Source: an uncultured Bacillota bacterium (GTDB lineage: Bacteria > Bacillota > Clostridia > Acetivibrionales > DTU013). Taken from it: DNA of 64,000 nucleotides. The position numbers and the translations under genes are program-made. The stretch is taken from positions 1,623,552-1,687,551 of the forward strand of contig OW818679.1 of assembly GCA_942493145.1 (NCBI GenBank). Reading direction: 5' to 3'. The notes under the pieces were generated by a model. That model was not told the origin of the DNA. It did not search any database and saw only the letters and a program-made list of their open reading frames with translations. Shown here piece by piece: positions 1 through 64,000 of the stretch; the first letter of the stretch is position 1, and each line of letters starts with the position of its first letter.

Positions 1-1
1 G

Positions 2-553
2 TTTTTTCTGGGAGGGACATATTCCTGTATTGGTACCTTTATAGTAATATACGGAGAGGCTTGCGGAGTTAAAGAAATTGGACTTTTTTTTACGACCTAT
101 GCAGTTTGCCTTTTATTTACTCGTCCTTTCAGTGGGAAAATTTCAGACAAATATGGTATGGATAAGATAATGATTCCCGGAATAATCATATTCGCCCTTT
201 CTTTCTTCATTATAGGCTTTTCGCATTCTTTGCCTATGTTTATACTTGCGGGGGTGTTTTCTGCGTTCGGGTATGGCATTTGCCAACCTTCAATGCAAAC
301 TCTTTGCATGCGGCTTGTCCCGAAAGAAAGACGCAGTGTGGCGAGTAATACGAGTTATATAGGGCAGGATACGGGAATCCTTATAATACCAACCCTGGCA
401 GGATCGATTGTGACGTTTGTGCAGAATACCGGTGGGGATAAAATATATGGATATGCGGTTATGTATCGGGTAATGATTATTCCTATACTGATTGGGCTTA
501 TCATCTTTTTAGTCAGAAGAAAAGAATTGATAGCAAAATGCAAAGAACTGTAG
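2..553 (+). CDS. MFS transporter, C-terminal part (5' end lies outside the window)
   Basis: The frame is open from the window edge and is the same frame as track ORF 158..553. The translation contains the MFS loop motif RPFSGKISDKYG followed by hydrophobic helices. Confidence 0.8.
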   Translation, partial: FFLGGTYSCIGTFIVIYGEACGVKEIGLFFTTYAVCLLFTRPFSGKISDKYGMDKIMIPGIIIFALSFFIIGFSHSLPMFILAGVFSAFGYGICQPSMQTLCMRLVPKERRSVASNTSYIGQDTGILIIPTLAGSIVTFVQNTGGDKIYGYAVMYRVMIIPILIGLIIFLVRRKELIAKCKEL

Positions 554-857
554 GTTAAAAGAAAAGAATCATTTTGTTGATATCTGAAAACGACTTATTA
601 GATTCTTTGCAAGCCTTGCCGATCAAGCTCCAAGAGAGTACTATTTACAATATAAAGCGGGTAATGACCTGCAGATGCCAGGGTGTCAGCAGAATGTGGA
701 TGATATTGTAAATGTAGTAAGTGAAGGAGCGCTTTCATTAGGAGAGTTGCAGTATTGTGCACTGAATATTCTTAAGGTTCTCTCGAAATCCCTTTCATAC
801 AACTCACTCCTGGGGATTGTGTGTACGAAGGTGTACGCTTCATCTCCACCCAAATAT

Positions 858-908
858 GGAAAAGACCTATTCGTGAGAATAGGTTTTTCCATATTTCTGC
901 TTTTGTTG
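858..908 (+). terminator. Terminator-like hairpin with T-rich tail, orphan
   Basis: Stem ggaaaagacctattc / loop gtga / stem gaataggtttttcc, followed by atatttctgcttttgttg. No credible + strand gene ends close to it. Confidence 0.4.
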
Positions 909-947
909 TAAGGAAGGGGATCGAACCTGGCGGCTTCGAGCGTTAAG

Positions 948-970
948 AAGACGTGCTAAATGCACGTCTT
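948..970 (-). terminator. Hairpin downstream of the minus-strand gene 1021..2511
   Basis: Perfect 9-bp stem aagacgtgc/gcacgtctt with a 5-nt loop, about 50 nt past the stop codon. The U tail is only weak (cttctt). Confidence 0.35.
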
Positions 971-1020
971 TAGCGAAGAAGTACGGAGCCAGGACGACAG
1001 TTCTCGTGACATTGCGCATC

Positions 1021-2511
1021 CTAAAATTTCTGGGGAAAAGCAGGAAGACCGTCAAATAGAGGATGTCCTTTTTCATTCTTGATTCTCGCTGCTCTCATAG
1101 CCGCCGCCTTGTATCGGTCATAATCGGCCAAACTGGAAATAGAGATTTTTTGGGCTTGTAATGAGCCTTCCGCATGAATGGTAAGAACATCTTCGTAGCA
1201 GGAGGTCAGATCCTTTATCAGCTTCATCATCTTAATTCTGTTTTCAGTTGGGACGCCGTCCTTGCCGCCAAGATATTTATCCAATATATCGTGCGTTTCA
1301 GGGTTCATATAATCTTTGGCCGATGGTACGGTGACCATGATTCCGCCCGTGAGATCCTGAATATATTTGGTTGCCTGATGCCAATTGTCAGCAAAATAGT
1401 ATTTGCAGATGTTGGCAATCATGGGATTTGGATATGAATATCCGGTATCCTCGTCTGTAATACAATGCTCAACAGCAGTGTTTCCAAGGATCTCTACAGT
1501 TTCAGCAAACATAACGAGCTGTGTCAAATATTCTTTAACATGTGGTGCTTTGGAAATCCCGTTATACTCAGCCATTAATATTGCGGATCCTGTAAACAGC
1601 TCGAGTTCTATAGCTTTGTAAGTCTCGGCGCTCAGACGATGGAAATTGGCGAACATAATTGCCACTTCGCCGGCAAATTCCCATTCTCCTTTTAAGAATA
1701 TACGTTCATTCGGAATAAATACATTTTCAAAAGCGACTATAGCGTCGTTGATATAAACGCTGCCAGAAATCGGCTTGTCCATAAGATCAAAATCTATATT
1801 AAGCTCTGGTTCTGTGGAGATCATAGTTATCCCCTCGGCATTAGCAGGAATAGCAAAAGCAACTGCATAGTCCCTGTCATCTTTCTTCATGGCCCGGCAG
1901 GGAGCTACTAAGATTTCGTTGCAGGCGGGAGCTTGACTGATATGAGCCTTGCAGCCGCTGACGATAATTCCATCCGCTCTTTCTTCCACGATACGCACAT
2001 AAAAATCTTTATGCTGTTTCTGCTGTGAAGGAATAAGGCTCCGATCACCCTTAACGTCAGTTAAGGCCATGGCGAATGCCAAATCGTTTTTTTGTAAGTG
2101 TTTACGGTAGGCTTGTATATTTGCGGCATAATGAGTGCCATATTTTTTGTCAACTTTCGGAGCTACTGTTGTAAGTGCGTTCAAACCATCCTTGGCAACA
2201 AATTTTGCCCCTGGGGGCTTGCCAAATGTGGTGCGGGCCCATAGCTTAACAACTTCACGAAGCCTTAGAAGATCCTCTCTGGTGCGTTGCGGTTGTAAAG
2301 AAAAAGCAACTCTATCACCGTCTTTGTCAATATCAGTAAGTAAATCCTGAAATTTCGGATCATTGCTCAGGACGTAATCCATTGCAACCCAATCATTACA
2401 AATGTTCAAAATTGGGTGCGTAGTAACATCTTCTACTCTTTTTCCTTCAATATAGACAACTCTTCCATCTCTAAGGCTTTCCAGGTATTGTTGCGGAGTT
2501 TTAAGTGCCAT
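1021..2511 (-). CDS. 4-hydroxyphenylacetate 3-hydroxylase / 4-hydroxybutyryl-CoA dehydratase (HpaB/AbfD) family protein
   Basis: 496 aa. The N-terminus PQQYLESLRDGRVVYIEGKRVEDVTTHP and the overall length are typical of the family. An RBS (aaggaaaggatg) precedes the ATG. Confidence 0.7.
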   Translation of the reverse strand: MALKTPQQYLESLRDGRVVYIEGKRVEDVTTHPILNICNDWVAMDYVLSNDPKFQDLLTDIDKDGDRVAFSLQPQRTREDLLRLREVVKLWARTTFGKPPGAKFVAKDGLNALTTVAPKVDKKYGTHYAANIQAYRKHLQKNDLAFAMALTDVKGDRSLIPSQQKQHKDFYVRIVEERADGIIVSGCKAHISQAPACNEILVAPCRAMKKDDRDYAVAFAIPANAEGITMISTEPELNIDFDLMDKPISGSVYINDAIVAFENVFIPNERIFLKGEWEFAGEVAIMFANFHRLSAETYKAIELELFTGSAILMAEYNGISKAPHVKEYLTQLVMFAETVEILGNTAVEHCITDEDTGYSYPNPMIANICKYYFADNWHQATKYIQDLTGGIMVTVPSAKDYMNPETHDILDKYLGGKDGVPTENRIKMMKLIKDLTSCYEDVLTIHAEGSLQAQKISISSLADYDRYKAAAMRAARIKNEKGHPLFDGLPAFPQKF

Positions 2512-2906
2512 CTTATTTCATCCTTTCCTTTCAATTTGGTTTTATTTGGTATATTATTAACGCATCGCTTATTAATTATTCTCTTCCAAACATGCGGAAA
2601 AGAGGGCTCGTTATCAAAACGGTACCGCAGCGGTCCATACAGGGACGGGCGAAATACATAGCTCAGGCCGGCGTTCGGTAAGGCTTGTGACTCACATCTA
2701 TTCAGCAAAAATACTTTTGTACTACTTAATGGATTTATTAAAAAATCAGAAAAGACTCCGAAGAGAGAGCTAGAAAGGGCTAAACGTTATATGGATGATA
2801 GCAGCCAGCAGAGCCATGCGGGTTTTTATGGAAGAATTTCTGCAAAGGCAATCAAATGTCGACGAATCATAACTATTAACTATGTTTAATATAGAATACA
2901 TTCATT

Positions 2907-2953
2907 ATACAAAACCCTTATATCAACTATTATTGATATAAGGGTTTTTGTAT
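2907..2953 (-). terminator. Rho-independent terminator after the GcvT-family gene (symmetric, possibly bidirectional)
   Basis: Long stem atacaaaacccttatatcaa / ttgatataagggtttttgtat with a 6-nt loop and A/T runs on both sides, 73 nt downstream of the stop at 3026. Confidence 0.7.
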
Positions 2954-3025
2954 TCTTAAAATGGTATACGGCAGAGTGAGAGATGGGCGGCATTAGCTAG
3001 CATCTGCTCGATTGAACCGCGCTTC

Positions 3026-4405
3026 TTATTTTTTGTTGATCTGGCAGGGAATTGTATTGACATCCACGTTCTCATTACGGTTTTCGTTCAAATAGGGGAA
3101 ACGGGATACTATAGCACGGATTTCCTTTTGCCGGGTTCCGGGATTTCCCCAGAGGATGGTTACTTCTGTGCCCAATTGGCTGTAAGCAGTATCAATTGAG
3201 CAAAGGGATATCATTTTCCGGTAATAATAGCTGTAATTCCGTCCCGAGCTGATGCCGATAACCTTACCGTCCTTCAACACCTTATCGGCAAAAAAGGTGA
3301 TATTGCCATGCAGCTGTCCGAAGTGGTTCGGCCCCATGGGCATGTAGTGATCGCCAGGCTGGAATTCCGAGGCATATACGTCGATGATGTCTTCAGAATT
3401 CCATTCAAGAGTTACCATTGTCCGGGTAGGATTTGCGGCTTCCTTTTCCAGCGCTGCACGTCCGATAAAATCATGATCAAATTTTACTGCTTTTTCCCAT
3501 CCCAATTCAATGGGATTGCGGTAGCGAAGGGTTATGTCGTCTCCCATGCTGCCCTGAAGAGGGAATGAATATCCTGGCATTTTCAAAAATTGCAGAAGCC
3601 CCGGATCTTCGCCCCATGCATAAGGGAAATGCATAAAGGATTGGGGGAAGCCATCTTCCGTATGGTTCAGCTGATAGGCCAGGAATCCAAGCTTGGTGAT
3701 TCCAAAGGATTCGCCTGCATTCATAAGAGCATTGTATATCATGCGTGCATCCACGGGATTGCAATGGACTTCATAAGCAAGAGTTCCTGCCATACCCAAC
3801 CGTACAATTCGCACCTCAACGTCGTTTATCTTGCTCTTGCGATGCTTTGCGAATTTAATGTCATGCAAGCATTCACCTGTCGCAGTCTCCAATATTTCCA
3901 GCGACCGCGGTCCCCCAAGCTGAAGAGTGCAGAGATCGTTGACAAATTCGCCGGTGATATTGTATTTGTTACTGGTATAGAGCTTGTATGCAGCATAGGG
4001 AGCTAAAAAGAACGTCAGGAATTCTTCTTCATCGATGCGCATCAATACGCCGTGAGCCATAATATTTCCGCTTTCACCACACATAATGCAGTGCTTCAGT
4101 GAGCCGATCGGGAATTTTGCATAGCTGTTGACACTGATATCGGAGAAAAATTTAATTGCATCCGGCCCCTTAACCCGGAAAATGGGAGCTGCATTAAGTC
4201 CGGCATGAAGATAACAGCTTTTTTTCCATGACATAACTTCCTCGCGCCAGCCTTTGTACTCATAAGGTACGGCACAGTCGTAACCAAGGCCATATGCTTT
4301 ACTGTACACATACAGGTCTACCTGAGGGTCGAAGGGTGCAAATACCGGGAGCGGAAAAGATTTTTCCACCTCGGGTCCGGCATAGGATACATCTTTGCTT
4401 TCCAT
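3026..4405 (-). CDS. Aminomethyltransferase (GcvT) family protein, LigM/DesA-like tetrahydrofolate-dependent aryl O-demethylase
   Basis: 459 aa. The segment NPIELGWEKAVKFDHDFIGRAALEKEAANPTRTMVTLEWNSEDIIDVYASEF matches, from memory, the conserved LigM block (VKFDHDFIGRDALE...VTLAWN...IYASLF). RBS aggaggt is present. Confidence 0.65.
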   Translation of the reverse strand: MESKDVSYAGPEVEKSFPLPVFAPFDPQVDLYVYSKAYGLGYDCAVPYEYKGWREEVMSWKKSCYLHAGLNAAPIFRVKGPDAIKFFSDISVNSYAKFPIGSLKHCIMCGESGNIMAHGVLMRIDEEEFLTFFLAPYAAYKLYTSNKYNITGEFVNDLCTLQLGGPRSLEILETATGECLHDIKFAKHRKSKINDVEVRIVRLGMAGTLAYEVHCNPVDARMIYNALMNAGESFGITKLGFLAYQLNHTEDGFPQSFMHFPYAWGEDPGLLQFLKMPGYSFPLQGSMGDDITLRYRNPIELGWEKAVKFDHDFIGRAALEKEAANPTRTMVTLEWNSEDIIDVYASEFQPGDHYMPMGPNHFGQLHGNITFFADKVLKDGKVIGISSGRNYSYYYRKMISLCSIDTAYSQLGTEVTILWGNPGTRQKEIRAIVSRFPYLNENRNENVDVNTIPCQINKK

Positions 4406-4710
4406 AAATTACCTCCTGTTTAAATTAATTCGGGAATATCTTAAATAACTTTTTATATCACCTCAAACTGCAAATGAATTCTTCATGATGAATATCATAT
4501 AATTTGATTCACCGGATTGGAAATACCATTTTTAAATTGGTTATTCAAAAAATGGATTACCAATCGGCACATTGAATTCCCAGTAGCTTTGTAGTAAAAT
4601 CAAACTGCATCAATAATGATTACTTTTAGATTCGTATATGATCCCACTGTGTGGAAGATATTACTTGATTTTTATTGCGTTATTTACAAATTAGAGCAAT
4701 AGGCAAGGTG

Positions 4711-5628
4711 ATGTGTTTGGATATTAACCTTTTGAGGGAATTCGTTTGTGTTGCTAACTGCCTGAATTTTACGATGGCGGCTAAGCAGCTGTATATTTCC
4801 CAGCCCGCGTTAACCCGGCATATCAATGCGCTTGAGGAAGAAATCGGCGTTCAATTGTTGCTGCGTTCCACTCACTCGGTTGAATTGACACCAGTCGCGA
4901 AAACTGTTTTGGCAGACTTCATAGATGTAATTGACAGGTACAATGATCTTAACAAGAAACTGGAATTACTCACAAAAGGACATATAAGTGAACTGCGCTT
5001 CGGTACACTGTATTATGGAATTGTTAACTATTATTCTTATCCGCTGATAAAAACCTTCCGGATCAAATTCCCAGGCATCATTGTGACGGTAGCTTCATGT
5101 CAGCCCTCCCAAATCATAAAAAAGCTTGAAGAGAAAGACATCGATATCGGATTAAGTCTGCACTCACCGTATGCTGAAAGTGCTGAATTTGTATATGTGC
5201 CGTTTGTTCGGGAACCATTATATGCCATTGTTATGCCCACCCATCCGTTTGCCAGGAAAAGAAGCATCTGGGCTGAAGAACTGGCAGAACAACCGGTTAT
5301 AATGATGAAAACTGAAATTGAGTATGAAAAACATATTCGATCTCTTTTCAAGCAGCATAGTCTTGAAATGAAAGATGTAATTCTTACAGATCATATTGAT
5401 ACTATGATAATGACATTGGAAGAAACGAATGCTATTTTTATAGGCACAAAGAATTTAAGTTCATTGCCGAATGCCAATGTTGCTTTTATTGAAATAAACG
5501 ACAAGGATTTTTTCTATGACGTGAGTCTGGTATATAGGGCGAATAATAGAAATCCAGCTATCATGAAGATGGTAGAATGCATTAACGATCTGAATTTTAC
5601 TGCAAACCATAAATCAGACCCGGAATAA
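4711..5628 (+). CDS. LysR-family transcriptional regulator
   Basis: N-terminal HTH LNFTMAAKQLYISQPALTRHINALEEEIGVQLLLR followed by a substrate-binding domain. I start at the ATG at 4711 rather than the track start 4675. It is divergent from the O-demethylase gene. Confidence 0.85.
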   Translation: MCLDINLLREFVCVANCLNFTMAAKQLYISQPALTRHINALEEEIGVQLLLRSTHSVELTPVAKTVLADFIDVIDRYNDLNKKLELLTKGHISELRFGTLYYGIVNYYSYPLIKTFRIKFPGIIVTVASCQPSQIIKKLEEKDIDIGLSLHSPYAESAEFVYVPFVREPLYAIVMPTHPFARKRSIWAEELAEQPVIMMKTEIEYEKHIRSLFKQHSLEMKDVILTDHIDTMIMTLEETNAIFIGTKNLSSLPNANVAFIEINDKDFFYDVSLVYRANNRNPAIMKMVECINDLNFTANHKSDPE

Positions 5629-5643
5629 GGTACTGAAGCATTG

Positions 5644-5680
5644 GCTGCAATGAATTAATGTCATCGCAGCTATTTTTTTT
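5644..5680 (+). terminator. Rho-independent terminator of the LysR gene
   Basis: Stem gctgcaatga / tcatcgcagc (one mismatch) followed by tatttttttt. Confidence 0.65.
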
Positions 5681-5772
5681 GCATAAGCTGATGGATCATC
5701 TTTGCTCAACAAAACGAGCTGGATGTAATTCTCATCGGCACATGTGAAGTGCACATCTTAACACCTTGGTTT

Positions 5773-6168
5773 TTATGAGGGCCGGTCTTCAGTGTTCGTC
5801 CACTTCCAGGCATACCTGATAATCAATAGCATCGTTAAAACTTCTATCGTTGCAAAGAATATATAATGAAGGGTCTGCGATCCGCCGGCAATTACAAACG
5901 CAATAGTGATTACGCTTGCAATGATGTTTGACCAGCGATTTGCTCTCTGCTTCAATATCCTTGACAGAAAAATCATAGCAATCGGAATCTCCAATATTAT
6001 TGCAAATACCAACATAATCACTTGCGTGACTTGAACTGGCTTATCGATGTTTGGCAGCATAAAGGAAAAAATGTCCGCTGAAAGTATATTAATCATTACA
6101 AATATCCACAAGGTTGATAGTCTTGCTTTCAGCTGATCCATATTGATGCTCTTATTGTTTGTATTCAT
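5773..6168 (-). CDS. Small polytopic membrane protein of unknown function
   Basis: Four predicted hydrophobic helices. I prefer the ATG at 6168 (RBS aaggagagag about 10 nt upstream) over the track start 6189, which overlaps the upstream stop codon. Confidence 0.6.
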   Translation of the reverse strand: MNTNNKSINMDQLKARLSTLWIFVMINILSADIFSFMLPNIDKPVQVTQVIMLVFAIILEIPIAMIFLSRILKQRANRWSNIIASVITIAFVIAGGSQTLHYIFFATIEVLTMLLIIRYAWKWTNTEDRPS

Positions 6169-6188
6169 TTTATGTTCTCTCTCCTTCA

Positions 6189-6908
6189 TTAATCATTCTG
6201 TTCAATCTTCATAATATTTTCGGTTAAGCCAGGTTTTAGATTTCTTATCCCCCAAATCAACAACCAAAACATAAACAAAAATTCGGCAATTGTTCCCGGC
6301 AATAATAGTATTGTCTCTAGCATTTGGTTCGGAACGAGAAAATGCACGATGACTGACATCAACCCAAATATAGTTTCAATAATAAACAGAACACCGAATA
6401 ATTTAGGAATGAATCCTGATCTATAAATCAATATGCCGAGGGGAAGCACCCAGAGTGCAAAGAAAGCCTGACCGATCATATATCCATGCTCATATAAATT
6501 ATAGAAAAGCATTGCGATGGCCTGACGGCTGTTGGGTTCAATAGTGTTCAGGTAGTCATTTCCGTTTAAAATATAGAGCGGTGCAATTTCGTTCAAAATA
6601 TTAAACAAAAGCAATACGCTCCCGGCAGCCGCAAATACGACCATGACTGCCGCTGTATTTTTATTTACCGAAGCAAGCAGACGGTATAAAGCCAAGGCCG
6701 TGAACAAATAACACAGGGACATGAGGATATCACTTACAATTCCCGTTCGATACAAGAAAGCATTTGATAAAATGTTGTTGGCCGTTACGTTCATATCATT
6801 TGATACGAAAAGTTTTTGGCGGAAAAATATTTCCGCAAACAAACCGAAAACCACCATGAGCAGAAAAAATAGACCTGCAAGCCGTGCAGCATTTTTATTT
6901 GGAATCAT
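6189..6908 (-). CDS. DUF4386-like integral membrane protein
   Basis: 239 aa with about 6 hydrophobic helices. The N-terminus NAARLAGLFFLLMVVFGLFAE is typical of that family as I recall it. Confidence 0.55.
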   Translation of the reverse strand: MIPNKNAARLAGLFFLLMVVFGLFAEIFFRQKLFVSNDMNVTANNILSNAFLYRTGIVSDILMSLCYLFTALALYRLLASVNKNTAAVMVVFAAAGSVLLLFNILNEIAPLYILNGNDYLNTIEPNSRQAIAMLFYNLYEHGYMIGQAFFALWVLPLGILIYRSGFIPKLFGVLFIIETIFGLMSVIVHFLVPNQMLETILLLPGTIAEFLFMFWLLIWGIRNLKPGLTENIMKIEQND

Positions 6909-6955
6909 GATTAATACCTACTTTCATAATTTATTTTTTATTTATTCACCCGGTA

Positions 6956-7159
6956 TCATTTCGTGCAAACAGGGTTTACCGAGACCAACACCAGTCCTAA
7001 GTCGCGTATTTTTTTGAACAATCCGTGCAATGCAGCCTGGTCAACTATGACACCAGTCAAAAGAGTATCACCATTATCTTCCAGTGTCATGGTCAATCCC
7101 TCAAACCAGTTTGCCCATTGAACGCCTAAATGGCCCTCAATTCTGATTTGGTATATCAT
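6956..7159 (-). CDS. Small conserved hypothetical protein (67 aa)
   Basis: YQIRIEGHLGVQWANWFEGLTMT...VDQAALHGLFKKIRDLGL resembles a widespread family of uncharacterised ~70-aa proteins. It is the first gene of a three-gene minus-strand unit. Confidence 0.55.
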   Translation of the reverse strand: MIYQIRIEGHLGVQWANWFEGLTMTLEDNGDTLLTGVIVDQAALHGLFKKIRDLGLVLVSVNPVCTK

Positions 7160-7264
7160 TTTCTTACTTGGATTGAATCCTTTGTGGTATTTATTAGTTA
7201 TTACGCTCCACCTCCTGACGCAACTGAATTATAGAAAACAGTACCTCTTGCTTAAGAATAATAC

Positions 7265-7343
7265 TTCGTTTTTTATCAAAAGAAACCTCCCAATCTGCAG
7301 TACTCTGAGCTCATTCTCAGAATACAGCAGATTGGGAGGTTTC
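7265..7343 (-). terminator. Terminator of the MalT-like regulator gene (17-bp stem with nested inner hairpin)
   Basis: gaaacctcccaatctgc ... gcagattgggaggtttc with an inner tctgag/ctcaga stem. On the minus strand it is followed by ttttgataaaaaac. Confidence 0.6.
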
Positions 7344-7378
7344 AACACCTACTTAAGGAGGTTTCAATACCTACTTAA
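7335..7378. repeat. 22-bp tandem direct repeat x2 ending in a 14-bp perfect palindrome
   Basis: ggaggtttcaaCacctacttaa / ggaggtttcaaTacctacttaa. The sequence cctacttaagtagg (7370..7383) is a perfect palindrome. Confidence 0.8.
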
Positions 7379-7404
7379 GTAGGATAAAATATCAATTTGG
7401 CAGG

Positions 7405-10059
7405 TTATACCAGACCGAGCTCTCTGGCTTTTGCTATTGCTTCTGTTCTTCTCTTAGCTTCCAGCTTGGCAAAAATATTCTGGTTATATCCTTTAATTGT
7501 GCTTAAAGCGAGAAAAAGCTGGTTTGAGATTTCCTGATTTGATAGGCCTTCAACTATAAGACTAAGAACATCAAGCTCCCTTATTGTCAGTGGTTCGATG
7601 AGTTTTTGGTTAGCCGCTTCCTTCTTGGGAAGCGGTACATCATCCTTAACAAACTTTAACCTTGTGTCCTGCGAAAGATGATCAATAAAAGGTCTATAGT
7701 AGTTCTCAAGCTTTGCCAATGCAATAGCTTCATCAAGAAGTGACTGATGAGCTATATGCTGTCCCATAGCTTCCTGCACTTTGCTTGCAAGGACCAGATA
7801 ATTAATGCAATTACCAGTCCTTTTTTGTGTTTTTGCATTTTCTATAAGGCTGTTGCATATGCTTTCAACCCTTTTTAGAATATCAGTATCTGCTTTTCGA
7901 TTAAGAATCTGCTCAACATAGAATCCTGCTGAGAACTCATGGAGATATGGGATACTTTTGGTTTCAAAAGAATTTAACAATAAGTATGAATCTGTATTAA
8001 ACACACCAATTCCTCTTCTAAACTGGATATAAATCTCCATATCATCAAGTGAGAGATAATCCGGAATTGGATTCATAAAGTACTCGTTCTTACTTTCAGC
8101 TATACTTTCAAGTGCCATATCATAGAGTCCTTGGCTCATATAGAGCTTTGCAAAGAGTAAATAATACTTATATTTCCAGTCCATAAGTGCATATTTTTGC
8201 CCATATTCCTTGCTCTTTTTAAGAAGTTCATATACTTCCTGGTTATTTCCTTCAAGATAAGAGATATTGGCTAACCCTAAGTATAAACTAGCCAGGAGAA
8301 TTGGAACTCTGCCAGCTGTATCAACCCGCTTTATTGTTTTTTCAAAGATTGATTTGCCATCCTTCAAACGGCCCATTTGAATACATAATTCGCCGAGGAC
8401 CATGTAGAAGCTGTTAATAGTCAAATCATTTACCTCTTTATTAATATTATGTAGAGCATCGATAATAATTTTCTCTGCAGCTAAAAGATCTCCTGATGAC
8501 CAATGAGCGATGCCTAAAAGCATTGCAATTACAGCCCTTTTGAAGTGTTGATTCTGAGGTGTTTTATTTAAAGCATCTTCGGTATGTATAAATATACCTT
8601 CTATGTCTTCATTAGCAGCCGCAACGTAAGCATTAGCTGCTGCAATTGTCGCTGGGAGAAGTTCATACTGTTTCAAGTCAGCAACAGGAAATTCTACAGG
8701 GTTGTCATGATGCAACTCATACAGTCTTAAAGCCATTTCAAGCCATTTTTTACTTCCTTGAATATCACCAGTATCAATAAGTGCCCAACCATAGCCCATC
8801 GCAAGAACCGGCCTTTTTTCGATTATGCTTTCAGGCAGCTGCTTTGACATTGCCAGCCATGAACTTGCTTGCAACTGAACATCCATCTCTGCCCACCTGC
8901 ATTCGATTAAATCAGCAGCCTGATAATTTGACTGCCCTGCCAGGTAATGATGAATAGCTTCAATAAACATACCTTCTGAATTAAACCAATCCCCAGCTCT
9001 ACAATGCAATTCTTCCACGGTCATGCCACCGATGCTTTGAATATAACCTGGTAATCGTTGCCTGAGCAAATCTCTGAACAAGTGATGGTAGCGATACCAC
9101 TTTCTTTCCTGATCAAGAGGTATAATAAACATATTACTTTGTTTCAAGTGTTCTATCATCTTCATACTGAATCCATTAGCTTCAGACAGGAGTGAATCAC
9201 AGAGATTGAAGGAGAAATAGTCAAGCACAGAGGTTCTTAGCAAAAATCTCTGTGCTTCTTCGTGCTGCTTTTCTAAAACTTCTTCTATCAAGTAGTCCAT
9301 AATATAGTTGTGACTCCCAGAAAATTCTTCAATAAAGCTGTTTATATCATCCAGCCCTTGCATGGACAACGCAGCAAGCTGAAGACCTGCGACCCAACCT
9401 TCTGTTCGATTTGCTAAAAGTACTGCGTGTTCTTCATCTATGATTCGCTGAAGCTGATTGGCCAGAAAAATCTTCACTTCTTCGTTTGTAAATCTAAGGT
9501 CAGCAATGCGAATCTCCAAGAGTTTCTTGCTCAAACGATACTTAGAGAGAGGAAAAGCAGGATCCTCTCGTGTAATCATTACTAATTTCATTTTTGGTGG
9601 CATATGCTCAATTAGTTTCTTAATGAAAGTATCAATCTGTTCGTTTTCTATGACGTGGTAATCGTCAAAGACTAGTACAAACTCCTTGTCAAGCTGATGA
9701 AGCTTCGTTATCAGTGAACGTATAAATGAGATGTACCCAATTGATTGAATGGATTCCAACAGTTGGAGCAAGTCGTCTCCAAAAGCTTTATCCAGACCTT
9801 TGATTCCTTCTATCAAATAGACAAAAAATAGTTGTAAATCATTATCCCATTCATCAAGGGAATACCAAATATGCCTATAATTCCAATGCTCGATCCAGGC
9901 ACTGATGATTGTTGTTTTCCCGGAACCAGCAAAAGCGGAAACCAGGACTATCTCAGACCACGGATTGTCACGAAGCTTCTTCTCGATGTCTTTTCTGGTT
10001 ATAGATAAGGTAGATAATCCAGGCCTATTCAGCTTAGAATGCAATATTTGAAATTTCAT
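7405..10059 (-). CDS. MalT-like STAND ATPase / TPR / LuxR-family transcriptional regulator
   Basis: 884 aa. Walker A is SAFAGSGKTT and Walker B is VLVFDDYH. A long helical-repeat middle region is followed by a C-terminal LuxR HTH (LTIRELDVLSLIVEGLSNQEISNQLFLALSTIKGYNQNIFAKL). Confidence 0.85.
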   Translation of the reverse strand: MKFQILHSKLNRPGLSTLSITRKDIEKKLRDNPWSEIVLVSAFAGSGKTTIISAWIEHWNYRHIWYSLDEWDNDLQLFFVYLIEGIKGLDKAFGDDLLQLLESIQSIGYISFIRSLITKLHQLDKEFVLVFDDYHVIENEQIDTFIKKLIEHMPPKMKLVMITREDPAFPLSKYRLSKKLLEIRIADLRFTNEEVKIFLANQLQRIIDEEHAVLLANRTEGWVAGLQLAALSMQGLDDINSFIEEFSGSHNYIMDYLIEEVLEKQHEEAQRFLLRTSVLDYFSFNLCDSLLSEANGFSMKMIEHLKQSNMFIIPLDQERKWYRYHHLFRDLLRQRLPGYIQSIGGMTVEELHCRAGDWFNSEGMFIEAIHHYLAGQSNYQAADLIECRWAEMDVQLQASSWLAMSKQLPESIIEKRPVLAMGYGWALIDTGDIQGSKKWLEMALRLYELHHDNPVEFPVADLKQYELLPATIAAANAYVAAANEDIEGIFIHTEDALNKTPQNQHFKRAVIAMLLGIAHWSSGDLLAAEKIIIDALHNINKEVNDLTINSFYMVLGELCIQMGRLKDGKSIFEKTIKRVDTAGRVPILLASLYLGLANISYLEGNNQEVYELLKKSKEYGQKYALMDWKYKYYLLFAKLYMSQGLYDMALESIAESKNEYFMNPIPDYLSLDDMEIYIQFRRGIGVFNTDSYLLLNSFETKSIPYLHEFSAGFYVEQILNRKADTDILKRVESICNSLIENAKTQKRTGNCINYLVLASKVQEAMGQHIAHQSLLDEAIALAKLENYYRPFIDHLSQDTRLKFVKDDVPLPKKEAANQKLIEPLTIRELDVLSLIVEGLSNQEISNQLFLALSTIKGYNQNIFAKLEAKRRTEAIAKARELGLV

Positions 10060-10449
10060 GTCCTTTCACTCCATCCAATTTTTTGCATTACATCCCAACA
10101 ATACAAGGAAAATAGTCTTCTAAAGTCAGTATCCCCGGCTAGCTTCTGAGCCAACAAAAATAATCATATACACTCTTATCAAACCTCGTGTAATAGTTAA
10201 TTATAGGTTATAAAGGGAATTTTATCAATGAAATATTTCTTAACAGCACGCAAAAATATTTTTGCCGCGCAGTTTGAGCAACAGTTAGCATATAAGGATC
10301 AAGAAATAGAGTTTCTAAAAAGAATTGTATCTTTAGGCCGGGAGGATTAGGTTTTTTCACACTGCAAACTTTTTGTATTTATGCAGCGTCTATATTGTGT
10401 AAACATATTGGCAGTTCATACACGGACAGAGAGGTGGGACTGAATACAA

Positions 10450-10965
10450 ATGGGCAGAGGCAATTTGGCAACTGTTTTTGAAGACTATGTTATTAAGCAC
10501 AAAGAGAATCACTACCGGCTTGCTTTTAGTTATGTAAAAAATGCTGATGATGCTTTGGACATTGTCCAGGAATCCATATATAAAGCTATTACAACGCTGA
10601 ATACGCTAAAAAGTCCGGAATATTTAAATACCTGGTTTAAAAGAATTCTGGTGAATACTGCATTGGATTTACTTCGAAAGCAAAAGAAGCTTATTGTGGT
10701 AGAAGATGAAACCTTATCCGGTTTTGATTCAGGTACAACAGATAATTATGAGGATGTAGATTTACATAAAGCGATGGACGATTTACCGGTTCAATACCGA
10801 AGCATAATTGTGTTAAGGTACTTTGAGGATCTGAAGATTGAAGAGATTGCAGATATTTTACATGAAAACGTAAATTCGATAAAAACACGTTTATATAAAT
10901 CACTTAAAATGTTACGGATTCAAATGGATAACGATAGGGTAAGGAGGGCGGCCTATAATGGATGA
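10450..10965 (+). CDS. sigV: ECF-type sigma-70 family RNA polymerase sigma factor (SigV-like)
   Basis: 171 aa with region 2 (DALDIVQESIYKA) and region 4 (LRYFEDLKIEEIADILHENVNSIKTRLYKSLKML). It overlaps the downstream anti-sigma gene by 8 nt. Confidence 0.75.
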   Translation: MGRGNLATVFEDYVIKHKENHYRLAFSYVKNADDALDIVQESIYKAITTLNTLKSPEYLNTWFKRILVNTALDLLRKQKKLIVVEDETLSGFDSGTTDNYEDVDLHKAMDDLPVQYRSIIVLRYFEDLKIEEIADILHENVNSIKTRLYKSLKMLRIQMDNDRVRRAAYNG

Positions 10966-11866
10966 TAAATTATTGAAATTGAAAGATGAATATATGAACA
11001 TACCTATTCCTGCAGAGTTGGACTTTATTGTCAGAAAGGCTTTGAAAGATGGCAGAGAAAACAATCTGAAAGACTTTAAAAGAAATCATGGATTAAAAAG
11101 GTTAAGAATCGCAGCCGCATCAGTGGCAGCCGCATTTATCATACTTACGGCAGGGGTCAACAGCAGCCCGGCGTTTGCGGCAGCGTTGTCGGAAGTACCC
11201 ATAATCGGCAGTCTTGTAAAGGTGCTCACTTTTAGAGAATACACGGTAGATGAAGATAAATACAATATGAATATCAAAGTACCTGCTATTGGTGGTTTGG
11301 AAAACAAAGAATTGGAAAGCAGTTTAAATGAAAAATACCTGGAAGAAAACAAAAAGCTGTATGAGGAATTCATGGCGGATATGGAGGATTTGAAAAAAAA
11401 TGGCGGAGGTAATCTGGGGATGGACAGTGGATACATTGTTGCAACCGATACCGACAGAATACTCTCTATCGGGCGCTATGTCGTAAACACGGTGGGGTCT
11501 TCGTCAACAGTATTCAAATACGACACTGTAGACAAGGTCAATGAAATTCTGATTACGTTGCCGAGTTTATATAAAGACGAGCGGTACATTGACATTATCA
11601 GCGAAAATATCAAGAAGCAGATGATTGAACAGAATAAAGCCGATAAGAGTAAGTTTTATTGGGTTTCCGGCATTGAGCAGAATACGACCATAACGTTATT
11701 TGAAAAAATTTCGAAGGAACAAAGCTTCTATATCAATGCAGAGGGCAAACTGGTCATATCCTTTGATAAATACGAAGTTGCTCCAGGGTATATGGGCATT
11801 GTGCAATTTGTAATACCAACAGATGTCATATCAGATATTTTAGATAGCAACGAATATATAAAATAG
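10958..11866 (+). CDS. rsiV: Anti-sigma factor, RsiV-like (single TM helix with an extracellular domain interpreted as DUF4163/DUF3298-type)
   Basis: The N-terminus KDEYMNIPIPAELDFIVRKAL resembles B. subtilis RsiV. A TM helix (AAASVAAAFIILTAGV) follows. The gene is translationally coupled to the ECF sigma gene. Confidence 0.65.
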   Translation: MDDKLLKLKDEYMNIPIPAELDFIVRKALKDGRENNLKDFKRNHGLKRLRIAAASVAAAFIILTAGVNSSPAFAAALSEVPIIGSLVKVLTFREYTVDEDKYNMNIKVPAIGGLENKELESSLNEKYLEENKKLYEEFMADMEDLKKNGGGNLGMDSGYIVATDTDRILSIGRYVVNTVGSSSTVFKYDTVDKVNEILITLPSLYKDERYIDIISENIKKQMIEQNKADKSKFYWVSGIEQNTTITLFEKISKEQSFYINAEGKLVISFDKYEVAPGYMGIVQFVIPTDVISDILDSNEYIK

Positions 11867-11895
11867 GCTGAACCGATGAAAGATAGGAGGAATGA

Positions 11896-12075
11896 TATTT
11901 TGAAAATAAAGATAATACTAAGAATAATGAAGCAATTGGCTATGAAATAATTAGAGAAATTGCGGAGAATGAGGATAACAATTCGAAGATCTTTTATCCG
12001 CAAATTTCCGGATATAAAGGCCAGCTGTTAATGGATTACATGAATCAAAGCCTGGAAAAAATTGTTGGCGTATAG
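11896..12075 (+). pseudogene. Decayed fragment resembling the start of a DUF4163-type (RsiV-ectodomain-like) protein
   Basis: A start-less frame encodes ...GYEIIREIAENEDNNSKIFYPQISGYKGQLLMDYMNQSLEKIVGV*. A short out-of-frame ATG ORF with an RBS lies just upstream, which suggests a frameshift or truncation. Confidence 0.3.
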
Positions 12076-12219
12076 GATTTTAGGCCCGAGGGTGAATATA
12101 AAAGGATTCCTGGAATCTGTAACACCTGACACATATGCTCTTGAATTGCCGTATTTACTACAATATACTATATTAGAACAGAAGTTACAATTGTAACGGC
12201 AAAGTATATGGAGGACACA

Positions 12220-12336
12220 ATGAAGGTGCTATATCTTACTTCTACAGGGAACAGCTTATATGTAGCAAAGAGAATCGGTGCGCGGTATATCAATCAACAT
12301 ATTACGCTGAAGGACATCATCAATTCAAATAAATAA
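12220..12336 (+). pseudogene. Truncated flavodoxin-like gene (first ~20 residues recognisable, 38 aa total)
   Basis: RBS ggagga precedes the ATG. MKVLYLTSTGNSLYVAKRIG is the canonical flavodoxin-fold N-terminus, but the frame stops after 38 codons. Confidence 0.4.
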
Positions 12337-12416
12337 GATCATAGTCTGCAGCTTCTGAGTATAAAGTCTTCAAGAGATGAACGTACTTAATGATAGACAT
12401 TTATTAAAGGGAGAGG

Positions 12417-12950
12417 ATGAGAATGCCAAAAGCACGAAAAATGCTAAGTGACTGGGACGCACCGTATATTCAGTCGCTTGTGAAATTAATTGAAACACAG
12501 AGCAAGGCAACTCTTGCGATTTGGTCAGTTGATTATGCCGAGCGAGTTATATTGCCGCTGTGGAGCAAGTACTATCCGGATGACCTGCGTCCGCGAAATG
12601 CACTGAATGCCGCTCGCGAGTGGTTATCGGGAGCGATAAAACTGCCGCGAGCAAAAACGGCAATCCTTGTGTGCCATGCGGCCGCCCGTGAAGCCGATGC
12701 GAACCCTGTTGCGCAAGCCGCCGCCAGGGCGAGCGGTCAATCTGCGTCGACTATTCACTCGGCAAGGCACTGTATTGGACTTGCGCTTTATGGAGCGATA
12801 GCGGTTGCGTATAACACTCTCGGAACGAACGCGACCTGGGAGCAGTTGGAGCAATGTGCCGCCGACGAGTGCCAACGTATGCTTGACGCGCTGCGTTCCG
12901 TTGCCGTGGAGAACGAACCAAACCCGGCGAAAATTGACTGGAAATGCTGA
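12417..12950 (+). CDS. Imm-5-like putative immunity protein (all-alpha), orphan
   Basis: The pattern WSVDYAERVLPLW...DLRPRNALNAAREWLSG...CHAAAREA..PVAQAAARASGQSASTIH matches the family as I recall it. GC is high (39/60 hand-counted at 12661..12720). Confidence 0.55.
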   Translation: MRMPKARKMLSDWDAPYIQSLVKLIETQSKATLAIWSVDYAERVILPLWSKYYPDDLRPRNALNAAREWLSGAIKLPRAKTAILVCHAAAREADANPVAQAAARASGQSASTIHSARHCIGLALYGAIAVAYNTLGTNATWEQLEQCAADECQRMLDALRSVAVENEPNPAKIDWKC

Positions 12951-13254
12951 CTATGACTCGCCAAAATTAAAGCACTCCGTATATCGTCGTTATTGATAAC
13001 AAAGGCATTGGAAGGATAGCTGGAGCAGGCCTGTATGGTGTGGTGACCAACTTGCTACTAAATCCATTGTTTTAATAATTTTTTACATATATAATAAATT
13101 GTAAAAAGCTTTAGCTTCAGATATATTCAGTGAGTATTGTTTGCAGGAGCAACCACGAGAATGATTACAAACAAGCTTGGAATGTCGCTGTCCACAATAC
13201 CATTTTATTTTGGGAGTTTTCGAGATCATTAAATTAAGCTATGAGAGGTACTCA

Positions 13255-15858
13255 ATGAATAATAAAGATCAGACCTTTTTCAAAAGTACAGGCTACTCAG
13301 CATTTTCCAACGGCTCACATGTGGCTGCGGTCGATGTGAAGGATGGAAAAATAATAAGGATACGTCCCTTTCGCTACGATTGGAAGTACGATCATGAGCA
13401 TATCAGACCATGGAAGATCGAGGCGCGAGGTAAGACCTTTCATGCCCCAATGAAGACTGCAGTAGGGCCTTTCGGTCTCGGGTATAAGAAGAGTATCTAT
13501 TCACCCAATCGCATATTGTATCCAATAAAGCGGGTAGACTGGGATCCCAAAGGAGAAAGAAATCCCCAGAACAGAGGCAAGAGCGGATACGCTCGTATCT
13601 CATGGGATGAAGCCCTCGATATTATAGAAAGTGAAATCAGACGGGTCATAGACAAGTATGGCCCCACTGCAATCTTAGCACAGGTAGACGGACACGGCGA
13701 GACCAAGATCGTTCATGGTCCGCATGGATGTCATTGGAAGCTGCTGAATCTTCTGGGCGGAGCTACCTTATCGGTTCGCAATGCGGACAGCTGGGAAGGG
13801 TGGTACTGGGGCGCCAAGCATTTCTGGGGGGGGGAACCTTTCGGGTGCATGCCCGAACCCTCCAATCTGTACCTGGACGTGTGCAGGCACAGCGAAATGC
13901 TTCTCTTTGAAGGTTGCGATCCTTGTACAACAACACGAGGGTTCAACAGCGGCGATCATGTCAGCCGTTTCTGCTTCTTCTTCAGAGAGCTCGGTATCAA
14001 ACAAATATACATATGCCCGGATGTGAACTATGGGGCGGCTGTTTTTGCGGATAAATGGATCCCTATTCTGCCGAACACCGATGCGGCTCTGCATCTGGCA
14101 ATTGCATATCAGTGGATCGTAAATGACACCTGGGATAAGGGCTACATTGCTACGCATTCTGTGGGATTTGAAAAGTTTGCCGACTATGTCATGGGCAAGG
14201 AAGACGGCATCCCCAAGACACCCCGGTGGGCTTCGGAGAAGTGCGGCGTTCCCTCGCGGTTGATCAAGGCACTCGCCAGGGAGTGGGCCGTCAAACGTAC
14301 GACGGTAGTTCACGGTTTCGGTGGTCCGTATATCAGGGGGCCTTTTTCTCATGAACCGGCCAGGACTGAGGCAGCCCTCCTGGCCATGCAGGGACTCGGC
14401 AAACCGGGTCAGCATTCGTTCTCCCTCATCAACCGGGCGGTCTTCGGTTCAGAGGATCATCCGGCTTATCCGCCTACGCCGGGCAGCATCATGAATAACC
14501 CGCAGATGAACGTCCGCGCGGCTTATCAGGGATACAACCCTTTCCCCTGGCTAGGACTGCCGAAACAGATGATCCCTAAGACGTTGGTACACGACGCTAT
14601 CCTGAACGGGCATTTCGAGATTCATGGGTCTTCGTTGCAGGTAACCCCGGCCTCGGAGCAGTTTATCAAGTACAAGTACCCAGCCGAAGGATGCTCTCCC
14701 ATCCACATGATCTGGTCTGACACACCGAGCTTGATGTCCTGCTGGAACGATTCCAACAAGATAGCCAAAGCATTTCAGCACGAGTCGATCGAGTTCTTCA
14801 TGATGCAACATCCCTGGATGGAGAACGACTGCATGTTTGCCGATCTCATTCTGCCGGTGAACACCAAGTTCGAAGAAGATGACATCTGCGACGACAACGA
14901 GAGTGCGGCTTTTGAGATGGTGTATCTTGAGAAGAAATGCATCGAGCCGCTCGGCGAATCGCTGAGTGACTATGAGATCGTGTGCAAGGTTGCCGAGAGA
15001 TTCGGTCTGTTGAAGGAATATACGGACGGCAGGTCGGTTGAGGAATGGATCAAGCATGGATTTGACAATTGCGGTGTTCCAGCGAAGGGACTCCTGACAT
15101 GGGAAGAGTTCAAGGAGAAGGAGTACTGGGTGGCTCCGGTCGATCCAAAGTGGGAGACCTATCCGGCCGGTATGTACAGGTTCTATGAGGATCCGGCGAA
15201 CAACCCGCTTTCCACTCCTTCCGGTCTTCTTGAATTTGAGTCTTTGGACTTAAAGAAATTTTTCCCTGAAGATAAAGAGAGACCGCCCGTACCGCATTGG
15301 GTGGAGAAAAGTGAGCTCCACGACGAGCGCATCGGCGGTGAAAGAGCTAAGGAGTATCCGCTGCTGGTCATCAGCAATCATCCGCGCCACAGGATGCACT
15401 CTCAACTTGACGACAACAACTGGTTTCACGAGATCGTTACCTGCAAGGTACGAGGATCAGACGGTTATCTTTATGAGCCTTTGTGGCTGCATCCGTCGGA
15501 AGCGGCCAGGAGGAATATCGTTGACGGCGACATCTGCAAGATATACAACGAGAGGGGCGGAGTCCTGGTAGGTGCCAGGGTCTGGGAAAGAATCATGCCT
15601 GGAGTCGCTTATGTGGAGCATGGGTCGAGGGCGGATTTCATCGTTCCGGGAGAACTGGACCGGGGCGGAGCAATCAACCTCATTACACCTCACAATACCA
15701 CCTCCAGGAATTGCGCGGGCATGGCGTGCAGCGGCTTCCTTGTTGAGGTCGAGAGGGCCGATATGGATGAACTGCGGCGCCAATACCCGGAGGCGTTTAA
15801 CAGACCTTACGACAAGGCTTCCGGGCTGACATTCGACCGGGTGATCATTAAGGGATAG
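13255..15858 (+). CDS. Molybdopterin oxidoreductase, pyrogallol-phloroglucinol transhydroxylase large-subunit-like
   Basis: 867 aa from the ATG at 13255 (RBS gagagg 6 nt upstream; the track start 13177 adds an unlikely leader). VDVKDGKIIRIRP, WKIEARGKTF, ISWDEALD and DSWEGWYWG resemble the P. acidigallici enzyme. There is no RR Tat motif and no N-terminal Cys cluster. Confidence 0.7.
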   Translation: MNNKDQTFFKSTGYSAFSNGSHVAAVDVKDGKIIRIRPFRYDWKYDHEHIRPWKIEARGKTFHAPMKTAVGPFGLGYKKSIYSPNRILYPIKRVDWDPKGERNPQNRGKSGYARISWDEALDIIESEIRRVIDKYGPTAILAQVDGHGETKIVHGPHGCHWKLLNLLGGATLSVRNADSWEGWYWGAKHFWGGEPFGCMPEPSNLYLDVCRHSEMLLFEGCDPCTTTRGFNSGDHVSRFCFFFRELGIKQIYICPDVNYGAAVFADKWIPILPNTDAALHLAIAYQWIVNDTWDKGYIATHSVGFEKFADYVMGKEDGIPKTPRWASEKCGVPSRLIKALAREWAVKRTTVVHGFGGPYIRGPFSHEPARTEAALLAMQGLGKPGQHSFSLINRAVFGSEDHPAYPPTPGSIMNNPQMNVRAAYQGYNPFPWLGLPKQMIPKTLVHDAILNGHFEIHGSSLQVTPASEQFIKYKYPAEGCSPIHMIWSDTPSLMSCWNDSNKIAKAFQHESIEFFMMQHPWMENDCMFADLILPVNTKFEEDDICDDNESAAFEMVYLEKKCIEPLGESLSDYEIVCKVAERFGLLKEYTDGRSVEEWIKHGFDNCGVPAKGLLTWEEFKEKEYWVAPVDPKWETYPAGMYRFYEDPANNPLSTPSGLLEFESLDLKKFFPEDKERPPVPHWVEKSELHDERIGGERAKEYPLLVISNHPRHRMHSQLDDNNWFHEIVTCKVRGSDGYLYEPLWLHPSEAARRNIVDGDICKIYNERGGVLVGARVWERIMPGVAYVEHGSRADFIVPGELDRGGAINLITPHNTTSRNCAGMACSGFLVEVERADMDELRRQYPEAFNRPYDKASGLTFDRVIIKG

Positions 15859-15868
15859 GAGCGAGAAT

Positions 15869-16699
15869 ATGGGGAAAGTAATGGTAATAGATATAAATAA
15901 GTGCAACGGGTGCTACAATTGCCAGTTATCATGCAAAGATGAGCATGTCGGCAATGATTGGTCCCCGATTGCCAAACCACAGCCGGACATCGGACACTTC
16001 TGGCACAAAATTACAGAGCATGTGCAGGGCAGTGTGCCCAAAGTTCGGGTGCGGTACATGCATGACCTTTGTCAGCATTGTGACACAGCCCCCTGCATTC
16101 CTGCGTGCAAATCGCAGGCCTTCTACAGGCGCGATGACGGACTAGTGATTCTTGATCCGGAGAAATGCAGAGGGACCCGTTCCTGCATAGAGGCTTGTCC
16201 GTATGGATCTATATATTTCAACACCGATTTGAATATTGCGCAGAAGTGCACCGGCTGTGCCCATTTGCTGGATAACGGCTGGGCAGAGCCGCGCTGTGTG
16301 CAGGCCTGCCCGACGGATGCCCTGATATTCGGAGAGGAGTCTGAGCTCCAGGATTTTATCGCCAAGGCTGAATTGCTGAATCCAGATTTGAAAACTGGAT
16401 CTCGTGTGTATTATATCGGTCTTCCAAACAAGTACTTCATTGCAGGTGAGGTGTATGACCCCGATGCTGACGAATGTCTCGAGGGAGCAACTGTCACGCT
16501 CGCAGATGCGAGTGGCAATATAATAGCTTCTCTGAAAACCGATGTGTACGGTGACTTCTGGTTCGAGCGCCAGGAGCCAGGGCAGTATTTACTAAAGATA
16601 GAGAATGACGGCTATTTTTCAAAGTCGATTGATAAGATTGATGCGATCAAAGACATCAACGTGGGGAGTATCGAGCTACACCAAGTATCAACGAAATGA
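15869..16699 (+). CDS. 4Fe-4S ferredoxin-type beta subunit with C-terminal carboxypeptidase-regulatory-like beta-sandwich (transhydroxylase small-subunit-like)
   Basis: Cys motifs are CNGCYNCQLSC, CQHCDTAPCIPAC, CRGTRSCIEACP and CTGCAHL...CVQACP. The C-terminal GEVYDPDADECLEGATVTLADASGN...YGDFWFE is Ig-like. The start lies 10 nt after the alpha stop. Confidence 0.7.
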   Translation: MGKVMVIDINKCNGCYNCQLSCKDEHVGNDWSPIAKPQPDIGHFWHKITEHVQGSVPKVRVRYMHDLCQHCDTAPCIPACKSQAFYRRDDGLVILDPEKCRGTRSCIEACPYGSIYFNTDLNIAQKCTGCAHLLDNGWAEPRCVQACPTDALIFGEESELQDFIAKAELLNPDLKTGSRVYYIGLPNKYFIAGEVYDPDADECLEGATVTLADASGNIIASLKTDVYGDFWFERQEPGQYLLKIENDGYFSKSIDKIDAIKDINVGSIELHQVSTK

Positions 16700-16716
16700 G
16701 GTATAAGAAGTGCTGT

Positions 16717-16740
16717 GGACACCCGATATATCGGGTGTCC
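16717..16740. terminator. Perfect 24-nt palindromic hairpin between convergent genes
   Basis: ggacacccgatatatcgggtgtcc lies between the beta subunit stop (16699) and the PucR stop (16791). There is no clear T tract. Confidence 0.4.
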
Positions 16741-16790
16741 GCTTGACTGGCAATCAAGAGGTAAAGGGTTCGATCACCTTCATCTTTTCG

Positions 16791-17993
16791 TCAAAAGAAA
16801 CGTTCGCGGTCAGCATATTCCAGTATCTGAAGAGAATGTATCAAATGGAGCATCTGTAAACCGTCATTGAGATCAAGACCCAGCAATTCTGCACATTTGC
16901 TCACCCTGTACGTCACAGTATTGCGGTGTATTGTCAATGCCTGTGATGTCTTTTGTACACTTCTGTTGTGTTTGATATAGTACAATAGGGTTTTCAACAT
17001 GCCTGTATTCTGGGGACGATCATCGTTTGCAAATCCAAGAAGACCTGGCATGACATACTGCAAGGGGTCTTCAGTTTCTGCATACTTGCGGATGAATACA
17101 TATTCAATATAATCATTGTACAAATACAAATTGCAGCTGCCGTTCACGCGGCGGCCGATATCAAGCGCAGCAAGAGCCTGCTGATAATAGGCGGAAAGTT
17201 GGTTGAGCATAGAAAAACAGGAGCTTATTCCACAAATAATCCTATAGCTGTGCAAAGTTGCTTCCATTGTGTCCATCTCTTCACTGCTGATGGGTTGTTT
17301 GCGGGATAGCAGGATGATTACACAGGATCGGTACCTGATCATAAGGTCATTGGGACCGCAAAGTCCCAGTAGAAAGTCTGCACTGCTATTCTCAATGTCC
17401 TTTAATATATCGGTACACATGACATATAGATGATTGGCCAGATTCCAACCCAATAATTGTGATTTCAACTGTGCTTCCACCGGTGTAAGGGGATTTCCGT
17501 CAAGAAGATACTGCAGCAGGTATTCTGTAGCGTTGCCCCGCAGCGGATTAAGTGAAAGGTGGCTATAAACTGCAGCTGACAGTGGATAGCTCATTAGCTC
17601 CAGAATTTGGGCATCCTGCTCTGTAAAAGGCCTATAATAGGCAACGGCATTGATTTGACCGACCATAGTGCCGTTCACTCTTAAAACTTTGGAAAGCATG
17701 TTTAATCCGTTGAATTGGGATTTTACAGGCTCCTCATGGTTCAGCAGTTCTCTTATATCCCTCCTCCATGTAAGGTCTTCAGTTAGATTCGGAGTTGGAT
17801 AACGATTACTGGACATATAGCTATACATGGGATCATTTACCTCAGCATTGCTGCTGGCTAAAACCTTTAAATTCATATCAAAAATCAATACGGGATTTTC
17901 TATCAATTTAAGTGCGCAATCAGCATATTCCTGAAAATTGCGACACCTCTTTAAAGATTCAAGAAGACTTTTCAGATCAGTTTCCATACTCAT
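16791..17993 (-). CDS. PucR/CdaR-family transcriptional regulator
   Basis: The C-terminal HTH SVQKTSQALTIHRNTVTYRVSKCAELLGLDL is typical of PucR_C. The start is uncertain among the ATGs at 17993 and 17987 and the track TTG at 18023. Confidence 0.75.
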   Translation of the reverse strand: MSMETDLKSLLESLKRCRNFQEYADCALKLIENPVLIFDMNLKVLASSNAEVNDPMYSYMSSNRYPTPNLTEDLTWRRDIRELLNHEEPVKSQFNGLNMLSKVLRVNGTMVGQINAVAYYRPFTEQDAQILELMSYPLSAAVYSHLSLNPLRGNATEYLLQYLLDGNPLTPVEAQLKSQLLGWNLANHLYVMCTDILKDIENSSADFLLGLCGPNDLMIRYRSCVIILLSRKQPISSEEMDTMEATLHSYRIICGISSCFSMLNQLSAYYQQALAALDIGRRVNGSCNLYLYNDYIEYVFIRKYAETEDPLQYVMPGLLGFANDDRPQNTGMLKTLLYYIKHNRSVQKTSQALTIHRNTVTYRVSKCAELLGLDLNDGLQMLHLIHSLQILEYADRERFF

Positions 17994-18177
17994 ACCCCGT
18001 GTCAAAATTGAGATAAAGTTCAAATCAAGAACAGTATATAACGATAATCACAGCAAGTAAATATGGAATTGTGCTGTAACACAATGAATTCAAAAAAAAT
18101 TCAGGTTATATCCCAGTGTTTTGGTTCATCGTGCACATTATAATATAGATATAATAATACGAAAGCAGGTGAAATAA

Positions 18178-19071
18178 TTGCCAAGTTATGAATTTCTCCA
18201 TCGTCCCGGTAGCATATGGGAGCAGTACAAGTTCTACGAAAAGCCGCCGGAAATAATACGCAAGGAGATGGAGTCGCAGTTACTTACTTCATTCAATCCT
18301 CCCGATGGTGTACGTTGGGAACCCGGAGAATGTGGTGGTATTAGCGGGAAGTGGATCTTTCCGTCTGAAAAGTCGGACAAGGTATTGCTATATATCCATG
18401 GCGGCGGCTTTACACTGGGAAGCTCCGGAATACCTCTACCCTTTCTATGCCAATTATCACATCGTTTAAAGCTGAATTGTTTTTCTGTAGAATATGCTTT
18501 AGCGCCTGAACAGGTCTTTCCGGCAGGTGTGAATGATTGTATCGCAGCGTATGAAGGATTGCTGGATGCAGGATATGAACCGGAACAGATTGCCGTAGCT
18601 GGTGAATCTGCAGGCGGAACATTGTGTTTGTCCTTGGTCCATCATTTAAAAGCTGCCGGGCGTCCCTTGCCCAAAGCCGTTTTATCAATGTCACCCGTTG
18701 TAGATGCTGCACCCGTCAATTCCGAGTCTAGTCAACCTGGAAAGGTCCTGGAGGGACTTCCCGGAGTAGAGGAAGTAATGAAAATTTATGCCCCTGGAGC
18801 AGATTTGAAGGATCCACGTATTTCACCCATATACGGGGACTTTTCGGGTTTCCCGCCATTGTTTCTTATTGCAGGCGGAGCCGAAATGCTTTGCAGTGAG
18901 AGCCTGGCTCTTGCCAAAGTAAGTGCAGAGGCAGGAGGTGATGTGAAATTATTGATCGGGCGGGATATGATTCATACATATCCGTTGGATTTTAACGACT
19001 ATCCTGAAGCAGCAGAGGCATTTGACGAAATAGTATTGTTCATTGACCGGAAACTGGTTAAGGCAATATAA
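18178..19071 (+). CDS. Alpha/beta hydrolase, hormone-sensitive-lipase-type esterase
   Basis: Oxyanion motif YIHGGGFTLGS and nucleophile elbow GESAGG are present. TTG start with RBS aggtga. Confidence 0.8.
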   Translation: MPSYEFLHRPGSIWEQYKFYEKPPEIIRKEMESQLLTSFNPPDGVRWEPGECGGISGKWIFPSEKSDKVLLYIHGGGFTLGSSGIPLPFLCQLSHRLKLNCFSVEYALAPEQVFPAGVNDCIAAYEGLLDAGYEPEQIAVAGESAGGTLCLSLVHHLKAAGRPLPKAVLSMSPVVDAAPVNSESSQPGKVLEGLPGVEEVMKIYAPGADLKDPRISPIYGDFSGFPPLFLIAGGAEMLCSESLALAKVSAEAGGDVKLLIGRDMIHTYPLDFNDYPEAAEAFDEIVLFIDRKLVKAI

Positions 19072-19377
19072 AAGGCTATTGCATTGTAATAGAATAATGA
19101 ATGGATTTTATTTAAGAATGAGGAGGTACACATAACGGCAGAGGAGCCTTTGATCTTATCTGCCGCATTACCTGCACCATCGGTAGAATTAATCGTGATA
19201 AAGTCTGAATGAGCATAGCTCTGATAAATTGTTTTAGTTTCGTTAAAAAGTATGTATTCTGCATCTGGAATACGCCTGTGTAACCGGGATGAGCTTTATC
19301 ACAACGGATACCAAAGTTACGATAATTAACAATATTTTAATTGACACCCTTGTGCAAACTATAATACAATAAAAATG

Positions 19378-19507
19378 TTAAGAGGGAGTAGTTATAAATT
19401 ACAAAGTCAACATACTGGTGTTAACTGCATCTGGCTTTGTTACCTAAAAGGTTAACGAGACTTTTAACATAATCCGTTTATCGGGGTTATGTTATGAGTC
19501 TTTTTTT
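19378..19507 (+). promoter_or_regulatory. yybP-ykoY (Mn2+) riboswitch with intrinsic terminator expression platform
   Basis: Conserved elements are AGAGGGAGUAG, AAAGUCAACAUACUGG and GGUUAACGAGAC. The terminator stem GAGACUUUUAACAUAA/UUAUGUUAUGAGUC plus a U7 run re-uses the GAGAC. A possible promoter is TTGACA (19341) -18- TACAAT (19365). Confidence 0.75.
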
Positions 19508-19554
19508 ATACTCATATACATGCCACAAACAAAAGATTTGAAAGGATTGGAAAA

Positions 19555-20313
19555 ATGTATCAAACTCTGACTGTATTTCTTATTTCTGCAGGAGCCGTTA
19601 CTTTAGCTGAGATGGGCGACAAGACTCAGCTCCTTGCTATGGCATTTGCTACCAGGTACAAGGCATCAAAAGTTCTAATCGGAGTATTTTTAGCAACGGT
19701 TCTTAATCATGCATTTGCGGTTGCGTTAGGTAATTTCGTAACTCGCTATCAAGCAATTGATTTATGGGTACAAATTATTGCATCTCTATCATTTATATTT
19801 TTTGGTTTATGGACCATTCGTGGTGACAAACTTGAGGGAGAAGAAAACCGCAAGACACGATTTGGTGCTGTTATGACAGTCGCCATAGCGTTTTTCATTG
19901 CTGAACTTGGGGACAAGACACAGTTAACTACTATTGCACTTGCCGCAAAATTTCCTGAAAATCCTGTTGGGATTTTGATGGGAACAACTACTGGTATGCT
20001 AATTGCAGATGCTATTGGAATAATTGTTGGTGTTGTAATGTGTAAGAAAATACCTGAAAGGACTATTAAACTTGTATCAGCAGGTGCATTCATATTCTTT
20101 GGCTTGCTTGGCAGTTATCAAGTTGCAGATAACAAACTTAATTTGAACCATGGACTTATTGCTGCAATCCTGGTTTTGATTGCAGTTTTAACTGGTTTGG
20201 CAGCATGGCAGCTTATTAAGAAGAGAAGTAAAGAAGAAACGAATAATCCTGTAGTTGCTGAATATTGTGTAGTTAAACCGTTAACTGAAAATTCAAACGG
20301 CGAATTAGGATAG
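19555..20313 (+). CDS. TMEM165/GDT1 (UPF0016) family cation (Mn2+/Ca2+) transporter
   Basis: The signature E-x-G-D-K-T motif occurs twice (AEMGDKTQ and AELGDKTQ) in a polytopic membrane protein. It lies directly downstream of the Mn riboswitch. Confidence 0.85.
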   Translation: MYQTLTVFLISAGAVTLAEMGDKTQLLAMAFATRYKASKVLIGVFLATVLNHAFAVALGNFVTRYQAIDLWVQIIASLSFIFFGLWTIRGDKLEGEENRKTRFGAVMTVAIAFFIAELGDKTQLTTIALAAKFPENPVGILMGTTTGMLIADAIGIIVGVVMCKKIPERTIKLVSAGAFIFFGLLGSYQVADNKLNLNHGLIAAILVLIAVLTGLAAWQLIKKRSKEETNNPVVAEYCVVKPLTENSNGELG

Positions 20314-20346
20314 TAGATACTATGTAATTTTGTAGTAGTATTATAC

Positions 20347-20388
20347 AAAAAACAGTGCCGATTTTTCAAAAGATCGGCACTGTTTTTT
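20347..20388. terminator. Bidirectional Rho-independent terminator
   Basis: aaaaaacagtgccgat / atcggcactgtttttt forms a 16-bp stem flanked by A and T runs. It sits between the convergent transporter and MCP genes. Confidence 0.8.
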
Positions 20389-20461
20389 ACTATTTAATAA
20401 GAAAGCAGGACATATCTGCTATATTGCATCTAGTAATCCTTGCTTCTTATTTGATATATGG

Positions 20462-22234
20462 TCACAGTTTAAATTCATCAGCCAGCCTGATCAACGACTC
20501 CGAACTTTCCATGGATCCCTTCGAGAGCCTGGATACCTCATTGGCTTTTTCTACGACCGACGATATTTTTTCAGCTATGTTTGCTGTGCCCGCCGAACCT
20601 TCATTGGCAGCGGCTGCAACTTCGGCTATAGCCTTGAGCATATTCTGTATGGAAGCCATCAGCTGCCGGGTGGTTGCACTGAAATCACTCACCAGGTCAT
20701 TTACATAATCGGCGTCGTTGCTGTAATTTTCACCTATCCTTACCATAGTCTCATAATCTTTTATAACCTGCTTGTCTATGAATTCAAGAACATTTCCCGA
20801 ATGGCTTGAAAGCTGTTGTACCGCAGATATGACAGAATTTGTGACTGTCTGGATCTCCGATACCGCTTTGCCGGATTCCTCGGAAAGCTTTCTGATCTCG
20901 TCGGCCACTACAGCGAAGCCTTTCCCGGCATCGCCTGCCCTTGCCGCCTCTATTGCAGCGTTAAGTGCCAGCAGGTTGGTTTGTTCAGCTATGGAGAGGA
21001 TTGCATCAGTAAGTTCACTGATCCTTCCGACTGCATTTGAATTTTCAATTGCTTTTGTAAGGTTGACGCTGCTTTTCTTGTAAACCTCGATTGCGCTGTT
21101 GCGGGAATCTATGGCATTTGTCCTGAGCTCCGACGCCCTTGTATGTATTTCGGACGCCTTGCCGGACCCTTCCTGTGCCTTAGCGGCTATGGTACCGATT
21201 GCGGATTCGATCTCCGTTGAAGCAGCAGTCATCTCCTGGGTGGAGGCAGCAGTTTCCTCCATACCTGCGGAGAGCTCTTCAGTTGTGGCGGACACGTCTT
21301 CCACCTCTTCAAGAAGTTCAATTATGTTAGTGTCGGACTGGCCGATAAGACCTCCGACCTTGCCTGCTGCTTCGATAGTGCTGCTTATAAGGCCTCTGAG
21401 ACTGACCACCATATTATCAAGGGAGCGCATGAGGTCTCCGATTTCATCATTGCTCTTGTCCTTTTTTGAAATTTCAACGGTCAGGTTGCCGTTGGCTACG
21501 GAATTCAGTGATATTACAGCTTTCTTGAGCGGACGTGTTATACTCAGCATTATTAAGATGCAAAGTATAAGAAGGATTATAAATGAGATTATACAAACTA
21601 TCACAAGAATCATATTATTTTGATCGCTTTGCCTGAGGTAATCCTCATTGCCCCTGACGGCCGATTCCTTCAAGGATGTGCTGAGGCTGTCAAAATTGAC
21701 CTTGAGCTCCACCAGCTGCGCCTTCATTTCCTTATTGACCGTACCCAGGTCCGAGAACTTGAAATCCGCAGCCAGAGCAGGGAGGACCTGATACTCGAAA
21801 AGTGAAATCAGGTTTTCCATTCCGAGTTTTATCATAAGTGCTGTTGCTTCCTCATTTTCGGAAAGCTCCATTGAAAGAAGCTTGTCTTCCGTTTTGTATA
21901 TGTTTGACTTTAAGCTTTCCCAGTTGGCTTGGTCAACCATGCCGTCAAGTATTGAGTTGGCTAAAAGCTTGTAAATCTGATCTGTATAATTGGAGAGCTC
22001 AACAGCGCTGAGGGAGAGTTCAGCCCTGCTATTGCTGTCAGTGTGAAGCTTTACCATTTTTTTAATGGTTACAAATGAGATCGTGGATATGATAAGTACG
22101 ACAACGAGGGATACAGCCAGCATTAAGATCAGTCTTGCCTTGATGGTTGCCCTGAAGACCGGTCTTACAATTTTTGTGCCTTTTTCGGATTTTCCGGCAA
22201 ACTTAGTTTTTGCGGTTTTTTCGTTTAACATCAT
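20462..22234 (-). CDS. Methyl-accepting chemotaxis protein
   Basis: TM helix, ligand-binding region, second TM, HAMP domain, then the conserved signalling domain ([36 protein letters not shown]). I prefer the ATG at 22234 (RBS gagaggaag) to the track start 22279. Confidence 0.9.
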
Positions 22235-22263
22235 TAAACTTCCTCTCATGTAGTTTAAATTCA

Positions 22264-22303
22264 AATCTACAATCTGCAATCTACAATCTGCAATCTACAA
22301 GCA
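22264..22303. repeat. Heptamer/14-mer microsatellite (caatcta caatctg) x ~2.5
   Basis: aaatcta caatctg caatcta caatctg caatcta caagcaa, located immediately upstream of the preferred MCP start codon. Confidence 0.85.
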
Positions 22304-22606
22304 ATGTGTTTTTCTATCAGAATATTTAAGTTTATTATTTAATTCGACAATTAATATAAAATTCCTGCCCCTTAAATGAAAAACTAACTTTTGGGGCTCT
22401 GTTGTAAAAAAATATTTACTATTAATACAATTGGCATAATTTGCAGAACTGTTCTTTATAAGAATGGGTTTAGAGTGAAGGGTGAAGGGAATATATTACA
22501 AAGGAATTTTAAAAACTAGTATAGAATAATATCACTGATAATGTTATCTTTTGGCATACTAAACTACCATCATAATTCAATGGATCGTAGAATTTAAGGA
22601 GTAAAC

Positions 22607-24991
22607 ATGATAAATAAAACAAAATATGATATACATATCAATTTAATATCAAAAGTTTGTGTATGTCTTGTTGTCTTAATTTGTATAACCAGTCTATATT
22701 CTTACTTGATAAATCAAATAAGTGTCGCCAATTTTGGAGGAATATCTATTCCTATGGCTCCAAGTACAGCAATTTTCTTTATAATAATTACTATAGATAT
22801 AATTTTAAATTCTAAAATAAAAAGATTTGCAAGATTTGTTGAAAAGGTAGTTTTAATATCAATCAGTGTAGTTTCAATGTTAATTGTTTTGGAAAGAATA
22901 TTTGGATTTAATTATGGAATTGAACATGTTTTTCCGAATAATAATGCCATGTATTTGGGAACTCAATTGTGGAAAATGTCTCCAATAACAGGTGTCTGTT
23001 TTGTTTTAATTGTAGTGTCTCTTCAATTAAAGCTATTTTTTGTAAATAGTGAAACTGCAGATAAGATATTTACAATAAGTCAATTAATAGTCGGAGCTAT
23101 TGCTGCAACTATAATTATTGGATATGGATATAAAACTCCTTTTTTATATGGGGGTACTATAATTCCGGTGGCATTATCTTCTGGAATTTGTTTTTTCCTT
23201 CTTACTATTGCAGTTACAGCTTCATTCGGTAACAACACCAGAATTATTAAAGCATTTAATGGCACTACTATTACTTCAAATCTCATTCGCACAATTTTAC
23301 CAATTACAGTGATTGGAGTAATTGGGATGGGTTTGATAGAGATTGTTTTTACTAATTTTAAGTTTTTTAATCAGGCTATATTTTTAGCTACTTCACTGAT
23401 TGCAATTATTATTATACTTAATGGAACTATTATATTTGCAGTCAGAAAAATTGGCTCAGTGATAGATTCTGAGATAAAAAAGCGTTTAATAAGTGAACAG
23501 GAACTAAAGGATTCAAATTGTAACCTTGAGGAAGTCAATTCACAGTTAGAAGAAGAAATTGCTGAACGCATAAAAGTTGAAGATGAACTTGCATATAAGA
23601 CGGCTGAACTGGAACGTTTTTTTAACATAAACCTGGATTTATTGTGTATAGCAGATTTGAATGGAAATTTTTTGAAGGTGAATAACGCATGGAGTGAAAT
23701 TCTTGGATATCCAAAGTCCGAATTGGAAAATAAAAATTTCCAGGATTTTGTTCATCCAGAAGATAAAGAGGCTACTCTTAATGCAATATCAAGATTAGGT
23801 AAGAACGAACAGGTTTTATATTTTGTTAACCGTTTTAAGTGTATAGACAATACATACAGATATATTGAATGGTGCTCCCAGCCATATGGAAATCTAATTT
23901 ATGCAGCAGCAAGGGATATTACGGAGCGTAAGAGAGCAGAAGAAGAGATAATTTATTTAAGTTATCATGACAAATTAACAGGTCTTTATAATAGAAGATT
24001 TTATGAAGAAGAGTTAAAAAGACTTGATATAGAAAGAAACTTACCAATAACATTGGTTATGGGAGATGTCAATGGATTAAAGCTTATTAATGATTCATTT
24101 GGACATGTTATGGGCGATGATCTACTTAAAAAAATAGCAGAAGTAATAAAGAAGGGGTGTAGAGCTGATGATATCATTGCCAGATTAGGAGGGGATGAAT
24201 TTGTCATTATATTACCGAAAACGGATGTGTTTGAAGCGGAAAAAATCATTAAACGTATTAAAAATCTGGCATTAACAGAAAAAGCAGGTACTTTTGATAT
24301 TTCTGTTTCATTTGGTTATAGTACTAAGAATAATAAAGAAGAGGAAATTCAGAAGATATTGAAAATTGCTGAGGATCATATGTATAGTCATAAGCTATAT
24401 GAAAGCTTGAGCATGAGGAGTAAAACAATAGACATAATTATGAATACTCTATACGAAAAAAGTAATAGAGAGATGTTACATTCAAAAAGGGTTAGTGAAA
24501 GTTGTGAAGCTATTGCAACCATGTTAAATTTCGATAAGGATGATATCAATCAAATTAAGATAGCTGGACTTATGCATGACATAGGGAAAATGGGTATTGA
24601 CGAGAAAATTCTTAATAAAGAACAAGGATTAAATAACGATGAATGGAATGAAATTAAGAGACACCCTGAAATAGGATATCGTATATTAAGCTCAGTAAAT
24701 GAATTTTCAGAAATTGCAGAATATGTTCTTGAACATCAGGAAAGATGGGATGGAAAAGGATATCCCAAAGGTCTGAAGGGAGAAGAGATTTCATTGCAAG
24801 CAAGGATTATTGCAGTTGCTGATGCATTTGATGCTATGACCAGTGAGAGAAGTTATCGTCGTGCGCTATCTGAAGAAGTTGCGATAAATGAATTGCAAAA
24901 AAATTCAGGGACTCAATTTGATCCGAACCTTGTCTGTGTATTTATTGAAAAAGTGTTAGGGAAAATCAGGTTGACTCACTTATTTAAGTGA
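22607..24991 (+). CDS. Membrane sensor protein with PAS, GGDEF and HD-GYP domains (c-di-GMP turnover)
   Basis: 794 aa. About 8 N-terminal TM helices are followed by a coiled coil, a PAS domain, GGDEF (RLGGDEFVIILP) and HD-GYP (HDIGK ... HQERWDGKGYPKGL). Confidence 0.9.
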   Translation: MINKTKYDIHINLISKVCVCLVVLICITSLYSYLINQISVANFGGISIPMAPSTAIFFIIITIDIILNSKIKRFARFVEKVVLISISVVSMLIVLERIFGFNYGIEHVFPNNNAMYLGTQLWKMSPITGVCFVLIVVSLQLKLFFVNSETADKIFTISQLIVGAIAATIIIGYGYKTPFLYGGTIIPVALSSGICFFLLTIAVTASFGNNTRIIKAFNGTTITSNLIRTILPITVIGVIGMGLIEIVFTNFKFFNQAIFLATSLIAIIIILNGTIIFAVRKIGSVIDSEIKKRLISEQELKDSNCNLEEVNSQLEEEIAERIKVEDELAYKTAELERFFNINLDLLCIADLNGNFLKVNNAWSEILGYPKSELENKNFQDFVHPEDKEATLNAISRLGKNEQVLYFVNRFKCIDNTYRYIEWCSQPYGNLIYAAARDITERKRAEEEIIYLSYHDKLTGLYNRRFYEEELKRLDIERNLPITLVMGDVNGLKLINDSFGHVMGDDLLKKIAEVIKKGCRADDIIARLGGDEFVIILPKTDVFEAEKIIKRIKNLALTEKAGTFDISVSFGYSTKNNKEEEIQKILKIAEDHMYSHKLYESLSMRSKTIDIIMNTLYEKSNREMLHSKRVSESCEAIATMLNFDKDDINQIKIAGLMHDIGKMGIDEKILNKEQGLNNDEWNEIKRHPEIGYRILSSVNEFSEIAEYVLEHQERWDGKGYPKGLKGEEISLQARIIAVADAFDAMTSERSYRRALSEEVAINELQKNSGTQFDPNLVCVFIEKVLGKIRLTHLFK

Positions 24992-25202
24992 GTATTCATC
25001 AGAAACGGAATTATATATTCGATGGAATTGGAAACCACATGACCGCAATTCGGGAGTAAACGTATTACGGCTGATGGTATAAGACGATAATGCATATTGA
25101 GTAAAAATTTTATTACATAAAGTATAAAATATTTGACATGATGAATAAAATATTATACTATATGTATAGATGACGTTATTTATTAAGAATAGGAGTGAAA
25201 AA

Positions 25203-25718
25203 ATGTATTATCAAGAGAAAAAAACAATCGCTTCAATTATAGCAGGTGTATTGATATTGGCGACATACAGTATTTTTGGGATTTCAAAGTATCTGGAAGT
25301 TGGAGAGAATCTGCTAAACAATTTGAGGTTCTGGGCGACTGCAATGTTGATTGCTATCGGTGGCGGTATAGTTGTTGCAATAATTATTCAAATCATCTTT
25401 CATATTATTCTTGCTGTAGCAAATGAGGTTGCAAAAGAGGTGGCAAAAAAGGCAAGTTGTGAAGGGAAAAATGAAACTTACGAAGAGCTTGAAATTGCTG
25501 AGTTTGAAGATGAAATGGATAAGCTGATTGCACTAAAAGCAATGAGAAATTCGTTTATTGTGGTTGGTGTAGGATTTGTTATTGCTCTCGTTTCATTATG
25601 TTTGAAAATGCCTCCAGCGATTATGCTTAACATCATTTTTATTTCATTTAGTTTGGGATCACTTTTTGAGGGTTTTTCACAGTTGTATTTTTACAGGAAA
25701 GGGGTTAAAAATGGCTAA
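25203..25718 (+). CDS. Membrane protein of unknown function (4 TM)
   Basis: 171 aa from the ATG at 25203 (RBS aggagtg). It overlaps the downstream HTH gene by 8 nt, a common membrane-protein/XRE pairing. Confidence 0.6.
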   Translation: MYYQEKKTIASIIAGVLILATYSIFGISKYLEVGENLLNNLRFWATAMLIAIGGGIVVAIIIQIIFHIILAVANEVAKEVAKKASCEGKNETYEELEIAEFEDEMDKLIALKAMRNSFIVVGVGFVIALVSLCLKMPPAIMLNIIFISFSLGSLFEGFSQLYFYRKGVKNG

Positions 25719-25953
25719 ACTCATGATTTCTAATAATATCAGAAAATTACGTTTCTATAATAATGAGATGACACAGCAGGAGTTGGCTAAAAAAACCGGT
25801 GTTACAAGGCAGACGATTGTGGCAATTGAGAATGGTAAGTATTCTCCAACTTTAGAACTTGCATTCCGTATTGCCGATGTGTTTAAAACAAAGCTCGAAG
25901 AGGTCTTCTCTCATGAAATCATTGAAGGTAAGAGCATAAAGGAGGATGAATAA
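25711..25953 (+). CDS. XRE-family helix-turn-helix transcriptional regulator (short, YozG-like)
   Basis: MTQQELAKKTGVTRQTIVAIENGKYSPTLELAFRIADVF. RBS aaagggg precedes the ATG at 25711. Confidence 0.85.
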   Translation: MAKLMISNNIRKLRFYNNEMTQQELAKKTGVTRQTIVAIENGKYSPTLELAFRIADVFKTKLEEVFSHEIIEGKSIKEDE

Positions 25954-25996
25954 AAATGACAAATAACATTCTATCTGATTGAAGTGAAGCAGGATA

Positions 25997-26323
25997 TTGC
26001 CTTTATTAGCACCAAAGGGCGTTTATGTTATGATCGGTGGAGGATTATCACAGGTTTACAAATCCTTGCTGTTTGGAGCATTTCTGTCAATTGGCAACAA
26101 AAAGATGCGTTCCCTGGCGGCAAAGCCAAATAGAAAGGATCTGGAATTTATTATTGGACTTGTTGCAGAAGGCAAATTGAAGCCCGTTATTGACAGGCGT
26201 TATCCGCTTCATGAAACCACTGAAGCTGTGCGGTATCTGAGTGGTGGTCATGCTCTGGGGAAAGTTATTGTAGAGGTTGCATCAGCCCCGGTGGCAGACC
26301 AGACAGTACCGGAGATACAATAA
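25997..26323 (+). pseudogene. 3' remnant of a zinc-type alcohol dehydrogenase / quinone oxidoreductase (MDR) gene
   Basis: Only the last ~105 residues are present (GKLKPVIDRRYPLHETTEAVRYLSGGHALGKVIVEV). The catalytic and most of the Rossmann domain are missing and there is no RBS. Confidence 0.65.
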
Positions 26324-26339
26324 GGAGACAAGATAAGTT

Positions 26340-26744
26340 ATGGATAAACTGACAAACATACTTATTATGGTGGGGAGTATCGTTTCAACCGGGTTTGGAC
26401 TGTGGCACTTATTTGTTCCCAAAGTATGGAGGTGGTATTCATATATTGATATCAACGCAAAAGAGTTGATACTTGCTGTTAGGGCAATTAATGTGTTTTT
26501 TTCCATGTCGCTTATTTTGTTCGGAGTAGTAAACATGCTTCTTGCCTATGGCAATAAATCAAATAAATACTCCATAATGGTTGTTCTGAGTGCAACATGT
26601 ATTTTATGGCTGATAAGATTAGTCTTTCAGATTATTTATCCGCAGGGAACAATCAATCCTTTTCTGCAATATGGCATGCTGGCAGCATTTATTGGGGTAT
26701 TTCTGTGTTACTTAATTTCGCTTTGCATGATGGTTGCTAAATAG
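26340..26744 (+). CDS. Small integral membrane protein, unknown function
   Basis: 134 aa with four hydrophobic helices. Confidence 0.5.
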   Translation: MDKLTNILIMVGSIVSTGFGLWHLFVPKVWRWYSYIDINAKELILAVRAINVFFSMSLILFGVVNMLLAYGNKSNKYSIMVVLSATCILWLIRLVFQIIYPQGTINPFLQYGMLAAFIGVFLCYLISLCMMVAK

Positions 26745-26787
26745 CTTTCTGTTTGTACAGCAATTACAGATCATGGGGTGCTGAACT

Positions 26788-26949
26788 TTAATATGGTGTT
26801 AATGAGTATAGATACGAATATACTATCCATATAATTGCAATGATAATCAACGCAATTACTGACGATATTATTAATGCTTTGCGTTTCTTTAGTATTCCAT
26901 AGATTAAACTTATAAGCGAAATTCCAATAAGACTAAAACCTAAAGCCAT
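26788..26949 (-). CDS. Possible 53-aa two-helix membrane peptide (below the ORF-track cutoff)
   Basis: ATG preceded by ggggggtg at 6 nt. Translation is MALGFSLIGISLISLIYGILKKRKALIISSVIALIIIAIIWIVYSYLYSLTPY. Confidence 0.35.
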   Translation of the reverse strand: MALGFSLIGISLISLIYGILKKRKALIISSVIALIIIAIIWIVYSYLYSLTPY

Positions 26950-27108
26950 ATCTTACACCCCCCATATATTAAACCCCCATATCGAAACACGATTCATAAT
27001 TGTATCTAAAAAATAAGCTATAAATTGAATAGTGAATAATATACGAATATATGATAATTATGCTCTGGATAATATAACAATACAATAGAAATTTTTCCTG
27101 GCAAAAAA

Positions 27109-28566
27109 TCAGTCTCTCCAGACCGGGACCAGCGCATCGTTCATCATGGATTCGTATTTCGTGTTATCCAGAACCACAGTTCTATTTGATAATTGTAATT
27201 TTTCTTTTTTTATAATTGTAACATTATAATATTTAAGCACAGGTGTTCCATCCCGCATTTTGACAATAAAGCCCATCGGGAATTTTCCTTCCAGAGTATC
27301 CACGTAGTCCATGTACTCCCTCGAATCGGTGATTTTCCGGAGAAGAGGCGTTTTGGCGTCATAGGCACTTTTGGTTCCTATCAATACCGGACGGAAGGAC
27401 GAGGCATCAAGCCAGCCTGAGTATTGATCCCAGTCATCACCAAGATAGCTTTCCAAATTGAAGGGTTTGTTATTGTAAGTGACCCCCCTCTCGTCTATGC
27501 CGAACTCACGGGAATTGTAAGAAGCCTGGAGGGTGTCCAGCAGGCTGTCGAACAGAGAGAAGCGCTCAGCGCAGATCTTGTATAAAGAGGCATGAAGGGC
27601 GCTGACATTTTTTTCAGTGATTTCCGGCATGAAACGGACAAGCCACGGCTTGTTTTTATCCAGATACTTTTTAGACGCTGATTCGTAGGACACTGCAAGG
27701 GTTTCGGCAATAAAGCCGGAGAAGCTGCCCGGATTTGAGCTGAAATTTTCCACAAGTCTGGTGAATCTTTCACCCAAGGCACCTTCCTCGCAATATTCAC
27801 TAAGCACCTCTATGCAGTCGGTGCATTCCTCGGCAAACCAGTCGAGGTTGTCGCCGTAAGCGCTTATGGAATGGGGGAAAAGGGACTCATCCAGGTTATA
27901 CACCATAACCATTCGGATGTCCTCAAAGTATATGTCGGTTAGCATGGGCAGCATATCCCAATCAGACAGGACAATTTCATATGTATAATCATCAAAGTCA
28001 AAGTCGTGGTCGATACCATATACTGATGCCAGTCGGTTAAACGGAAATTTATCCAGCGGAAGCCATATTTTGCCAAGATATACCCCGGCAGGAGATATTG
28101 TTAATGTTCCATTATTGCAGGTTGTATTTGTTGAGAGCTTCAAAGGGAGGCGCAGAAAATCTCCATAAGTTATTTCAGTGGATATGAGAATGCCTTTGGG
28201 GGTTATATCCAGCCCATAGCTTTGAAGGGTCAATCCATTGCTTTCCAGATCACTGGTAATTTCGCCTATTATATCTTCATTTTCAATTTCCTTCAGGAGC
28301 CACCACAAATCTGATTTATCGATGCTGAGTTCCATTTTTAAGGTGGATGCATCGAAAGAATAGCGCTCCGACGCTGGCATGGGCTCGGCTGAGATAATGG
28401 CGGCAACGTCGTCACTGGTAGTTTTGGCATTTTTAGAGTAGATATACAATGCTGTTGAAGCTGCAATTACTATAAGGACAAGTACAAGAATGATGAAAAG
28501 CAGTTTTTTAAATATTGATTTTACCGTGGATTTTTTCTTTAATTCTGTATTTTGTGTCATATTCAT
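27109..28566 (-). CDS. N-terminally membrane-anchored protein of unknown function
   Basis: 485 aa with a single TM (LLFIILVLVLIVIAASTALYIY) and then an acidic, Trp/Tyr-rich extracytoplasmic region. I recognise no motif. Confidence 0.6.
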   Translation of the reverse strand: MNMTQNTELKKKSTVKSIFKKLLFIILVLVLIVIAASTALYIYSKNAKTTSDDVAAIISAEPMPASERYSFDASTLKMELSIDKSDLWWLLKEIENEDIIGEITSDLESNGLTLQSYGLDITPKGILISTEITYGDFLRLPLKLSTNTTCNNGTLTISPAGVYLGKIWLPLDKFPFNRLASVYGIDHDFDFDDYTYEIVLSDWDMLPMLTDIYFEDIRMVMVYNLDESLFPHSISAYGDNLDWFAEECTDCIEVLSEYCEEGALGERFTRLVENFSSNPGSFSGFIAETLAVSYESASKKYLDKNKPWLVRFMPEITEKNVSALHASLYKICAERFSLFDSLLDTLQASYNSREFGIDERGVTYNNKPFNLESYLGDDWDQYSGWLDASSFRPVLIGTKSAYDAKTPLLRKITDSREYMDYVDTLEGKFPMGFIVKMRDGTPVLKYYNVTIIKKEKLQLSNRTVVLDNTKYESMMNDALVPVWRD

Positions 28567-28797
28567 CGCTCCATGATTCCTATGAAATTTATTATATCGT
28601 GAAAGTTGAATTGCATTATGTTAATTCGAGTAAATAATATCACGACAACCCAATAGTGGCAAGAGACCCACAAATATGTTGAACGACAAAATAGTTTTTT
28701 TCTCTAATGGATATAATATTTAACAATCCAATGCATTATCGGATTACTTTAAAGCACATAGAACAAATTATACAGTCTGGAGAAAGGTTGGTATTTT

Positions 28798-30411
28798 TTG
28801 CTTGATTTGCTTTTTAAAAAACTACATTTTCAAAAAATGACAAACAATAGTCCTAAAAAGGCTTCAGGACAGCAAAGATCCCCTGTATGTCTTTCAAGCA
28901 GCCTGGAGAAGAATCTTCAAATTTTAAGAGAGGCTCTTGGCCAAAGTATGGATGTTATTATCCGTGAGTTGAAGATTGACATAAATTCGAACTTTGATGC
29001 AGCAGTTGTCTATATTGATGGTTTGGTCGACAGGGATCTGGTAAATCACGATATTTTACAACCATTAATGTTTAATCTGCAGTTGATTAAAGACAATACT
29101 GGACAATACCACTCTAGACTAATTGATTTTATTAAATCAAGTGTGTTGACTGTAGGGCAAATAACTGGAACAGAGATTATTGACAGAGTTATATCAGACG
29201 TTCTGTCAGGTCATACGGCAATCCTGGTAGAAGGCGTAACTCAGGCCCTGCTTATAGATGCTAAAGGCTGGGAATCGCGAAATATTGAGGAGTCCAAAAG
29301 CGAGGTGTCAATTCGGGGACCAAAAGACAGTTTTACAGAAACACTGCGCACCAACACCGCTTTACTACGCCGAAAGATCAGGGATCCTCGTTTGACGTTT
29401 CAAAGCCTGCAAATTGGGGAGAGATCAAAAACGGATGTTTCAGTTGTCTATATCAAGGGAATCACTCCTGACTATCTTGTTGAAGAAATCAATCAAAGGT
29501 TAAAACGAATAGATACCGATAGCATTCTGGATATTGGCTATATAGAACAATATATTGAGGATAGTCCAACATCACTGTTTCCCACTGTGGGTACCAGCGA
29601 AAGACCTGATGTAGCTACTGCCAAAATATTGGAAGGCCGTGTTGCCATATTGGTTGATGGTTCCCCTATGGCCCTGACGATGCCTTTTTTATTTCTCGAA
29701 GGTTTCCAAAACCCGGATGATTATTATGCCCGGCCATTTTTTGCTACATTTGTGCGATGGCTTAGATTGCTGGGCTTTCTGCTTAGTATCTTTTTGCCAG
29801 GCATCTATGTCGCATTAAGTGCTTTTCACCCGGAATTGTATCCTGCGGAATTGCTCATTTCGGTGGCGGCTGCCAGGGAAGGGGTTCCTTTTCCTGTAGT
29901 ATTAGAAGCCCTGTTAATGCTTATCCTCTTCGAAATCCTGCGGGAGGCGGGTCTTAGAATGCCCAGGTCACTTGGTCAGGCAGTCAGTATCGTGGGCGCA
30001 CTGGTAATCGGGCAGGCAGCCGTATCAGCCGGCTTGGTAGGAGCCCCCATGGTAATAGTCGTCTCAACTACGGCTATTGCATCTTTTTTAGTAGGTCCTC
30101 TTGCTGACCTTGCAGCCTTATTGCGCTTAATTATGACAGTTGTGGCTGGCTTTCTGGGACTATTTGGAATAATAATTATTTTGATGGAGATACTCAGTCA
30201 CCTGGTTTCTTTACGCTCCCTGGGGGTACCTTATTTATCGCCCGTAGCTCCACTCAACATTCGCGGGCTGAAGGATATTTTTCTACGGGCACCCTTATGG
30301 GCAATGGACAGCCGTCCTGAATTTTTGGATCCAGTCGATAAGAGGAGGCAATCACCAGGTCACAGGCCTCAGGCTCCCAAAATCAGACATAATAAGAGGG
30401 ATGGACAATAA
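28798..30411 (+). CDS. Spore germination protein, GerA/GerKA family (A subunit)
   Basis: Typical GerA-family core (VYIDGLVD, GWESRNIEE, SIRGPKDSFTE, LRRKIRDPRL) plus C-terminal TM helices. The start is uncertain (TTG 28798 or ATG 28837). Confidence 0.9.
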   Translation: MLDLLFKKLHFQKMTNNSPKKASGQQRSPVCLSSSLEKNLQILREALGQSMDVIIRELKIDINSNFDAAVVYIDGLVDRDLVNHDILQPLMFNLQLIKDNTGQYHSRLIDFIKSSVLTVGQITGTEIIDRVISDVLSGHTAILVEGVTQALLIDAKGWESRNIEESKSEVSIRGPKDSFTETLRTNTALLRRKIRDPRLTFQSLQIGERSKTDVSVVYIKGITPDYLVEEINQRLKRIDTDSILDIGYIEQYIEDSPTSLFPTVGTSERPDVATAKILEGRVAILVDGSPMALTMPFLFLEGFQNPDDYYARPFFATFVRWLRLLGFLLSIFLPGIYVALSAFHPELYPAELLISVAAAREGVPFPVVLEALLMLILFEILREAGLRMPRSLGQAVSIVGALVIGQAAVSAGLVGAPMVIVVSTTAIASFLVGPLADLAALLRLIMTVVAGFLGLFGIIIILMEILSHLVSLRSLGVPYLSPVAPLNIRGLKDIFLRAPLWAMDSRPEFLDPVDKRRQSPGHRPQAPKIRHNKRDGQ

Positions 30412-31595
30412 TGAAAGGACAACATTCTAAATTTTACGTGCTTGTCTTATTAATCGTTATCCCAGTATTTTTATCCGGCTGTTGGGATAGCACGGAGCTA
30501 AATAAAATTTCAATTGTAGCCGGTATAGGTTGGGATATCGATCCGGATACAGGAGAGGTTACGTTTAGCGTTCAATCCATTATTCCAAGAGAAGTGAAAG
30601 TTTCTTCCGGTTCAAGTGGAGGCGCGGAAGAACAAGGGGGTCATACACGCCAAGTCACTCAAGTGGATCAAGATACGGGTCCATCCATGTATGATGCAAT
30701 AACGCGCCTTTCCCAGCACGTCAGTCGGTTTCCATTTTACGAACATACCCTGGTTTATATATTCGGCAAGGATGGTGTACAACAAGGAATATATCAGTTT
30801 ATTGATGTACAGGCCAGGAATCCGGACAGCCGTCCCACCGCTTTAATGGTAGTTTCCGCCGAGAAAAAAGCTACTGATATTATGCAAATTCAGGACGGCA
30901 TGGAAAACGTTCAGGCAATGGGATTGGCTGATGAGATAAAACTGTCAGCTCGTTTATCCAAATACCCTGCGGTGACAGTTCTGGATTTTCAAAAGTGCAT
31001 ATTGAGTAAAACCACTGCTCCCGTTGCTCCTATAGTGGGTATTGTTGAGGAGACTGGCCACAATGGGGAAAAGATCCCCAAAATACGTATTATCGGAACA
31101 GCAGTTTTCAAAGCGGATAGGATGATAGGGCAACTGAATGAGCGCGAATCAAGCGGACTTCTATGGGCTACCAACAAAATAAAAATTGGATTTCTAACAA
31201 TCCCGGAAGCGAACCTGGAGATTGTTAAGGCTAAAAGTAAAATCGTTCCTGAACTGCATGAAGACAAAATTAAAATAACCGTTGAAATAGAAGAAGAGTC
31301 TGACCTGGTACTGTATAAAGGCCGCCAGGATATCACCGACGAAATCCTGCAAAAATTAGAAGAAGACCAGAATAAAGAGATTGAGAGTCAGGTAATGGAA
31401 GCAGTTGAGAAATCCTTTGCTCTTGATGCAGATATTTTCGGGTTTGGGGAGGCGGTTCATCGTAAACATAAAAAGGAATGGAAAGACCTTCAATCGAGGT
31501 GGGACGAAATATATCCAGATACTGAAGTTGTGGTAAAGGTAAAAACTCATATCAATGAAATCGGGGAAGTCAGTAAAGCTTTATTAAAGGATTAA
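30411..31595 (+). CDS. Ger(x)C-family spore germination lipoprotein (C subunit)
   Basis: Lipobox LSGCWD is present. The length and GerxC-like core fit the family, and the ATG overlaps the upstream stop (taATGa). Confidence 0.85.
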   Translation: MKGQHSKFYVLVLLIVIPVFLSGCWDSTELNKISIVAGIGWDIDPDTGEVTFSVQSIIPREVKVSSGSSGGAEEQGGHTRQVTQVDQDTGPSMYDAITRLSQHVSRFPFYEHTLVYIFGKDGVQQGIYQFIDVQARNPDSRPTALMVVSAEKKATDIMQIQDGMENVQAMGLADEIKLSARLSKYPAVTVLDFQKCILSKTTAPVAPIVGIVEETGHNGEKIPKIRIIGTAVFKADRMIGQLNERESSGLLWATNKIKIGFLTIPEANLEIVKAKSKIVPELHEDKIKITVEIEEESDLVLYKGRQDITDEILQKLEEDQNKEIESQVMEAVEKSFALDADIFGFGEAVHRKHKKEWKDLQSRWDEIYPDTEVVVKVKTHINEIGEVSKALLKD

Positions 31596-31617
31596 GGCAG
31601 AAGCAGGAGCGTGATAT

Positions 31618-32718
31618 ATGTCTTTGGAGAAAGGTAAAATATCAAATTTCCAACTAGGCGTCTTGATTATAGGGTTTGTTTTTGGCTCTTCTGTCATAAT
31701 TCCTCCTGGCCAGGGTGCCGGGCACGATGCCTGGATTGCGGTTGCTTTAGGATTGTTGGAAGCCTTATTGATAGTCTGGATATACACCATCCTGGCCAGG
31801 CAATTTAAAGATAAGACGATTATAGAAATAAATTCTCTTGTCTACGGTAAGATTCTGGGGAAATGCATATCCGTACTATTCATATGGTATCTTTTTCATT
31901 TGGGCGCATTGGTTTTAGACAATTACTGCCGGTTTTTCAAATTGGAGATATACCCTGATACTCCGAAAACAATTACGCTTCTTTTCCTGATGCTGGCGTG
32001 TGCATCAACCGTGGGCAGGGGTATAGAAGTATTAGCCAGATGCAGCATGATTCTGGTACCACTATCAATTTTTGTTGCATTTGCAGATACGCTTTTATTA
32101 ATTCCGAATATTGACCTCCGAAACCTGATACCTGTTCTGGATATGCCCATCGGCGAACTATTATGGGCTGGTCATGGTGCTGCGAGTTTTCCCTTTGCGG
32201 AAACAGTAGCATTTTTAATGGTATTGGCTTTTATTGAAAAACCAGAAAAAGGACCAACTGCTTTTTTCAGGGGTTTACTAATAGTTGGATTTATTCTGAT
32301 AATGGTTGCAGTTCGAAATACCGGGGTGTTGGGACCAATGGCCGCAAGTACCATTTATCCATCCTACCTTTCAGCACAAGTCATCGACATAGGTGATGTT
32401 CTAAACAGGGTTGAGGTTGTGATCAGTATTAATTTAATCACAATGGGGTTTGTTAAAATCTCGGTTTTGCTTTATGGAACGACTTTGGGTCTGGCCCAGG
32501 TTTTAAATTTACGCAGTTACCGCACGATAATTCTTCCGATTGGGATACTCATGGTAATTTTAGCCCTGACTAGTCAACGGAACACTATGGAAATGATTGA
32601 GTTCGCGAGTAAGGGCTACTCAATCTATGCAGTTCCTTTTCAAATCGGAATTCCGCTGGTAACGCTGATTGTTGCTAAAATAAGAAAGCTGCCTCAAACA
32701 GGGGGTGGAAAGGTATGA
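31618..32718 (+). CDS. Spore germination protein, GerAB/GerKB family permease (B subunit)
   Basis: 366 aa with ~10 TM helices. The N-terminus KISNFQLGVLIIGFVFGSS is typical of the family. Confidence 0.85.
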   Translation: MSLEKGKISNFQLGVLIIGFVFGSSVIIPPGQGAGHDAWIAVALGLLEALLIVWIYTILARQFKDKTIIEINSLVYGKILGKCISVLFIWYLFHLGALVLDNYCRFFKLEIYPDTPKTITLLFLMLACASTVGRGIEVLARCSMILVPLSIFVAFADTLLLIPNIDLRNLIPVLDMPIGELLWAGHGAASFPFAETVAFLMVLAFIEKPEKGPTAFFRGLLIVGFILIMVAVRNTGVLGPMAASTIYPSYLSAQVIDIGDVLNRVEVVISINLITMGFVKISVLLYGTTLGLAQVLNLRSYRTIILPIGILMVILALTSQRNTMEMIEFASKGYSIYAVPFQIGIPLVTLIVAKIRKLPQTGGGKV

Positions 32719-32924
32719 TTGTATTATTGTTCATCGGGTTCGGAATTGTGGCCTTGATACAAATACCTGGTCTGGTGAGAAAAAGCTGGTGGAGGGAATT
32801 GATTACCTTTATAGTCTTATGGTCAGCCGGTTTGATTCTTGGTATAATGCTGGCAGCCGGGGTAAAAATACCTCACATAACAACAATAATTAGCAAATTT
32901 ATTACCGGAATGTTTGGAATTTAG
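32715..32924 (+). CDS. Small two-helix membrane protein coupled to the ger operon
   Basis: 69 aa with a 4-nt overlap (ATGA) with the B subunit gene. Confidence 0.5.
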   Translation: MIVLLFIGFGIVALIQIPGLVRKSWWRELITFIVLWSAGLILGIMLAAGVKIPHITTIISKFITGMFGI

Positions 32925-32927
32925 AAA

Positions 32928-32990
32928 GTTTGACAAAGGGATGGGGGAGTGTCAACCAGAGGTTTGACACTCCCCCTGTCCCTTTGTCAA
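32928..32990. terminator. Long imperfect hairpin (13 + 11 bp) between convergent genes, bidirectional terminator candidate
   Basis: gtttgacaaagggatgggggagtgtcaa / ttgacactccccctgtccctttgtcaac, followed by a duplicated ctttgtcaa. Confidence 0.6.
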
Positions 32991-33021
32991 CTTTGTCAAA
33001 CTGCTTCTCAACTGAATGATT

Positions 33022-33843
33022 TCATTTTGGTTTGCTTATAAACTGCTGGGTAAACATGTAGCCATATTGTCCACCTTTTTGTATTCCAATTCCAATATGT
33101 GTATAATCGGTGCTCAAAATATTTTTTCTATGCCCAGGTGAATTCATCAATCCATTGTGAGCTTCTTGCACAGATTGGTTACCTGCGATGTTTTCGCCAG
33201 CTTGTACATAGTTTATGCCAAAAGATCTCATCATATCAAATGGGCTGCCGTATTTTGGCGAGTTGTGGCTGAAGTAATCATTGTCAATCATATCTTGAGA
33301 TTTAATCCTTGCGACCTTGGTTAATTCCATATCTATGAGTAATGCAGGTACATTGGCTTCAGATCTCGCTTGATTAACAAGTTTAAACATTTCTTGTTCC
33401 TCAGATGTTAAAGCACTATTGTTGGTTTGTGTTGCATCCGGAGCATTCTGTTTGTTATCTTGTGCTGTTCCGGAATTAGTATCTGGCGCAGTTGAAGTAT
33501 TGTTTGCTGTCGTACCAGGCTTAATTTCATCAGGCACAACAGGGGTAGTTTGTTGTTCCGGAATAAAGCCTATACTATTATCTGAAAGCTTAACTGCATA
33601 CCAATCTTCAACTTTACTAATTACATCAAGCTTGTTGTCCTTACTCACAGTTTGAATTACAGGTGTATTACTGGAACAACCAGATCTTATATCAACTTGA
33701 TCAGCTGTTACCTTAATCCTTGTTATATCATTCATTCCAGAAATCGAAGATTCAGCACCTTTTACAGCTTGCTGTCCGCATGAGGTTAAAAGGGTCATTG
33801 CCAGAATCAGGAATATAACAAGCGGACTTCTTTTCATAACCAT
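33022..33843 (-). CDS. Secreted lipoprotein with SH3-like and CAP/SCP (YkwD-like) domains
   Basis: Signal peptide with LLTSCG lipobox, an SH3-like block (VTADQVDIRSG...WYAVKL), a low-complexity linker, and a CAP domain (NYFSHNSPKYGSPFDM...GENIAGN...MNSPGHRKNIL). Confidence 0.8.
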   Translation of the reverse strand: MVMKRSPLVIFLILAMTLLTSCGQQAVKGAESSISGMNDITRIKVTADQVDIRSGCSSNTPVIQTVSKDNKLDVISKVEDWYAVKLSDNSIGFIPEQQTTPVVPDEIKPGTTANNTSTAPDTNSGTAQDNKQNAPDATQTNNSALTSEEQEMFKLVNQARSEANVPALLIDMELTKVARIKSQDMIDNDYFSHNSPKYGSPFDMMRSFGINYVQAGENIAGNQSVQEAHNGLMNSPGHRKNILSTDYTHIGIGIQKGGQYGYMFTQQFISKPK

Positions 33844-34001
33844 ACCTCCTTTTAAAACGAATTTCGAAATAAACTCATATAGTAGTATTTGAAAATAAAT
33901 AATATTTTATTATGTAAATTTTAATTGGTGTGACTGTAAAGCCAAAGTTGATAGAGAATGGAAAGAAATCCATATGGTAGTTGATATATTCTTATAAACA
34001 T

Positions 34002-34035
34002 AAACACTCCCGGGAGAGGAAAACCGGGAGTGTTT
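34002..34035 (-). terminator. Terminator of the thiolase gene
   Basis: aaacactcccgg / ccgggagtgttt is a 12-bp stem that overlaps the stop codon by 2 nt. A T-rich tail follows on the minus strand. Confidence 0.6.
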
Positions 34036-35230
34036 ATTCAGTAAGTCGCTCCAAAATAGTCGCCATGGCCGGCCCGCCGCCAACGCATAGCGATGCGAGT
34101 CCGTAACGCACATTGCGGCGCTTCATTTCATAGATCAGCGAAACCAGAATTCTTGCTCCCGTGCAGCCGACAGGATGGCCCAATCCGATGCCGGAACCAT
34201 TTGTGTTGACCTTGCTCATATCGAGTTTTAGTTCGCGATTACAAGCGAGGAACTGAGCAGCAAATGCTTCGTTTATTTCAAAATAACCTATATCATCCAT
34301 TGTAAGCCCAGCCTGTTCAAGCGCTTTGGGAATGGCAAATGCAGGGCCAATACCCATATATCCCGGCTCCACACCATAGTTTGCTATAGTCACAACACGC
34401 GCAATCGGCTTAATTCCCAAACTTTGTGCTTTTTTTGCGCTGGCCAGAATTAAGGCCGCTGCACCATCGTTGACGCTGGACGAATTTCCCGCGGTAACGG
34501 TGCCTTCCTCTTTTGTGAAAGCAGGACGCAGCTTTGCCAAAGACTCCATAGTGACATCCGCACGCGGATGTTCATCATGTAGAATGGTTTTTTCACCTTT
34601 TTTGGTTTTGACGGTAACAGGTGCAATCTCATCATCAAACCGCCCTGCATCAATAGCTGCAACAGCATTCGCATGACTACGGACAGACAGCGCATCCTGC
34701 TCTTCGCGGGTAATTCCGTATTTTTTAGCCAGATTTTCAGCTGTTCCGCCCATGTGATAACCGGTAAGCGCACACACTAGTCCGTCACAGAGCATGCTAT
34801 CGGTTACTTTATCCCCATCACCCATCCGATATCCGGAGCGAGCATTCATGAGAAGATATGGTGCATTTGTCATACTCTCGGTTCCGATAGCAACGCCGAC
34901 GTCTATTTTCCCCAGCTGAATTGACGTGGTAACATTTTCAAAAGCACGCATACCTGATGCACATTGCTGGTCGACAGTATACGCCCAGCCAGAAACCGGC
35001 ATGCCGCTCTTAACCTGCACCTGACGTGCTGGGTTTCCTTTTGAGCCCTGCTTATAGAGCATACCAAGTACTACTTCCTGTACCTCTCCCGGGCTGATTC
35101 CACTTCTCTCAATTGCAGCATTGACGGCAGTCATCGCCAGGTCTACCGGCGTCACGTCCTTAAGTTCGCCCAGCAAGTCGCCAATCGGTGTACGGGCAGC
35201 ACCCAGAATAACAACATCATTCAGTTCCAT
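34034..35230 (-). CDS. Acetyl-CoA C-acetyltransferase (thiolase II)
   Basis: 398 aa. Active-site contexts are VDQQCASGMRA, NEAFAAQ and GHPVGCTGARI..LCVGGG. Confidence 0.9.
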   Translation of the reverse strand: MELNDVVILGAARTPIGDLLGELKDVTPVDLAMTAVNAAIERSGISPGEVQEVVLGMLYKQGSKGNPARQVQVKSGMPVSGWAYTVDQQCASGMRAFENVTTSIQLGKIDVGVAIGTESMTNAPYLLMNARSGYRMGDGDKVTDSMLCDGLVCALTGYHMGGTAENLAKKYGITREEQDALSVRSHANAVAAIDAGRFDDEIAPVTVKTKKGEKTILHDEHPRADVTMESLAKLRPAFTKEEGTVTAGNSSSVNDGAAALILASAKKAQSLGIKPIARVVTIANYGVEPGYMGIGPAFAIPKALEQAGLTMDDIGYFEINEAFAAQFLACNRELKLDMSKVNTNGSGIGLGHPVGCTGARILVSLIYEMKRRNVRYGLASLCVGGGPAMATILERLTE

Positions 35231-35268
35231 ATATATCCTCCTCGTATTTTTCTATCAATACGTTGCAT

Positions 35269-35303
35269 GGAAATCCGAATTATTTGGAATCTCCATGTCT
35301 GGC
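35269..35303. repeat. 35-bp copy of the 3' end of the MFS gene (direct repeat, copy 1)
   Basis: attatttggaatctccatgtctgGcaaaTaccata matches 36457..36491 at 33/35 positions. On the minus strand it would read ...MVFARHGDSK*. Confidence 0.85.
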
Positions 35304-35467
35304 AAATACCATAACCATGTTAGCATTTATTGGGGTTGTTTACAACCGCCCCCTTTGGTGCGACAAACCTTGTAGTTGGTTTACAAACATTGAGAAGAAA
35401 AACGAATTATGATATTATATAACACATCCAATATACTCAATGAAAAATTCACTTGGGAGATATTATT

Positions 35468-36442
35468 ATGGATGATTGCTACATCAAATCAATTCAGAAA
35501 GAAAAATTTGATTTAAATAATGAGCTTCTTATTAAAACAATCATTAATTATTCCAATGATACAATTTATTTTAAAGATAAAGAATCAAAGTTCATACTTG
35601 TTGGGAAAGCTCAAGCTGACAGGTTTGGTATTGATGATCCACAAAAGGCAATAGGAAAGTGTGATTTTGATTTTTTCCCAGAAGATCAGGCTAGGAAAGC
35701 ATTTGAAGATGAACAGCGAATAATAAAAACTGGAAATCCAATTTTGGGTAAAATTGAACATGTTGAATGGTCTACTGGTAACTTTTCATGGATGTCCTCA
35801 TCGAAGTATCCATTATATGACTTACAAGGTAATATAATTGGAACTTGGGGGGTTTCCAGGGATATAACTTTGCAAAAGCAGGCGGAGGATGAGCTTGAAA
35901 GGCTAAACAGCCAATTGAAGGAAGTTAATCAAATGCTTGGTTTACTCTCAATTAAAGACTCTCTAAGTAACCTATACAATCATAGATATTGCTTTGAAAT
36001 CATCAACAAGGAATTTGATACGTATAGTAGAAGATTAGAAAATGGAGTGTTACTTACTTCTTCAATAATCATGATGGATATCGACTTTTTCAAAAGAATT
36101 AACGATGAACATGGACATATGGTTGGAGATATTGTAATAAGGAAGGTTGCAGACATTATAAAGGCCAATATAAGAAAAACAGATATTGCTTTTCGTTTCG
36201 GTGGAGATGAATTTGTAGTGTTTTTGCAAGATTCCGGGGTAATTGAGGCAAAAAAAACAGCGGAAAAAATCAGAAAAATGCTAGCACAGACATACTATCC
36301 CATTAATGATAAGAATTTTAATATAACAGCAAGTCTTGGCGTTGCATCTTTTAATGAGGCCGATAATGCAAACCAACTATTTGAAATTGCGGACAAGCGG
36401 CTTTATATATCAAAAGAGAGTGGCAGGAACAGAGTAACTTGA
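35468..36442 (+). CDS. PAS-GGDEF diguanylate cyclase
   Basis: A PAS domain is followed by GGDEF (FRFGGDEFVVFL). ATG at 35468 with RBS gggaga upstream (the track TTG at 35453 is less likely). Confidence 0.85.
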   Translation: MDDCYIKSIQKEKFDLNNELLIKTIINYSNDTIYFKDKESKFILVGKAQADRFGIDDPQKAIGKCDFDFFPEDQARKAFEDEQRIIKTGNPILGKIEHVEWSTGNFSWMSSSKYPLYDLQGNIIGTWGVSRDITLQKQAEDELERLNSQLKEVNQMLGLLSIKDSLSNLYNHRYCFEIINKEFDTYSRRLENGVLLTSSIIMMDIDFFKRINDEHGHMVGDIVIRKVADIIKANIRKTDIAFRFGGDEFVVFLQDSGVIEAKKTAEKIRKMLAQTYYPINDKNFNITASLGVASFNEADNANQLFEIADKRLYISKESGRNRVT

Positions 36443-36456
36443 TTCCTGGAGTCTAC

Positions 36457-36491
36457 ATTATTTGGAATCTCCATGTCTGACAAACACCATA
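36457..36491. repeat. 35-bp direct repeat, copy 2 (functional 3' end of the MFS gene)
   Basis: attatttggaatctccatgtctgAcaaaCaccata. It encodes ...MVFVRHGDSK* on the minus strand. Confidence 0.85.
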
Positions 36492-37693
36492 GTAAAAAGT
36501 GAAAGTAATGAAAATACTGTTGCATATGGGAAGAGTGTAGAGTATGAGAAATTTTTAAATAGTACACCAGAAAAAATAGGGGTAATTATTTGTGCGGCCA
36601 TTGAAAAAGAGTAATAAAGTCCGGTATATTTACCAACATCTGAACTACTGCATATTTCAACAACCATGGGATAAGAGTTTACATTAATAAATGCCCATCC
36701 AATACCGGTGAAAATAAGCGCAATAATGATAAAAGGTGAGTATGCAGTAAATAAAGATTCAAAAAAGTATGAAATTGTCATAATAATAATACCAGCTATT
36801 ATAGTTCTCTTTCTGCCAATTTTGGTAGAAATGATACCTGCAGGTATATAACTGGCTAAAGCAGCAACAAAGGGATAGATTAATATAGTAGCAAATCCCC
36901 CTCCATCAAGCCCCCATATATTGACCGCATATCTTGAAAATGCAGTTGATACTGCATTAAAAGCGGTAAACCAAAGGAATACGGAAAACAGTATTAAATA
37001 TAGGCTTTTTTTGACGTCCTTTGGCAAACCTTCATTATCGGCTGATTTTCCTGAAATAGCATCTTCTGTAGCCGGATACTCTTCCAGCACCATATTGGAT
37101 AAAGATTTTTCTCGTACTACAATCACCAGAGTTACAACCGAAATTACCATTATTAATGCTACGAAAAAGAACAAAAGCGTGTAGTCGGGATGGTCTATCT
37201 TTGAAACTGAAAGACTTATTATTACAAGTACTATAATACTACCTAATGCTCCCATTAGGTTGATGATAGCATTGGCCTTGCTTCTTAAGGGCTTTGGTGT
37301 AAAATCGGTCATGAGTGCAACAGCAGGAGACCGATAGGACCCCATTGCAATCAAGACAATTCCTAATGCAACAATGAATAAAATAAAATTATCCTTCTGA
37401 TCTGCGAGAGGCAGAAGCAACATGGAAATGACTGCAAAGAATGTACCTATAATTATAAACAGGGTGCGTTTACCAAATCTGGAATTGCTTTTATCGGAAA
37501 TGGAGCCGAAAAGCGGAAGAAGAAACAGAGCCAATATATTATCGAACGCCATAATTGTACCTGTCATAATATCGTCTTTATTGAAAGTCTCGGTTAATAT
37601 CAAAGGTACAATAGTTTCATAAAGCTGCCAGAATGCGCAGATAGACAGGAATGCCAAACCAATAAAAAATGTTCTTTTATAGTTTAATTTCAT
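36458..37693 (-). CDS. MFS transporter
   Basis: 411 aa with 12 predicted TM helices. MFS loop motif SDKSNSRFGKRT is present. Confidence 0.8.
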   Translation of the reverse strand: MKLNYKRTFFIGLAFLSICAFWQLYETIVPLILTETFNKDDIMTGTIMAFDNILALFLLPLFGSISDKSNSRFGKRTLFIIIGTFFAVISMLLLPLADQKDNFILFIVALGIVLIAMGSYRSPAVALMTDFTPKPLRSKANAIINLMGALGSIIVLVIISLSVSKIDHPDYTLLFFFVALIMVISVVTLVIVVREKSLSNMVLEEYPATEDAISGKSADNEGLPKDVKKSLYLILFSVFLWFTAFNAVSTAFSRYAVNIWGLDGGGFATILIYPFVAALASYIPAGIISTKIGRKRTIIAGIIIMTISYFFESLFTAYSPFIIIALIFTGIGWAFINVNSYPMVVEICSSSDVGKYTGLYYSFSMAAQIITPIFSGVLFKNFSYSTLFPYATVFSLLSLFTMVFVRHGDSK

Positions 37694-38065
37694 CTAGCTT
37701 AACCTCTATTTATTATGTATTTTGTTTAGTAATTATTTTAATAACTATTAATCTATCTGCATGGACGATATCGTTAGATCGCGGTTTGATTTGATAATTA
37801 CAAAATTTACTTTACTCTTTTATTTTAGCGCTAAATAAAAGATTCAGCAAGTGATCTCCTCTTCGAATTTTATTTGCGATTGTGTTTATGAAGGTAGAAT
37901 AATTCTAACAATTAATATATAATTCGATTGTAAACAAGTGTTTTGTAACACTTCATTCTTGTTTATTATTCGCAGTGTTACAAATACACTTCCTTGATGT
38001 TGGCCTGCATATACTGAAGTTTAACTGTTACAGGCCATTAATCTAAAAAGTGGAGGTTTATGTTA

Positions 38066-39745
38066 ATGAAAAGATGTATTTTTATAATTGTGTGTTTTAT
38101 TCTATTGAACTTTTCAGGGGTAAGTGCTGAAGAAGTTATTACAGAGGTACCAAACGTAAAAATCATAATTAATGGTGAACAAAAGGTGTTCACTGATATG
38201 CCTATATCTGTAAATGGGCGGACTTTGCTGCCTTTAAGGCAGAGCTTGACTTATCTGGGTGTCCCAAACGATGACCAGCATATTATCTGGAACCAATCAG
38301 AAAAAAGTGTAACCGTAAAACATGGTAGCACAGAGATTTATTTAAAAGTATATGATGATAAAGCTAAGGTAAATGGAGCAGAAATTATCCTGTCTGCTGC
38401 CTCAACCATATATAAGGGACGTACCTACATACCTGCAAGGTTTGTTGCAGAAGCATTAAATATGAGAGTAACATGGGATGATAAATATCCGGCTGTTTAT
38501 ATAGCTGAGGAAAAAACTTATAATCAAGTCAAGTTAATCCTGGATAAAGTTTTGGCTGAAACGAAAAATCTAAAGGATACTTCTTATACCGTAAACTATG
38601 ATATGGACGTGAAACTGGAAGGAAACATCCCAAAGGATCTTTCAGAAACATCTGAAAGACATGTTGGTTCTGATACCATGGAATGTGATTTTATCAGCGG
38701 TGTAACACATTACTTGCTGGGTGCCCGGACGGGGTTTGAATTTATAGAATCAACCATGCCTTTGGCTGAAGAAGGATATAGTACGAATGATTTTTCTTAT
38801 ATTAAATATAAAGGGTATCAATGGTCAAAGAGTGAATTAACCGATAACGCATCATTTTCATATTCTACAGAAACCGGTTCTAAAGCTCCTCGTTCAAGCC
38901 AAATAATTCTGAATAGTTTGAATGGTGTTGTTGGGGATACTCAGTATGCCGGATTGAAGATTAACGACGCATTATCAAATGGTGATGAAGTTGTTTTAGA
39001 GGGAGATATATTTTCTGAATATGTAATGAACAAGATATCATCAGTCATTCCTATCGGTAAACTCGGAGCTCAGGCGTCAATAGCAATGTTGTTTGGCGGA
39101 GAAGTGAAAAGTTCAATCTTTAAAACAGAAATTTTTGTTGATTTAAAAAGCAACACAATAAAGAAAATAGAGTTTACACCAAATATCAAGTATGAAATTG
39201 CCTCCGGGGGGGATCCACTTTTTATAATACTCAGTGGGAAAATAACGCATGATTACTCATTATACAATAATGGATTAAATCTGAAAGTTCCGGATGAAGT
39301 TATTAAAAACAGTACCAATGGAGTGCTGGTGGAAGATGTACCTGTGTCGCAAGTGATTACCGACCGTAATTCTTCAGAGGATTATGAAAAAATTGAACTT
39401 TCTGACACATTAGATGAAGTTATTAAAACTCTTGGTCAAGGTACGAAGGTATCTTCAGATACTGCGGATTATTATACCTGGGGAAATACCGACAGTAATT
39501 CATATATTGAGATATCTTTTGTAGATGGTCAGGTACAGAGCATGGGCTGTGTTGGCGATTACCAAATAGACAAATATCAATTGATTGATTTAAAAATGTC
39601 CTTTGATGAGGTAGCCGGGATTCTGGGACAAGGGAAAAAATCGAGAACCGAAGTGTCCGACTATTACGAGTGGAAGTATTCAAATGGGAAAACGATTCAA
39701 ATAGAGGTAATCAATAATATAGTAACCGGTAAAAGCGAATTTTGA
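38066..39745 (+). CDS. Secreted protein with copper amine oxidase N-terminal (stalk) domain and two C-terminal ~55-aa repeat modules
   Basis: Signal peptide, then INGEQKVFTDMPISVNGRTLLPLRQSLTYLGV ... YKGRTYIPARFVAEALNMRVTWD. ATG at 38066 is preferred (RBS ggagg 9 nt upstream). Confidence 0.75.
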   Translation: MKRCIFIIVCFILLNFSGVSAEEVITEVPNVKIIINGEQKVFTDMPISVNGRTLLPLRQSLTYLGVPNDDQHIIWNQSEKSVTVKHGSTEIYLKVYDDKAKVNGAEIILSAASTIYKGRTYIPARFVAEALNMRVTWDDKYPAVYIAEEKTYNQVKLILDKVLAETKNLKDTSYTVNYDMDVKLEGNIPKDLSETSERHVGSDTMECDFISGVTHYLLGARTGFEFIESTMPLAEEGYSTNDFSYIKYKGYQWSKSELTDNASFSYSTETGSKAPRSSQIILNSLNGVVGDTQYAGLKINDALSNGDEVVLEGDIFSEYVMNKISSVIPIGKLGAQASIAMLFGGEVKSSIFKTEIFVDLKSNTIKKIEFTPNIKYEIASGGDPLFIILSGKITHDYSLYNNGLNLKVPDEVIKNSTNGVLVEDVPVSQVITDRNSSEDYEKIELSDTLDEVIKTLGQGTKVSSDTADYYTWGNTDSNSYIEISFVDGQVQSMGCVGDYQIDKYQLIDLKMSFDEVAGILGQGKKSRTEVSDYYEWKYSNGKTIQIEVINNIVTGKSEF

Positions 39746-39768
39746 AATCTATAATATAAAGGTAAAAC

Positions 39769-40026
39769 CTATTTCTTTAACTTTTTACGACGATGGAGCC
39801 AGCTTGCGATAATAGTGAGGATGACGCCTATGACGAATGAGCAGAGAATTATAATGATCATAGGGGCATCAAGCTTTGTGAATATGAGATTTATATTGAC
39901 TTTTTGGGTGTTAATGGCGGAAAAAGCTATTATCAGAGCCAATAAAATTATAACTACGATCATCTGCCAGCTAAACTTCATACGTGAAGTGTTGCCTGAT
40001 TGACGTGTATTTGTATCCTGCGTCAT
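39769..40026 (-). CDS. LapA-domain (DUF1049) small membrane protein
   Basis: 85 aa with two TM helices flanking INTQKVNINLIFTKLDAPM and a basic tail RRKKLKK. Confidence 0.6.
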   Translation of the reverse strand: MTQDTNTRQSGNTSRMKFSWQMIVVIILLALIIAFSAINTQKVNINLIFTKLDAPMIIIILCSFVIGVILTIIASWLHRRKKLKK

Positions 40027-40126
40027 GTTGGTTTGCCTCCATCTATAATAGAATTATACATCTTATTATATACCATAAAATTTTGTAAAAGTAATATATT
40101 TTTATTTGACGAAATGCTGTTGCCGA

Positions 40127-41221
40127 TTATTTTTTTCTGTATTCTGCAATTAATAAGTCAACCATTCTTCCATAGCTGAAAACGCCGTCAGTTTGCCTAT
40201 TAGCCTTTAGATAAGCATCGTTGAGTGATGTGATAGTATTTTCCACCGGCCCTTTATGTCTCTGCCAATAAAGATCATTATCATGCAGATCTTTCTTTAC
40301 TCCTTCACTTATTCTTTTATTCAAATCAAAATATCTGGCTTTGTCGTGATCATACAATGCATTCATTGAGTTAATTAATGCCAGCATGGTACCTGAATAT
40401 TGAAAATCAACGTTGGGATTCAGGTTGCAGGTAAGATAAGAGATGTAGTTTGCCTCATCCTCCCGGGCAAATCCATGCTGATGAGCTAATTCATGACAAA
40501 CAGTTGAAGGAATGGAATAGCTGGGGATATCTACGTTAATATTTACTTCGCAGGTAAATGGACAGTATAATCCTATAATACCCGAATATGACATGGCTTT
40601 GGAAAAGATAACACTCTTGGGACTACCGTAGTTGCCGGAAAAAGCAGGGTATGTTTTTGCTGCCCTTTCATAGCCCTGGGTTGCCTTGTTAAATACTCCG
40701 GAATGGCCTTCAGGAAGAAACATAATGCCTTTGGAATTTTGATGGATTGAACTTCTCAGGGTATTTGTCTGGTTTATAAGGCTATCACATAAATTACTCA
40801 GTTCATCGACTGAAGCAGGATGTGTGTCCAGACCTGCAATTTCAGCAAAGGGAAGCCTGTTGTAGTTCAAAGACCAGGATATGGTAAGTATAAAATATAT
40901 AACACTAACAGTAATTAAAATATCTATTAAGAAGTTGAGCAAGCTTTTTGGTTTACCGGATTTCTGCCTGATTACCTTTATGATTCTCCGGATGATTATA
41001 ATCAAGGCAATGATCGAAAGAACTATTAACCCTACCTCTGCAATGGAAAAGGGAACCAATCCCGTTAATTGACTAATTATCTCAATGAACAGTTTGTTAA
41101 TACCTCTTGAGTATATATTTTCAATGATATGCGGTATAAAAGACGTACTGTAAAACAGGAGCATACTTAAAGGGAAGAGTAAAATGAGTAGAATCTTTTT
41201 TGGGTACCTTTTTATTTTCAT
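40127..41221 (-). CDS. DUF3810-like membrane-anchored putative zinc metallopeptidase
   Basis: N-terminal TM helices are followed by a domain with an HExxH motif (CHELAHQHGF). ATG at 41221 with RBS ggagtgg. Confidence 0.6.
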   Translation of the reverse strand: MKIKRYPKKILLILLFPLSMLLFYSTSFIPHIIENIYSRGINKLFIEIISQLTGLVPFSIAEVGLIVLSIIALIIIIRRIIKVIRQKSGKPKSLLNFLIDILITVSVIYFILTISWSLNYNRLPFAEIAGLDTHPASVDELSNLCDSLINQTNTLRSSIHQNSKGIMFLPEGHSGVFNKATQGYERAAKTYPAFSGNYGSPKSVIFSKAMSYSGIIGLYCPFTCEVNINVDIPSYSIPSTVCHELAHQHGFAREDEANYISYLTCNLNPNVDFQYSGTMLALINSMNALYDHDKARYFDLNKRISEGVKKDLHDNDLYWQRHKGPVENTITSLNDAYLKANRQTDGVFSYGRMVDLLIAEYRKK

Positions 41222-41529
41222 GTAGTTAACCACTCCAGGTATTAATTATAAAACGATAAAGCTAAGCTTTTAAATTATGGAGTAATCTGCGCATTGGTCA
41301 ATCACAAAATTTTATAATTTAGTGATTGAATTATAACATAAATTCCACCCCTGCGGGATACATTGAGTTAATTAATTCGGGGTTAAGATGTTATAATGAA
41401 TTATATAAAATCTCAGATATTGTTACAACGGCGGAAATAAGACATAGTAGCGTATGAGTCGGAAAATGGCTAAATTTAAGGCATTGTGCAGGACGGGATT
41501 TAAATTTACACTTAATGTCAAACATTTAA

Positions 41530-41558
41530 TTGACGATAATTAAATATGATGTTATAAT
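41530..41558 (+). promoter_or_regulatory. Sigma-A promoter of the solute-binding-protein gene
   Basis: TTGACG, a 17-nt spacer, then TATAAT with an upstream TG (tgtTATAAT). It is embedded in the repeated 16-mer gatgttataatgaatt. Confidence 0.65.
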
Positions 41559-41672
41559 GAATTCGTTGTGATGCGTATTATAACTCAACTAAATTATACT
41601 TTAATTCCCTGGTGCTAAAACTCATGTACCGGAGGAAGGTTAGTAAATGCTGAAATGAAAAGGGGGATATCA

Positions 41673-43190
41673 ATGATGAAAATTCTCAACAAGGTTTTGG
41701 CAATGGTGCTAGTTGTTGTTTTTGTTTTTGCTATGGTAGGATGCGGTTCCAGTTCATCGGTAAACAATAACCAGCCAACCACTCCGACAAATGCAGATGC
41801 TTCCTCTTTGCCGGAAAAAACCACTGATTCTGGCGAAAAAGTAACGGTTACCTGGGCTACTCTGGCTGGCTTCTATACCGACTGGGCAAAAGGCCTTGCG
41901 GATGAATTCACAAAAAAGACGGGAAACGAAGTAAAAATTGTTGAAATGGATTTGCCGACGATGTATGAAAAAGAGGTTCTTGACATCGTAGGCGGTACTG
42001 GTACATATGACATCATAACCTGGAATGTTTCATGGAAGGGTGAATGGTGTAATGCAGGTTACGTTTATCCGCTGGACGACTTTATCAAGCGTGACAATGC
42101 CACTTACAAGGTTGAAGACATTTCCGAAGCATTGCTGAATGTATCCGGTGTGTGGAAAGGGGTAACTTACGGTCTTCCCTACTACACTTTCACGCCAGGC
42201 CAGTTCTATCGTGTGGACCTTTTTGAGGATGAAACGGAAAAGGCTGCATTCAAGGCAAAATACAGTTACGATCTTGATATCCCAAAAACATATGACCAAA
42301 TGTCCGACATTGCGCAATTCTTTACACGTAAAGCCGGAGACACCCTGAAAGGGGAGAAACTGACCAAGGACTTTTACGGAATTGGCTTGATGGCCGGCCG
42401 CTATGGAAACATATTTGATGAAATCAACACAATCGCTTGGACCTTGGGTGGTGATGTCATCAAGGATGACGGTTCGGCAGGTGTTAATGATAAGAACTAT
42501 CTTGATGCTGTTAACATGTACTGTAAAAAGCTGCTTCCATATGCACCGGCAGGCTCTCTAAGCGGTTCTTACGACTTTGTTGTAGGGCAATTCAATTCTG
42601 GTATGATAGCTATGACCGGTCCGATGTACTTGGATCAATGGCCTAATGCAGTATTGGTTGAGAAGAATATCCCCGGTTCCGAGGCTGGGTGCGCCGGGCT
42701 TCCCGGTGGTGGCAAAACCTGGGCAGGCGCTTTTACATTAGGAATTGCAAAAACCACCAAGAATGCAGAACAAGCCTGGCAGTTCCTGAGTTATATTACC
42801 GGACCTGAGGCGCAGAAGAAGTTTGCTGAAGGCGGCGGGAGTACAACAAGGATGAGCATCTTAAAGGATAAAGAATTCTATACAAGCCATCGTGAACAAG
42901 CTGGTCACTTCCCGGTACTCGTAAACATTCTTGATGATTCTGCAAAGAATTGGTATACGAATTACATCCATATTCCACAAGGCGCCAAGATTTATGAAGA
43001 AGCGCCGACCTGGCTTTCGGCTGCTGCAAGTGGTGAAATGACTCCTGAAGCAGCAATGGATGGCTTTGCTAAGAAGATTAATGAAATGACGGGTGGCAAA
43101 GCGGTAATCAGCAATGAAGGCTTCACAAAACCGTCCGGCTCTTCAGATTATGTATTCGACAAGAGCACTCAGGTCCGTAAACCTAAGTAA
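41673..43190 (+). CDS. ABC transporter extracellular solute-binding lipoprotein (family 1, CUT1 sugar type)
   Basis: Signal peptide with lipobox MVGCGSS. About 500 aa with a typical SBP_bac_1 composition. ATG at 41673 with RBS aaggggg. Confidence 0.85.
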   Translation: MMKILNKVLAMVLVVVFVFAMVGCGSSSSVNNNQPTTPTNADASSLPEKTTDSGEKVTVTWATLAGFYTDWAKGLADEFTKKTGNEVKIVEMDLPTMYEKEVLDIVGGTGTYDIITWNVSWKGEWCNAGYVYPLDDFIKRDNATYKVEDISEALLNVSGVWKGVTYGLPYYTFTPGQFYRVDLFEDETEKAAFKAKYSYDLDIPKTYDQMSDIAQFFTRKAGDTLKGEKLTKDFYGIGLMAGRYGNIFDEINTIAWTLGGDVIKDDGSAGVNDKNYLDAVNMYCKKLLPYAPAGSLSGSYDFVVGQFNSGMIAMTGPMYLDQWPNAVLVEKNIPGSEAGCAGLPGGGKTWAGAFTLGIAKTTKNAEQAWQFLSYITGPEAQKKFAEGGGSTTRMSILKDKEFYTSHREQAGHFPVLVNILDDSAKNWYTNYIHIPQGAKIYEEAPTWLSAAASGEMTPEAAMDGFAKKINEMTGGKAVISNEGFTKPSGSSDYVFDKSTQVRKPK

Positions 43191-43256
43191 CACAAGTTTC
43201 CCATAGCTCTTGAGAATCTTTTATGATGGGAAGGTCACATAAACAACTTGAAAACT

Positions 43257-43288
43257 GAAGGTGGAAAGAAAATCTTCTTTCCACCTTC
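43257..43288 (+). terminator. Hairpin after the SBP gene
   Basis: gaaggtggaaagaa / aatc / ttctttccaccttc forms a perfect 14-bp stem. The tail is weak. Confidence 0.55.
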
Positions 43289-43322
43289 TAATCCAATAGT
43301 AGAGTGCTGGCAAAGTAAATAC

Positions 43323-43351
43323 TTGACCAGTATTCATAATGACTTTATAAT
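43323..43351 (+). promoter_or_regulatory. Sigma-A promoter of GntR paralog 1
   Basis: TTGACC, a 17-nt spacer, then TATAAT. Confidence 0.55.
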
Positions 43352-43445
43352 AAATTTATAAGATTACAAATTTAACTTGAATGAAATATATAATCCGTTT
43401 TTAGCTGGATTATATATTTTATTTTTAAGGAAGGATGGGAACGTT

Positions 43446-44168
43446 ATTACTACTGGTGCTCCATTGTATTACAAAGTATATAATGCATTAAGAAACAAAA
43501 TTGAGGCGGGAGAATTCTCAAAAGGCGATTTATTGCCTACTGAACTCGAATTGGAAAATTTATTCAAAGTGAGTAGGATAACGATACGAAAAGCTATTGA
43601 AATGCTCTCTAACGAAGGTTTTGTTGCAACAAGACAGGGTAAGGGTACAGAGGTACTTGATCCAAAAACTACGCAGAAATTGAATAGTGTTACCTCCTTT
43701 TCTGAGACCCTGTTGGAAAAAGGTTATAATGTTTCATCAAAGAATGTACAGATTGAACTTATAAAACCTCCTGGCCGCGTGGCTTCAGAACTCAAAATCG
43801 ACCTTGACACTGAAGTTGTTAGAGTTTACAGAATCAGGCTGGCTAATGATAAGCCGATAGCAATTATGATTAATTATTTACGGGCAGAAATGGTCCCGGG
43901 AATAGAAAGTAAGATTAATATGGCTGATTCTCTTTATCGCTTTTTGGAGACTGAGTATAATATTGTATTTGACAGTGCTGTTGAGAATATAGGTGCCAGA
44001 GCGGCAGGTACTACAGAGGCTGAAATGCTTCAAATACCCGAAGGGGCACCTTTGATTACAAGCAGGAGGGTCACTTCCGCTGATGGTAAACCCATTGAAG
44101 TTGTTGTCTCAAGTATAGTAGCAGATAAATATGAGTACAAGGTTTTTCTAAAAGGCAGACCGGCATAA
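43446..44168 (+). CDS. GntR/HutC-family transcriptional regulator (winged HTH + UTRA), paralog 1
   Basis: PLYYKVYNALRNKIEAGEF...LPTELELENLFKVSRITIRKAIEMLSNEGFVATRQGKGTEV followed by a UTRA domain. The proposed ATT start at 43446 lies behind SD aaggaagga. The track TTG at 43377 has no RBS and would translate through the SD. Confidence 0.75.
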   Translation: MTTGAPLYYKVYNALRNKIEAGEFSKGDLLPTELELENLFKVSRITIRKAIEMLSNEGFVATRQGKGTEVLDPKTTQKLNSVTSFSETLLEKGYNVSSKNVQIELIKPPGRVASELKIDLDTEVVRVYRIRLANDKPIAIMINYLRAEMVPGIESKINMADSLYRFLETEYNIVFDSAVENIGARAAGTTEAEMLQIPEGAPLITSRRVTSADGKPIEVVVSSIVADKYEYKVFLKGRPA

Positions 44169-44206
44169 TTAAAACAAATTAGAAATTGAATACTGGAAAA
44201 ATTAGC

Positions 44207-44252
44207 TTGAATAAAAAACATTATGATGTTATAATGAATTATGACATCATAA
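44207..44252 (+). promoter_or_regulatory. Sigma-A promoter of GntR paralog 2 bracketed by a 9-bp inverted repeat (operator candidate)
   Basis: TTGAAT, a 17-nt spacer, then TATAAT. The inverted repeat is ttatgatgt (44221..44229) / acatcataa (44244..44252) with the -10 box in the 14-nt spacer. Confidence 0.55.
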
Positions 44253-44302
44253 TGTTTTTTTGCTTAATTAGCAACTAAATCTAATGGAGAGGATGGAGTG
44301 CT

Positions 44303-45025
44303 ATTTCTACAAGTGCACCGCTGTATCATAAGGTATATAGCTCTTTAAGAAACAAAATAGAAGTTGGAGAATATATAAAAGGCGATTTTCTTCCGACCGA
44401 GCAAGAATTACAAAATCAATTTAACGTAAGCAGAATAACAATTAGAAAAGCAGTAGAAATTCTGTCAAATGAAGGTTTTGTAGCTACAAGACAGGGTAAG
44501 GGCACCGAAGTTCTTGATCCAAAGACAACGCAGAAATTAAATTATGTCACTTCATTTACAGAAACTTTATCGGAAAAAGGTTATAATGTTTCATCGGAAA
44601 ACGTGCAGGTAGATTTTATTAAGCCACCCAGCCGTGTGGCTTCTGAACTCAAAATTGATCAAAATACTTATGTAGTAAGGATATACAGAATAAGACTGGC
44701 TAATGACATACCTATTGCGATTATGATCAATTATTTATCGGCGGAAATAGTTCCGGGGATTGAAAAGAAAATCAAATTGATTGGTTCTCTTTACCGCTTT
44801 TTAGAGTCGGAATATAATATCGTAATCGATTGCGCAGTTGAAAATATCGGAGCCAGATCTGCGGGTGTCACTGAAGTGGAAATGCTTCAGGTATCTGAGG
44901 GTACACCACTTCTCACCAGTAGACGCATTACCTTCAGTAACGGTAAACCTATAGAAGTTGTAATATCCAGTATTGTCGCTGATAGATACGAGTATAACGT
45001 GTTCCTGAATGGAAGGCCGGGTTAG
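44303..45025 (+). CDS. GntR/HutC-family transcriptional regulator, paralog 2 (full length, missed by the ORF track)
   Basis: The frame is open from the stop at 44282..44284 to 45025 and is colinear with paralog 1 over 240 codons. The only ATG/GTG/TTG codon is at 44603. A conserved ATT at 44303 lies behind SD ggagagga. Confidence 0.65.
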   Translation: MSTSAPLYHKVYSSLRNKIEVGEYIKGDFLPTEQELQNQFNVSRITIRKAVEILSNEGFVATRQGKGTEVLDPKTTQKLNYVTSFTETLSEKGYNVSSENVQVDFIKPPSRVASELKIDQNTYVVRIYRIRLANDIPIAIMINYLSAEIVPGIEKKIKLIGSLYRFLESEYNIVIDCAVENIGARSAGVTEVEMLQVSEGTPLLTSRRITFSNGKPIEVVISSIVADRYEYNVFLNGRPG

Positions 45026-45105
45026 AATAAACAGTGTTTTTAGTTAATCGTGCATTTAATACACCTATAAATATATATCTAAATTATGAATAGGAGGGTC
45101 ATAAC

Positions 45106-45834
45106 ATGATAAAAAAAGAAGATTGGGGTTTTACTAATCCTGTTGTTTCTGATTTGTACGGCAGGCCTCCCCTGGTATGGAAAGATATGGATGTACATCT
45201 GGTCGTTTACGAAACGGATATTGAGAACATTGAAAAGGTGGTACCGGAGCCTTTGAAGGTAAGAACCAATAAAGTTATCGTATGGCATTCCCAGTTTACA
45301 CTTGGAACAACGCAGGGGTCTTTTAAGGAAACTGCAATCTATGTGCAGGTTGAACATAACGGCATCGAGGGTGATTACGAACCGTTTTTATACGTAAACA
45401 ACCATTTGCCGCTGACTGCAGGACGTGAAATTTGGGGATATCAGAAAAAGATGGCGAGCATTGAAATCGTTCCCGAGATGGAAGCGGTAAGAGCTCAGAC
45501 TGACCGTTTAGGGCATGAGATAGTCAAAGCCCTTGTAGTACCCAGGTATGAAGCGGAAATGAGTGAAGTACCCTGGAGTAGTGAGGGGGTTTATTCATTA
45601 AAGTATATTCCAAGCGCGGAAGAAGGCGGAGAGCCTGTAAGAGAGCTTGTGCTCACCGCTGGCAAGTTTACTGCCCAGGAAGGAAAATTCTTCGGTGGTC
45701 CTGCTTCTGTCAAATTTGAAAGGTCCGAAATAGACCCTACATATATACTGGAACCCAAAAAGATCCTTGGCGGCTTCTATGGAAAAGGTGACCTTTATCT
45801 GCCTTTTGGCAAGATCGTACACAATTATAAATAA
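45106..45834 (+). CDS. Acetoacetate decarboxylase (ADC) family protein
   Basis: 242 aa. VVPEPL and GREIWGYQKK align with C. acetobutylicum Adc VVPEPL / GRELSAYPKK, the block that contains the Schiff-base Lys. RBS aggaggg is present. Confidence 0.75.
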   Translation: MIKKEDWGFTNPVVSDLYGRPPLVWKDMDVHLVVYETDIENIEKVVPEPLKVRTNKVIVWHSQFTLGTTQGSFKETAIYVQVEHNGIEGDYEPFLYVNNHLPLTAGREIWGYQKKMASIEIVPEMEAVRAQTDRLGHEIVKALVVPRYEAEMSEVPWSSEGVYSLKYIPSAEEGGEPVRELVLTAGKFTAQEGKFFGGPASVKFERSEIDPTYILEPKKILGGFYGKGDLYLPFGKIVHNYK

Positions 45835-45855
45835 ATTATACATAAGGTGGATATT

Positions 45856-47382
45856 ATGAATGTATTTATCATTGCGTTTGATTTAGGTACAGGGGGGAGT
45901 AAGGCATCCATCTATGATGTGGATGGGAACTGTTTATTCAGCCATTTCGAGTCATACAGCACATTTTTTCCTAATCAGGGATGGCATGAACAGAAGCCTG
46001 AGGACTGGTGGAAAGCTATAGTTGATGGAACCAGGTCGCTGATAGAAAAATCCGGAATTAAAAAAAATGAAATCAGGTATCTGGCTATTTCTGGTCATAG
46101 CATGGCGGTGGTTCCGGTCGATGAAAGCGGAACACTTCTAAAGAATACAGTGCCAATATGGTCGGATACAAGAGCAGTAAAACAATCTGACGAATTTTTT
46201 ACGCGGATAGATTATTCCGATTGGTATACTACGACTGGGAATGGTTTTTCAAAGGAATGCTATGCTGTTTTCAAAATGATGTGGTATAGGGAAAACGAGC
46301 CGGACCTTTATCGTAAAACGTATAAAATCCTTGGGACCAAGGACTATATCAATCTAAAATTGACGGGGAATTTCCTGACTGACAATTCCTACGCTTCTGG
46401 ATCAGGCGTCTACGATTTAAAAAAACGAGAATACAAAAAGGAATATATTGAAGCCAGTCTGCTGTCAAAAGACATTTTCCCTGAAATCGTTTCTTCGCAT
46501 ACTCCTGTAGGAACAATTTTACCTGAAATAGCCAACATTATGAATTTACCTGAAGGCCTTGTTGTAATGTCAGGCGGAGTTGATAATTCCTGTATGGCTT
46601 TGGGCGCGGGGAATCTGAAAGCAGGAAGGGTATACCTTTCTCTGGGGTCCTCGGCATGGATCGCAGTATCGTCTGAAAATCCGGTTATCGATAGTACCAT
46701 AAAGCCGTTTGTATTTGACCATGTAGTGCCGGGGCTGTATACTTCCGCTACATCGATATTTTCTGCAGGAAGTTCATTACGTTGGGTGAATGAAACCATT
46801 TGTCCTGCTTTCAAGGAAATGGCGTTATCAAATGACAGGGACGTATATGACCTTCTCGTAGAGTCAGCGATGAAGTCTCCTGTCGGCTCGAATGGAATAA
46901 TATTTAATCCCAGCCTGGCCGGTGCGCCGGCGGCATATCCCGGCAGGAATGTCAGGGGTGCCTTCCTGGGATTGGAATTGAGGCACTCAATATCCGATGT
47001 GATACGTGCAGTTCTGGAAGGAATAACACTTGACCTTTGCCTCATGCACAGGAAACTTGAAGATATCTGTGATATTGACAAGAATATAGTAATTGTTGGT
47101 GGAGGAAGTAAAAATAAAGCCTGGATACAGATGTTTGCCGATGTATTCGACCGTACTTTTACAAGGATAAATATTGAGCAGGATGCTGCTTCATTAGGTG
47201 CGGCTGCAATTGCGGCTGTTGGGTCGGGAATATGGAAGGATTACAGTGTTATTGAAAAGGTTATCAAAAGGGTAGAAAGCATAGAACCTATCGATGAAAA
47301 TGCAAAAGAATATTCTAAATTGTCAGTCGCTTATTCAAATACTCTCAAATATTTATCGGAAATCGGCAATATCATGACTTAA
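45856..47382 (+). CDS. FGGY-family carbohydrate kinase
   Basis: The N-terminus IIAFDLGTGGSKASIYD and C-terminal IVIVGGGSKNKAWIQMFADVF are FGGY N and C signatures. ATG at 45856 with RBS aaggtgga. Confidence 0.85.
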   Translation: MNVFIIAFDLGTGGSKASIYDVDGNCLFSHFESYSTFFPNQGWHEQKPEDWWKAIVDGTRSLIEKSGIKKNEIRYLAISGHSMAVVPVDESGTLLKNTVPIWSDTRAVKQSDEFFTRIDYSDWYTTTGNGFSKECYAVFKMMWYRENEPDLYRKTYKILGTKDYINLKLTGNFLTDNSYASGSGVYDLKKREYKKEYIEASLLSKDIFPEIVSSHTPVGTILPEIANIMNLPEGLVVMSGGVDNSCMALGAGNLKAGRVYLSLGSSAWIAVSSENPVIDSTIKPFVFDHVVPGLYTSATSIFSAGSSLRWVNETICPAFKEMALSNDRDVYDLLVESAMKSPVGSNGIIFNPSLAGAPAAYPGRNVRGAFLGLELRHSISDVIRAVLEGITLDLCLMHRKLEDICDIDKNIVIVGGGSKNKAWIQMFADVFDRTFTRINIEQDAASLGAAAIAAVGSGIWKDYSVIEKVIKRVESIEPIDENAKEYSKLSVAYSNTLKYLSEIGNIMT

Positions 47383-47403
47383 TGTCAAGAGTGGAGTGTC
47401 GGT

Positions 47404-48351
47404 ATGAAAATAATAAAACGAACAATATTAGAATCCGTAAGTGATCGAAAAACGAAAAAGATCATGTCGGATGGTGCTTATGGCACATTGTTGATTACTC
47501 CCGCTATGATTGTTTTGTTCTTTTTCGGATTATTTCCGTTGTTCTATGCCATCAACCTATCCCTGAGACATGTGGATTTAACGGCAGGACCAGCTGCTCC
47601 TTGGGAATTTGTAGGTTTTGATAATTTCAGGTATGCTTTGAATAACGGTGTTTTTTTTGATGCATCCATGCGTACACTTCTTTTCGCAGTTATATCAGTC
47701 GGGATTCAAATGGTTCTAGGAATTTATCTTGCATTCCTGATCAACAAGTTGAAATGGTTTAAAGGCATAATAAGGGCACTTTTCCTTTTGCCTCTTGCCT
47801 CAGCACCCGCTGCAGTAGGAATGATCTGGCGTTATTTGTATGATTCGGATTTCGGGGTTTTCAATGCAGCACTCAAGGCTATCGGGATGCAGCCGCTCAA
47901 CTGGCTGGGTGATAGTAAAGTTGCTTTATTCAGTATTATCATATTTGATGTTTGGCAATGGACACCGTTTATTTTACTTATAACCCTGGCTGGCCTTCAA
48001 TCATTGCCGCGAGAGCCTTTTGAGGCGGCAGAACTGGATGCGGCTTCTAAATTCAGGGTTTTGACTCGATTGACTTTTCCCTTACTGTCGCCTGTGCTGA
48101 CATTGATTTTCATTTTACGTTCAATTGATGCAGCCCGATTATATGACCCTATCGCCACAACGACCCGCGGTGGGCCTGGCTCGGCAACGGAAACCGTCAC
48201 ATATCTGCTTTACAGGGTAGGTCTTAAACAATTCCGTTTGGATCAGGCAAGTGCGATGGCATTGCTTATACTATTTGCAATTATTTTGTTTTCAGGATTT
48301 GTGTTACGCCGTCTTATGAAGGAACAAGCTAATCGGGCCAGATCCAAATAA
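47404..48351 (+). CDS. ABC transporter permease (CUT1, MalF-like)
   Basis: Six TM helices and the EAA loop (EPFEAAELDAASKFRVLTRLTFPLL). Confidence 0.85.
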   Translation: MKIIKRTILESVSDRKTKKIMSDGAYGTLLITPAMIVLFFFGLFPLFYAINLSLRHVDLTAGPAAPWEFVGFDNFRYALNNGVFFDASMRTLLFAVISVGIQMVLGIYLAFLINKLKWFKGIIRALFLLPLASAPAAVGMIWRYLYDSDFGVFNAALKAIGMQPLNWLGDSKVALFSIIIFDVWQWTPFILLITLAGLQSLPREPFEAAELDAASKFRVLTRLTFPLLSPVLTLIFILRSIDAARLYDPIATTTRGGPGSATETVTYLLYRVGLKQFRLDQASAMALLILFAIILFSGFVLRRLMKEQANRARSK

Positions 48352-48374
48352 TCGAATACAAGGAAGGTGTTGAA

Positions 48375-49232
48375 ATGCGTCCTCAAAAAGTTTCACCCAT
48401 GGATATCCTGAGAATGTCTATTGTTATTGCTATACTGATAGTGGCGCTTTTTCCAATCTATTGGATGATTGGAACATCTGTGAAACCTACGGAGCTTATT
48501 CTTAGGAATCCCCCGGTATTTTTCTATCAACCTACGTTTGAACACTATTTATACGCGTTTAATCAGGCTGATTTTACGCACTACATATTAAATACACTTA
48601 TCGTTGCGCTTGGTTCAACAGCAATTGTAATTGTATGTGGTTCGTTGGCATCCTACGCTTTTGCCAGATACAACATCGGAGGAGGAAACCTGATGTTCTT
48701 CATCCTGACTACCCGCATGATGCCTGCTATTGCAGTTGTCCTTCCTTTCTTTATAATATTCCGCACAGCTGGCAATACTGCAGTCGGGCAATTTTTCCAA
48801 TTGGGACTAGACAAACTCGGTACATTGATAGTGTCGTACACTATTTTCAATCTCCCATTTGCAATATGGCTGATGCACTCCTTTTTCCAGGATATACCTA
48901 CAGAATTGGAGGATTCCGCCCGACTGGACGGATTTACCCGTTTCAAAGTGTTTTTAAAAGTGGTTTTGCCGTTGGCAGCTCCAGGTATCGCCGTAACCGC
49001 TATCTTTTGCCTGTTATTCTCATGGAATGAGTACTTATTTGCATCAGTTCTTACACGCGATGCTGCAAAAACGATAACAGTCGGGGTAGGAGATTTCTGG
49101 ACGCAGCGTGGTATATTATGGGGGCCGTTATCGGCTGCAGCTACGGTATGTGTCGTACCTATGATAGTATTCGCGATGATATTGCAAAAGTGGATAGTCA
49201 GAGGTTTGACTTTCGGTGCTGTAAAAGGCTGA
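48375..49232 (+). CDS. ABC transporter permease (CUT1, MalG-like)
   Basis: Six TM helices and the EAA loop (ELEDSARLDGFTRFKVFLKVVLPLAAPG). Confidence 0.85.
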   Translation: MRPQKVSPMDILRMSIVIAILIVALFPIYWMIGTSVKPTELILRNPPVFFYQPTFEHYLYAFNQADFTHYILNTLIVALGSTAIVIVCGSLASYAFARYNIGGGNLMFFILTTRMMPAIAVVLPFFIIFRTAGNTAVGQFFQLGLDKLGTLIVSYTIFNLPFAIWLMHSFFQDIPTELEDSARLDGFTRFKVFLKVVLPLAAPGIAVTAIFCLLFSWNEYLFASVLTRDAAKTITVGVGDFWTQRGILWGPLSAAATVCVVPMIVFAMILQKWIVRGLTFGAVKG

Positions 49233-49255
49233 TAATGGAAAAAGGAGGTATGGAA

Positions 49256-49516
49256 ATGTCGATAGCAGAGATTTGGGACCGTTTTTGGTGGTCGTTGATG
49301 TTGACAGTATTTCTTGGTTTGGTTTGGCTTAAGTTTGTAGATCCAATATTTCCAAACATCATTGTTGGGATTATTGTTTCGTGTGCGATAGGTACAGCTT
49401 ACTTTATACGCGGCATCCGAAAGATATTGAAGATTAAAAGGCATGAAAAGGAAATTGAACAAAAGGCATATGAAGAGCTTGTCGCCGAGTTCGGGAAAGA
49501 GGGGGCTGTTCGGTGA
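49256..49516 (+). CDS. Small two-TM membrane protein embedded in the ABC operon
   Basis: 86 aa from the ATG at 49256 (RBS aaaggagg 7 nt upstream). Two hydrophobic helices are followed by a charged tail. It has a 4-nt overlap with the next gene. Confidence 0.5.
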   Translation: MSIAEIWDRFWWSLMLTVFLGLVWLKFVDPIFPNIIVGIIVSCAIGTAYFIRGIRKILKIKRHEKEIEQKAYEELVAEFGKEGAVR

Positions 49517-50625
49517 TTGAACTTAAAGGAGTAACAAAAAGATTTGGAGCCAATTTGGCCGTTAGAAATCTTTCATTTAAAAGTCAGGCACGTGAATTCG
49601 TAGTACTGTTTGGTCCGGCTGGTGCCGGCAAGTCAAGTACGCTCAATATGATAGCGGGTATTTCCGAACCGACCTATGGCGAGTTGCTTTTTAATGATAG
49701 ATCACTCAAGGGAGTTCCTCCGGAACGTAGAAATTTTTCTATGGCTTTTGAGAATTACGCGCTGTACTCGCATTTGACTAACTTTGAAAATCTTGCATTC
49801 CCTTTAAGGGCACGTAAGATGCCGGAGGGAGAAATAAAGCGTCAGGTACAAAAAATGGCAGAACTGCTGCATATTGAAGGGATGCTTGACCGCAAGCCGG
49901 GGTTCCTGAGTGGAGGACAGCGCCAGCGTGTTGCCCTGGGACGCTGCCTGATCAGGCAGGCGGATATCTATTTGCTTGACGAACCCATATCTCACCTTGA
50001 TGCACGTCTGAGAATCCAAATGCGGGCAGAGTTGAAAAACATCTGTCTTGAAAAGGAAGCCACAGTGCTTCATGTTACACATGATTATCGTGAAGCGATG
50101 GCATTAGCTGATCGTGTTGTTGTTCTGAATAAAGGCAGACTGATGCAGGACGCTTCCCCTGAAGAAGTATACAACAATCCGGCTAACGATTTTGTTGCTC
50201 AATTTGTCGGAGATCCACCAATGAGCTTCATCAAAGTGCAGCTTACTTCAAAAAACGACAAACCTGCATTCTGTTTGGATGAATCAGAAATAACGATAGC
50301 TGCGGAAGATGATTTCAATGCTGAGACAGCTGCAATTGCCAATAGTGCTGAAGAACTCAAAATCGGACTGCGTGCCAACAGAACATCGTTGTCCGGTATT
50401 GAAGATGAGCAACACAATGTTTCCGCTGATGTATATCTTGTGGAATCCCAAGGGCACAGGAAACTGGTGACAGTAAAATTCGGGAAAAGTCTGGTACAGG
50501 TCATCACTGTTCCTGAACAGGATTGGAAAGTGGGAGAACGTGTCTGGATAAGCGTACATTCAAAGTTCCTTCACGTTTTCGCAGAGGGAAAGGCGATATA
50601 CCACCCTGACATTCATACATTGTGA
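49513..50625 (+). CDS. ABC transporter ATP-binding protein (MalK/UgpC-like) 1
   Basis: Walker A GPAGAGKSS, signature LSGGQRQRVALGR, Walker B YLLDEPISHLD, H-loop VTHD, and a C-terminal regulatory/TOBE-like domain. GTG start. Confidence 0.85.
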   Translation: MIELKGVTKRFGANLAVRNLSFKSQAREFVVLFGPAGAGKSSTLNMIAGISEPTYGELLFNDRSLKGVPPERRNFSMAFENYALYSHLTNFENLAFPLRARKMPEGEIKRQVQKMAELLHIEGMLDRKPGFLSGGQRQRVALGRCLIRQADIYLLDEPISHLDARLRIQMRAELKNICLEKEATVLHVTHDYREAMALADRVVVLNKGRLMQDASPEEVYNNPANDFVAQFVGDPPMSFIKVQLTSKNDKPAFCLDESEITIAAEDDFNAETAAIANSAEELKIGLRANRTSLSGIEDEQHNVSADVYLVESQGHRKLVTVKFGKSLVQVITVPEQDWKVGERVWISVHSKFLHVFAEGKAIYHPDIHTL

Positions 50626-50655
50626 GAATGACTCGCATAAAGGAGGAACGTAGCA

Positions 50656-51747
50656 GTGGCGTCAATAATATTGAAGGATGTTGAAAAAAAGTACGGTAAA
50701 GTTAACGCAGTACGCGGTATTTCAATGGATATAGCAGATGGCGAATTCATAGCATTTCTGGGACCATCAGGTTGCGGGAAGACATCGACAATGAGGATGA
50801 TCGCTGGGTTGGAGGAAATAACCCATGGCGATATTCTCTTCAATGGCTCGTCAGTAATAGACAAAAGACCATCCGAGCGCAATGTCTCGATGGCATTTGA
50901 AAACTATGCCCTGTATCCTACGCTGACAGTATACGAAAACCTTGCATTCCCTCTCAAGTCTGCAGGAAAAAAGGGCGATGACATGGATAAACGTGTACGC
51001 GAAATTGCAGATGTTGTAGGAATCACGGATTTATTGGAGCGAAAACCAAATAAATTGAGCAGTGGGCAATCTCAAGCCGTTGGATTGGCACGCGCATTGA
51101 TTCGCAAGCCGAATGTGCTGTTGCTGGATGAGCCGATTTCACATCTGGACACCAGCCAGAGATTTCATATGCGTATGTATATCAAAAGGCTTCATATAGA
51201 TTTGGGTTATACGATGATTTTAGTAACACATGACCAGGAAGATGCGATGTCCATGGCGGACAGGGTAGCAGTCATGAGTGAAGGAAAGCTGAACCAGATT
51301 GCATCGCCGCGTGAGATTTATGATAACCCTGCCGATATCTTTGTCGCCAGCTTTATTGGCGATCTTCCGATGAATTTCCTTGAAGGCAGGGTTGTGAGGG
51401 AAAATGACAGAACATTTTTTCAGAATAATACAGCTAAGCTTGAGTTGCCGGAGAAACTTTCCGGCCAGAACCTTCCTGAGGAAGTAGTACTTGGTATCCG
51501 TGCTTATCATTTAAAGGTGGTACCGGTAGGAAGTGAAGAGGGGACAATACCCGCTGAGGTTTTCATAACCGAGTCGCTTGGGGATATGAATGTAGTCACG
51601 GTGAAGATCGGGGATGTCAAGTTTCAGGTTGTTATGCCTGTAAATTATAAAGCCAGTCCGCGTACTCCCGTATCTCTTTCAGTCGACCGATCACGGGTGC
51701 ATCTCTTTGATAATGCTTCGGGCAAGGCCATTAAGGGTTTTCAATGA
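50656..51747 (+). CDS. ABC transporter ATP-binding protein (MalK/UgpC-like) 2, degenerate signature motif
   Basis: Walker A GPSGCGKTS, signature LSSGQSQAVGLAR, Walker B LLLDEPISHLD, H-loop VTHD. GTG start with RBS aaggagg. Confidence 0.85.
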   Translation: MASIILKDVEKKYGKVNAVRGISMDIADGEFIAFLGPSGCGKTSTMRMIAGLEEITHGDILFNGSSVIDKRPSERNVSMAFENYALYPTLTVYENLAFPLKSAGKKGDDMDKRVREIADVVGITDLLERKPNKLSSGQSQAVGLARALIRKPNVLLLDEPISHLDTSQRFHMRMYIKRLHIDLGYTMILVTHDQEDAMSMADRVAVMSEGKLNQIASPREIYDNPADIFVASFIGDLPMNFLEGRVVRENDRTFFQNNTAKLELPEKLSGQNLPEEVVLGIRAYHLKVVPVGSEEGTIPAEVFITESLGDMNVVTVKIGDVKFQVVMPVNYKASPRTPVSLSVDRSRVHLFDNASGKAIKGFQ

Positions 51748-51792
51748 TCAGAAAATACAGTAGGGAAAATCCACATGAATGGAGTGGCAATT

Positions 51793-52464
51793 ATGTTAAC
51801 ACCAATTGAAGTTGCAAGAATGATTGATATCAGCGCTGTGCAAACTCATCATACATATTCGGATATAAAAGAAATTGTTGACTATGCGAAACAATACAGA
51901 TTTATCAATGTACACGTTTTGCCATCCTGGGTCAAGACCCTGTCCACGATGCTCAAAGATGTGGAAGGCGTCTTTGTCGGTGCGCCTGTCGGTTTCCCGT
52001 CTGGCGCGCATAAAACGGAAACAAAGCTGCTTGAGGCAAGACAGCTGATTGAAGACGGTGTTGAGGAAATGGACATTGTCATGAATGTAGGCATTTTTAA
52101 AAACAAGGAATACGAATTTGTTTCGAAAGAATTAAAAGAAATTGTCTCGTTGGCCGGCAGCCAGATACGGACAAAGGTTATTATTGAAATCAACTGCCTG
52201 ACGGACTATGAAATGGCGAAAGCATGCGAGCTGGTTGTCGGAAGCGGAGCTGATTTTATTAAGACTGGTACGGGTTGGATACCCGGCAATGCCAATATAC
52301 CGAGAATCAGACAAATGAAGAAATTGGTCAAGGATAGCATAAAGATCAAGGCTGCCGGTGGAATAAGAAACAGGAATGAGTTTATGGAGCTTTATGAATT
52401 AGGCGTTGAACGGTTTGGAATAAACAACCGGTCTGCAATTGAGATTATCAAATCCTTTGAATAG
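51793..52464 (+). CDS. Deoxyribose-phosphate aldolase (DeoC) family class I aldolase
   Basis: 223 aa. It has a DeoC-like pattern (IDISAV..., VGFPSGAH, DFIKTGTG, IKAAGGIR). Confidence 0.7.
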   Translation: MLTPIEVARMIDISAVQTHHTYSDIKEIVDYAKQYRFINVHVLPSWVKTLSTMLKDVEGVFVGAPVGFPSGAHKTETKLLEARQLIEDGVEEMDIVMNVGIFKNKEYEFVSKELKEIVSLAGSQIRTKVIIEINCLTDYEMAKACELVVGSGADFIKTGTGWIPGNANIPRIRQMKKLVKDSIKIKAAGGIRNRNEFMELYELGVERFGINNRSAIEIIKSFE

Positions 52465-52503
52465 GAAGACGTATTCTTGATGTATATTGAAGGGGTGAGT
52501 CAA

Positions 52504-53442
52504 ATGTCTAAAAAAATCCTTATTACGCCAAAGTCTTTTAAGGCATATAAGAACAAGGCATATGCAATCATAGAGGAACAAGGGTATGAAATAATAGAAA
52601 ACTCTACAGGAAGAACCTTGTCAGAAAACGAGATTGTTGATTTTGCAAAACAGGATGTTGTCGGGATTATTGTCGGGATTGATCCATTGCCTGCTTCGGT
52701 GCTTGAAAAATGCAAAGACTTGAAGGCGGTATCAAAGTATGGTGTCGGGATGGACAATATAGACATGGATAAGGCGAGGGAACTGGGCATATCTGTAAAT
52801 AATGCCGTCGGTACAAATAATGTTTCGGTAGCGGAATTGGCAATCGGACTCATGTTCACATTGTCACGCCATATAGTTCAATGCGCTGGCGAGGTAAAAA
52901 ACGGGATTTGGGAGAGGGTCATGGGCTTTGAGCTTACCGGTAAAAAGCTTGGATTGATAGGAGGAGGACAGATCGGCAAGGAGGTTGCAAAAAGGGCCAG
53001 AGGTCTGGAAATGGAAGTGACGATCTATGACCCATATTTTAATGATGAGTCTTTCCTGAAAAAGTATGATGTCAAAAAGATTGATGACCTGAACAGCCTT
53101 CTTTCCGAATCGGATGTGATATCATTGCATGCGCCTGTTACACCGGATACAAGGGGAATTATCAATGAGGCTTCACTTGGAAGAATGAAATCAAATGCAA
53201 TATTGATCAATACGTCCAGAGGAGAACTCGTTGATGAAGAGGCTTTGTACAATGCCTTAATAAATAAACGTATCGCAGGGGCAGGCCAGGACGTTTTTTC
53301 TAAAGAACCGCCAGGTAAAGAAGAGAAGCTTCTCAAACTTGACAATTTCATTTTGACCTCGCACATCGGCGCGTTTACGCATGAAGCGGTTGAAAAAATG
53401 GTGATGGTTTCTACTTATAACATGTTGGAAATGCTTCGCTAG
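52504..53442 (+). CDS. D-isomer-specific 2-hydroxyacid dehydrogenase family protein
   Basis: NAD motif GLIGGGQIGKEVA. Catalytic region INTSRGELVDEEAL ... SHIGAFT. Confidence 0.8.
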   Translation: MSKKILITPKSFKAYKNKAYAIIEEQGYEIIENSTGRTLSENEIVDFAKQDVVGIIVGIDPLPASVLEKCKDLKAVSKYGVGMDNIDMDKARELGISVNNAVGTNNVSVAELAIGLMFTLSRHIVQCAGEVKNGIWERVMGFELTGKKLGLIGGGQIGKEVAKRARGLEMEVTIYDPYFNDESFLKKYDVKKIDDLNSLLSESDVISLHAPVTPDTRGIINEASLGRMKSNAILINTSRGELVDEEALYNALINKRIAGAGQDVFSKEPPGKEEKLLKLDNFILTSHIGAFTHEAVEKMVMVSTYNMLEMLR

Positions 53443-53457
53443 AAAGCAGGAGCTCTC

Positions 53458-54435
53458 ATGATTCCAGATAACGAGAATTTGATAATGACAGTCAAATACT
53501 GCATTCACAATATAGATCTGGGTTTTTGCCACAGCCACGAGCACCTTTTTATTGAGGAGGGACAGTCGTCAAAAATGGTACCGTCTTTGAAACTGGATGA
53601 CTTCGATAAAACGGTAAAAGAGTTGAGTTTATACAAAGATAATGGAGGAACAAGCATTGTTGACGCGCAACCTGTAGGCTGCGGACGCATGGCGGATTAT
53701 CTATACCGTGCTTCTGTCGTAACAAATGTCAACATCATAGCTTCAACCGGGTTTCATAAACTTGTGTTTTATCCCCAGAACCATTGGGTACATGCAATGA
53801 ACGACCAGCAGCTGACTGATATCTTCATCAGTGAAATTGGGGATGGCATGTTTATCGGATGCGATACCGAATACCCCAGTGTCAGAATTCCTGCGAAAGC
53901 AGGTGTAATAAAAACAGCTTCCGATGTAAAAGGAATAACTGATGAATACATAAAGCTCTTTTCTTCTGCAGCTGAAGCCAGTAATAATACAGGAGTACCG
54001 ATTATGAGCCATACGGAAATGGGGAAGGCAGCGCTGGAACAGATTGAGTTTTACAACAATAAGGGTGTCAATGCCGCTTCCATCATACTGTGCCATATTG
54101 ACAGGAATTTAAAGGATTACGCCTATCTGCTCGAAATTGCACAAACTGGTGTATATTTGGAACTTGATACCATAGGGAGATTCAAATACCATTCAGATGA
54201 GGATGAAGCCGGGTTTATATTGAAGCTTGTTGAACACGGTCATGAAAATCAAATTCTGTTGGGACTGGATACGACCAGTGAACGTATGAAAAATTACGGG
54301 GCTGATCTGGGGCTTGATTATATAAAAAATGTCTTTATACCTTTATTGAAATCGTATGGATTGAAGGAACAGACAATTGATAAATTCACAATTCACAATC
54401 CGGCAAAAGCATTCACAATAAAGAATAAAAAATGA
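53458..54435 (+). CDS. Phosphotriesterase-related (PTER/Php) amidohydrolase-fold protein, probable lactonase
   Basis: The metal-binding HxH motif (CHSHEHLF) is near the N-terminus. Length and later His/Asp positions (SHTEMG, CHIDRN, LGLDT) fit the PTE family. Confidence 0.7.
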   Translation: MIPDNENLIMTVKYCIHNIDLGFCHSHEHLFIEEGQSSKMVPSLKLDDFDKTVKELSLYKDNGGTSIVDAQPVGCGRMADYLYRASVVTNVNIIASTGFHKLVFYPQNHWVHAMNDQQLTDIFISEIGDGMFIGCDTEYPSVRIPAKAGVIKTASDVKGITDEYIKLFSSAAEASNNTGVPIMSHTEMGKAALEQIEFYNNKGVNAASIILCHIDRNLKDYAYLLEIAQTGVYLELDTIGRFKYHSDEDEAGFILKLVEHGHENQILLGLDTTSERMKNYGADLGLDYIKNVFIPLLKSYGLKEQTIDKFTIHNPAKAFTIKNKK

Positions 54436-54448
54436 AAGAGGAATCATT

Positions 54449-55399
54449 ATGATTTTACCACCAAAAGCAACTCAACCGACTATATATTTTATAGGGGTCA
54501 CAACTTCCAGGTCTTCAATTATGAATGTTTTCCCAATTTGGGCTGAAGCTCTTGGACTTAAGGATGCCGTCATCAAAGGCATCGATCTTGAGATTCATGC
54601 CGACCCCTGTAGTTACAGGGAAGTTGTAGAATTCATAAAGAATGATGAATTATCGATGGGTGCTTTAGTTACCACGCATAAAATTGACCTTTACAACGCA
54701 GCTAAAGACATGTTTGAGTATCTTGACCCTTATGCGCTAATGTTCGGAGAATTATCTTCGATTTCAAAAAAAGATGGGAAACTGGAAGGATGCGCAAAGG
54801 ATCCCATCTCCAGCGGATTGGCACTGAAAGCATTTGTTCCCGACAATTACTGGAAGGCTCACGGTGGTGACGTATTCATCATGGGCGCAGGCGGCAGCGC
54901 AATTGCGATGAGCGCATATCTTCTGAACAGAGATAAAGGCAATAATTTGCCTTCCAGGCTTATTGTCGGCAACCGGAGCAAACCCAGGCTGGAGGAAATC
55001 AAAAGGATTGTTTCCCAAATAAAGCCGGGTTATCCTGCAGAATTCCATCTCACTCCCGAAGCCAGGCAAAATGATGCAATTCTTAAAGAACTTAAGCCTT
55101 ATTCGCTTATTATCAATGCAACAGGTCTTGGCAAGGACAGACCCGGGTCTCCGTTGACGGATGTGTGTGAATTCCCGGAAAACAGTCTGGTATGGGAGAT
55201 TAATTACAGGGGTGACTTGTTGTTCATGCATCAGGCTATAAAACAGAAAGAAATAAAAAACCTTCATCTAGAAGATGGGTGGATTTACTTTGTCCATGGC
55301 TGGACTCAGGTTATTGCTGAAGTGTTCCATATCGACATCACGGGCAAGACCTTCGATAAATGCGAAAAAATTGCAAACGAGTTAAGAAAGAATGGCTAG
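54449..55399 (+). CDS. Shikimate/quinate dehydrogenase-like (AroE-fold) NAD(P) oxidoreductase
   Basis: LVTTHK corresponds to NVTxPxK, CAKDP to the catalytic Asp region, IMGAGGSAIA to the Rossmann motif, and INATGLG to NaTsxGM. Confidence 0.6.
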   Translation: MILPPKATQPTIYFIGVTTSRSSIMNVFPIWAEALGLKDAVIKGIDLEIHADPCSYREVVEFIKNDELSMGALVTTHKIDLYNAAKDMFEYLDPYALMFGELSSISKKDGKLEGCAKDPISSGLALKAFVPDNYWKAHGGDVFIMGAGGSAIAMSAYLLNRDKGNNLPSRLIVGNRSKPRLEEIKRIVSQIKPGYPAEFHLTPEARQNDAILKELKPYSLIINATGLGKDRPGSPLTDVCEFPENSLVWEINYRGDLLFMHQAIKQKEIKNLHLEDGWIYFVHGWTQVIAEVFHIDITGKTFDKCEKIANELRKNG

Positions 55400-55409
55400 G
55401 AGGGAAGAT

Positions 55410-56000
55410 ATGGCTTCAATAGAAAACGATTTCAACTGGGAAAAGGCATTTACCATTTATTTCGACAAAGTCAGCGGAATGAGCGATAAAAGCAAGCCTA
55501 CCCGTCGTATGCTCTCAAACATGAAGGGGATGTATTTTGATGAAACTGCATATGAGAAAGCACTTAAGGTTGGAGATGCGCTGATATATGAATTCTACGA
55601 ATTGGGAGCGCCTGAAGACCCGGGAGACCTCGCCTTCGGTACAAGTATCACCTATCCCGGAAAAGTGGGAAATGAATTTTACATGACCAAAGGCCATTTC
55701 CATACAATTCTTGATACTGCGGAAGTTTATTACTGCCTCAGTGGTAGGGGAATCATGCTGATGGAAGATATGGAAGGAGATTGGGCCGCCAGGGAATTGA
55801 CGCCCGGGAATGCAGTTTATGTACCGAAGGGGTATGCCCATAGGAGTATCAATGTAGGCAATGAACCCTTTGTGACTTTCTTTGTCTTCAGAGGTGATGC
55901 AGGTCATGATTATGGGACTATTGAAACTAAAGGCTATCGTAAGTTAATTGTCGAAAATAACGGCAAAGTAGAAATAATTGATAATCCTAAATGGAAATAG
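55410..56000 (+). CDS. Cupin-type sugar-phosphate isomerase (archaeal cPGI-like glucose-6-phosphate isomerase family)
   Basis: TKGHFHTILDTAEVYYCLSG ... YVPKGYAHRSINVG is a cupin metal motif resembling Pyrococcus cPGI. ATG at 55410 with RBS ggaggg. Confidence 0.65.
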   Translation: MASIENDFNWEKAFTIYFDKVSGMSDKSKPTRRMLSNMKGMYFDETAYEKALKVGDALIYEFYELGAPEDPGDLAFGTSITYPGKVGNEFYMTKGHFHTILDTAEVYYCLSGRGIMLMEDMEGDWAARELTPGNAVYVPKGYAHRSINVGNEPFVTFFVFRGDAGHDYGTIETKGYRKLIVENNGKVEIIDNPKWK

Positions 56001-56030
56001 CATGATAAAAAAAGAAGGTAGAATAAAAAA

Positions 56031-64000: not shown

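What the first reader, a model, noticed from the sequence alone, without database searches (positions are those of the whole stretch)
3026..5628. LigM/DesA-like tetrahydrofolate-dependent aryl O-demethylase with a divergent LysR regulator in a spore-forming Firmicute
The 459-aa GcvT-fold protein shares the block VKFDHDFIGR.ALE...VTL.WN...IYAS.F, which I recall from the Sphingobium LigM vanillate/3-O-methylgallate demethylase. As far as I know, anaerobic Firmicutes normally demethylate methoxy-aromatics with corrinoid multi-component systems. A single-component THF-dependent enzyme here, divergently paired with a LysR regulator, is therefore an unusual route. The 270-bp shared control region contains repeated TGG-N-CCA motifs (for example tggaaatacca and tggattacca) that could be LysR sites.
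Basis: partly seen in the sequence, partly recalled or inferred. Interest (0 to 1): 0.55.

Follow-up and report, generated by a model that had tools for sequence, protein, structure and literature searches.

The report
Folate-dependent aryl-ether C1 transferase with LysR
This gene encodes a folate-dependent enzyme that removes a one-carbon group from plant aromatic ethers; it is real and LysR-controlled, but its nearest studied relatives cleave methylenedioxy rings (BrdA, SesA) rather than methoxy groups (LigM), and such genes are common in anaerobes.

Summary
ORF 3026-4405(-) encodes a 459-aa GcvT-fold protein, a LysR gene lies divergently at 4711-5628(+), and the two TGG..CCA motifs are present.

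The interpretation needs correcting.
- LigM is only a distant relative: 30% identity, and 207 bits against NCBIfam equivalog cut-offs of 580 (LigM) and 800 (DesA).
- The nearest characterised enzymes are tetrahydrofolate (THF)-dependent methylenedioxy-ring "demethylenases". These are BrdA1 and BrdA2 of Sphingobium BD3100 (50% and 45% identity) and SesA (39.5%).
- Bootstrap trees separate the protein from the LigM clade in 200 of 200 replicates.
- It keeps the LigM catalytic tyrosine but carries the His/Arg set proposed as proton donors in SesA, which the LigM clade lacks.

The family is not rare in anaerobes. It occurs in Acetobacterium, Desulfosporosinus, Lachnospiraceae, Coriobacteriales and Dehalococcoidia. 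Four orthologs at 65-71% identity lie within 7 kb of corrinoid-type O-demethylase genes.

The LysR pairing recurs in the closest ortholog. There a perfect 12-bp inverted repeat aligns with window 4538-4562, about 63 bp upstream of the inferred transcription start.

Verdict: a new member of a known enzyme kind with unknown substrate, most likely a methylenedioxy- or methoxy-catechol. Interest is moderate.

The parts
3026..4405 (-). 459-aa GcvT-fold, tetrahydrofolate-dependent aryl-ether C1 transferase of the SesA/BrdA branch (not the LigM/DesA branch)
4412..4417 (-). Shine-Dalgarno sequence AGGAGG, 6 nt upstream of the enzyme gene's ATG
   Evidence: Read directly from the sequence and aligned with the orthologs' ribosome-binding sites.
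4494..4523 (-). Promoter-like site for the enzyme gene: -35 TTTCCA (4523-4518), 18-nt spacer, -10 TATGAT (4499-4494)
   Evidence: 9 of 12 matches. The -10 hexamer aligns with TATAAT in L085. This is a consensus match only; the transcription start is inferred.
4518..4528 (.). Conserved block TGGAAATACCA overlapping the -35 hexamer; candidate LysR activation-binding site
   Evidence: GGTATTTCC is identical in the window (reverse complement) and in L085.
4538..4562 (.). 25-bp imperfect dyad TGGTTATTCA-N5-TGGATTACCA containing T-N11-A; candidate LysR recognition-binding site, centred about 63 bp upstream of the inferred transcription start of the enzyme gene
   Evidence: L085 has a perfect 12-nt inverted repeat, TCTGGTTATTCA-N5-TGAATAACCAGA, at the aligned position. 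The dyad is the only match in the 64-kb window, with 0 expected in 100 shuffles.
4572..4600 (+). Promoter-like site for the LysR gene (TTGAAT, 17-nt spacer, TAAAAT), starting 10 bp after the dyad
   Evidence: 9 of 12 matches; consensus match only.
4711..5628 (+). LysR-type transcriptional regulator of 305 aa, divergent from the enzyme gene (alternative in-frame starts: TTG 4675 and TTG 4717)
   Evidence: It is 48% identical to the divergent LysR next to the closest enzyme ortholog.
2911..2948 (.). 16-pair hairpin 78 bp downstream of the enzyme gene's stop codon; terminator-like, making the gene monocistronic

Best explanation
The gene encodes a single-subunit, tetrahydrofolate-dependent enzyme that removes the ether-bound one-carbon unit from a plant-derived aromatic and passes it to THF, leaving a catechol-type product. 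It belongs to the SesA/BrdA branch of the LigM/DesA/SesA/BrdA group. The most likely chemistry is therefore methylenedioxy-bridge cleavage giving 5,10-methylene-THF. O-demethylation of an ortho-methoxy phenol, giving 5-methyl-THF, is the main alternative. In this anaerobic spore-former the C1 unit would enter the folate C1 pool. The polyhydroxy-benzene product could be degraded by the pyrogallol-phloroglucinol transhydroxylase homologs encoded 9 kb away. The gene is monocistronic. It is probably activated by the divergent LysR protein, bound to a conserved dyad near -63 and a second conserved block over the -35 hexamer, in response to an unknown aromatic inducer. Shown here: fold, family branch, conserved residues, conserved operator-like DNA and gene contexts. 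Inferred: substrate, C1 product, inducer and LysR binding.
For: Identity: BLASTP gives BrdA1[BD3100] 50% over 448 aa (E 1e-151), BrdA2 45%, SesA 39.5%, BrdA[BD7100] 36% and LigM 30%. All of these except LigM are THF-dependent demethylenases (PMC5547118). Phylogeny: in NJ trees of 140 and 60 sequences the window clade is monophyletic in 98% of replicates. The window clade plus BrdA1/2 is set apart from LigM, SesA and BrdA-BD7100 in 85%, and from the LigM clade in 100%. Residues: H105, R123, R202 and H248 match the proposed SesA proton donors H82, R100, R179 and H225. K104 replaces SesA R81, as in all BrdAs. E212 and Y244 match SesA E189 and Y221 and LigM E215 and Y247. Structure: the AlphaFold model has pLDDT 89.3, and its best PDB match is LigM (TM 0.77), ahead of true T-proteins. 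Context: the P0003, P0004 and P0016 (Desulfosporosinus) orthologs, 67-71% identical, have URO-D and B12-binding genes within 7 kb; P0014 (65%) and P0005 (69%) have URO-D genes only. Amidohydro_2, transhydroxylase-like, BKACE and thiolase genes each occur in one or more of these loci. The window's own transhydroxylase homolog is 57% identical to the one beside two GCV_T genes in L081. Nine aerobic homolog loci carry PurU (8), FolD (3) and intradiol dioxygenases (4), and MTHFR is not among the recurrent families. Regulation.
Against: No member of the window's own clade has been characterised, and 50% identity does not transfer substrate or even C1 oxidation state. The characterised demethylenases were all found by screening for methylenedioxy degraders, so the branch may also contain O-demethylases. 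The LigM catalytic tyrosine is conserved, which is compatible with methyl transfer. The BrdA and SesA reference sequences were rebuilt from OCR of a supplementary PDF, and LigM from a PDB alignment, so identities are approximate. Trees are NJ, not ML. The SesA 'proton donors' are predictions quoted in PMC5547118, not proven catalytic residues. In the window itself no corrinoid, folate or decarboxylase gene is adjacent to the enzyme gene. LysR binding and promoter positions are inferred from consensus matches and a two-genome footprint.
Confidence: 0.55

Rival explanations
1. It is a LigM/DesA-type aryl O-demethylase. It transfers a methyl group from vanillate, syringate, 3-O-methylgallate or a similar methoxy-phenol to THF, forming 5-methyl-THF.
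For: The best NCBIfam models are DesA and LigM, both at about 1e-61. LigM is the only solved close structure. The catalytic Tyr247 equivalent, Y244, is invariant in the window clade. Orthologs lie in O-demethylation and gallate/pyrogallol-type clusters. The transhydroxylase homolog in the window would consume a trihydroxybenzene such as that derived from syringate or gallate.
Against: The score of 207 bits is far below the 580 and 800 equivalog cut-offs. Identity to LigM is 30% against 50% to BrdA1. It never groups with the LigM clade in 200 bootstraps. LigM-clade-invariant Gln93 is His here, W217 is His, W256 is Phe and F393 is Gly. By the HMMER alignment, LigM Arg122 aligns with Leu134; my memory, not a tool result, is that Arg122 is the carboxylate-binding residue.
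Confidence: 0.3
2. It performs some other THF-dependent C1 transfer, for example N- or S-demethylation of an alkaloid, a quaternary amine or DMSP-like compound. Alternatively, it works as an accessory folate-binding component of the neighbouring corrinoid methyltransferase systems rather than on its own.
For: The GcvT fold supports diverse C1 donors, including DmdA, DMGDH, SoxA and Tdm, all seen as weaker hits. In L087 the gene lies between two URO-D methyltransferase genes with gaps of 2-13 bp.
Against: Scores to DmdA (44.6 bits; cut-off 410), Tdm and SoxA are far lower than to the aryl-ether enzymes. Every characterised relative above 35% identity acts alone on an aryl ether. In the window and in L084-L086 the gene has no corrinoid neighbours.
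Confidence: 0.1
3. It is an ordinary glycine-cleavage T protein (GcvT).
For: JGI automatic annotation of many homologs reads 'glycine cleavage system aminomethyltransferase T'. The Pfam GCV_T domain is present.
Against: It scores 36.8 bits against TIGR00528 (cut-off 235.85) and 66.5 bits against NF001567 (cut-off 300). It is about 100 aa longer than T proteins and shares 18-21% identity with them in structural alignments. No gcvH or gcvP gene is nearby.
Confidence: 0.01

Closest known systems
BrdA1 and BrdA2 of Sphingobium sp. BD3100, THF-dependent berberine methylenedioxy-ring demethylenases (Takeda et al. 2017, PMC5547118)
   Same: Identity is 50% and 45% over about 445 aa, with the same length and domain order. 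Shared motifs include WK..CYLHAGLN, GNIMAHG, GPRSLE, MAGTLAYEVHG, NHTE.GFPQ, FDHDF.GRAALE and ARFPYL....N..IDVNTIP. They form a sister group in NJ trees with 85% bootstrap support. The enzymes are single-component and THF-dependent.
   Different: The host here is an anaerobic spore-forming Firmicute rather than an aerobic sphingomonad. The window clade is separate (98% bootstrap). The substrate is unknown and berberine is not implied. The divergent LysR and its operator are specific to the window lineage.
SesA of Sinomonas sp. no. 22, sesamin methylenedioxy-ring demethylenase (Kumano et al. 2016 PNAS; paper not held, cited via PMC5547118)
   Same: Identity is 39.5%. The proposed proton donors H82, R100, R179 and H225, and the THF contacts E189 and Y221, are all conserved as H105, R123, R202, H248, E212 and Y244.
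   Different: SesA R81 is Lys here and D95 is His. SesA sits in a different sub-branch of the tree. That the SesA product is 5,10-methylene-THF is from my own knowledge of the paper, not from a tool.
LigM (vanillate/3-O-methylgallate O-demethylase) and DesA (syringate O-demethylase) of Sphingobium SYK-6
   Same: The same three-domain GcvT-like fold (Foldseek TM 0.77), the catalytic Tyr247 equivalent, Glu215, and the FDHDFIGR / VTL.WN / YAS.F block.
   Different: Identity is 30%. NCBIfam gives 207 bits against cut-offs of 580 and 800. Gln93 is His, Tyr111 is Arg, Trp217 is His, Thr251 is His, Trp256 is Phe and Phe393 is Gly. It falls outside the LigM clade in 200 of 200 bootstraps.
Corrinoid-dependent O-demethylase systems of anaerobes (URO-D-type methyltransferases plus a B12-binding protein, as in Acetobacterium and Desulfitobacterium)
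   Same: The same physiological task: removing ether-bound C1 units from aromatics and passing them to THF. The closest orthologs of the window gene are physically clustered with such systems.
   Different: The protein families are unrelated, and those systems are multi-component and cobalamin-dependent. No such genes were found among ORFs of 150 aa or more in the 64-kb window.

Membership tests
LigM, vanillate/3-O-methylgallate O-demethylase (NCBIfam NF047885 equivalog) | Whole-protein score at or above the curated cut-off of 580 bits | tested here: not met
   207.5 bits.
LigM, vanillate/3-O-methylgallate O-demethylase | Catalytic tyrosine (Tyr247) | tested here: met
   Y244 aligns with LigM Tyr247 (chain residue 251 of 5tl4_A). 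It is invariant in 28 of 28 and 15 of 15 window-clade sequences.
LigM, vanillate/3-O-methylgallate O-demethylase | LigM-clade-invariant pocket and folate residues (Gln93, Trp256, aromatic residue at 393, Trp/Phe at 217) | tested here: not met
   The window has H105, F253, G388 and H214. The LigM clade has Gln at position 93 in 12 of 12 and Trp at position 256 in 11 of 12. The structural roles of these residues are from memory of the 5TL4/5X1I papers, which are not held.
LigM, vanillate/3-O-methylgallate O-demethylase | Groups phylogenetically with LigM/DesA | tested here: not met
   Separated from the LigM clade in 200 of 200 NJ bootstraps.
DesA, syringate O-demethylase (NCBIfam NF047633 equivalog) | Score at or above 800 bits | tested here: not met
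   207.3 bits.
SesA/BrdA-type THF-dependent methylenedioxy-ring demethylenases | Closest characterised homologs and tree placement | tested here: met
   50%, 45%, 39.5% and 36% identity to BrdA1, BrdA2, SesA and BrdA-BD7100. On the SesA/BrdA side of the LigM split in 100% of bootstraps, and with BrdA1/2 in 85%.
SesA/BrdA-type THF-dependent methylenedioxy-ring demethylenases | SesA proposed proton donors R81, H82, R100, R179, H225 and THF contacts D95, E189, Y221 | tested here: met
   The equivalents are K104 (as in all BrdAs), H105, R123, R202 and H248, plus H118 (as in BrdA1), E212 and Y244. Six of the eight residues are identical.
SesA/BrdA-type THF-dependent methylenedioxy-ring demethylenases | THF-dependent conversion of a methylenedioxy aromatic to a catechol | not testable with these tools
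   Requires an enzyme assay.
Glycine-cleavage T protein GcvT (TIGR00528 / NF001567) | Score above the cut-off (235.85 / 300 bits) | tested here: not met
   36.8 and 66.5 bits.
DmdA, DMSP demethylase (NF009133) | Score at or above 410 bits | tested here: not met
   44.6 bits.
LysR-type transcriptional regulator with a divergent target gene | N-terminal HTH_1 domain plus LysR_substrate domain | tested here: met
   6.7e-20 and 6.9e-25.
LysR-type transcriptional regulator with a divergent target gene | Interrupted dyad with T-N11-A near -65 of the target promoter and a second site near -35 | tested here: met
   The dyad at 4538-4562 is centred about 63 bp upstream of the inferred start. A conserved block at 4518-4528 lies over the -35 hexamer. 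Both are conserved in L085. The promoter itself is only a consensus match.
LysR-type transcriptional regulator with a divergent target gene | Protein binds the site and responds to an inducer | not testable with these tools
   Requires EMSA, footprinting and expression data.

The most novel reading that the evidence does not exclude
The window gene represents a large, uncharacterised set of SesA/BrdA-type enzymes in strict anaerobes: acetogens, sulfate reducers, Dehalococcoidia, and gut Lachnospiraceae, Coriobacteriia and Erysipelotrichaceae. These would provide an oxygen- and cobalamin-independent way to cleave methylenedioxy bridges, and possibly particular methoxy groups. The resulting methylene-THF would feed directly into the Wood-Ljungdahl or folate C1 pool. 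They would complement the corrinoid O-demethylases with which they are clustered, and could account for anaerobic or gut demethylenation of lignans and alkaloids.
Probability: 0.4. Interest if true: 0.65.

Novelty: new member of a known kind. Interest (0 to 1): 0.42.

Why it matters
Aryl-ether cleavage is the entry step for microbial use of lignin monomers, lignans and many alkaloids. In anaerobes it is attributed to multi-component corrinoid systems. This gene and its relatives show that a single-protein, folate-only enzyme family is widespread in anaerobes and is repeatedly clustered with the corrinoid systems. That family has so far been studied only in aerobic sphingomonads and actinomycetes. 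If the anaerobic members are demethylenases, they would cover a bond type that methyl-transferring corrinoid systems are not known to cleave. They would also supply methylene-THF directly to C1 metabolism. For annotation, these proteins should be labelled neither 'glycine cleavage T protein' (the common automatic label) nor 'LigM'. The conserved LysR operator gives a defined, testable regulatory unit and a possible biosensor for the unknown aromatic inducer.

Tried and rejected
- An exact look-up of the window protein's contig returned nothing. Cluster look-ups gave no names, so the organism could not be named. The single genome-contig scan did not return the window's own genome.
- The LigM structure paper (two identifiers tried) and the SesA paper are not held. 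Residue roles for LigM therefore rest on memory plus clade conservation. SesA residues rest on what PMC5547118 quotes.
- Reading PMC8091115 showed that DmtS is VanA-like, so it is irrelevant here.
- Literature searches for demethylenases or LigM-like enzymes in anaerobes or Firmicutes found no characterised case. Absence from this library is not proof of absence.
- Linkage to the HpaB/AbfD-like gene downstream (1021-2511) was rejected. A hairpin and a gene remnant lie between the two genes, and no homolog locus has such a neighbour (0 of 35; none or 52-55).
- A LysR neighbour is not a family-wide feature (2 of 35 loci). The L088 LysR is only 23% identical, so it is not orthologous. A search for LysR orthologs found none at E<=1e-40, so the footprint rests on one other genome.
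- Rfam found no riboswitch or other RNA family in the window.
- A first bootstrap run with Biopython BLOSUM distances timed out. It was redone with Kimura-corrected p-distances.
- One container alignment failed on a coordinate error.
Full report
**What is in the sequence**

ORF 3026-4405 on the minus strand is intact and encodes 459 aa. An AGGAGG ribosome-binding site lies 6 nt upstream of its ATG. A 16-pair hairpin at 2911-2948 follows the stop codon, so the gene is monocistronic.

On the plus strand a 305-aa LysR-type regulator begins at ATG 4711, which is the start annotated at NCBI. In-frame TTG codons at 4675 and 4717 are alternatives. Pfam finds HTH_1 (6.7e-20) and LysR_substrate (6.9e-25) in it.

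A GerA/GerAC/spore-permease operon at 28798-32718 supports a spore-forming Firmicute. The organism could not be named.

**Family assignment**

Pfam finds the GCV_T folate-binding domain at 4.9e-30. The best NCBIfam models are DesA and LigM, but at 207 bits against equivalog cut-offs of 800 and 580. GcvT (36.8 and 66.5 bits), DmdA (44.6), Tdm and SoxA score far lower.

LigM is the only close solved structure (E 2e-45, about 30% identity). An AlphaFold model built on a 28-sequence alignment has pLDDT 89.3 and pTM 0.87. Its best Foldseek match in the PDB is LigM (TM 0.77, 27-28% identity), ahead of true T proteins at 18-21% identity.

The protein is therefore not a GcvT, a DmdA or a sarcosine/dimethylglycine enzyme. 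It belongs to the ~460-aa aryl-ether group. It fails the curated LigM and DesA thresholds by a wide margin.

**The nearest characterised relatives are demethylenases**

Takeda et al. 2017 (PMC5547118) describe THF-dependent enzymes of this group that open methylenedioxy rings. These are the BrdA proteins, which act on berberine, and SesA, which acts on sesamin.

I rebuilt their sequences from the paper's supplementary alignments. The text is OCR, so the identities below are approximate. LigM residues 35-456 came from the PDB alignment. BLASTP against the window protein gives:

| Reference enzyme | Identity to window protein |
|---|---|
| BrdA1, Sphingobium BD3100 | 50% over 448 aa (E 1e-151) |
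| BrdA2, Sphingobium BD3100 | 45% |
| SesA, Sinomonas no. 22 | 39.5% |
| BrdA, Rhodococcus BD7100 | 36% |
| LigM, Sphingobium SYK-6 | 30% |

An NJ tree of 140 family members places the window protein with Desulfosporosinus, Paenibacillus, Pseudofrankia and MAG sequences. Dehalococcoidia and Syntrophorhabdaceae sequences are sister to that clade, and the BrdA1/BrdA2 group comes next. LigM lies in a distant clade.

In 200 bootstrap replicates on 60 sequences:
- the window clade is monophyletic in 196;
- the window clade plus BrdA1/2 is separated from LigM, SesA and BrdA-BD7100 in 170;
- it is separated from the LigM clade in 200.

**Residues**

PMC5547118 quotes the proposed SesA proton donors as R81, H82, R100, R179 and H225, and the THF contacts as D95, E189 and Y221. 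The mapping is as follows:

| SesA residue | Window residue | Residue at the aligned position in LigM and its clade |
|---|---|---|
| R81 | K104 (as in every BrdA) | K92 |
| H82 | H105 | Gln93 in 12 of 12 |
| D95 | H118 (as in BrdA1) | D106 |
| R100 | R123 | Tyr, Gly or Ala |
| R179 | R202 | R205 (R in 7 of 12) |
| E189 | E212 | E215 |
| Y221 | Y244 | Y247 |
| H225 | H248 | Thr, Ala or Ser |

Other LigM-clade residues are also replaced: Trp217, Trp256 and the aromatic residue at 393 become H214, F253 and G388. The LigM catalytic tyrosine (Tyr247) is conserved as Y244.

The active site is thus of the SesA/BrdA type but retains the tyrosine. The structural roles of the LigM residues come from my memory of the 5TL4 and 5X1I papers, which the library does not hold.

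**Distribution**

The family is large. There were 1495 hits at E<=1e-10 in the 90%-clustered database. There were 222 clusters at 50% identity with E<=1e-30. At least 594 loci were found in species-representative genomes.

Many of these are strict anaerobes:
- Acetobacterium wieringae and A. carbinolicum (three paralogs within 12 kb in the latter);
- Eubacteriaceae, Lachnospiraceae, Oscillospiraceae, Erysipelotrichaceae and Solobacterium;
- Coriobacteriales, Syntrophomonadaceae, Syntrophorhabdaceae, Dehalococcoidia and Paratissierella.

The premise that such an enzyme is unusual in anaerobic Firmicutes therefore does not hold for gene distribution. I did find no paper in the held library that characterises an anaerobic member.

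**Gene context of relatives**

Contexts of the closest orthologs:

| Ortholog (identity to window) | Locus | Neighbouring genes |
|---|---|---|
| P0003 (70%) | L081 | URO-D, DUF1638, B12-binding, PucR regulator, TRAP transporter, a second GCV_T, Amidohydro_2, transhydroxylase-like molybdoenzyme |
| P0004 (71%) | L082 | ABC transporter, two URO-D, B12-binding, MarR |
| P0016, Desulfosporosinus fructosivorans (67%) | L083 | Two URO-D, Pterin_bind, B12-binding, MFS |
| P0014 (65%) | L087 | URO-D, GCV_T, URO-D in one tight operon, then ECH, thiolase, SDR, BKACE |
| P0005 (69%) | L088 | LysR, Amidohydro_2, LigB, MarR, URO-D |
| P0018, Paenibacillus peoriae (65%) | L084 | No such genes |
| P0020 (67%) | L086 | No such genes |

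Across 16 anaerobe loci the commonest neighbours are PucR-type regulators (14), FAD-binding flavoproteins (5) and MalT/LuxR regulators. In nine aerobic loci they are PurU (8), FolD (3) and intradiol dioxygenases (4). MTHFR is not among the recurrent families there. That weakly favours methylene-THF rather than methyl-THF as the product.

In the window itself the adjacent genes are unrelated to C1 or aromatic metabolism. However, 13177-15858 and 15869-16699 encode homologs of both subunits of the Pelobacter pyrogallol-phloroglucinol transhydroxylase (E 2.7e-146 and 2.1e-52). The large subunit is 57% identical to the L081 protein that sits beside two GCV_T genes. PucR and MalT-type regulators are also present.

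Overall, the enzyme is associated with anaerobic degradation of ether-substituted polyphenols. It accompanies corrinoid O-demethylases rather than replacing them.

**Regulation**

A LysR neighbour is not general in the family: it occurs in 2 of 35 loci. It is conserved, though, in the closest ortholog. L085 (enzyme 71% identical) has a divergent LysR that is 48% identical over its full length (E 1e-105). No other homolog of this LysR reaches E<=1e-40 in 5.8 billion proteins.

Aligning the two intergenic regions shows one conserved block. Window 4518-4566 is about 80% identical to L085, against about 40% in the flanks. In L085 the block contains a perfect 12-nt inverted repeat, TCTGGTTATTCA-N5-TGAATAACCAGA. 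The window equivalent, TGGTTATTCAAAAAATGGATTACCA at 4538-4562, is the only match in 64 kb at up to 3 mismatches, with none expected by chance.

A promoter-like site for the enzyme gene has its -35 hexamer TTTCCA at 4523-4518 and its -10 hexamer TATGAT at 4499-4494. The -10 hexamer aligns with TATAAT in L085. This places the dyad centre near -63 and the second conserved block (TGGAAATACC) over the -35 hexamer. That is the classic recognition-site plus activation-site layout of LysR activators (established knowledge of the family).

A promoter-like site for the lysR gene starts 10 bp beyond the dyad. Promoter positions and LysR binding remain inferences.

**Conclusion**

The gene encodes a stand-alone, THF-dependent aryl-ether C1 transferase, probably under LysR control. 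It belongs to the SesA/BrdA (demethylenase) branch, not the LigM/DesA branch. I estimate about 0.8 confidence for the branch assignment. For the chemistry I estimate about 0.5 for methylenedioxy cleavage giving methylene-THF, and about 0.3 for O-demethylation giving methyl-THF. The substrate is unknown.

It is a new member of a known enzyme kind. The wider point of interest is that this family is abundant, unstudied and clustered with corrinoid O-demethylases in anaerobes.

Noticed in passing
window 13177-15858 (+) and 15869-16699 (+): These encode homologs of both subunits of the Pelobacter acidigallici pyrogallol-phloroglucinol transhydroxylase (PDB 4v4c chain A E 2.7e-146, chain B E 2.1e-52). 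They are followed by a divergent PucR-type regulator (16791-18023, -) and an Abhydrolase_3 esterase (18178-19071). The large subunit is 57% identical to a homolog that lies beside two GCV_T-like genes in metagenomic locus L081. They may form a downstream pathway for the product of the GcvT-like enzyme.
   Followed up: partly
window 1021-2511 (-): This 496-aa HpaB-family protein has as its best solved relatives 4-hydroxybutyryl-CoA dehydratase AbfD (1u8v, E 8e-73) and vinylacetyl-CoA isomerase (6vjr), not the flavin monooxygenases. By eye it seems to lack the N-terminal Cys pair that binds the Fe-S cluster in AbfD, but I did not check this by alignment. It is not linked to the GcvT-like gene in any relative examined.
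   Followed up: partly
window ~2690-2872 (+): Between the hairpin and the AbfD-like gene there are short, frame-broken reading frames. One fragment (..NTFVLLNGFIKKSEKTPKRELERAKRYMDD.., by-eye translation, not verified with the translate tool) resembles the C-terminus of a RelE/HigB (Gp49-like) toxin. It looks like a decayed toxin-antitoxin remnant.
   Followed up: no
window 7405-10059 (-); locus L005 3458-6343, 10004-12751, 12789-15512: An 884-aa MalT-like ATPase/TPR/LuxR regulator lies 3 kb from the enzyme gene. In the Syntrophorhabdaceae locus L005, three homologs (25-31% identity) flank two GcvT-like genes. This type of regulator may be a recurrent partner of the family in some anaerobes.
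   Followed up: partly
loci L018, L020, L021 (Acetobacterium); L014 (Tractidigestivibacter); L081: Several anaerobes carry two to three divergent paralogs of the GcvT-like enzyme within 10-12 kb. PucR-type regulators are usual neighbours, and the Acetobacterium loci also carry an OYE-type flavin reductase. These look like dedicated polyphenol or aryl-ether loci in acetogens and gut bacteria.
   Followed up: partly
locus L087 5873-9815: Directly after a URO-D, GCV_T, URO-D operon come genes for enoyl-CoA hydratase, thiolase, an SDR, a BKACE-family enzyme and 3-hydroxyacyl-CoA dehydrogenase. From my own knowledge, this set resembles the anaerobic phloroglucinol ring-cleavage pathway.
   Followed up: no
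window 5773-6189 (-) and 6189-6908 (-): Two membrane proteins of unknown function (DUF6326 and DUF4386) form an overlapping pair immediately downstream of the LysR gene on the opposite strand. They could be a transporter for the regulated pathway, but there is no evidence either way.
   Followed up: no
window 10450-12950 (+): An ECF-type sigma factor, a DUF4179/DUF3298 (RsiV-like) putative anti-sigma factor and an Imm5-like immunity protein sit between the MalT-like regulator and the transhydroxylase genes.
   Followed up: no
window 27109-28566 (-), 25170-25718 (+), 51775-52464 (+), 54449-55399 (+): Four sizeable ORFs (485, 182, 229 and 316 aa) have no Pfam match at the thresholds used.
   Followed up: no

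Follow-up and report, generated by a model that had tools for sequence, protein, structure and literature searches.

What does a two-subunit molybdoenzyme do in a spore-forming anaerobe, and how much of the unusual DNA around its genes arrived with them? We address this in a window of 64,000 nucleotides (the whole stretch of DNA analysed) from an uncultured Bacillota bacterium. A preliminary description had read the locus as a single acquired polyphenol module, built around an enzyme of the pyrogallol-phloroglucinol transhydroxylase (TH) type and including a PucR regulator and an esterase.

The alpha subunit (13255..15858, + strand) is an 867-aa Mo-bisPGD catalytic subunit, and an identical 867-aa product was found in NCBI. 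A Pfam search assigned it AhtL-like_1st (PF21423), Molybdopterin (PF00384), and Molydop_binding (PF01568) domains. Its best PDB match is the TH of Pelobacter acidigallici (AthL/BthL = PgtL; PDB 4V4C/4V4D/4V4E; EC 1.97.1.2), with an E value of 2.5e-146 and 492 bits to 4v4c_A versus 2.9e-81 and 277 bits to DorA, and the blocks WKIEARGKTF, ISWDEA, and DSWEGW(Y/H)WG line up with TH. The beta subunit (15869..16699, + strand; 276 aa) comprises Fer4_11 followed by a C-terminal CarboxypepD_reg beta-sandwich and also matches TH best (4v4c_B, E 2e-52; 182 bits vs 109). The TH-type architecture that had been proposed is therefore confirmed by domains and PDB matches alike: TH is likewise a cytoplasmic alpha-beta heterodimer, with an alpha subunit of ~870 aa that has an AhtL-like first domain and lacks a Tat signal and an FS0 cluster, and a beta subunit of ~275 aa in which ferredoxin-like domains are combined with a beta-sandwich at the C-terminus. 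Inspection of the alpha sequence found no RR motif or Tat signal and no Cys in the first 140 residues, and a survey of ORFs and domains found no membrane anchor or chaperone among the neighbours, both as previously described. The sequence supports a cytoplasmic, soluble molybdoenzyme.

Placement in a tree agrees with the earlier grouping with TH but narrows it. In a neighbour-joining (not maximum likelihood) tree, the alpha subunit falls within a TH-like superclade (bootstrap 94) that leaves DMSO, TMAO, and nitrate reductases outside; there it belongs to a "query-type" subclade (bootstrap 100) separate from the TH clade (98), and it is the sister of TH in 0/100 replicates. Identity to TH is 36% for alpha and 37% for beta. 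The resorcinol hydroxylase RhLS of Azoarcus anaerobius (UniProt A0N0U2) is in the same superclade, yet over the N-terminal 400 residues of RhL that the comparison covers it is 58.6% identical to TH and 39.6% to our protein, and it sits with TH. On these sequence grounds, the pair is a distant paralogue of TH, not an orthologue, and lies outside the clade holding TH and RhL. These two are both of the characterised enzymes of the family and share another, small clade; the query-type subclade is very large, populous, and essentially uncharacterised, with no characterised member, as the preliminary remark on a scarcely characterised clade had anticipated. Acetylene hydratase and the catechol dehydroxylases of Eggerthella and Gordonibacter (Dadh, Cldh, and others) are likewise Mo/W-bisPGD enzymes, grouped here as anaerobic modifiers of aromatic hydroxyl groups, but they form a different branch: in the literature, the catechol dehydroxylases fall near acetylene hydratase and apart from TH (PMC7028382), and a comparison of acetylene hydratase with our protein gives only 54 bits.

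Around the metal, the query-type alphas resemble TH. Alignment places Ser179 of the motif D178-S179-W180 as the Mo ligand, next to a conserved His147, and TH has the same Ser ligand in a D-S-W motif and the same conserved His; TH positions His144, Asp174, Ser175, and Trp176 are invariant in query-type alphas. The remainder of the pocket differs. In all 120 close homologues, Gly replaces Tyr152 of TH, Pro replaces Arg153, and the loop carrying Tyr560 is missing; Tyr404 is not conserved among them, nor is Trp354 in our protein. Tyr404 and the Tyr560 loop are reportedly part of the second-substrate site of TH. The numbering was confirmed against the TH sequence, and the roles given to the pocket residues are those reportedly described for TH.

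The beta subunit differs from that of TH as well. All Cys ligands of the three TH-type [4Fe-4S] clusters are present, and analysis of Cys columns found an additional site made of Cys80, Cys100, and Cys106, where TH has Gly, Ala, and Leu. This is a fourth, distal Fe-S site, predicted to be of the [3Fe-4S] type; since only three of its four ligand positions are Cys, the other being Thr103, that a cluster occupies it is likewise a prediction. When the second Cys of group III is lost, a [3Fe-4S] cluster reportedly results. Pocket type and site number co-vary: in 90 adjacent pairs, which are not phylogenetically independent, query-type alphas are paired with a four-site beta in 60 of 73 cases and TH-type alphas with a three-cluster beta in 16 of 17 (Fisher p = 4.5e-9). 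Close homologues that have no adjacent beta also exist (L087 and L001).

We favour, at a probability of roughly 0.55, an acquired, soluble cytoplasmic Mo-bisPGD/Fe-S enzyme of the TH/RhL family that carries out redox hydroxylation or dehydroxylation of a hydroxylated aromatic compound. The query-type subclade keeps the core of the catalytic site (the Ser ligand of Mo, the Asp next to it, and the conserved His) and lacks the residues that build the pyrogallol and co-substrate sites of TH. A hydroxylated aromatic would bind at Mo, a hydroxyl group would be added from water or removed, and two electrons would be exchanged with a soluble partner, e.g., ferredoxin, by way of the four-cluster beta subunit. 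The net reaction would be a redox hydroxylation or dehydroxylation as in resorcinol hydroxylase, not a redox-neutral, co-substrate-mediated isomerisation as in TH. RhLS hydroxylates a phenol in a redox reaction with water (PMC10100899), the chemistry proposed here. Since no query-type member is characterised, both the redox chemistry and the aromatic substrate class are extrapolated. Loci of relatives encode TRAP and MFS transporters, IclR, TetR, and sigma-54 regulators, and SDRs, an aromatic or organic-acid catabolic context that we count in favour of this reading, and TH-type pairs occur within 8 kb in ~10% of the loci (in direct tandem in L083). Beside the cassette, the window has no redox partner, transporter, or downstream pathway.

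An unlikely reading is a redox-neutral transhydroxylase that works like TH on another pair of phenol donor and acceptor, with beta clusters that have no catalytic role. It would fit the shared superclade, the shared alpha-beta architecture, and the preserved His/Asp/Ser core, and extracts of P. acidigallici reportedly perform several hydroxyl transfers. The absence of the Tyr560 loop and the Tyr404 position throughout the subclade argues against it, and an extra distal Fe-S site that co-varies with pocket type is hard to explain in a non-redox enzyme.

Automatic annotation points away from aromatics altogether, to an S-/N-oxide reductase or other oxo-transferase, which we consider improbable. 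The best NCBIfam matches of alpha are bisC_fam, dmsA, and torA, JGI names of cluster members are of the "TMAO reductase" or "S/N-oxide reductase-like" kind, and homologue contexts are heterogeneous and seldom diagnostic. All of these NCBIfam matches are, however, far below cutoff (bisC_fam 359 vs 1017.55; torA 296 vs 1465), and the tree separation (bootstrap 94) opposes them. Within the Ser-ligated MopB group, no non-TH enzymes are closer than DorA, TorA, and BisC (PMC10100899), but these lack a beta subunit, whereas our enzyme has a dedicated one with the TH-specific C-terminal domain, and DorA-type representatives have Trp and Tyr in the active site where every TH-like protein has His144 and Asp174.

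The leading idea of the preliminary description, an isofunctional pyrogallol-phloroglucinol transhydroxylase feeding a phloroglucinol pathway, we now regard as very improbable. TH is the full-length best PDB match, studies of MAGs label such pairs accordingly (PMC3971608, PMC4959651), and an LpdD-like gallate-decarboxylase component lies ~7 kb from an 88%-identical homologue in locus L081. Against this stand the identity of only 36-37%, the position outside the TH/RhL clade, the non-conservation of Tyr152, Arg153, Trp354, Tyr404, and Tyr560, and the different cluster complement of beta; because the TH (co-)substrate residues are missing and beta has an extra Fe-S site, pyrogallol-to-phloroglucinol activity is unlikely. 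TH-type pairs carrying a "YKYY" signature stand next to query-type pairs of one and the same locus as distinct paralogues. The phloroglucinol pathway with PGR, cyclase-family DPGC, and BKACE/TAL has been described (PMC10470551), and none of these genes is present in the window or in L081. The 64-kb window has no other polyphenol or phloroglucinol-pathway gene, so the polyphenol module stays a hypothesis drawn from membership in the TH family.

The alpha-beta genes form a cassette (13240..16685, + strand) in common with foreign contigs, with 84.7% DNA identity over 3,448 bp to two loci (L081 and L082) and 77% to two more (L083 and L084) by blastn. Homology begins ~15 bp upstream of the alpha ATG and stops at the end of beta; these four contigs have 55-57% GC in cassette and flanks alike, and the cassette occurs in unrelated contexts in L081, L083, L086, and L087. 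The deviation in composition exceeds what chance would give: GC3 in the atypical block is 0.53-0.62, compared with 0.40 +/- 0.07 in the remaining 46 genes (z-scores 2-3), and 13501-16500 is the top tetranucleotide outlier among 123 3-kb windows (z = 4.06); the earlier hand counts of GC (39/60, 33/60, and 22/60) were exact on recount. Lateral acquisition of the cassette by this spore-forming anaerobe is supported.

To its left, an Imm5-like single-gene module (12413..12956, + strand; gene 12417..12950, 177 aa, GC 0.54; Pfam Imm5_like E 4.7e-38) belongs to a set of more than 120 clusters with 80-91% aa identity across phyla and has a dN/dS of 0.14-0.16. Its 87-91% DNA homology to two loci (L167 and L168) is limited to 12413..12956, the gene there has 55% GC within flanks of 43-47% GC, and none of 166 AthL-like loci carries it. 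As judged from the limits of DNA homology, the Imm5-like gene is separately mobile and was gained independently of the cassette, and the "island" is a composite of these two modules, not the single block previously proposed. An AT-rich spacer lies between them (12957..13239, + strand; GC 0.36), with sigma-70-like sites upstream of alpha at 13052-13079 and 13099-13127 that are consensus matches only; it has no homology to the relatives' loci, and the region upstream of the cassette is not the donor's. Of two decayed gene fragments described further left, a host-like, low-GC ORF of 42 aa (12208..12336, + strand) is probably what remains of the N-terminal part of a ferredoxin/flavodoxin-like gene of the EFR1 family: residues 7-41 weakly match positions 1-35 of 242 in NCBIfam NF038196 (E 4e-5; 23.8 bits, below the cutoff of 75), and it had no Pfam match. 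For 11896..12075, we found no support as a decayed gene.

That the cassette is an inert passenger, unexpressed or without physiological role in this host, is a most improbable reading despite the lack of cognate regulator, transporter, and pathway genes, the flanking orphan Imm5-like and native genes, and the non-donor upstream region, given that both ORFs are intact and keep every cofactor ligand, a good ribosome-binding site (GAGAGG, 7 nt upstream of the alpha start) and promoter-like sites are present, and purifying selection is evident (dN/dS 0.08 for alpha and 0.14 for beta at dS ~0.7, divergence most of which may predate transfer).

To the right, a perfect 24-nt palindrome (GGACACCCGATA/TATCGGGTGTCC; 16717..16740, no strand assigned) lies between the convergent genes, 18 nt past the beta stop. 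It folds into a 12-bp RNA stem (region z = -3.07) and could serve as an operator or as a hairpin at the transcript end; no T-tract lies 3' of it, and the terminator scan made no call. The gene convergent with beta encodes a PucR/CdaR-family regulator (HTH_30 and GGDEF_2; 16791..18023, - strand), and across a common 154-bp divergent intergenic region lies an HSL-family (GESAG-type) alpha/beta-hydrolase esterase (18178..19071, + strand; Pfam Abhydrolase_3 E 6e-46; 178 bits to NCBIfam GESAG_HSLs, below the 430 cutoff). The atypical composition claimed for the whole block holds for the Imm5-like gene and the cassette and does not extend to these two genes (GC3 0.44 and 0.41; tetranucleotide z = -0.94 for 17001-20000): the regulator (GC 0.42) has host-like composition and is therefore probably native, and the codon composition of the esterase is host-like. 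Counterparts occur in 0-2 of 166 related loci; none has a PucR homologue, and weak, family-level esterase matches (25-26%) were found in L045 and L069 only. Both genes look native and not linked to the molybdoenzyme homologues, and their assignment to the module was not upheld. What the locus presents is an enzyme from an uncharacterised subgroup that is related to, yet clearly different from, the two studied enzymes of its family.

The alpha subunit (13255..15858, + strand) is an 867-aa Mo-bisPGD molybdopterin oxidoreductase in which an AhtL-like first domain (PF21423, 47.2 bits against a Pfam cutoff of 27) is followed by the Molybdopterin (PF00384) and Molydop_binding (PF01568) domains. The 867-aa reading matches the NCBI record, and the gene is preceded by the ribosome binding site GAGAGG. 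The AhtL-like domain stands where the Cys motif of an FS0 cluster would be; alpha has no twin-arginine (RR/Tat) motif and no Cys within its first 140 aa, which bears out the preliminary description. Among all PDB sequences, the large subunit of the pyrogallol-phloroglucinol transhydroxylase (TH; AthL/PgtL) of Pelobacter acidigallici matches alpha along its whole length (4v4c_A, E 2.5e-146, 492 bits), and DorA/TorA come next (217-277 bits). The 276-aa beta subunit (15869..16699, + strand) combines a Fer4_11 domain with a C-terminal CarboxypepD_reg beta-sandwich, and its top PDB match is the small subunit of TH (4v4c_B, E 2e-52, residues 5-268), ahead of PsrB/NrfC-type proteins. By BLASTP, alpha is 36% and beta 37% identical to TH. 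The alpha-beta pair, hereafter the query, is a member of the TH/RhL (AthL/PgtL-RhL) family of Ser-ligated Mo-bisPGD enzymes, RhL being the large subunit of the Azoarcus anaerobius resorcinol hydroxylase. The open reading frames lie where they had been placed, the domain scans match every label given to them, and the three alpha blocks quoted as TH-like do align with TH.

Alpha scores below the cutoffs of all its best NCBIfam models (bisC_fam, 359 against 1017.55; torA, 296 against 1465; dmsA, far below). Because of these scores and the top PDB match to TH, a grouping with DMSO, TMAO or nitrate reductases was not seen; instead, a neighbour-joining tree of 79 sequences (57 full-length representatives, 20 close homologues, TH, and the query; 100 bootstraps) places alpha in a TH-like superclade that is separated from DorA/TorA/BisC-like sequences at 94/100. 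The S-/N-oxide reductases of the DorA/TorA/BisC type are monomeric and have an active-site Trp and Tyr, which DorA-like representatives carry at the positions of TH-like His144 and Asp174, whereas the query has His and Asp there and a beta subunit; with its sub-cutoff scores, membership in that group was rejected. Catechol dehydroxylases are grouped in the literature with that other enzyme type, acetylene hydratase (PMC7028382), and the comparison with them was therefore dropped: acetylene hydratase (2e7z) reaches 54 bits against alpha, compared with 492 for TH, and the FS0 cluster and frequent Tat export of that clade are both missing from the query.

A word-indexed search with alpha returned more than 6,000 matches (top match 85% identical, PF21423 in all of the 120 best), and an exhaustive search of a library of 50%-identity protein clusters returned 5,871, of which 659 had E <= 1e-30. 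In the 79-sequence neighbour-joining tree, the subclade of the query is supported in 100/100 replicates and the TH clade (TH and the cluster representatives P0275 and P0260) in 98/100, and the two were sisters in 0/100. Orthology with TH (EC 1.97.1.2 sensu stricto) was rejected on this basis; the likeness to TH noted in the preliminary description stands for family and architecture but not for orthology, given 36%/37% identity and a separate subclade. The N-terminal ~400 residues of RhL (PMC7327174 supplement 4), compared pairwise and kept outside the full tree, are 58.6% identical to TH and 39.6% to the query. Because of the tree support and these identities, TH, which is redox-neutral, and RhL, a redox hydroxylase, both of them characterised enzymes, fall within a single small clade to which the query does not belong.

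In sister clades within the TH-like superclade (representatives P0243-P0282), Tat signals (S/TRRDFL) are present and the N-terminus is extended by 50-130 aa; several of their members differ in the core, where Asp174 or Trp176 is replaced. The Tat-bearing members are apparently periplasmic relatives in a family thought of as cytoplasmic.

The active site was compared in TH numbering, which was checked on the TH sequence itself. The roles of TH residues (Ser175 as the Mo ligand, the conserved His, and the pocket and co-substrate positions) were reportedly assigned by Messerschmidt in 2004. His147, Asp178, Ser179, and Trp180 of the query correspond to His144, Asp174, Ser175, and Trp176 of TH and are invariant in 120 homologues, and His738, Arg740, Asp834, and Arg835 (TH numbering) are also kept by the query and by the 120 homologues nearest to it. 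The TH pocket (Tyr152, Arg153, Trp354, Tyr404, and Tyr560) is not found in the query: Tyr152 is replaced by Gly and Arg153 by Pro, as across 120 close homologues; Trp354 is a gap or Phe, likewise among these homologues; Tyr404 is Pro in a variable loop (mostly Pro among the 120); and the insertion bearing Tyr560 is deleted in the query and in all 120 closest homologues. Tyr152, Tyr404, and Tyr560 are kept by TH-clade members and by the TH-type paralogues in the loci of relatives.

Beta holds every Cys of the three clusters of TH and has three more, Cys80, Cys100, and Cys106, at positions occupied in TH by Gly, Ala, and Leu. Together with Cys110, these residues restore the canonical third motif C-x2-X-x2-C-x3-C-P, with Thr as X. 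By the rule known from DmsB and NarH, losing the second Cys of this motif yields a [3Fe-4S] cluster at the distal position, which faces the partner. Judged by its Cys pattern, the query beta would not be confined to the three [4Fe-4S] clusters of TH, and its fourth site is predicted to be a distal, partner-facing [3Fe-4S] cluster.

The type of alpha loop and the number of beta sites co-vary. Among the 90 adjacent alpha-beta pairs in 166 related loci, 60 of the 73 alphas without the Tyr560 loop are paired with a four-site beta (query-type) and 16 of the 17 with the loop (signature Tyr-Lys-Tyr-Tyr) with a three-cluster beta (TH-type), giving a Fisher p of 4.5e-9 on counts that are not phylogenetically independent. 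Query-type pairs and TH-type pairs (Tyr152/Lys153/Tyr404/Tyr560, three-cluster beta) share the loci L083, L014, L076, L088, L121/L122, and L071, and at L083:10001-16846 the two form a direct tandem that follows a TetR gene. That both types stand side by side in the same loci speaks for two functional classes and against drift, and the shared loci suggest that the two types of pair act in one pathway.

Beta directly follows alpha in 81 of 141 assessable loci, and the other 60 have no immediately adjacent beta. Two close alpha homologues without a beta gene on their 3' side are found at L087:2536-5211 (88% identical) and L001:2143-4755 (76%); the former is followed by two convergent nitrogenase-like Oxidored_nitro genes and a NifH-like gene.

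The alpha and beta genes (GC 0.53 and 0.49) and the upstream gene for an Imm5_like protein (12417..12950, + strand; GC 0.54) exceed the other genes of the window in GC (0.41 +/- 0.05) and in GC3 (0.53-0.62, z = 2.0-3.0, against 0.40 +/- 0.07). Of 123 segments compared by tetranucleotide usage, 13501-16500 stands out most (z = 4.06, rank 1), so that the composition scan found this part of the block atypical for the window, and the hand-counted GC values reported earlier proved exact. The closest homologues (contigs L081/L082, alpha 88.6% identical) align with the window at 84.7% DNA identity for 3,448 bp, exactly 13240..16685, and this cassette comprises alpha and beta only. GC is 55% in cassette and flanks alike in L081/L082, and 57% in L083; the cassette is therefore compositionally at home in these contigs and foreign in the host of the window. 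Close relatives have the pair in unrelated surroundings, which fits a mobile two-gene unit. By both composition and DNA similarity, alpha-beta is horizontally acquired. No integrase or transposase was found among the neighbours of the island, no significant flanking (att-like) repeats, and no tRNA target in the 64-kb window.

A perfect 24-nt palindrome (16717..16740) lies 18 nt past the beta stop, between convergent genes, and forms a strong hairpin (region z = -3.07) with no T-tract. A second high-GC pair (57367..58916, - strand) encodes L-serine dehydratase alpha and beta (GC 0.55/0.52, GC3 0.61/0.54).

The block proposed in the preliminary description separates into modules. The Imm5 gene (Pfam E 4.7e-38) has homologues of 80-91% aa identity in more than 120 clusters, which span MAGs of Bacillota, Bacteroidota, and Alphaproteobacteria, and its DNA homology with two of them (L167:5991-6534 and L168:5991-6534) covers only 12413..12956, stopping within 6 bp of the ORF ends. 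The gene has 55% GC even within genomes of 43-47% GC, a dN/dS of about 0.15, and an AT-rich spacer (283 bp, GC 0.36) towards the cassette, and it never occurs with AthL-like genes in the 166 related loci (0/166). With DNA homology ending at each module and no co-occurrence, Imm5 and alpha-beta are not one block; Imm5 behaves as a module separate from the cassette, with promiscuous single-gene spread.

On the other side, the PucR-type regulator (16791..18023, - strand) and the HSL/GESAG-type esterase (18178..19071, + strand) form a divergent pair, and the segment 17001-20000 over both is typical in composition (tetranucleotide z = -0.9). The PucR family is present in 0/166 related loci, and the esterase family weakly in 2/166. 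Because co-occurrence is missing and the composition is native, we rejected a functional tie to the cassette, to which position alone links them; they do not belong to the acquired block in which they had been placed. Two decayed gene fragments had been described on the left. One, a short ORF (12208..12336, + strand), matches the first 35 residues of the EFR1-family ferredoxin-like model below the cutoff (E 4e-5), which fits a truncated EFR1-family gene; the other, 11896..12075, has no Pfam match and no similarity to window proteins, and its reading as gene debris was dropped. Elsewhere in the window, a complete GntR/UTRA regulator gene (43377..44168) is followed by a 140-aa UTRA-only ORF (44603..45025), which may be a truncated paralogue.

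The neighbours of homologues are heterogeneous: TRAP and MFS transporters, IclR, TetR, and sigma-54 regulators, SDRs, and flavoproteins are among them, none in more than 11 of 80 loci. These neighbourhoods fit a catabolic enzyme that works in the cytoplasm on small organic molecules taken up by the cell, and they name no substrate. A recurrent 298-aa "neighbour family" (11 loci) was discarded, as it is probably an artefact of antisense ORFs over beta in high-GC DNA. Phloroglucinol-pathway genes have been defined in C. scatologenes (PMC10470551); neither these (PGR, DPGC, TfD, TAL) nor gallate decarboxylase genes were found in the 64-kb window, and the phloroglucinol-pathway genes are also absent from L081. 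The 88.6%-identical pair of L081/L082 is followed on its 3' side (13632-21160) by genes for a creatininase-family protein, a split transketolase, an Fe-ADH, an HpaB/AbfD-like protein, a 4-hydroxybutyrate-type CoA-transferase, and an LpdD-like protein, the last resembling a gallate decarboxylase component. We did not use this cluster to infer a substrate because no other locus among the 166 has it. Four Dehalococcoidales loci (L009, L012, L015, and L022) likewise have HpaB/AbfD-like genes close to AthL-like pairs. In the window, HpaB/AbfD-like and GCV_T-family genes (1021..2511 and 3026..4405, both - strand) are located ~11 kb upstream of the cassette, and the HpaB/AbfD-like gene is 37% identical to its L081 counterpart.

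With a probability of roughly 0.55, we read the query from its sequence as a TH/RhL-family enzyme that hydroxylates or dehydroxylates a hydroxylated aromatic in a net redox reaction. Alpha would hydroxylate or dehydroxylate the substrate at the Mo site, and electrons would be exchanged through the four-site beta. This reading is preferred because the catalytic core is retained, the co-substrate site is missing, and the distal cluster site is retained, and also because the last two traits co-vary and TH-type paralogues are often near. A redox-neutral transhydroxylase for other phenols, which would share the retained core and the redox-neutral chemistry of TH, is unlikely beside the missing co-substrate site and the additional cluster site. 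A non-aromatic substrate is less likely again. That the query is a true pyrogallol TH, as its family and architecture might invite, is very improbable, since orthology, the pocket residues, a three-cluster beta, and pathway genes in the window are all wanting. Least credible is that the cassette is an inert passenger, with dN/dS at 0.08 for alpha and 0.14 for beta and both genes therefore under purifying selection.

Beyond the redox reading of the query itself, we tentatively propose, as a possibility short of even odds, that query-type enzymes are a functionally distinct class of cytoplasmic Mo/Fe-S aromatic hydroxylases/dehydroxylases with a four-site beta and without the Tyr404/Tyr560 co-substrate site, perhaps working beside TH-type enzymes. 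Query-type enzymes are widespread in Chloroflexota, Actinomycetota, and Bacillota, and alongside TH-type enzymes they may, for example, make or consume tetrahydroxybenzene or pyrogallol-type intermediates. If they are redox (de)hydroxylases, they would add an oxygen-independent route for the modification of phenolics and alter the way in which anaerobic turnover of polyphenols is read from metagenomes. The host was placed as a spore-forming Bacillota, and the best named relatives of its GerA protein (P0121) are from Syntrophomonadaceae, at 68%. Its genome is apparently complete (4.34 Mb) and the organism may thus be cultured, in which case it would be a tractable host for deleting or expressing a single isolated cassette.

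TH-like pairs are already well known from genomes and MAGs, and genome-resolved studies of sediment, peat, and gut routinely read them as "pyrogallol fermentation" (PMC3971608, PMC4959651, PMC12203004). What is new is the subclade of the query, which is populous, departs from TH in the traits specific to TH, and includes no characterised member. The query, like most of the more than 6,000 relatives that can be detected, lacks the substrate-site residues of TH and has a different Fe-S complement. If a distinct class does stand beside the TH-type enzymes, the routine MAG label "pyrogallol transhydroxylase" would misname the greater part of the family. The significance of the finding lies less in the locus of the window than in the bearing of this subclade on such annotations.

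Follow-up and report, generated by a model that had tools for sequence, protein, structure and literature searches.

Proposed AUU start codons behind extended Shine-Dalgarno sequences in two tandem GntR/HutC regulator genes

In Escherichia coli, the AUU start codons of infC and pcnB restrict translation, and IF3 discriminates against AUU. These two genes are the only confirmed AUU genes of that species, in which near-cognate starts give 1-2% output (bioRxiv 10.1101/063800). In Staphylococcus aureus, conserved non-canonical starts accompanied by extended Shine-Dalgarno (SD) sequences have been described for cvfC1 (AUU), ccpN (AUA) and infC (AUA), and in reporters of cvfC1, ccpN and citZ the output from AUU or AUA was about 10% of that from AUG (PMC13009471).

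The locus described here, in which two tandem GntR/HutC regulator genes both appear to begin with ATT, resembles the S. aureus set in several ways: the context is low in GC and Firmicute-type, the AUU-type start belongs to a gene for a regulator, the extended SD is strong and close to the start, and relatives keep the non-canonical codon. Like the two genes studied here, S. aureus ccpN has a regulator role: its product is an HTH protein that represses transcription of a carbon-metabolism regulon. The differences are that other protein families are involved in S. aureus, that ATT or ATC swaps with ATG or TTG among close orthologues of our genes, leaving the codon unfixed, and that here two tandem paralogues both carry the feature, as read from the sequence. 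E. coli infC differs in another respect, as its product, IF3, is the discriminator itself. For a GntR repressor this direct loop is missing, and any IF3 dependence at this locus would therefore be an input and not feedback. A literature search for an ATT start codon in GntR genes found no report.

The HutC repressors NagR and DasR have canonical starts. NagR/YvoA (PDB 2WV0, 4U0V) and Streptomyces DasR (4ZS8) resemble the two copies in combining a GntR winged helix with a UTRA domain, and in the operator-like palindrome that overlaps the gene's own promoter. They differ in sequence, with identity of about 30% or less by eye, and in that the effector and regulon here are not those of the GlcNAc system.

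Two colinear regulator genes and their setting

Within the window (the whole stretch of DNA analysed, 64 kb), the two genes are proposed to run as follows.

43446..44168, + strand: GntR/HutC paralogue 1 (copy 1), proposed coding sequence from ATT 43446 to TAA 44166-44168, 240 aa, beginning (M)TTGAPLY
44303..45025, + strand: GntR/HutC paralogue 2 (copy 2), proposed coding sequence from ATT 44303 to TAG 45023-45025, 240 aa, beginning (M)STSAPLY

Read from their ATT codons, the copies are identical at 186 of 240 residues (78%) with 0 gaps, in agreement with the original prediction of tandem paralogues of equal length, colinear without indels. The ORF listing presents them otherwise: copy 1 is called from TTG 43377 to 44168 (263 aa), and copy 2 from GTG 44603 to 45025 only, the C-terminal 140 aa. 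Identical calls stand in the public protein collection, as P0001 (263 aa) for copy 1 and P0059 (140 aa) for copy 2. In our reading, gene finders mis-start copy 1 and shorten copy 2 because both genes start with ATT.

The frame of copy 2 is open from TAA 44282-44284 to 45025, as had been predicted, and no in-frame ATG, GTG or TTG occurs between that TAA and GTG 44603 (codon 101). The start of copy 2 is bounded on both sides, with the stop lying 6 codons 5' of the ATT and the Pfam GntR domain starting 6 codons 3' of it. In copy 1, the sole in-frame canonical start before the first conserved domain is TTG 43377, and the extension that it would add is not conserved.

The GntR winged helix-turn-helix (PF00392) occupies residues 7-70 and matches all 64 profile positions (E = 7e-19 in copy 1 and 4e-18 in copy 2), and the UTRA effector-binding domain (PF07702) occupies residues 92-230 (E = 7e-32 and 3e-31, respectively). 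The DNA-recognition-helix regions are near-identical between the paralogues, and the UTRA domains are more diverged. Both copies align end to end with the B. subtilis YvoA/NagR and DasR structures (YvoA, E = 2.7e-30, residues 4-232), query residue 4 pairing with residue 8 of YvoA/NagR in PDB 2WV0. NCBIfam profiles likewise start only a few residues away from the ATT. As no NCBIfam equivalog model matched the copies at cut-off, we class them as generic HutC-type regulators.

Downstream of the copies lies an operon that encodes an ADC-like protein, an FGGY kinase, two ABC permeases and two ATPases, and further on a DeoC-type aldolase, a 2-hydroxyacid dehydrogenase, a PTE-family hydrolase, an unassigned ORF, a cupin/GPI-like protein and a KDPG aldolase. 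The core of GntR, ADC-like and FGGY genes is repeated in the orthologue loci L001, L002, L116, L117 and L119.

Divergence was estimated by Nei-Gojobori counts, and pN/pS is given since saturated synonymous sites preclude dN/dS for most comparisons. Across the whole paralogue comparison pN is 0.12 and pS is 0.78; with synonymous sites thus saturated, the duplication must be old. Over the N-terminal 100 codons, copy 2 against copy 1 gives pN = 0.096 and pS = 0.76 (pN/pS about 0.13). The C-terminal part is looser (pN 0.136), and the same 100 codons of copy 2 compared with the L001 orthologue give dN/dS of about 0.10. No stops or indels were found across the 240 codons of copy 2. Low pN against saturated pS argues that the N-terminal 100 codons are translated and that the gene is not a pseudogene; with no frame disruption either, we rejected a decayed duplicate. 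Judged by its substitution pattern, copy 2 is intact, with an N-terminal segment that appears to have been translated through its history. The original prediction that copy 2 is a full-length gene, overlooked by an ORF track that reported 140 aa, is borne out by this conservation and by the orthologues, which agree.

The following transcription signals surround the two genes.

43260..43287, + strand: terminator-like hairpin GGTGGAAAGA..TCTTTCCACC after the upstream solute-binding-protein gene, read from the sequence
43323..43351, + strand: sigma-70-type promoter-like site of copy 1, TTGACC-17-TATAAT, 11/12 matches
44207..44235, + strand: promoter-like site of copy 2, TTGAAT-17-TATAAT with extended TG (TGnTATAAT), from the consensus scan
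44213..44260, no strand: near-perfect palindrome with 22 predicted base pairs, overlapping the -10 box of copy 2 and followed by T7

The hairpin stands between the solute-binding-protein gene and copy 1. It was left unflagged by the consensus scan, and its T-run is weak. The palindrome is composed of the inverted boxes ACATTATGATGT (44218-44229) and ACATCATAATGT (44244-44255), and as RNA its fold reaches -26.5 kcal/mol (z = -8.2). Most orthologues are preceded by a conserved palindrome, ACATnATnATGT, that falls between the -35 and -10 boxes. It is present in two inverted copies before copy 2, and the spacer of the copy 1 promoter holds a degenerate operator-like TCATAATGA, the sole version at copy 1. 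The palindrome at 44213-44260 is probably the autoregulatory operator of the repressor. On RNA reading through from copy 1, it would fold as a terminator-like hairpin. Rfam returned no family at gathering score anywhere in the 64-kb window, and thus no known riboswitch or leader RNA; on the leaders, the matches were chance ones of miRNA models to the palindrome only.

Shine-Dalgarno sites and start codons

SD strength was taken as the energy of pairing of the 16S 3' end, CACCUCCUUUC, with the 20 nt that precede each candidate start. An extended SD precedes each ATT.

43428..43439, + strand: extended Shine-Dalgarno of copy 1, AGGAAGGATGGG, -10.8 kcal/mol, spacing 6 nt to ATT 43446; 12-nt segment AGGAAGGAUGGG
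44286..44297, + strand: extended Shine-Dalgarno of copy 2, GGAGAGGATGGA, -10.7 kcal/mol, spacing 5 nt to ATT 44303; 12-nt segment GGAGAGGAUGGA

Pairing to the 16S 3' end spans about 9 nt of each 12-nt segment. The runs first noticed, aaggaagga in copy 1 and ggagagga in copy 2, lie 10 and 9 nt from the ATT, as claimed. No comparable SD was found at any other in-frame candidate start scored: TTG 43377, the called start of copy 1 (-0.4 kcal/mol); GTG 44603, the called start of copy 2 (-3.5 kcal/mol); the near-cognate CTG 44321 of copy 2 (-1.6 kcal/mol); and the canonical TTG 43464 of copy 1 (-5.1 kcal/mol). These values agree with the earlier observation that TTG 43377 lacks an RBS and would read through the SD, an extension absent from orthologues, and they show no SD at CTG 44321, which had been put forward as an alternative start. 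The ATGs within or at the SDs (43435 in copy 1; 44284 and 44293 in copy 2) are indeed out of frame and in different frames in the two copies, with an offset of 2 for copy 1 and of 1 for copy 2. ATG 43435 lies inside the SD of copy 1 and ATG 44293 inside that of copy 2, and the leaders differ by a 1-nt indel. The differing offsets argue against a shared frameshift device.

ATT, an isoleucine codon, is common in AT-rich genomes, and so its identity alone weighs little. Both strands of the window were searched for ORFs of 150 codons or more that open with ATT, ATC, ATA or CTG after a strong SD. The ATTs at 43446 and 44303 were the only sites near an upstream stop and without a canonical start within two codons. 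Elsewhere in the window, a strong SD with a non-canonical codon occurs by chance, within genes or beside a real ATG; an SD with ATA at 10444 was rejected as a further case, a canonical ATG lying two codons on at 10450.

For the closest relatives (57-77% identity), DNA was fetched and the start regions were read. ATT or ATC follows a strong SD in 5 further genes from 5 other assemblies, with SD energies of -9.5 to -17.8 kcal/mol and spacings of 5-7 nt.

L001: GGAAAGGAGTGG + 5 nt, ATC, -11.8 kcal/mol, same aligned codon
L002: AAAGGAGGG + 7 nt, ATT, -12.5 kcal/mol, same aligned codon
L118: AGAGGTGA + 5 nt, ATT, -10.1 kcal/mol, same aligned codon
L119: AAAGAGGGTGA + 5 nt, ATT, -9.5 kcal/mol, same aligned codon
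L003: GAAAGGGGGTGA + 5 nt, ATT, -17.8 kcal/mol, two codons downstream

The orthologue alignment, suggested earlier as a check on the ATT position, thus places ATT or ATC at the same codon in four genes, and in L117 and L120 it shows an ATG in that very position, at an equivalent distance from the SD. In L116, L036/L037 and L121, ATG or TTG stands 1-2 codons downstream of the position. At the protein level, the Ile of both window copies (win1, win2) and of P0002, P0005, P0007 and P0010 falls in the column of the initiator Met of P0004 and P0011. No aligned orthologue has a canonical start at another place whose counterpart is lost in the window copies. The recurrence of ATT or ATC at the SD-defined position supports a conserved ATT start common to both paralogues, the central claim of the original prediction.

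None of the upstream starts chosen by callers in L001, L002, L118 and L119 has an SD (energies of -5.0 kcal/mol or weaker). In L001, L003, L118 and L119 the GGAGGTG-type SD itself includes an in-frame GTG, which gene callers picked in L118 and L119; the window copies, unlike these, have no in-frame GTG within the SD. If ribosomes could initiate at a spacing of 0-1, on the GTG within the SD, the orthologue support for ATT or ATC would be weaker.

Among more distant homologues (52% identity or less, about 30 loci), the starts are canonical in all cases and nearly always ATG. Short calls of 231-232 aa (P0043, P0051 and P0075) were considered as non-canonical and rejected, the caller having skipped an in-frame ATG or GTG a few codons 5'. 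Since these short homologues have canonical starts, the ATT/ATC starts appear limited to the close clade. A metagenome scan returned 80 loci, in which the only close relatives were L036 and L037, both with canonical starts; the others were too distant. In the orthologue loci, the neighbouring ADC-like and FGGY genes have ordinary canonical calls of constant length, which makes the ATT/ATC feature a property of the regulator rather than of the genomes.

In a neighbour-joining tree, drawn without bootstrap support, the ATT/ATC genes are scattered among canonical-start ones, and parsimony on this unbootstrapped tree would infer at least about four start-codon switches. The mean SD energy is -11.9 kcal/mol for the ATT/ATC genes; in relatives with canonical starts it is -9.1 kcal/mol for the close and -8.2 kcal/mol for the distant ones. 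By a one-sided Mann-Whitney test, which ignores kinship and draws on a small sample of 7 ATT/ATC genes from 6 sources, the ATT/ATC genes have the stronger SD with p = 0.024 against close and p = 0.0008 against distant relatives.

Competing readings and a model of repressor dosage

The gene callers may be right, in which case copy 1 would be a 263-aa protein from TTG 43377 and copy 2 a decaying duplicate, or a stand-alone UTRA protein from GTG 44603. These are the only canonical-start ORFs, as entered in the public collection, and TTG 43377 sits in frame 3' of the predicted copy 1 promoter, downstream of its -10 box. However, neither start has an SD (-0.4 and -3.5 kcal/mol), and the 23-residue extension of copy 1 crosses the SD and is without counterpart in copy 2 or any orthologue. 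The 100 codons before GTG 44603, moreover, carry no stop or indel and evolve under a pN/pS (about 0.13) below that of the C-terminal part, which makes the callers' version improbable. A start at the Leu of the PLY motif, CTG 44321 in copy 2 and TTG 43464 in copy 1, would give proteins 6 residues shorter. Both codons lie in the reading frame; TTG counts as a canonical start and CTG as an accepted near-cognate, and the Pfam GntR domain begins at that very residue. We nevertheless find such a start quite improbable: the SD is misplaced or weak for it (-1.6 and -5.1 kcal/mol), the codons being 23-24 nt past the strong SD, the codon is TTA in L001 and L002 and so is not conserved as a start, and the residues from the ATT to the Leu are kept as protein (APLY).

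The AGGATGG core common to both copies raises the question of whether the SD-embedded ATG (43435; 44293) initiates and a frameshift follows, or whether the overlapping ORF of 18 codons in copy 1 or 12 in copy 2, which runs across the ATT, is a regulatory upstream ORF. The shifts needed would differ, however, at -1/+2 for copy 1 and +1 for copy 2. No slippery site is present, the ATG adjoins the SD at a spacing of about 0, and L001, L002, L118 and L119 have no ATG at that place. We regard this as very unlikely. Least credible of all is a sequencing or assembly error, or a strain-specific ATG to ATT mutation in genes that are non-functional. One G-to-T change would suffice for it, but the same change would be needed in two synonymously saturated paralogues and in five independent assemblies.

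Set against these alternatives, it is quite likely, as read from the DNA, that both genes are intact and encode expressed HutC-type GntR repressors of the adjacent sugar/sugar-acid catabolic operon, with its aldolases, dehydrogenase and lactonase, each with its own promoter and each initiated at AUU. In the model that we propose, each gene is transcribed from a sigma-A-type promoter of its own. The 30S subunit would be positioned by the extended SD, which ends 5-6 nt before the AUU and so puts it in the P site. No canonical codon is available there, and the AUU would be the one near-cognate triplet within reach of the P site. By analogy with tested cases, initiator tRNA would read it inefficiently, through poor anticodon pairing and IF3 discrimination. 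For these two reasons, output per mRNA is expected to be low, and by the same analogy it may amount to a few percent to about 10% of that of an AUG gene. An autoregulated repressor would thereby be held at low copy number, and its level could respond to ribosome status and IF3. From the arrangement we infer that the genes initiate at AUU, that output is low and depends on IF3, and that the products are repressors acting at the proposed operator. The two genes would be a tidy new example of a known way to keep a regulator scarce, with no new mechanism.

It is tempting to go further and see in the weak AUU/AUC start with its extended SD a selected, tunable dosage device of this HutC clade in place of a neutral accident, a possibility that we put forward only tentatively and consider rather doubtful. 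If it were true, repressor abundance, and hence the induction threshold of the sugar-acid pathway, would be tied to IF3 and ribosome status or to growth state, a dependence like that reported for ccpN in S. aureus. Two paralogues with near-identical DNA-reading heads and diverged effector domains would then stand under the same translational limit.

For annotation, the proposed starts would make copy 2 a complete 240-aa regulator that gene finders cut to a 140-aa fragment without its DNA-binding domain. They would also expose false N-terminal extensions on copy 1, P0002 (250 aa) and P0007 (260 aa), and show P0005 and P0010 to have been begun at the SD GTG. Regulon reconstruction at this locus from the present calls would miss or misdescribe the repressor. 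In a broader context, the seven genes, from six sources, would join a very short list of conserved AUU/AUC starts and support the S. aureus observation that such starts accompany extended SDs, often on regulators. The mix of ATT, ATC, ATG and TTG in close orthologues may provide a natural series in which to relate start-codon strength to repressor dosage.

A conserved palindrome upstream of the repressor genes

Most genes in this GntR clade, and in its more distant relatives, share a conserved palindromic motif, ACATnATnATGT, in their upstream regions, where it lies between the -35 box and the -10 box. Upstream regions carrying it were found at loci from other assemblies (L003, L004, L007, L038-L040, L116 and L118-L121), with Chloroflexi-labelled MAGs among the carriers, and in the window ahead of copy 2, the second of the tandem GntR/HutC repressor genes. 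Another hairpin lies before copy 1.

Window 44213-44260: copy 2 palindrome formed by two inverted boxes (22 base pairs predicted), then T7
Window 43260-43287: GC-containing hairpin (GGTGGAAAGA/TCTTTCCACC), 3' of the solute-binding-protein gene

We propose that the element at 44213-44260 is probably an autoregulatory operator, which would also serve as the terminator of copy 1 read-through. The hairpin at 43260-43287 is likely the terminator of the solute-binding-protein gene, and in that role it would set copy 1 apart as its own transcription unit.

A leader precedes the single-copy orthologue at L001 (2610-2760), running for approximately 200 nt from a promoter-like site to the Shine-Dalgarno sequence (SD) and containing four repeats of the motif TCCGGAA(T). 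A leader of this type, with its TCCGGAA(T) repeats, is absent from the window.

Start codons in public gene calls

Public protein calls for the repressor orthologues carry wrong starts, namely P0002 (L001, 2757), P0007 (L002, 222), P0005 (L118, 1316) and P0010 (L119, 97). The errors are of two kinds: a call either reaches too far upstream, by 10 or 21 residues and from a start that lacks an SD, or it begins at a GTG that belongs to the SD itself. Start mis-annotation of this kind is repeated across databases.

Elsewhere in the window, an ATA behind a strong SD (10444) was considered as a second non-canonical start and rejected, as the real ATG lies two codons on.

Window 10444-10965: 171-aa protein, ATG at 10450
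Window 10958-11866: 302-aa ORF, its start overlapping the 171-aa protein gene by 8 bases

Catabolic genes linked to the regulator

An acetoacetate-decarboxylase-like gene and an FGGY kinase are consistently linked to the regulator, both in the window (45106-56684) and at L001, L002, L116, L117 and L119. Within the catabolic operon of the window, a 316-aa ORF (54449-55396) had no Pfam match at E <= 1e-5. Additions to the decarboxylase-like/FGGY pair are variable and include a cupin, DeoC and KDPG aldolases, a 2-hydroxyacid dehydrogenase, a PTE-family lactonase and an ABC transporter. Together, the regulator-linked genes look like an uncharacterised pathway, with predicted catabolism of a sugar-acid or lactone.
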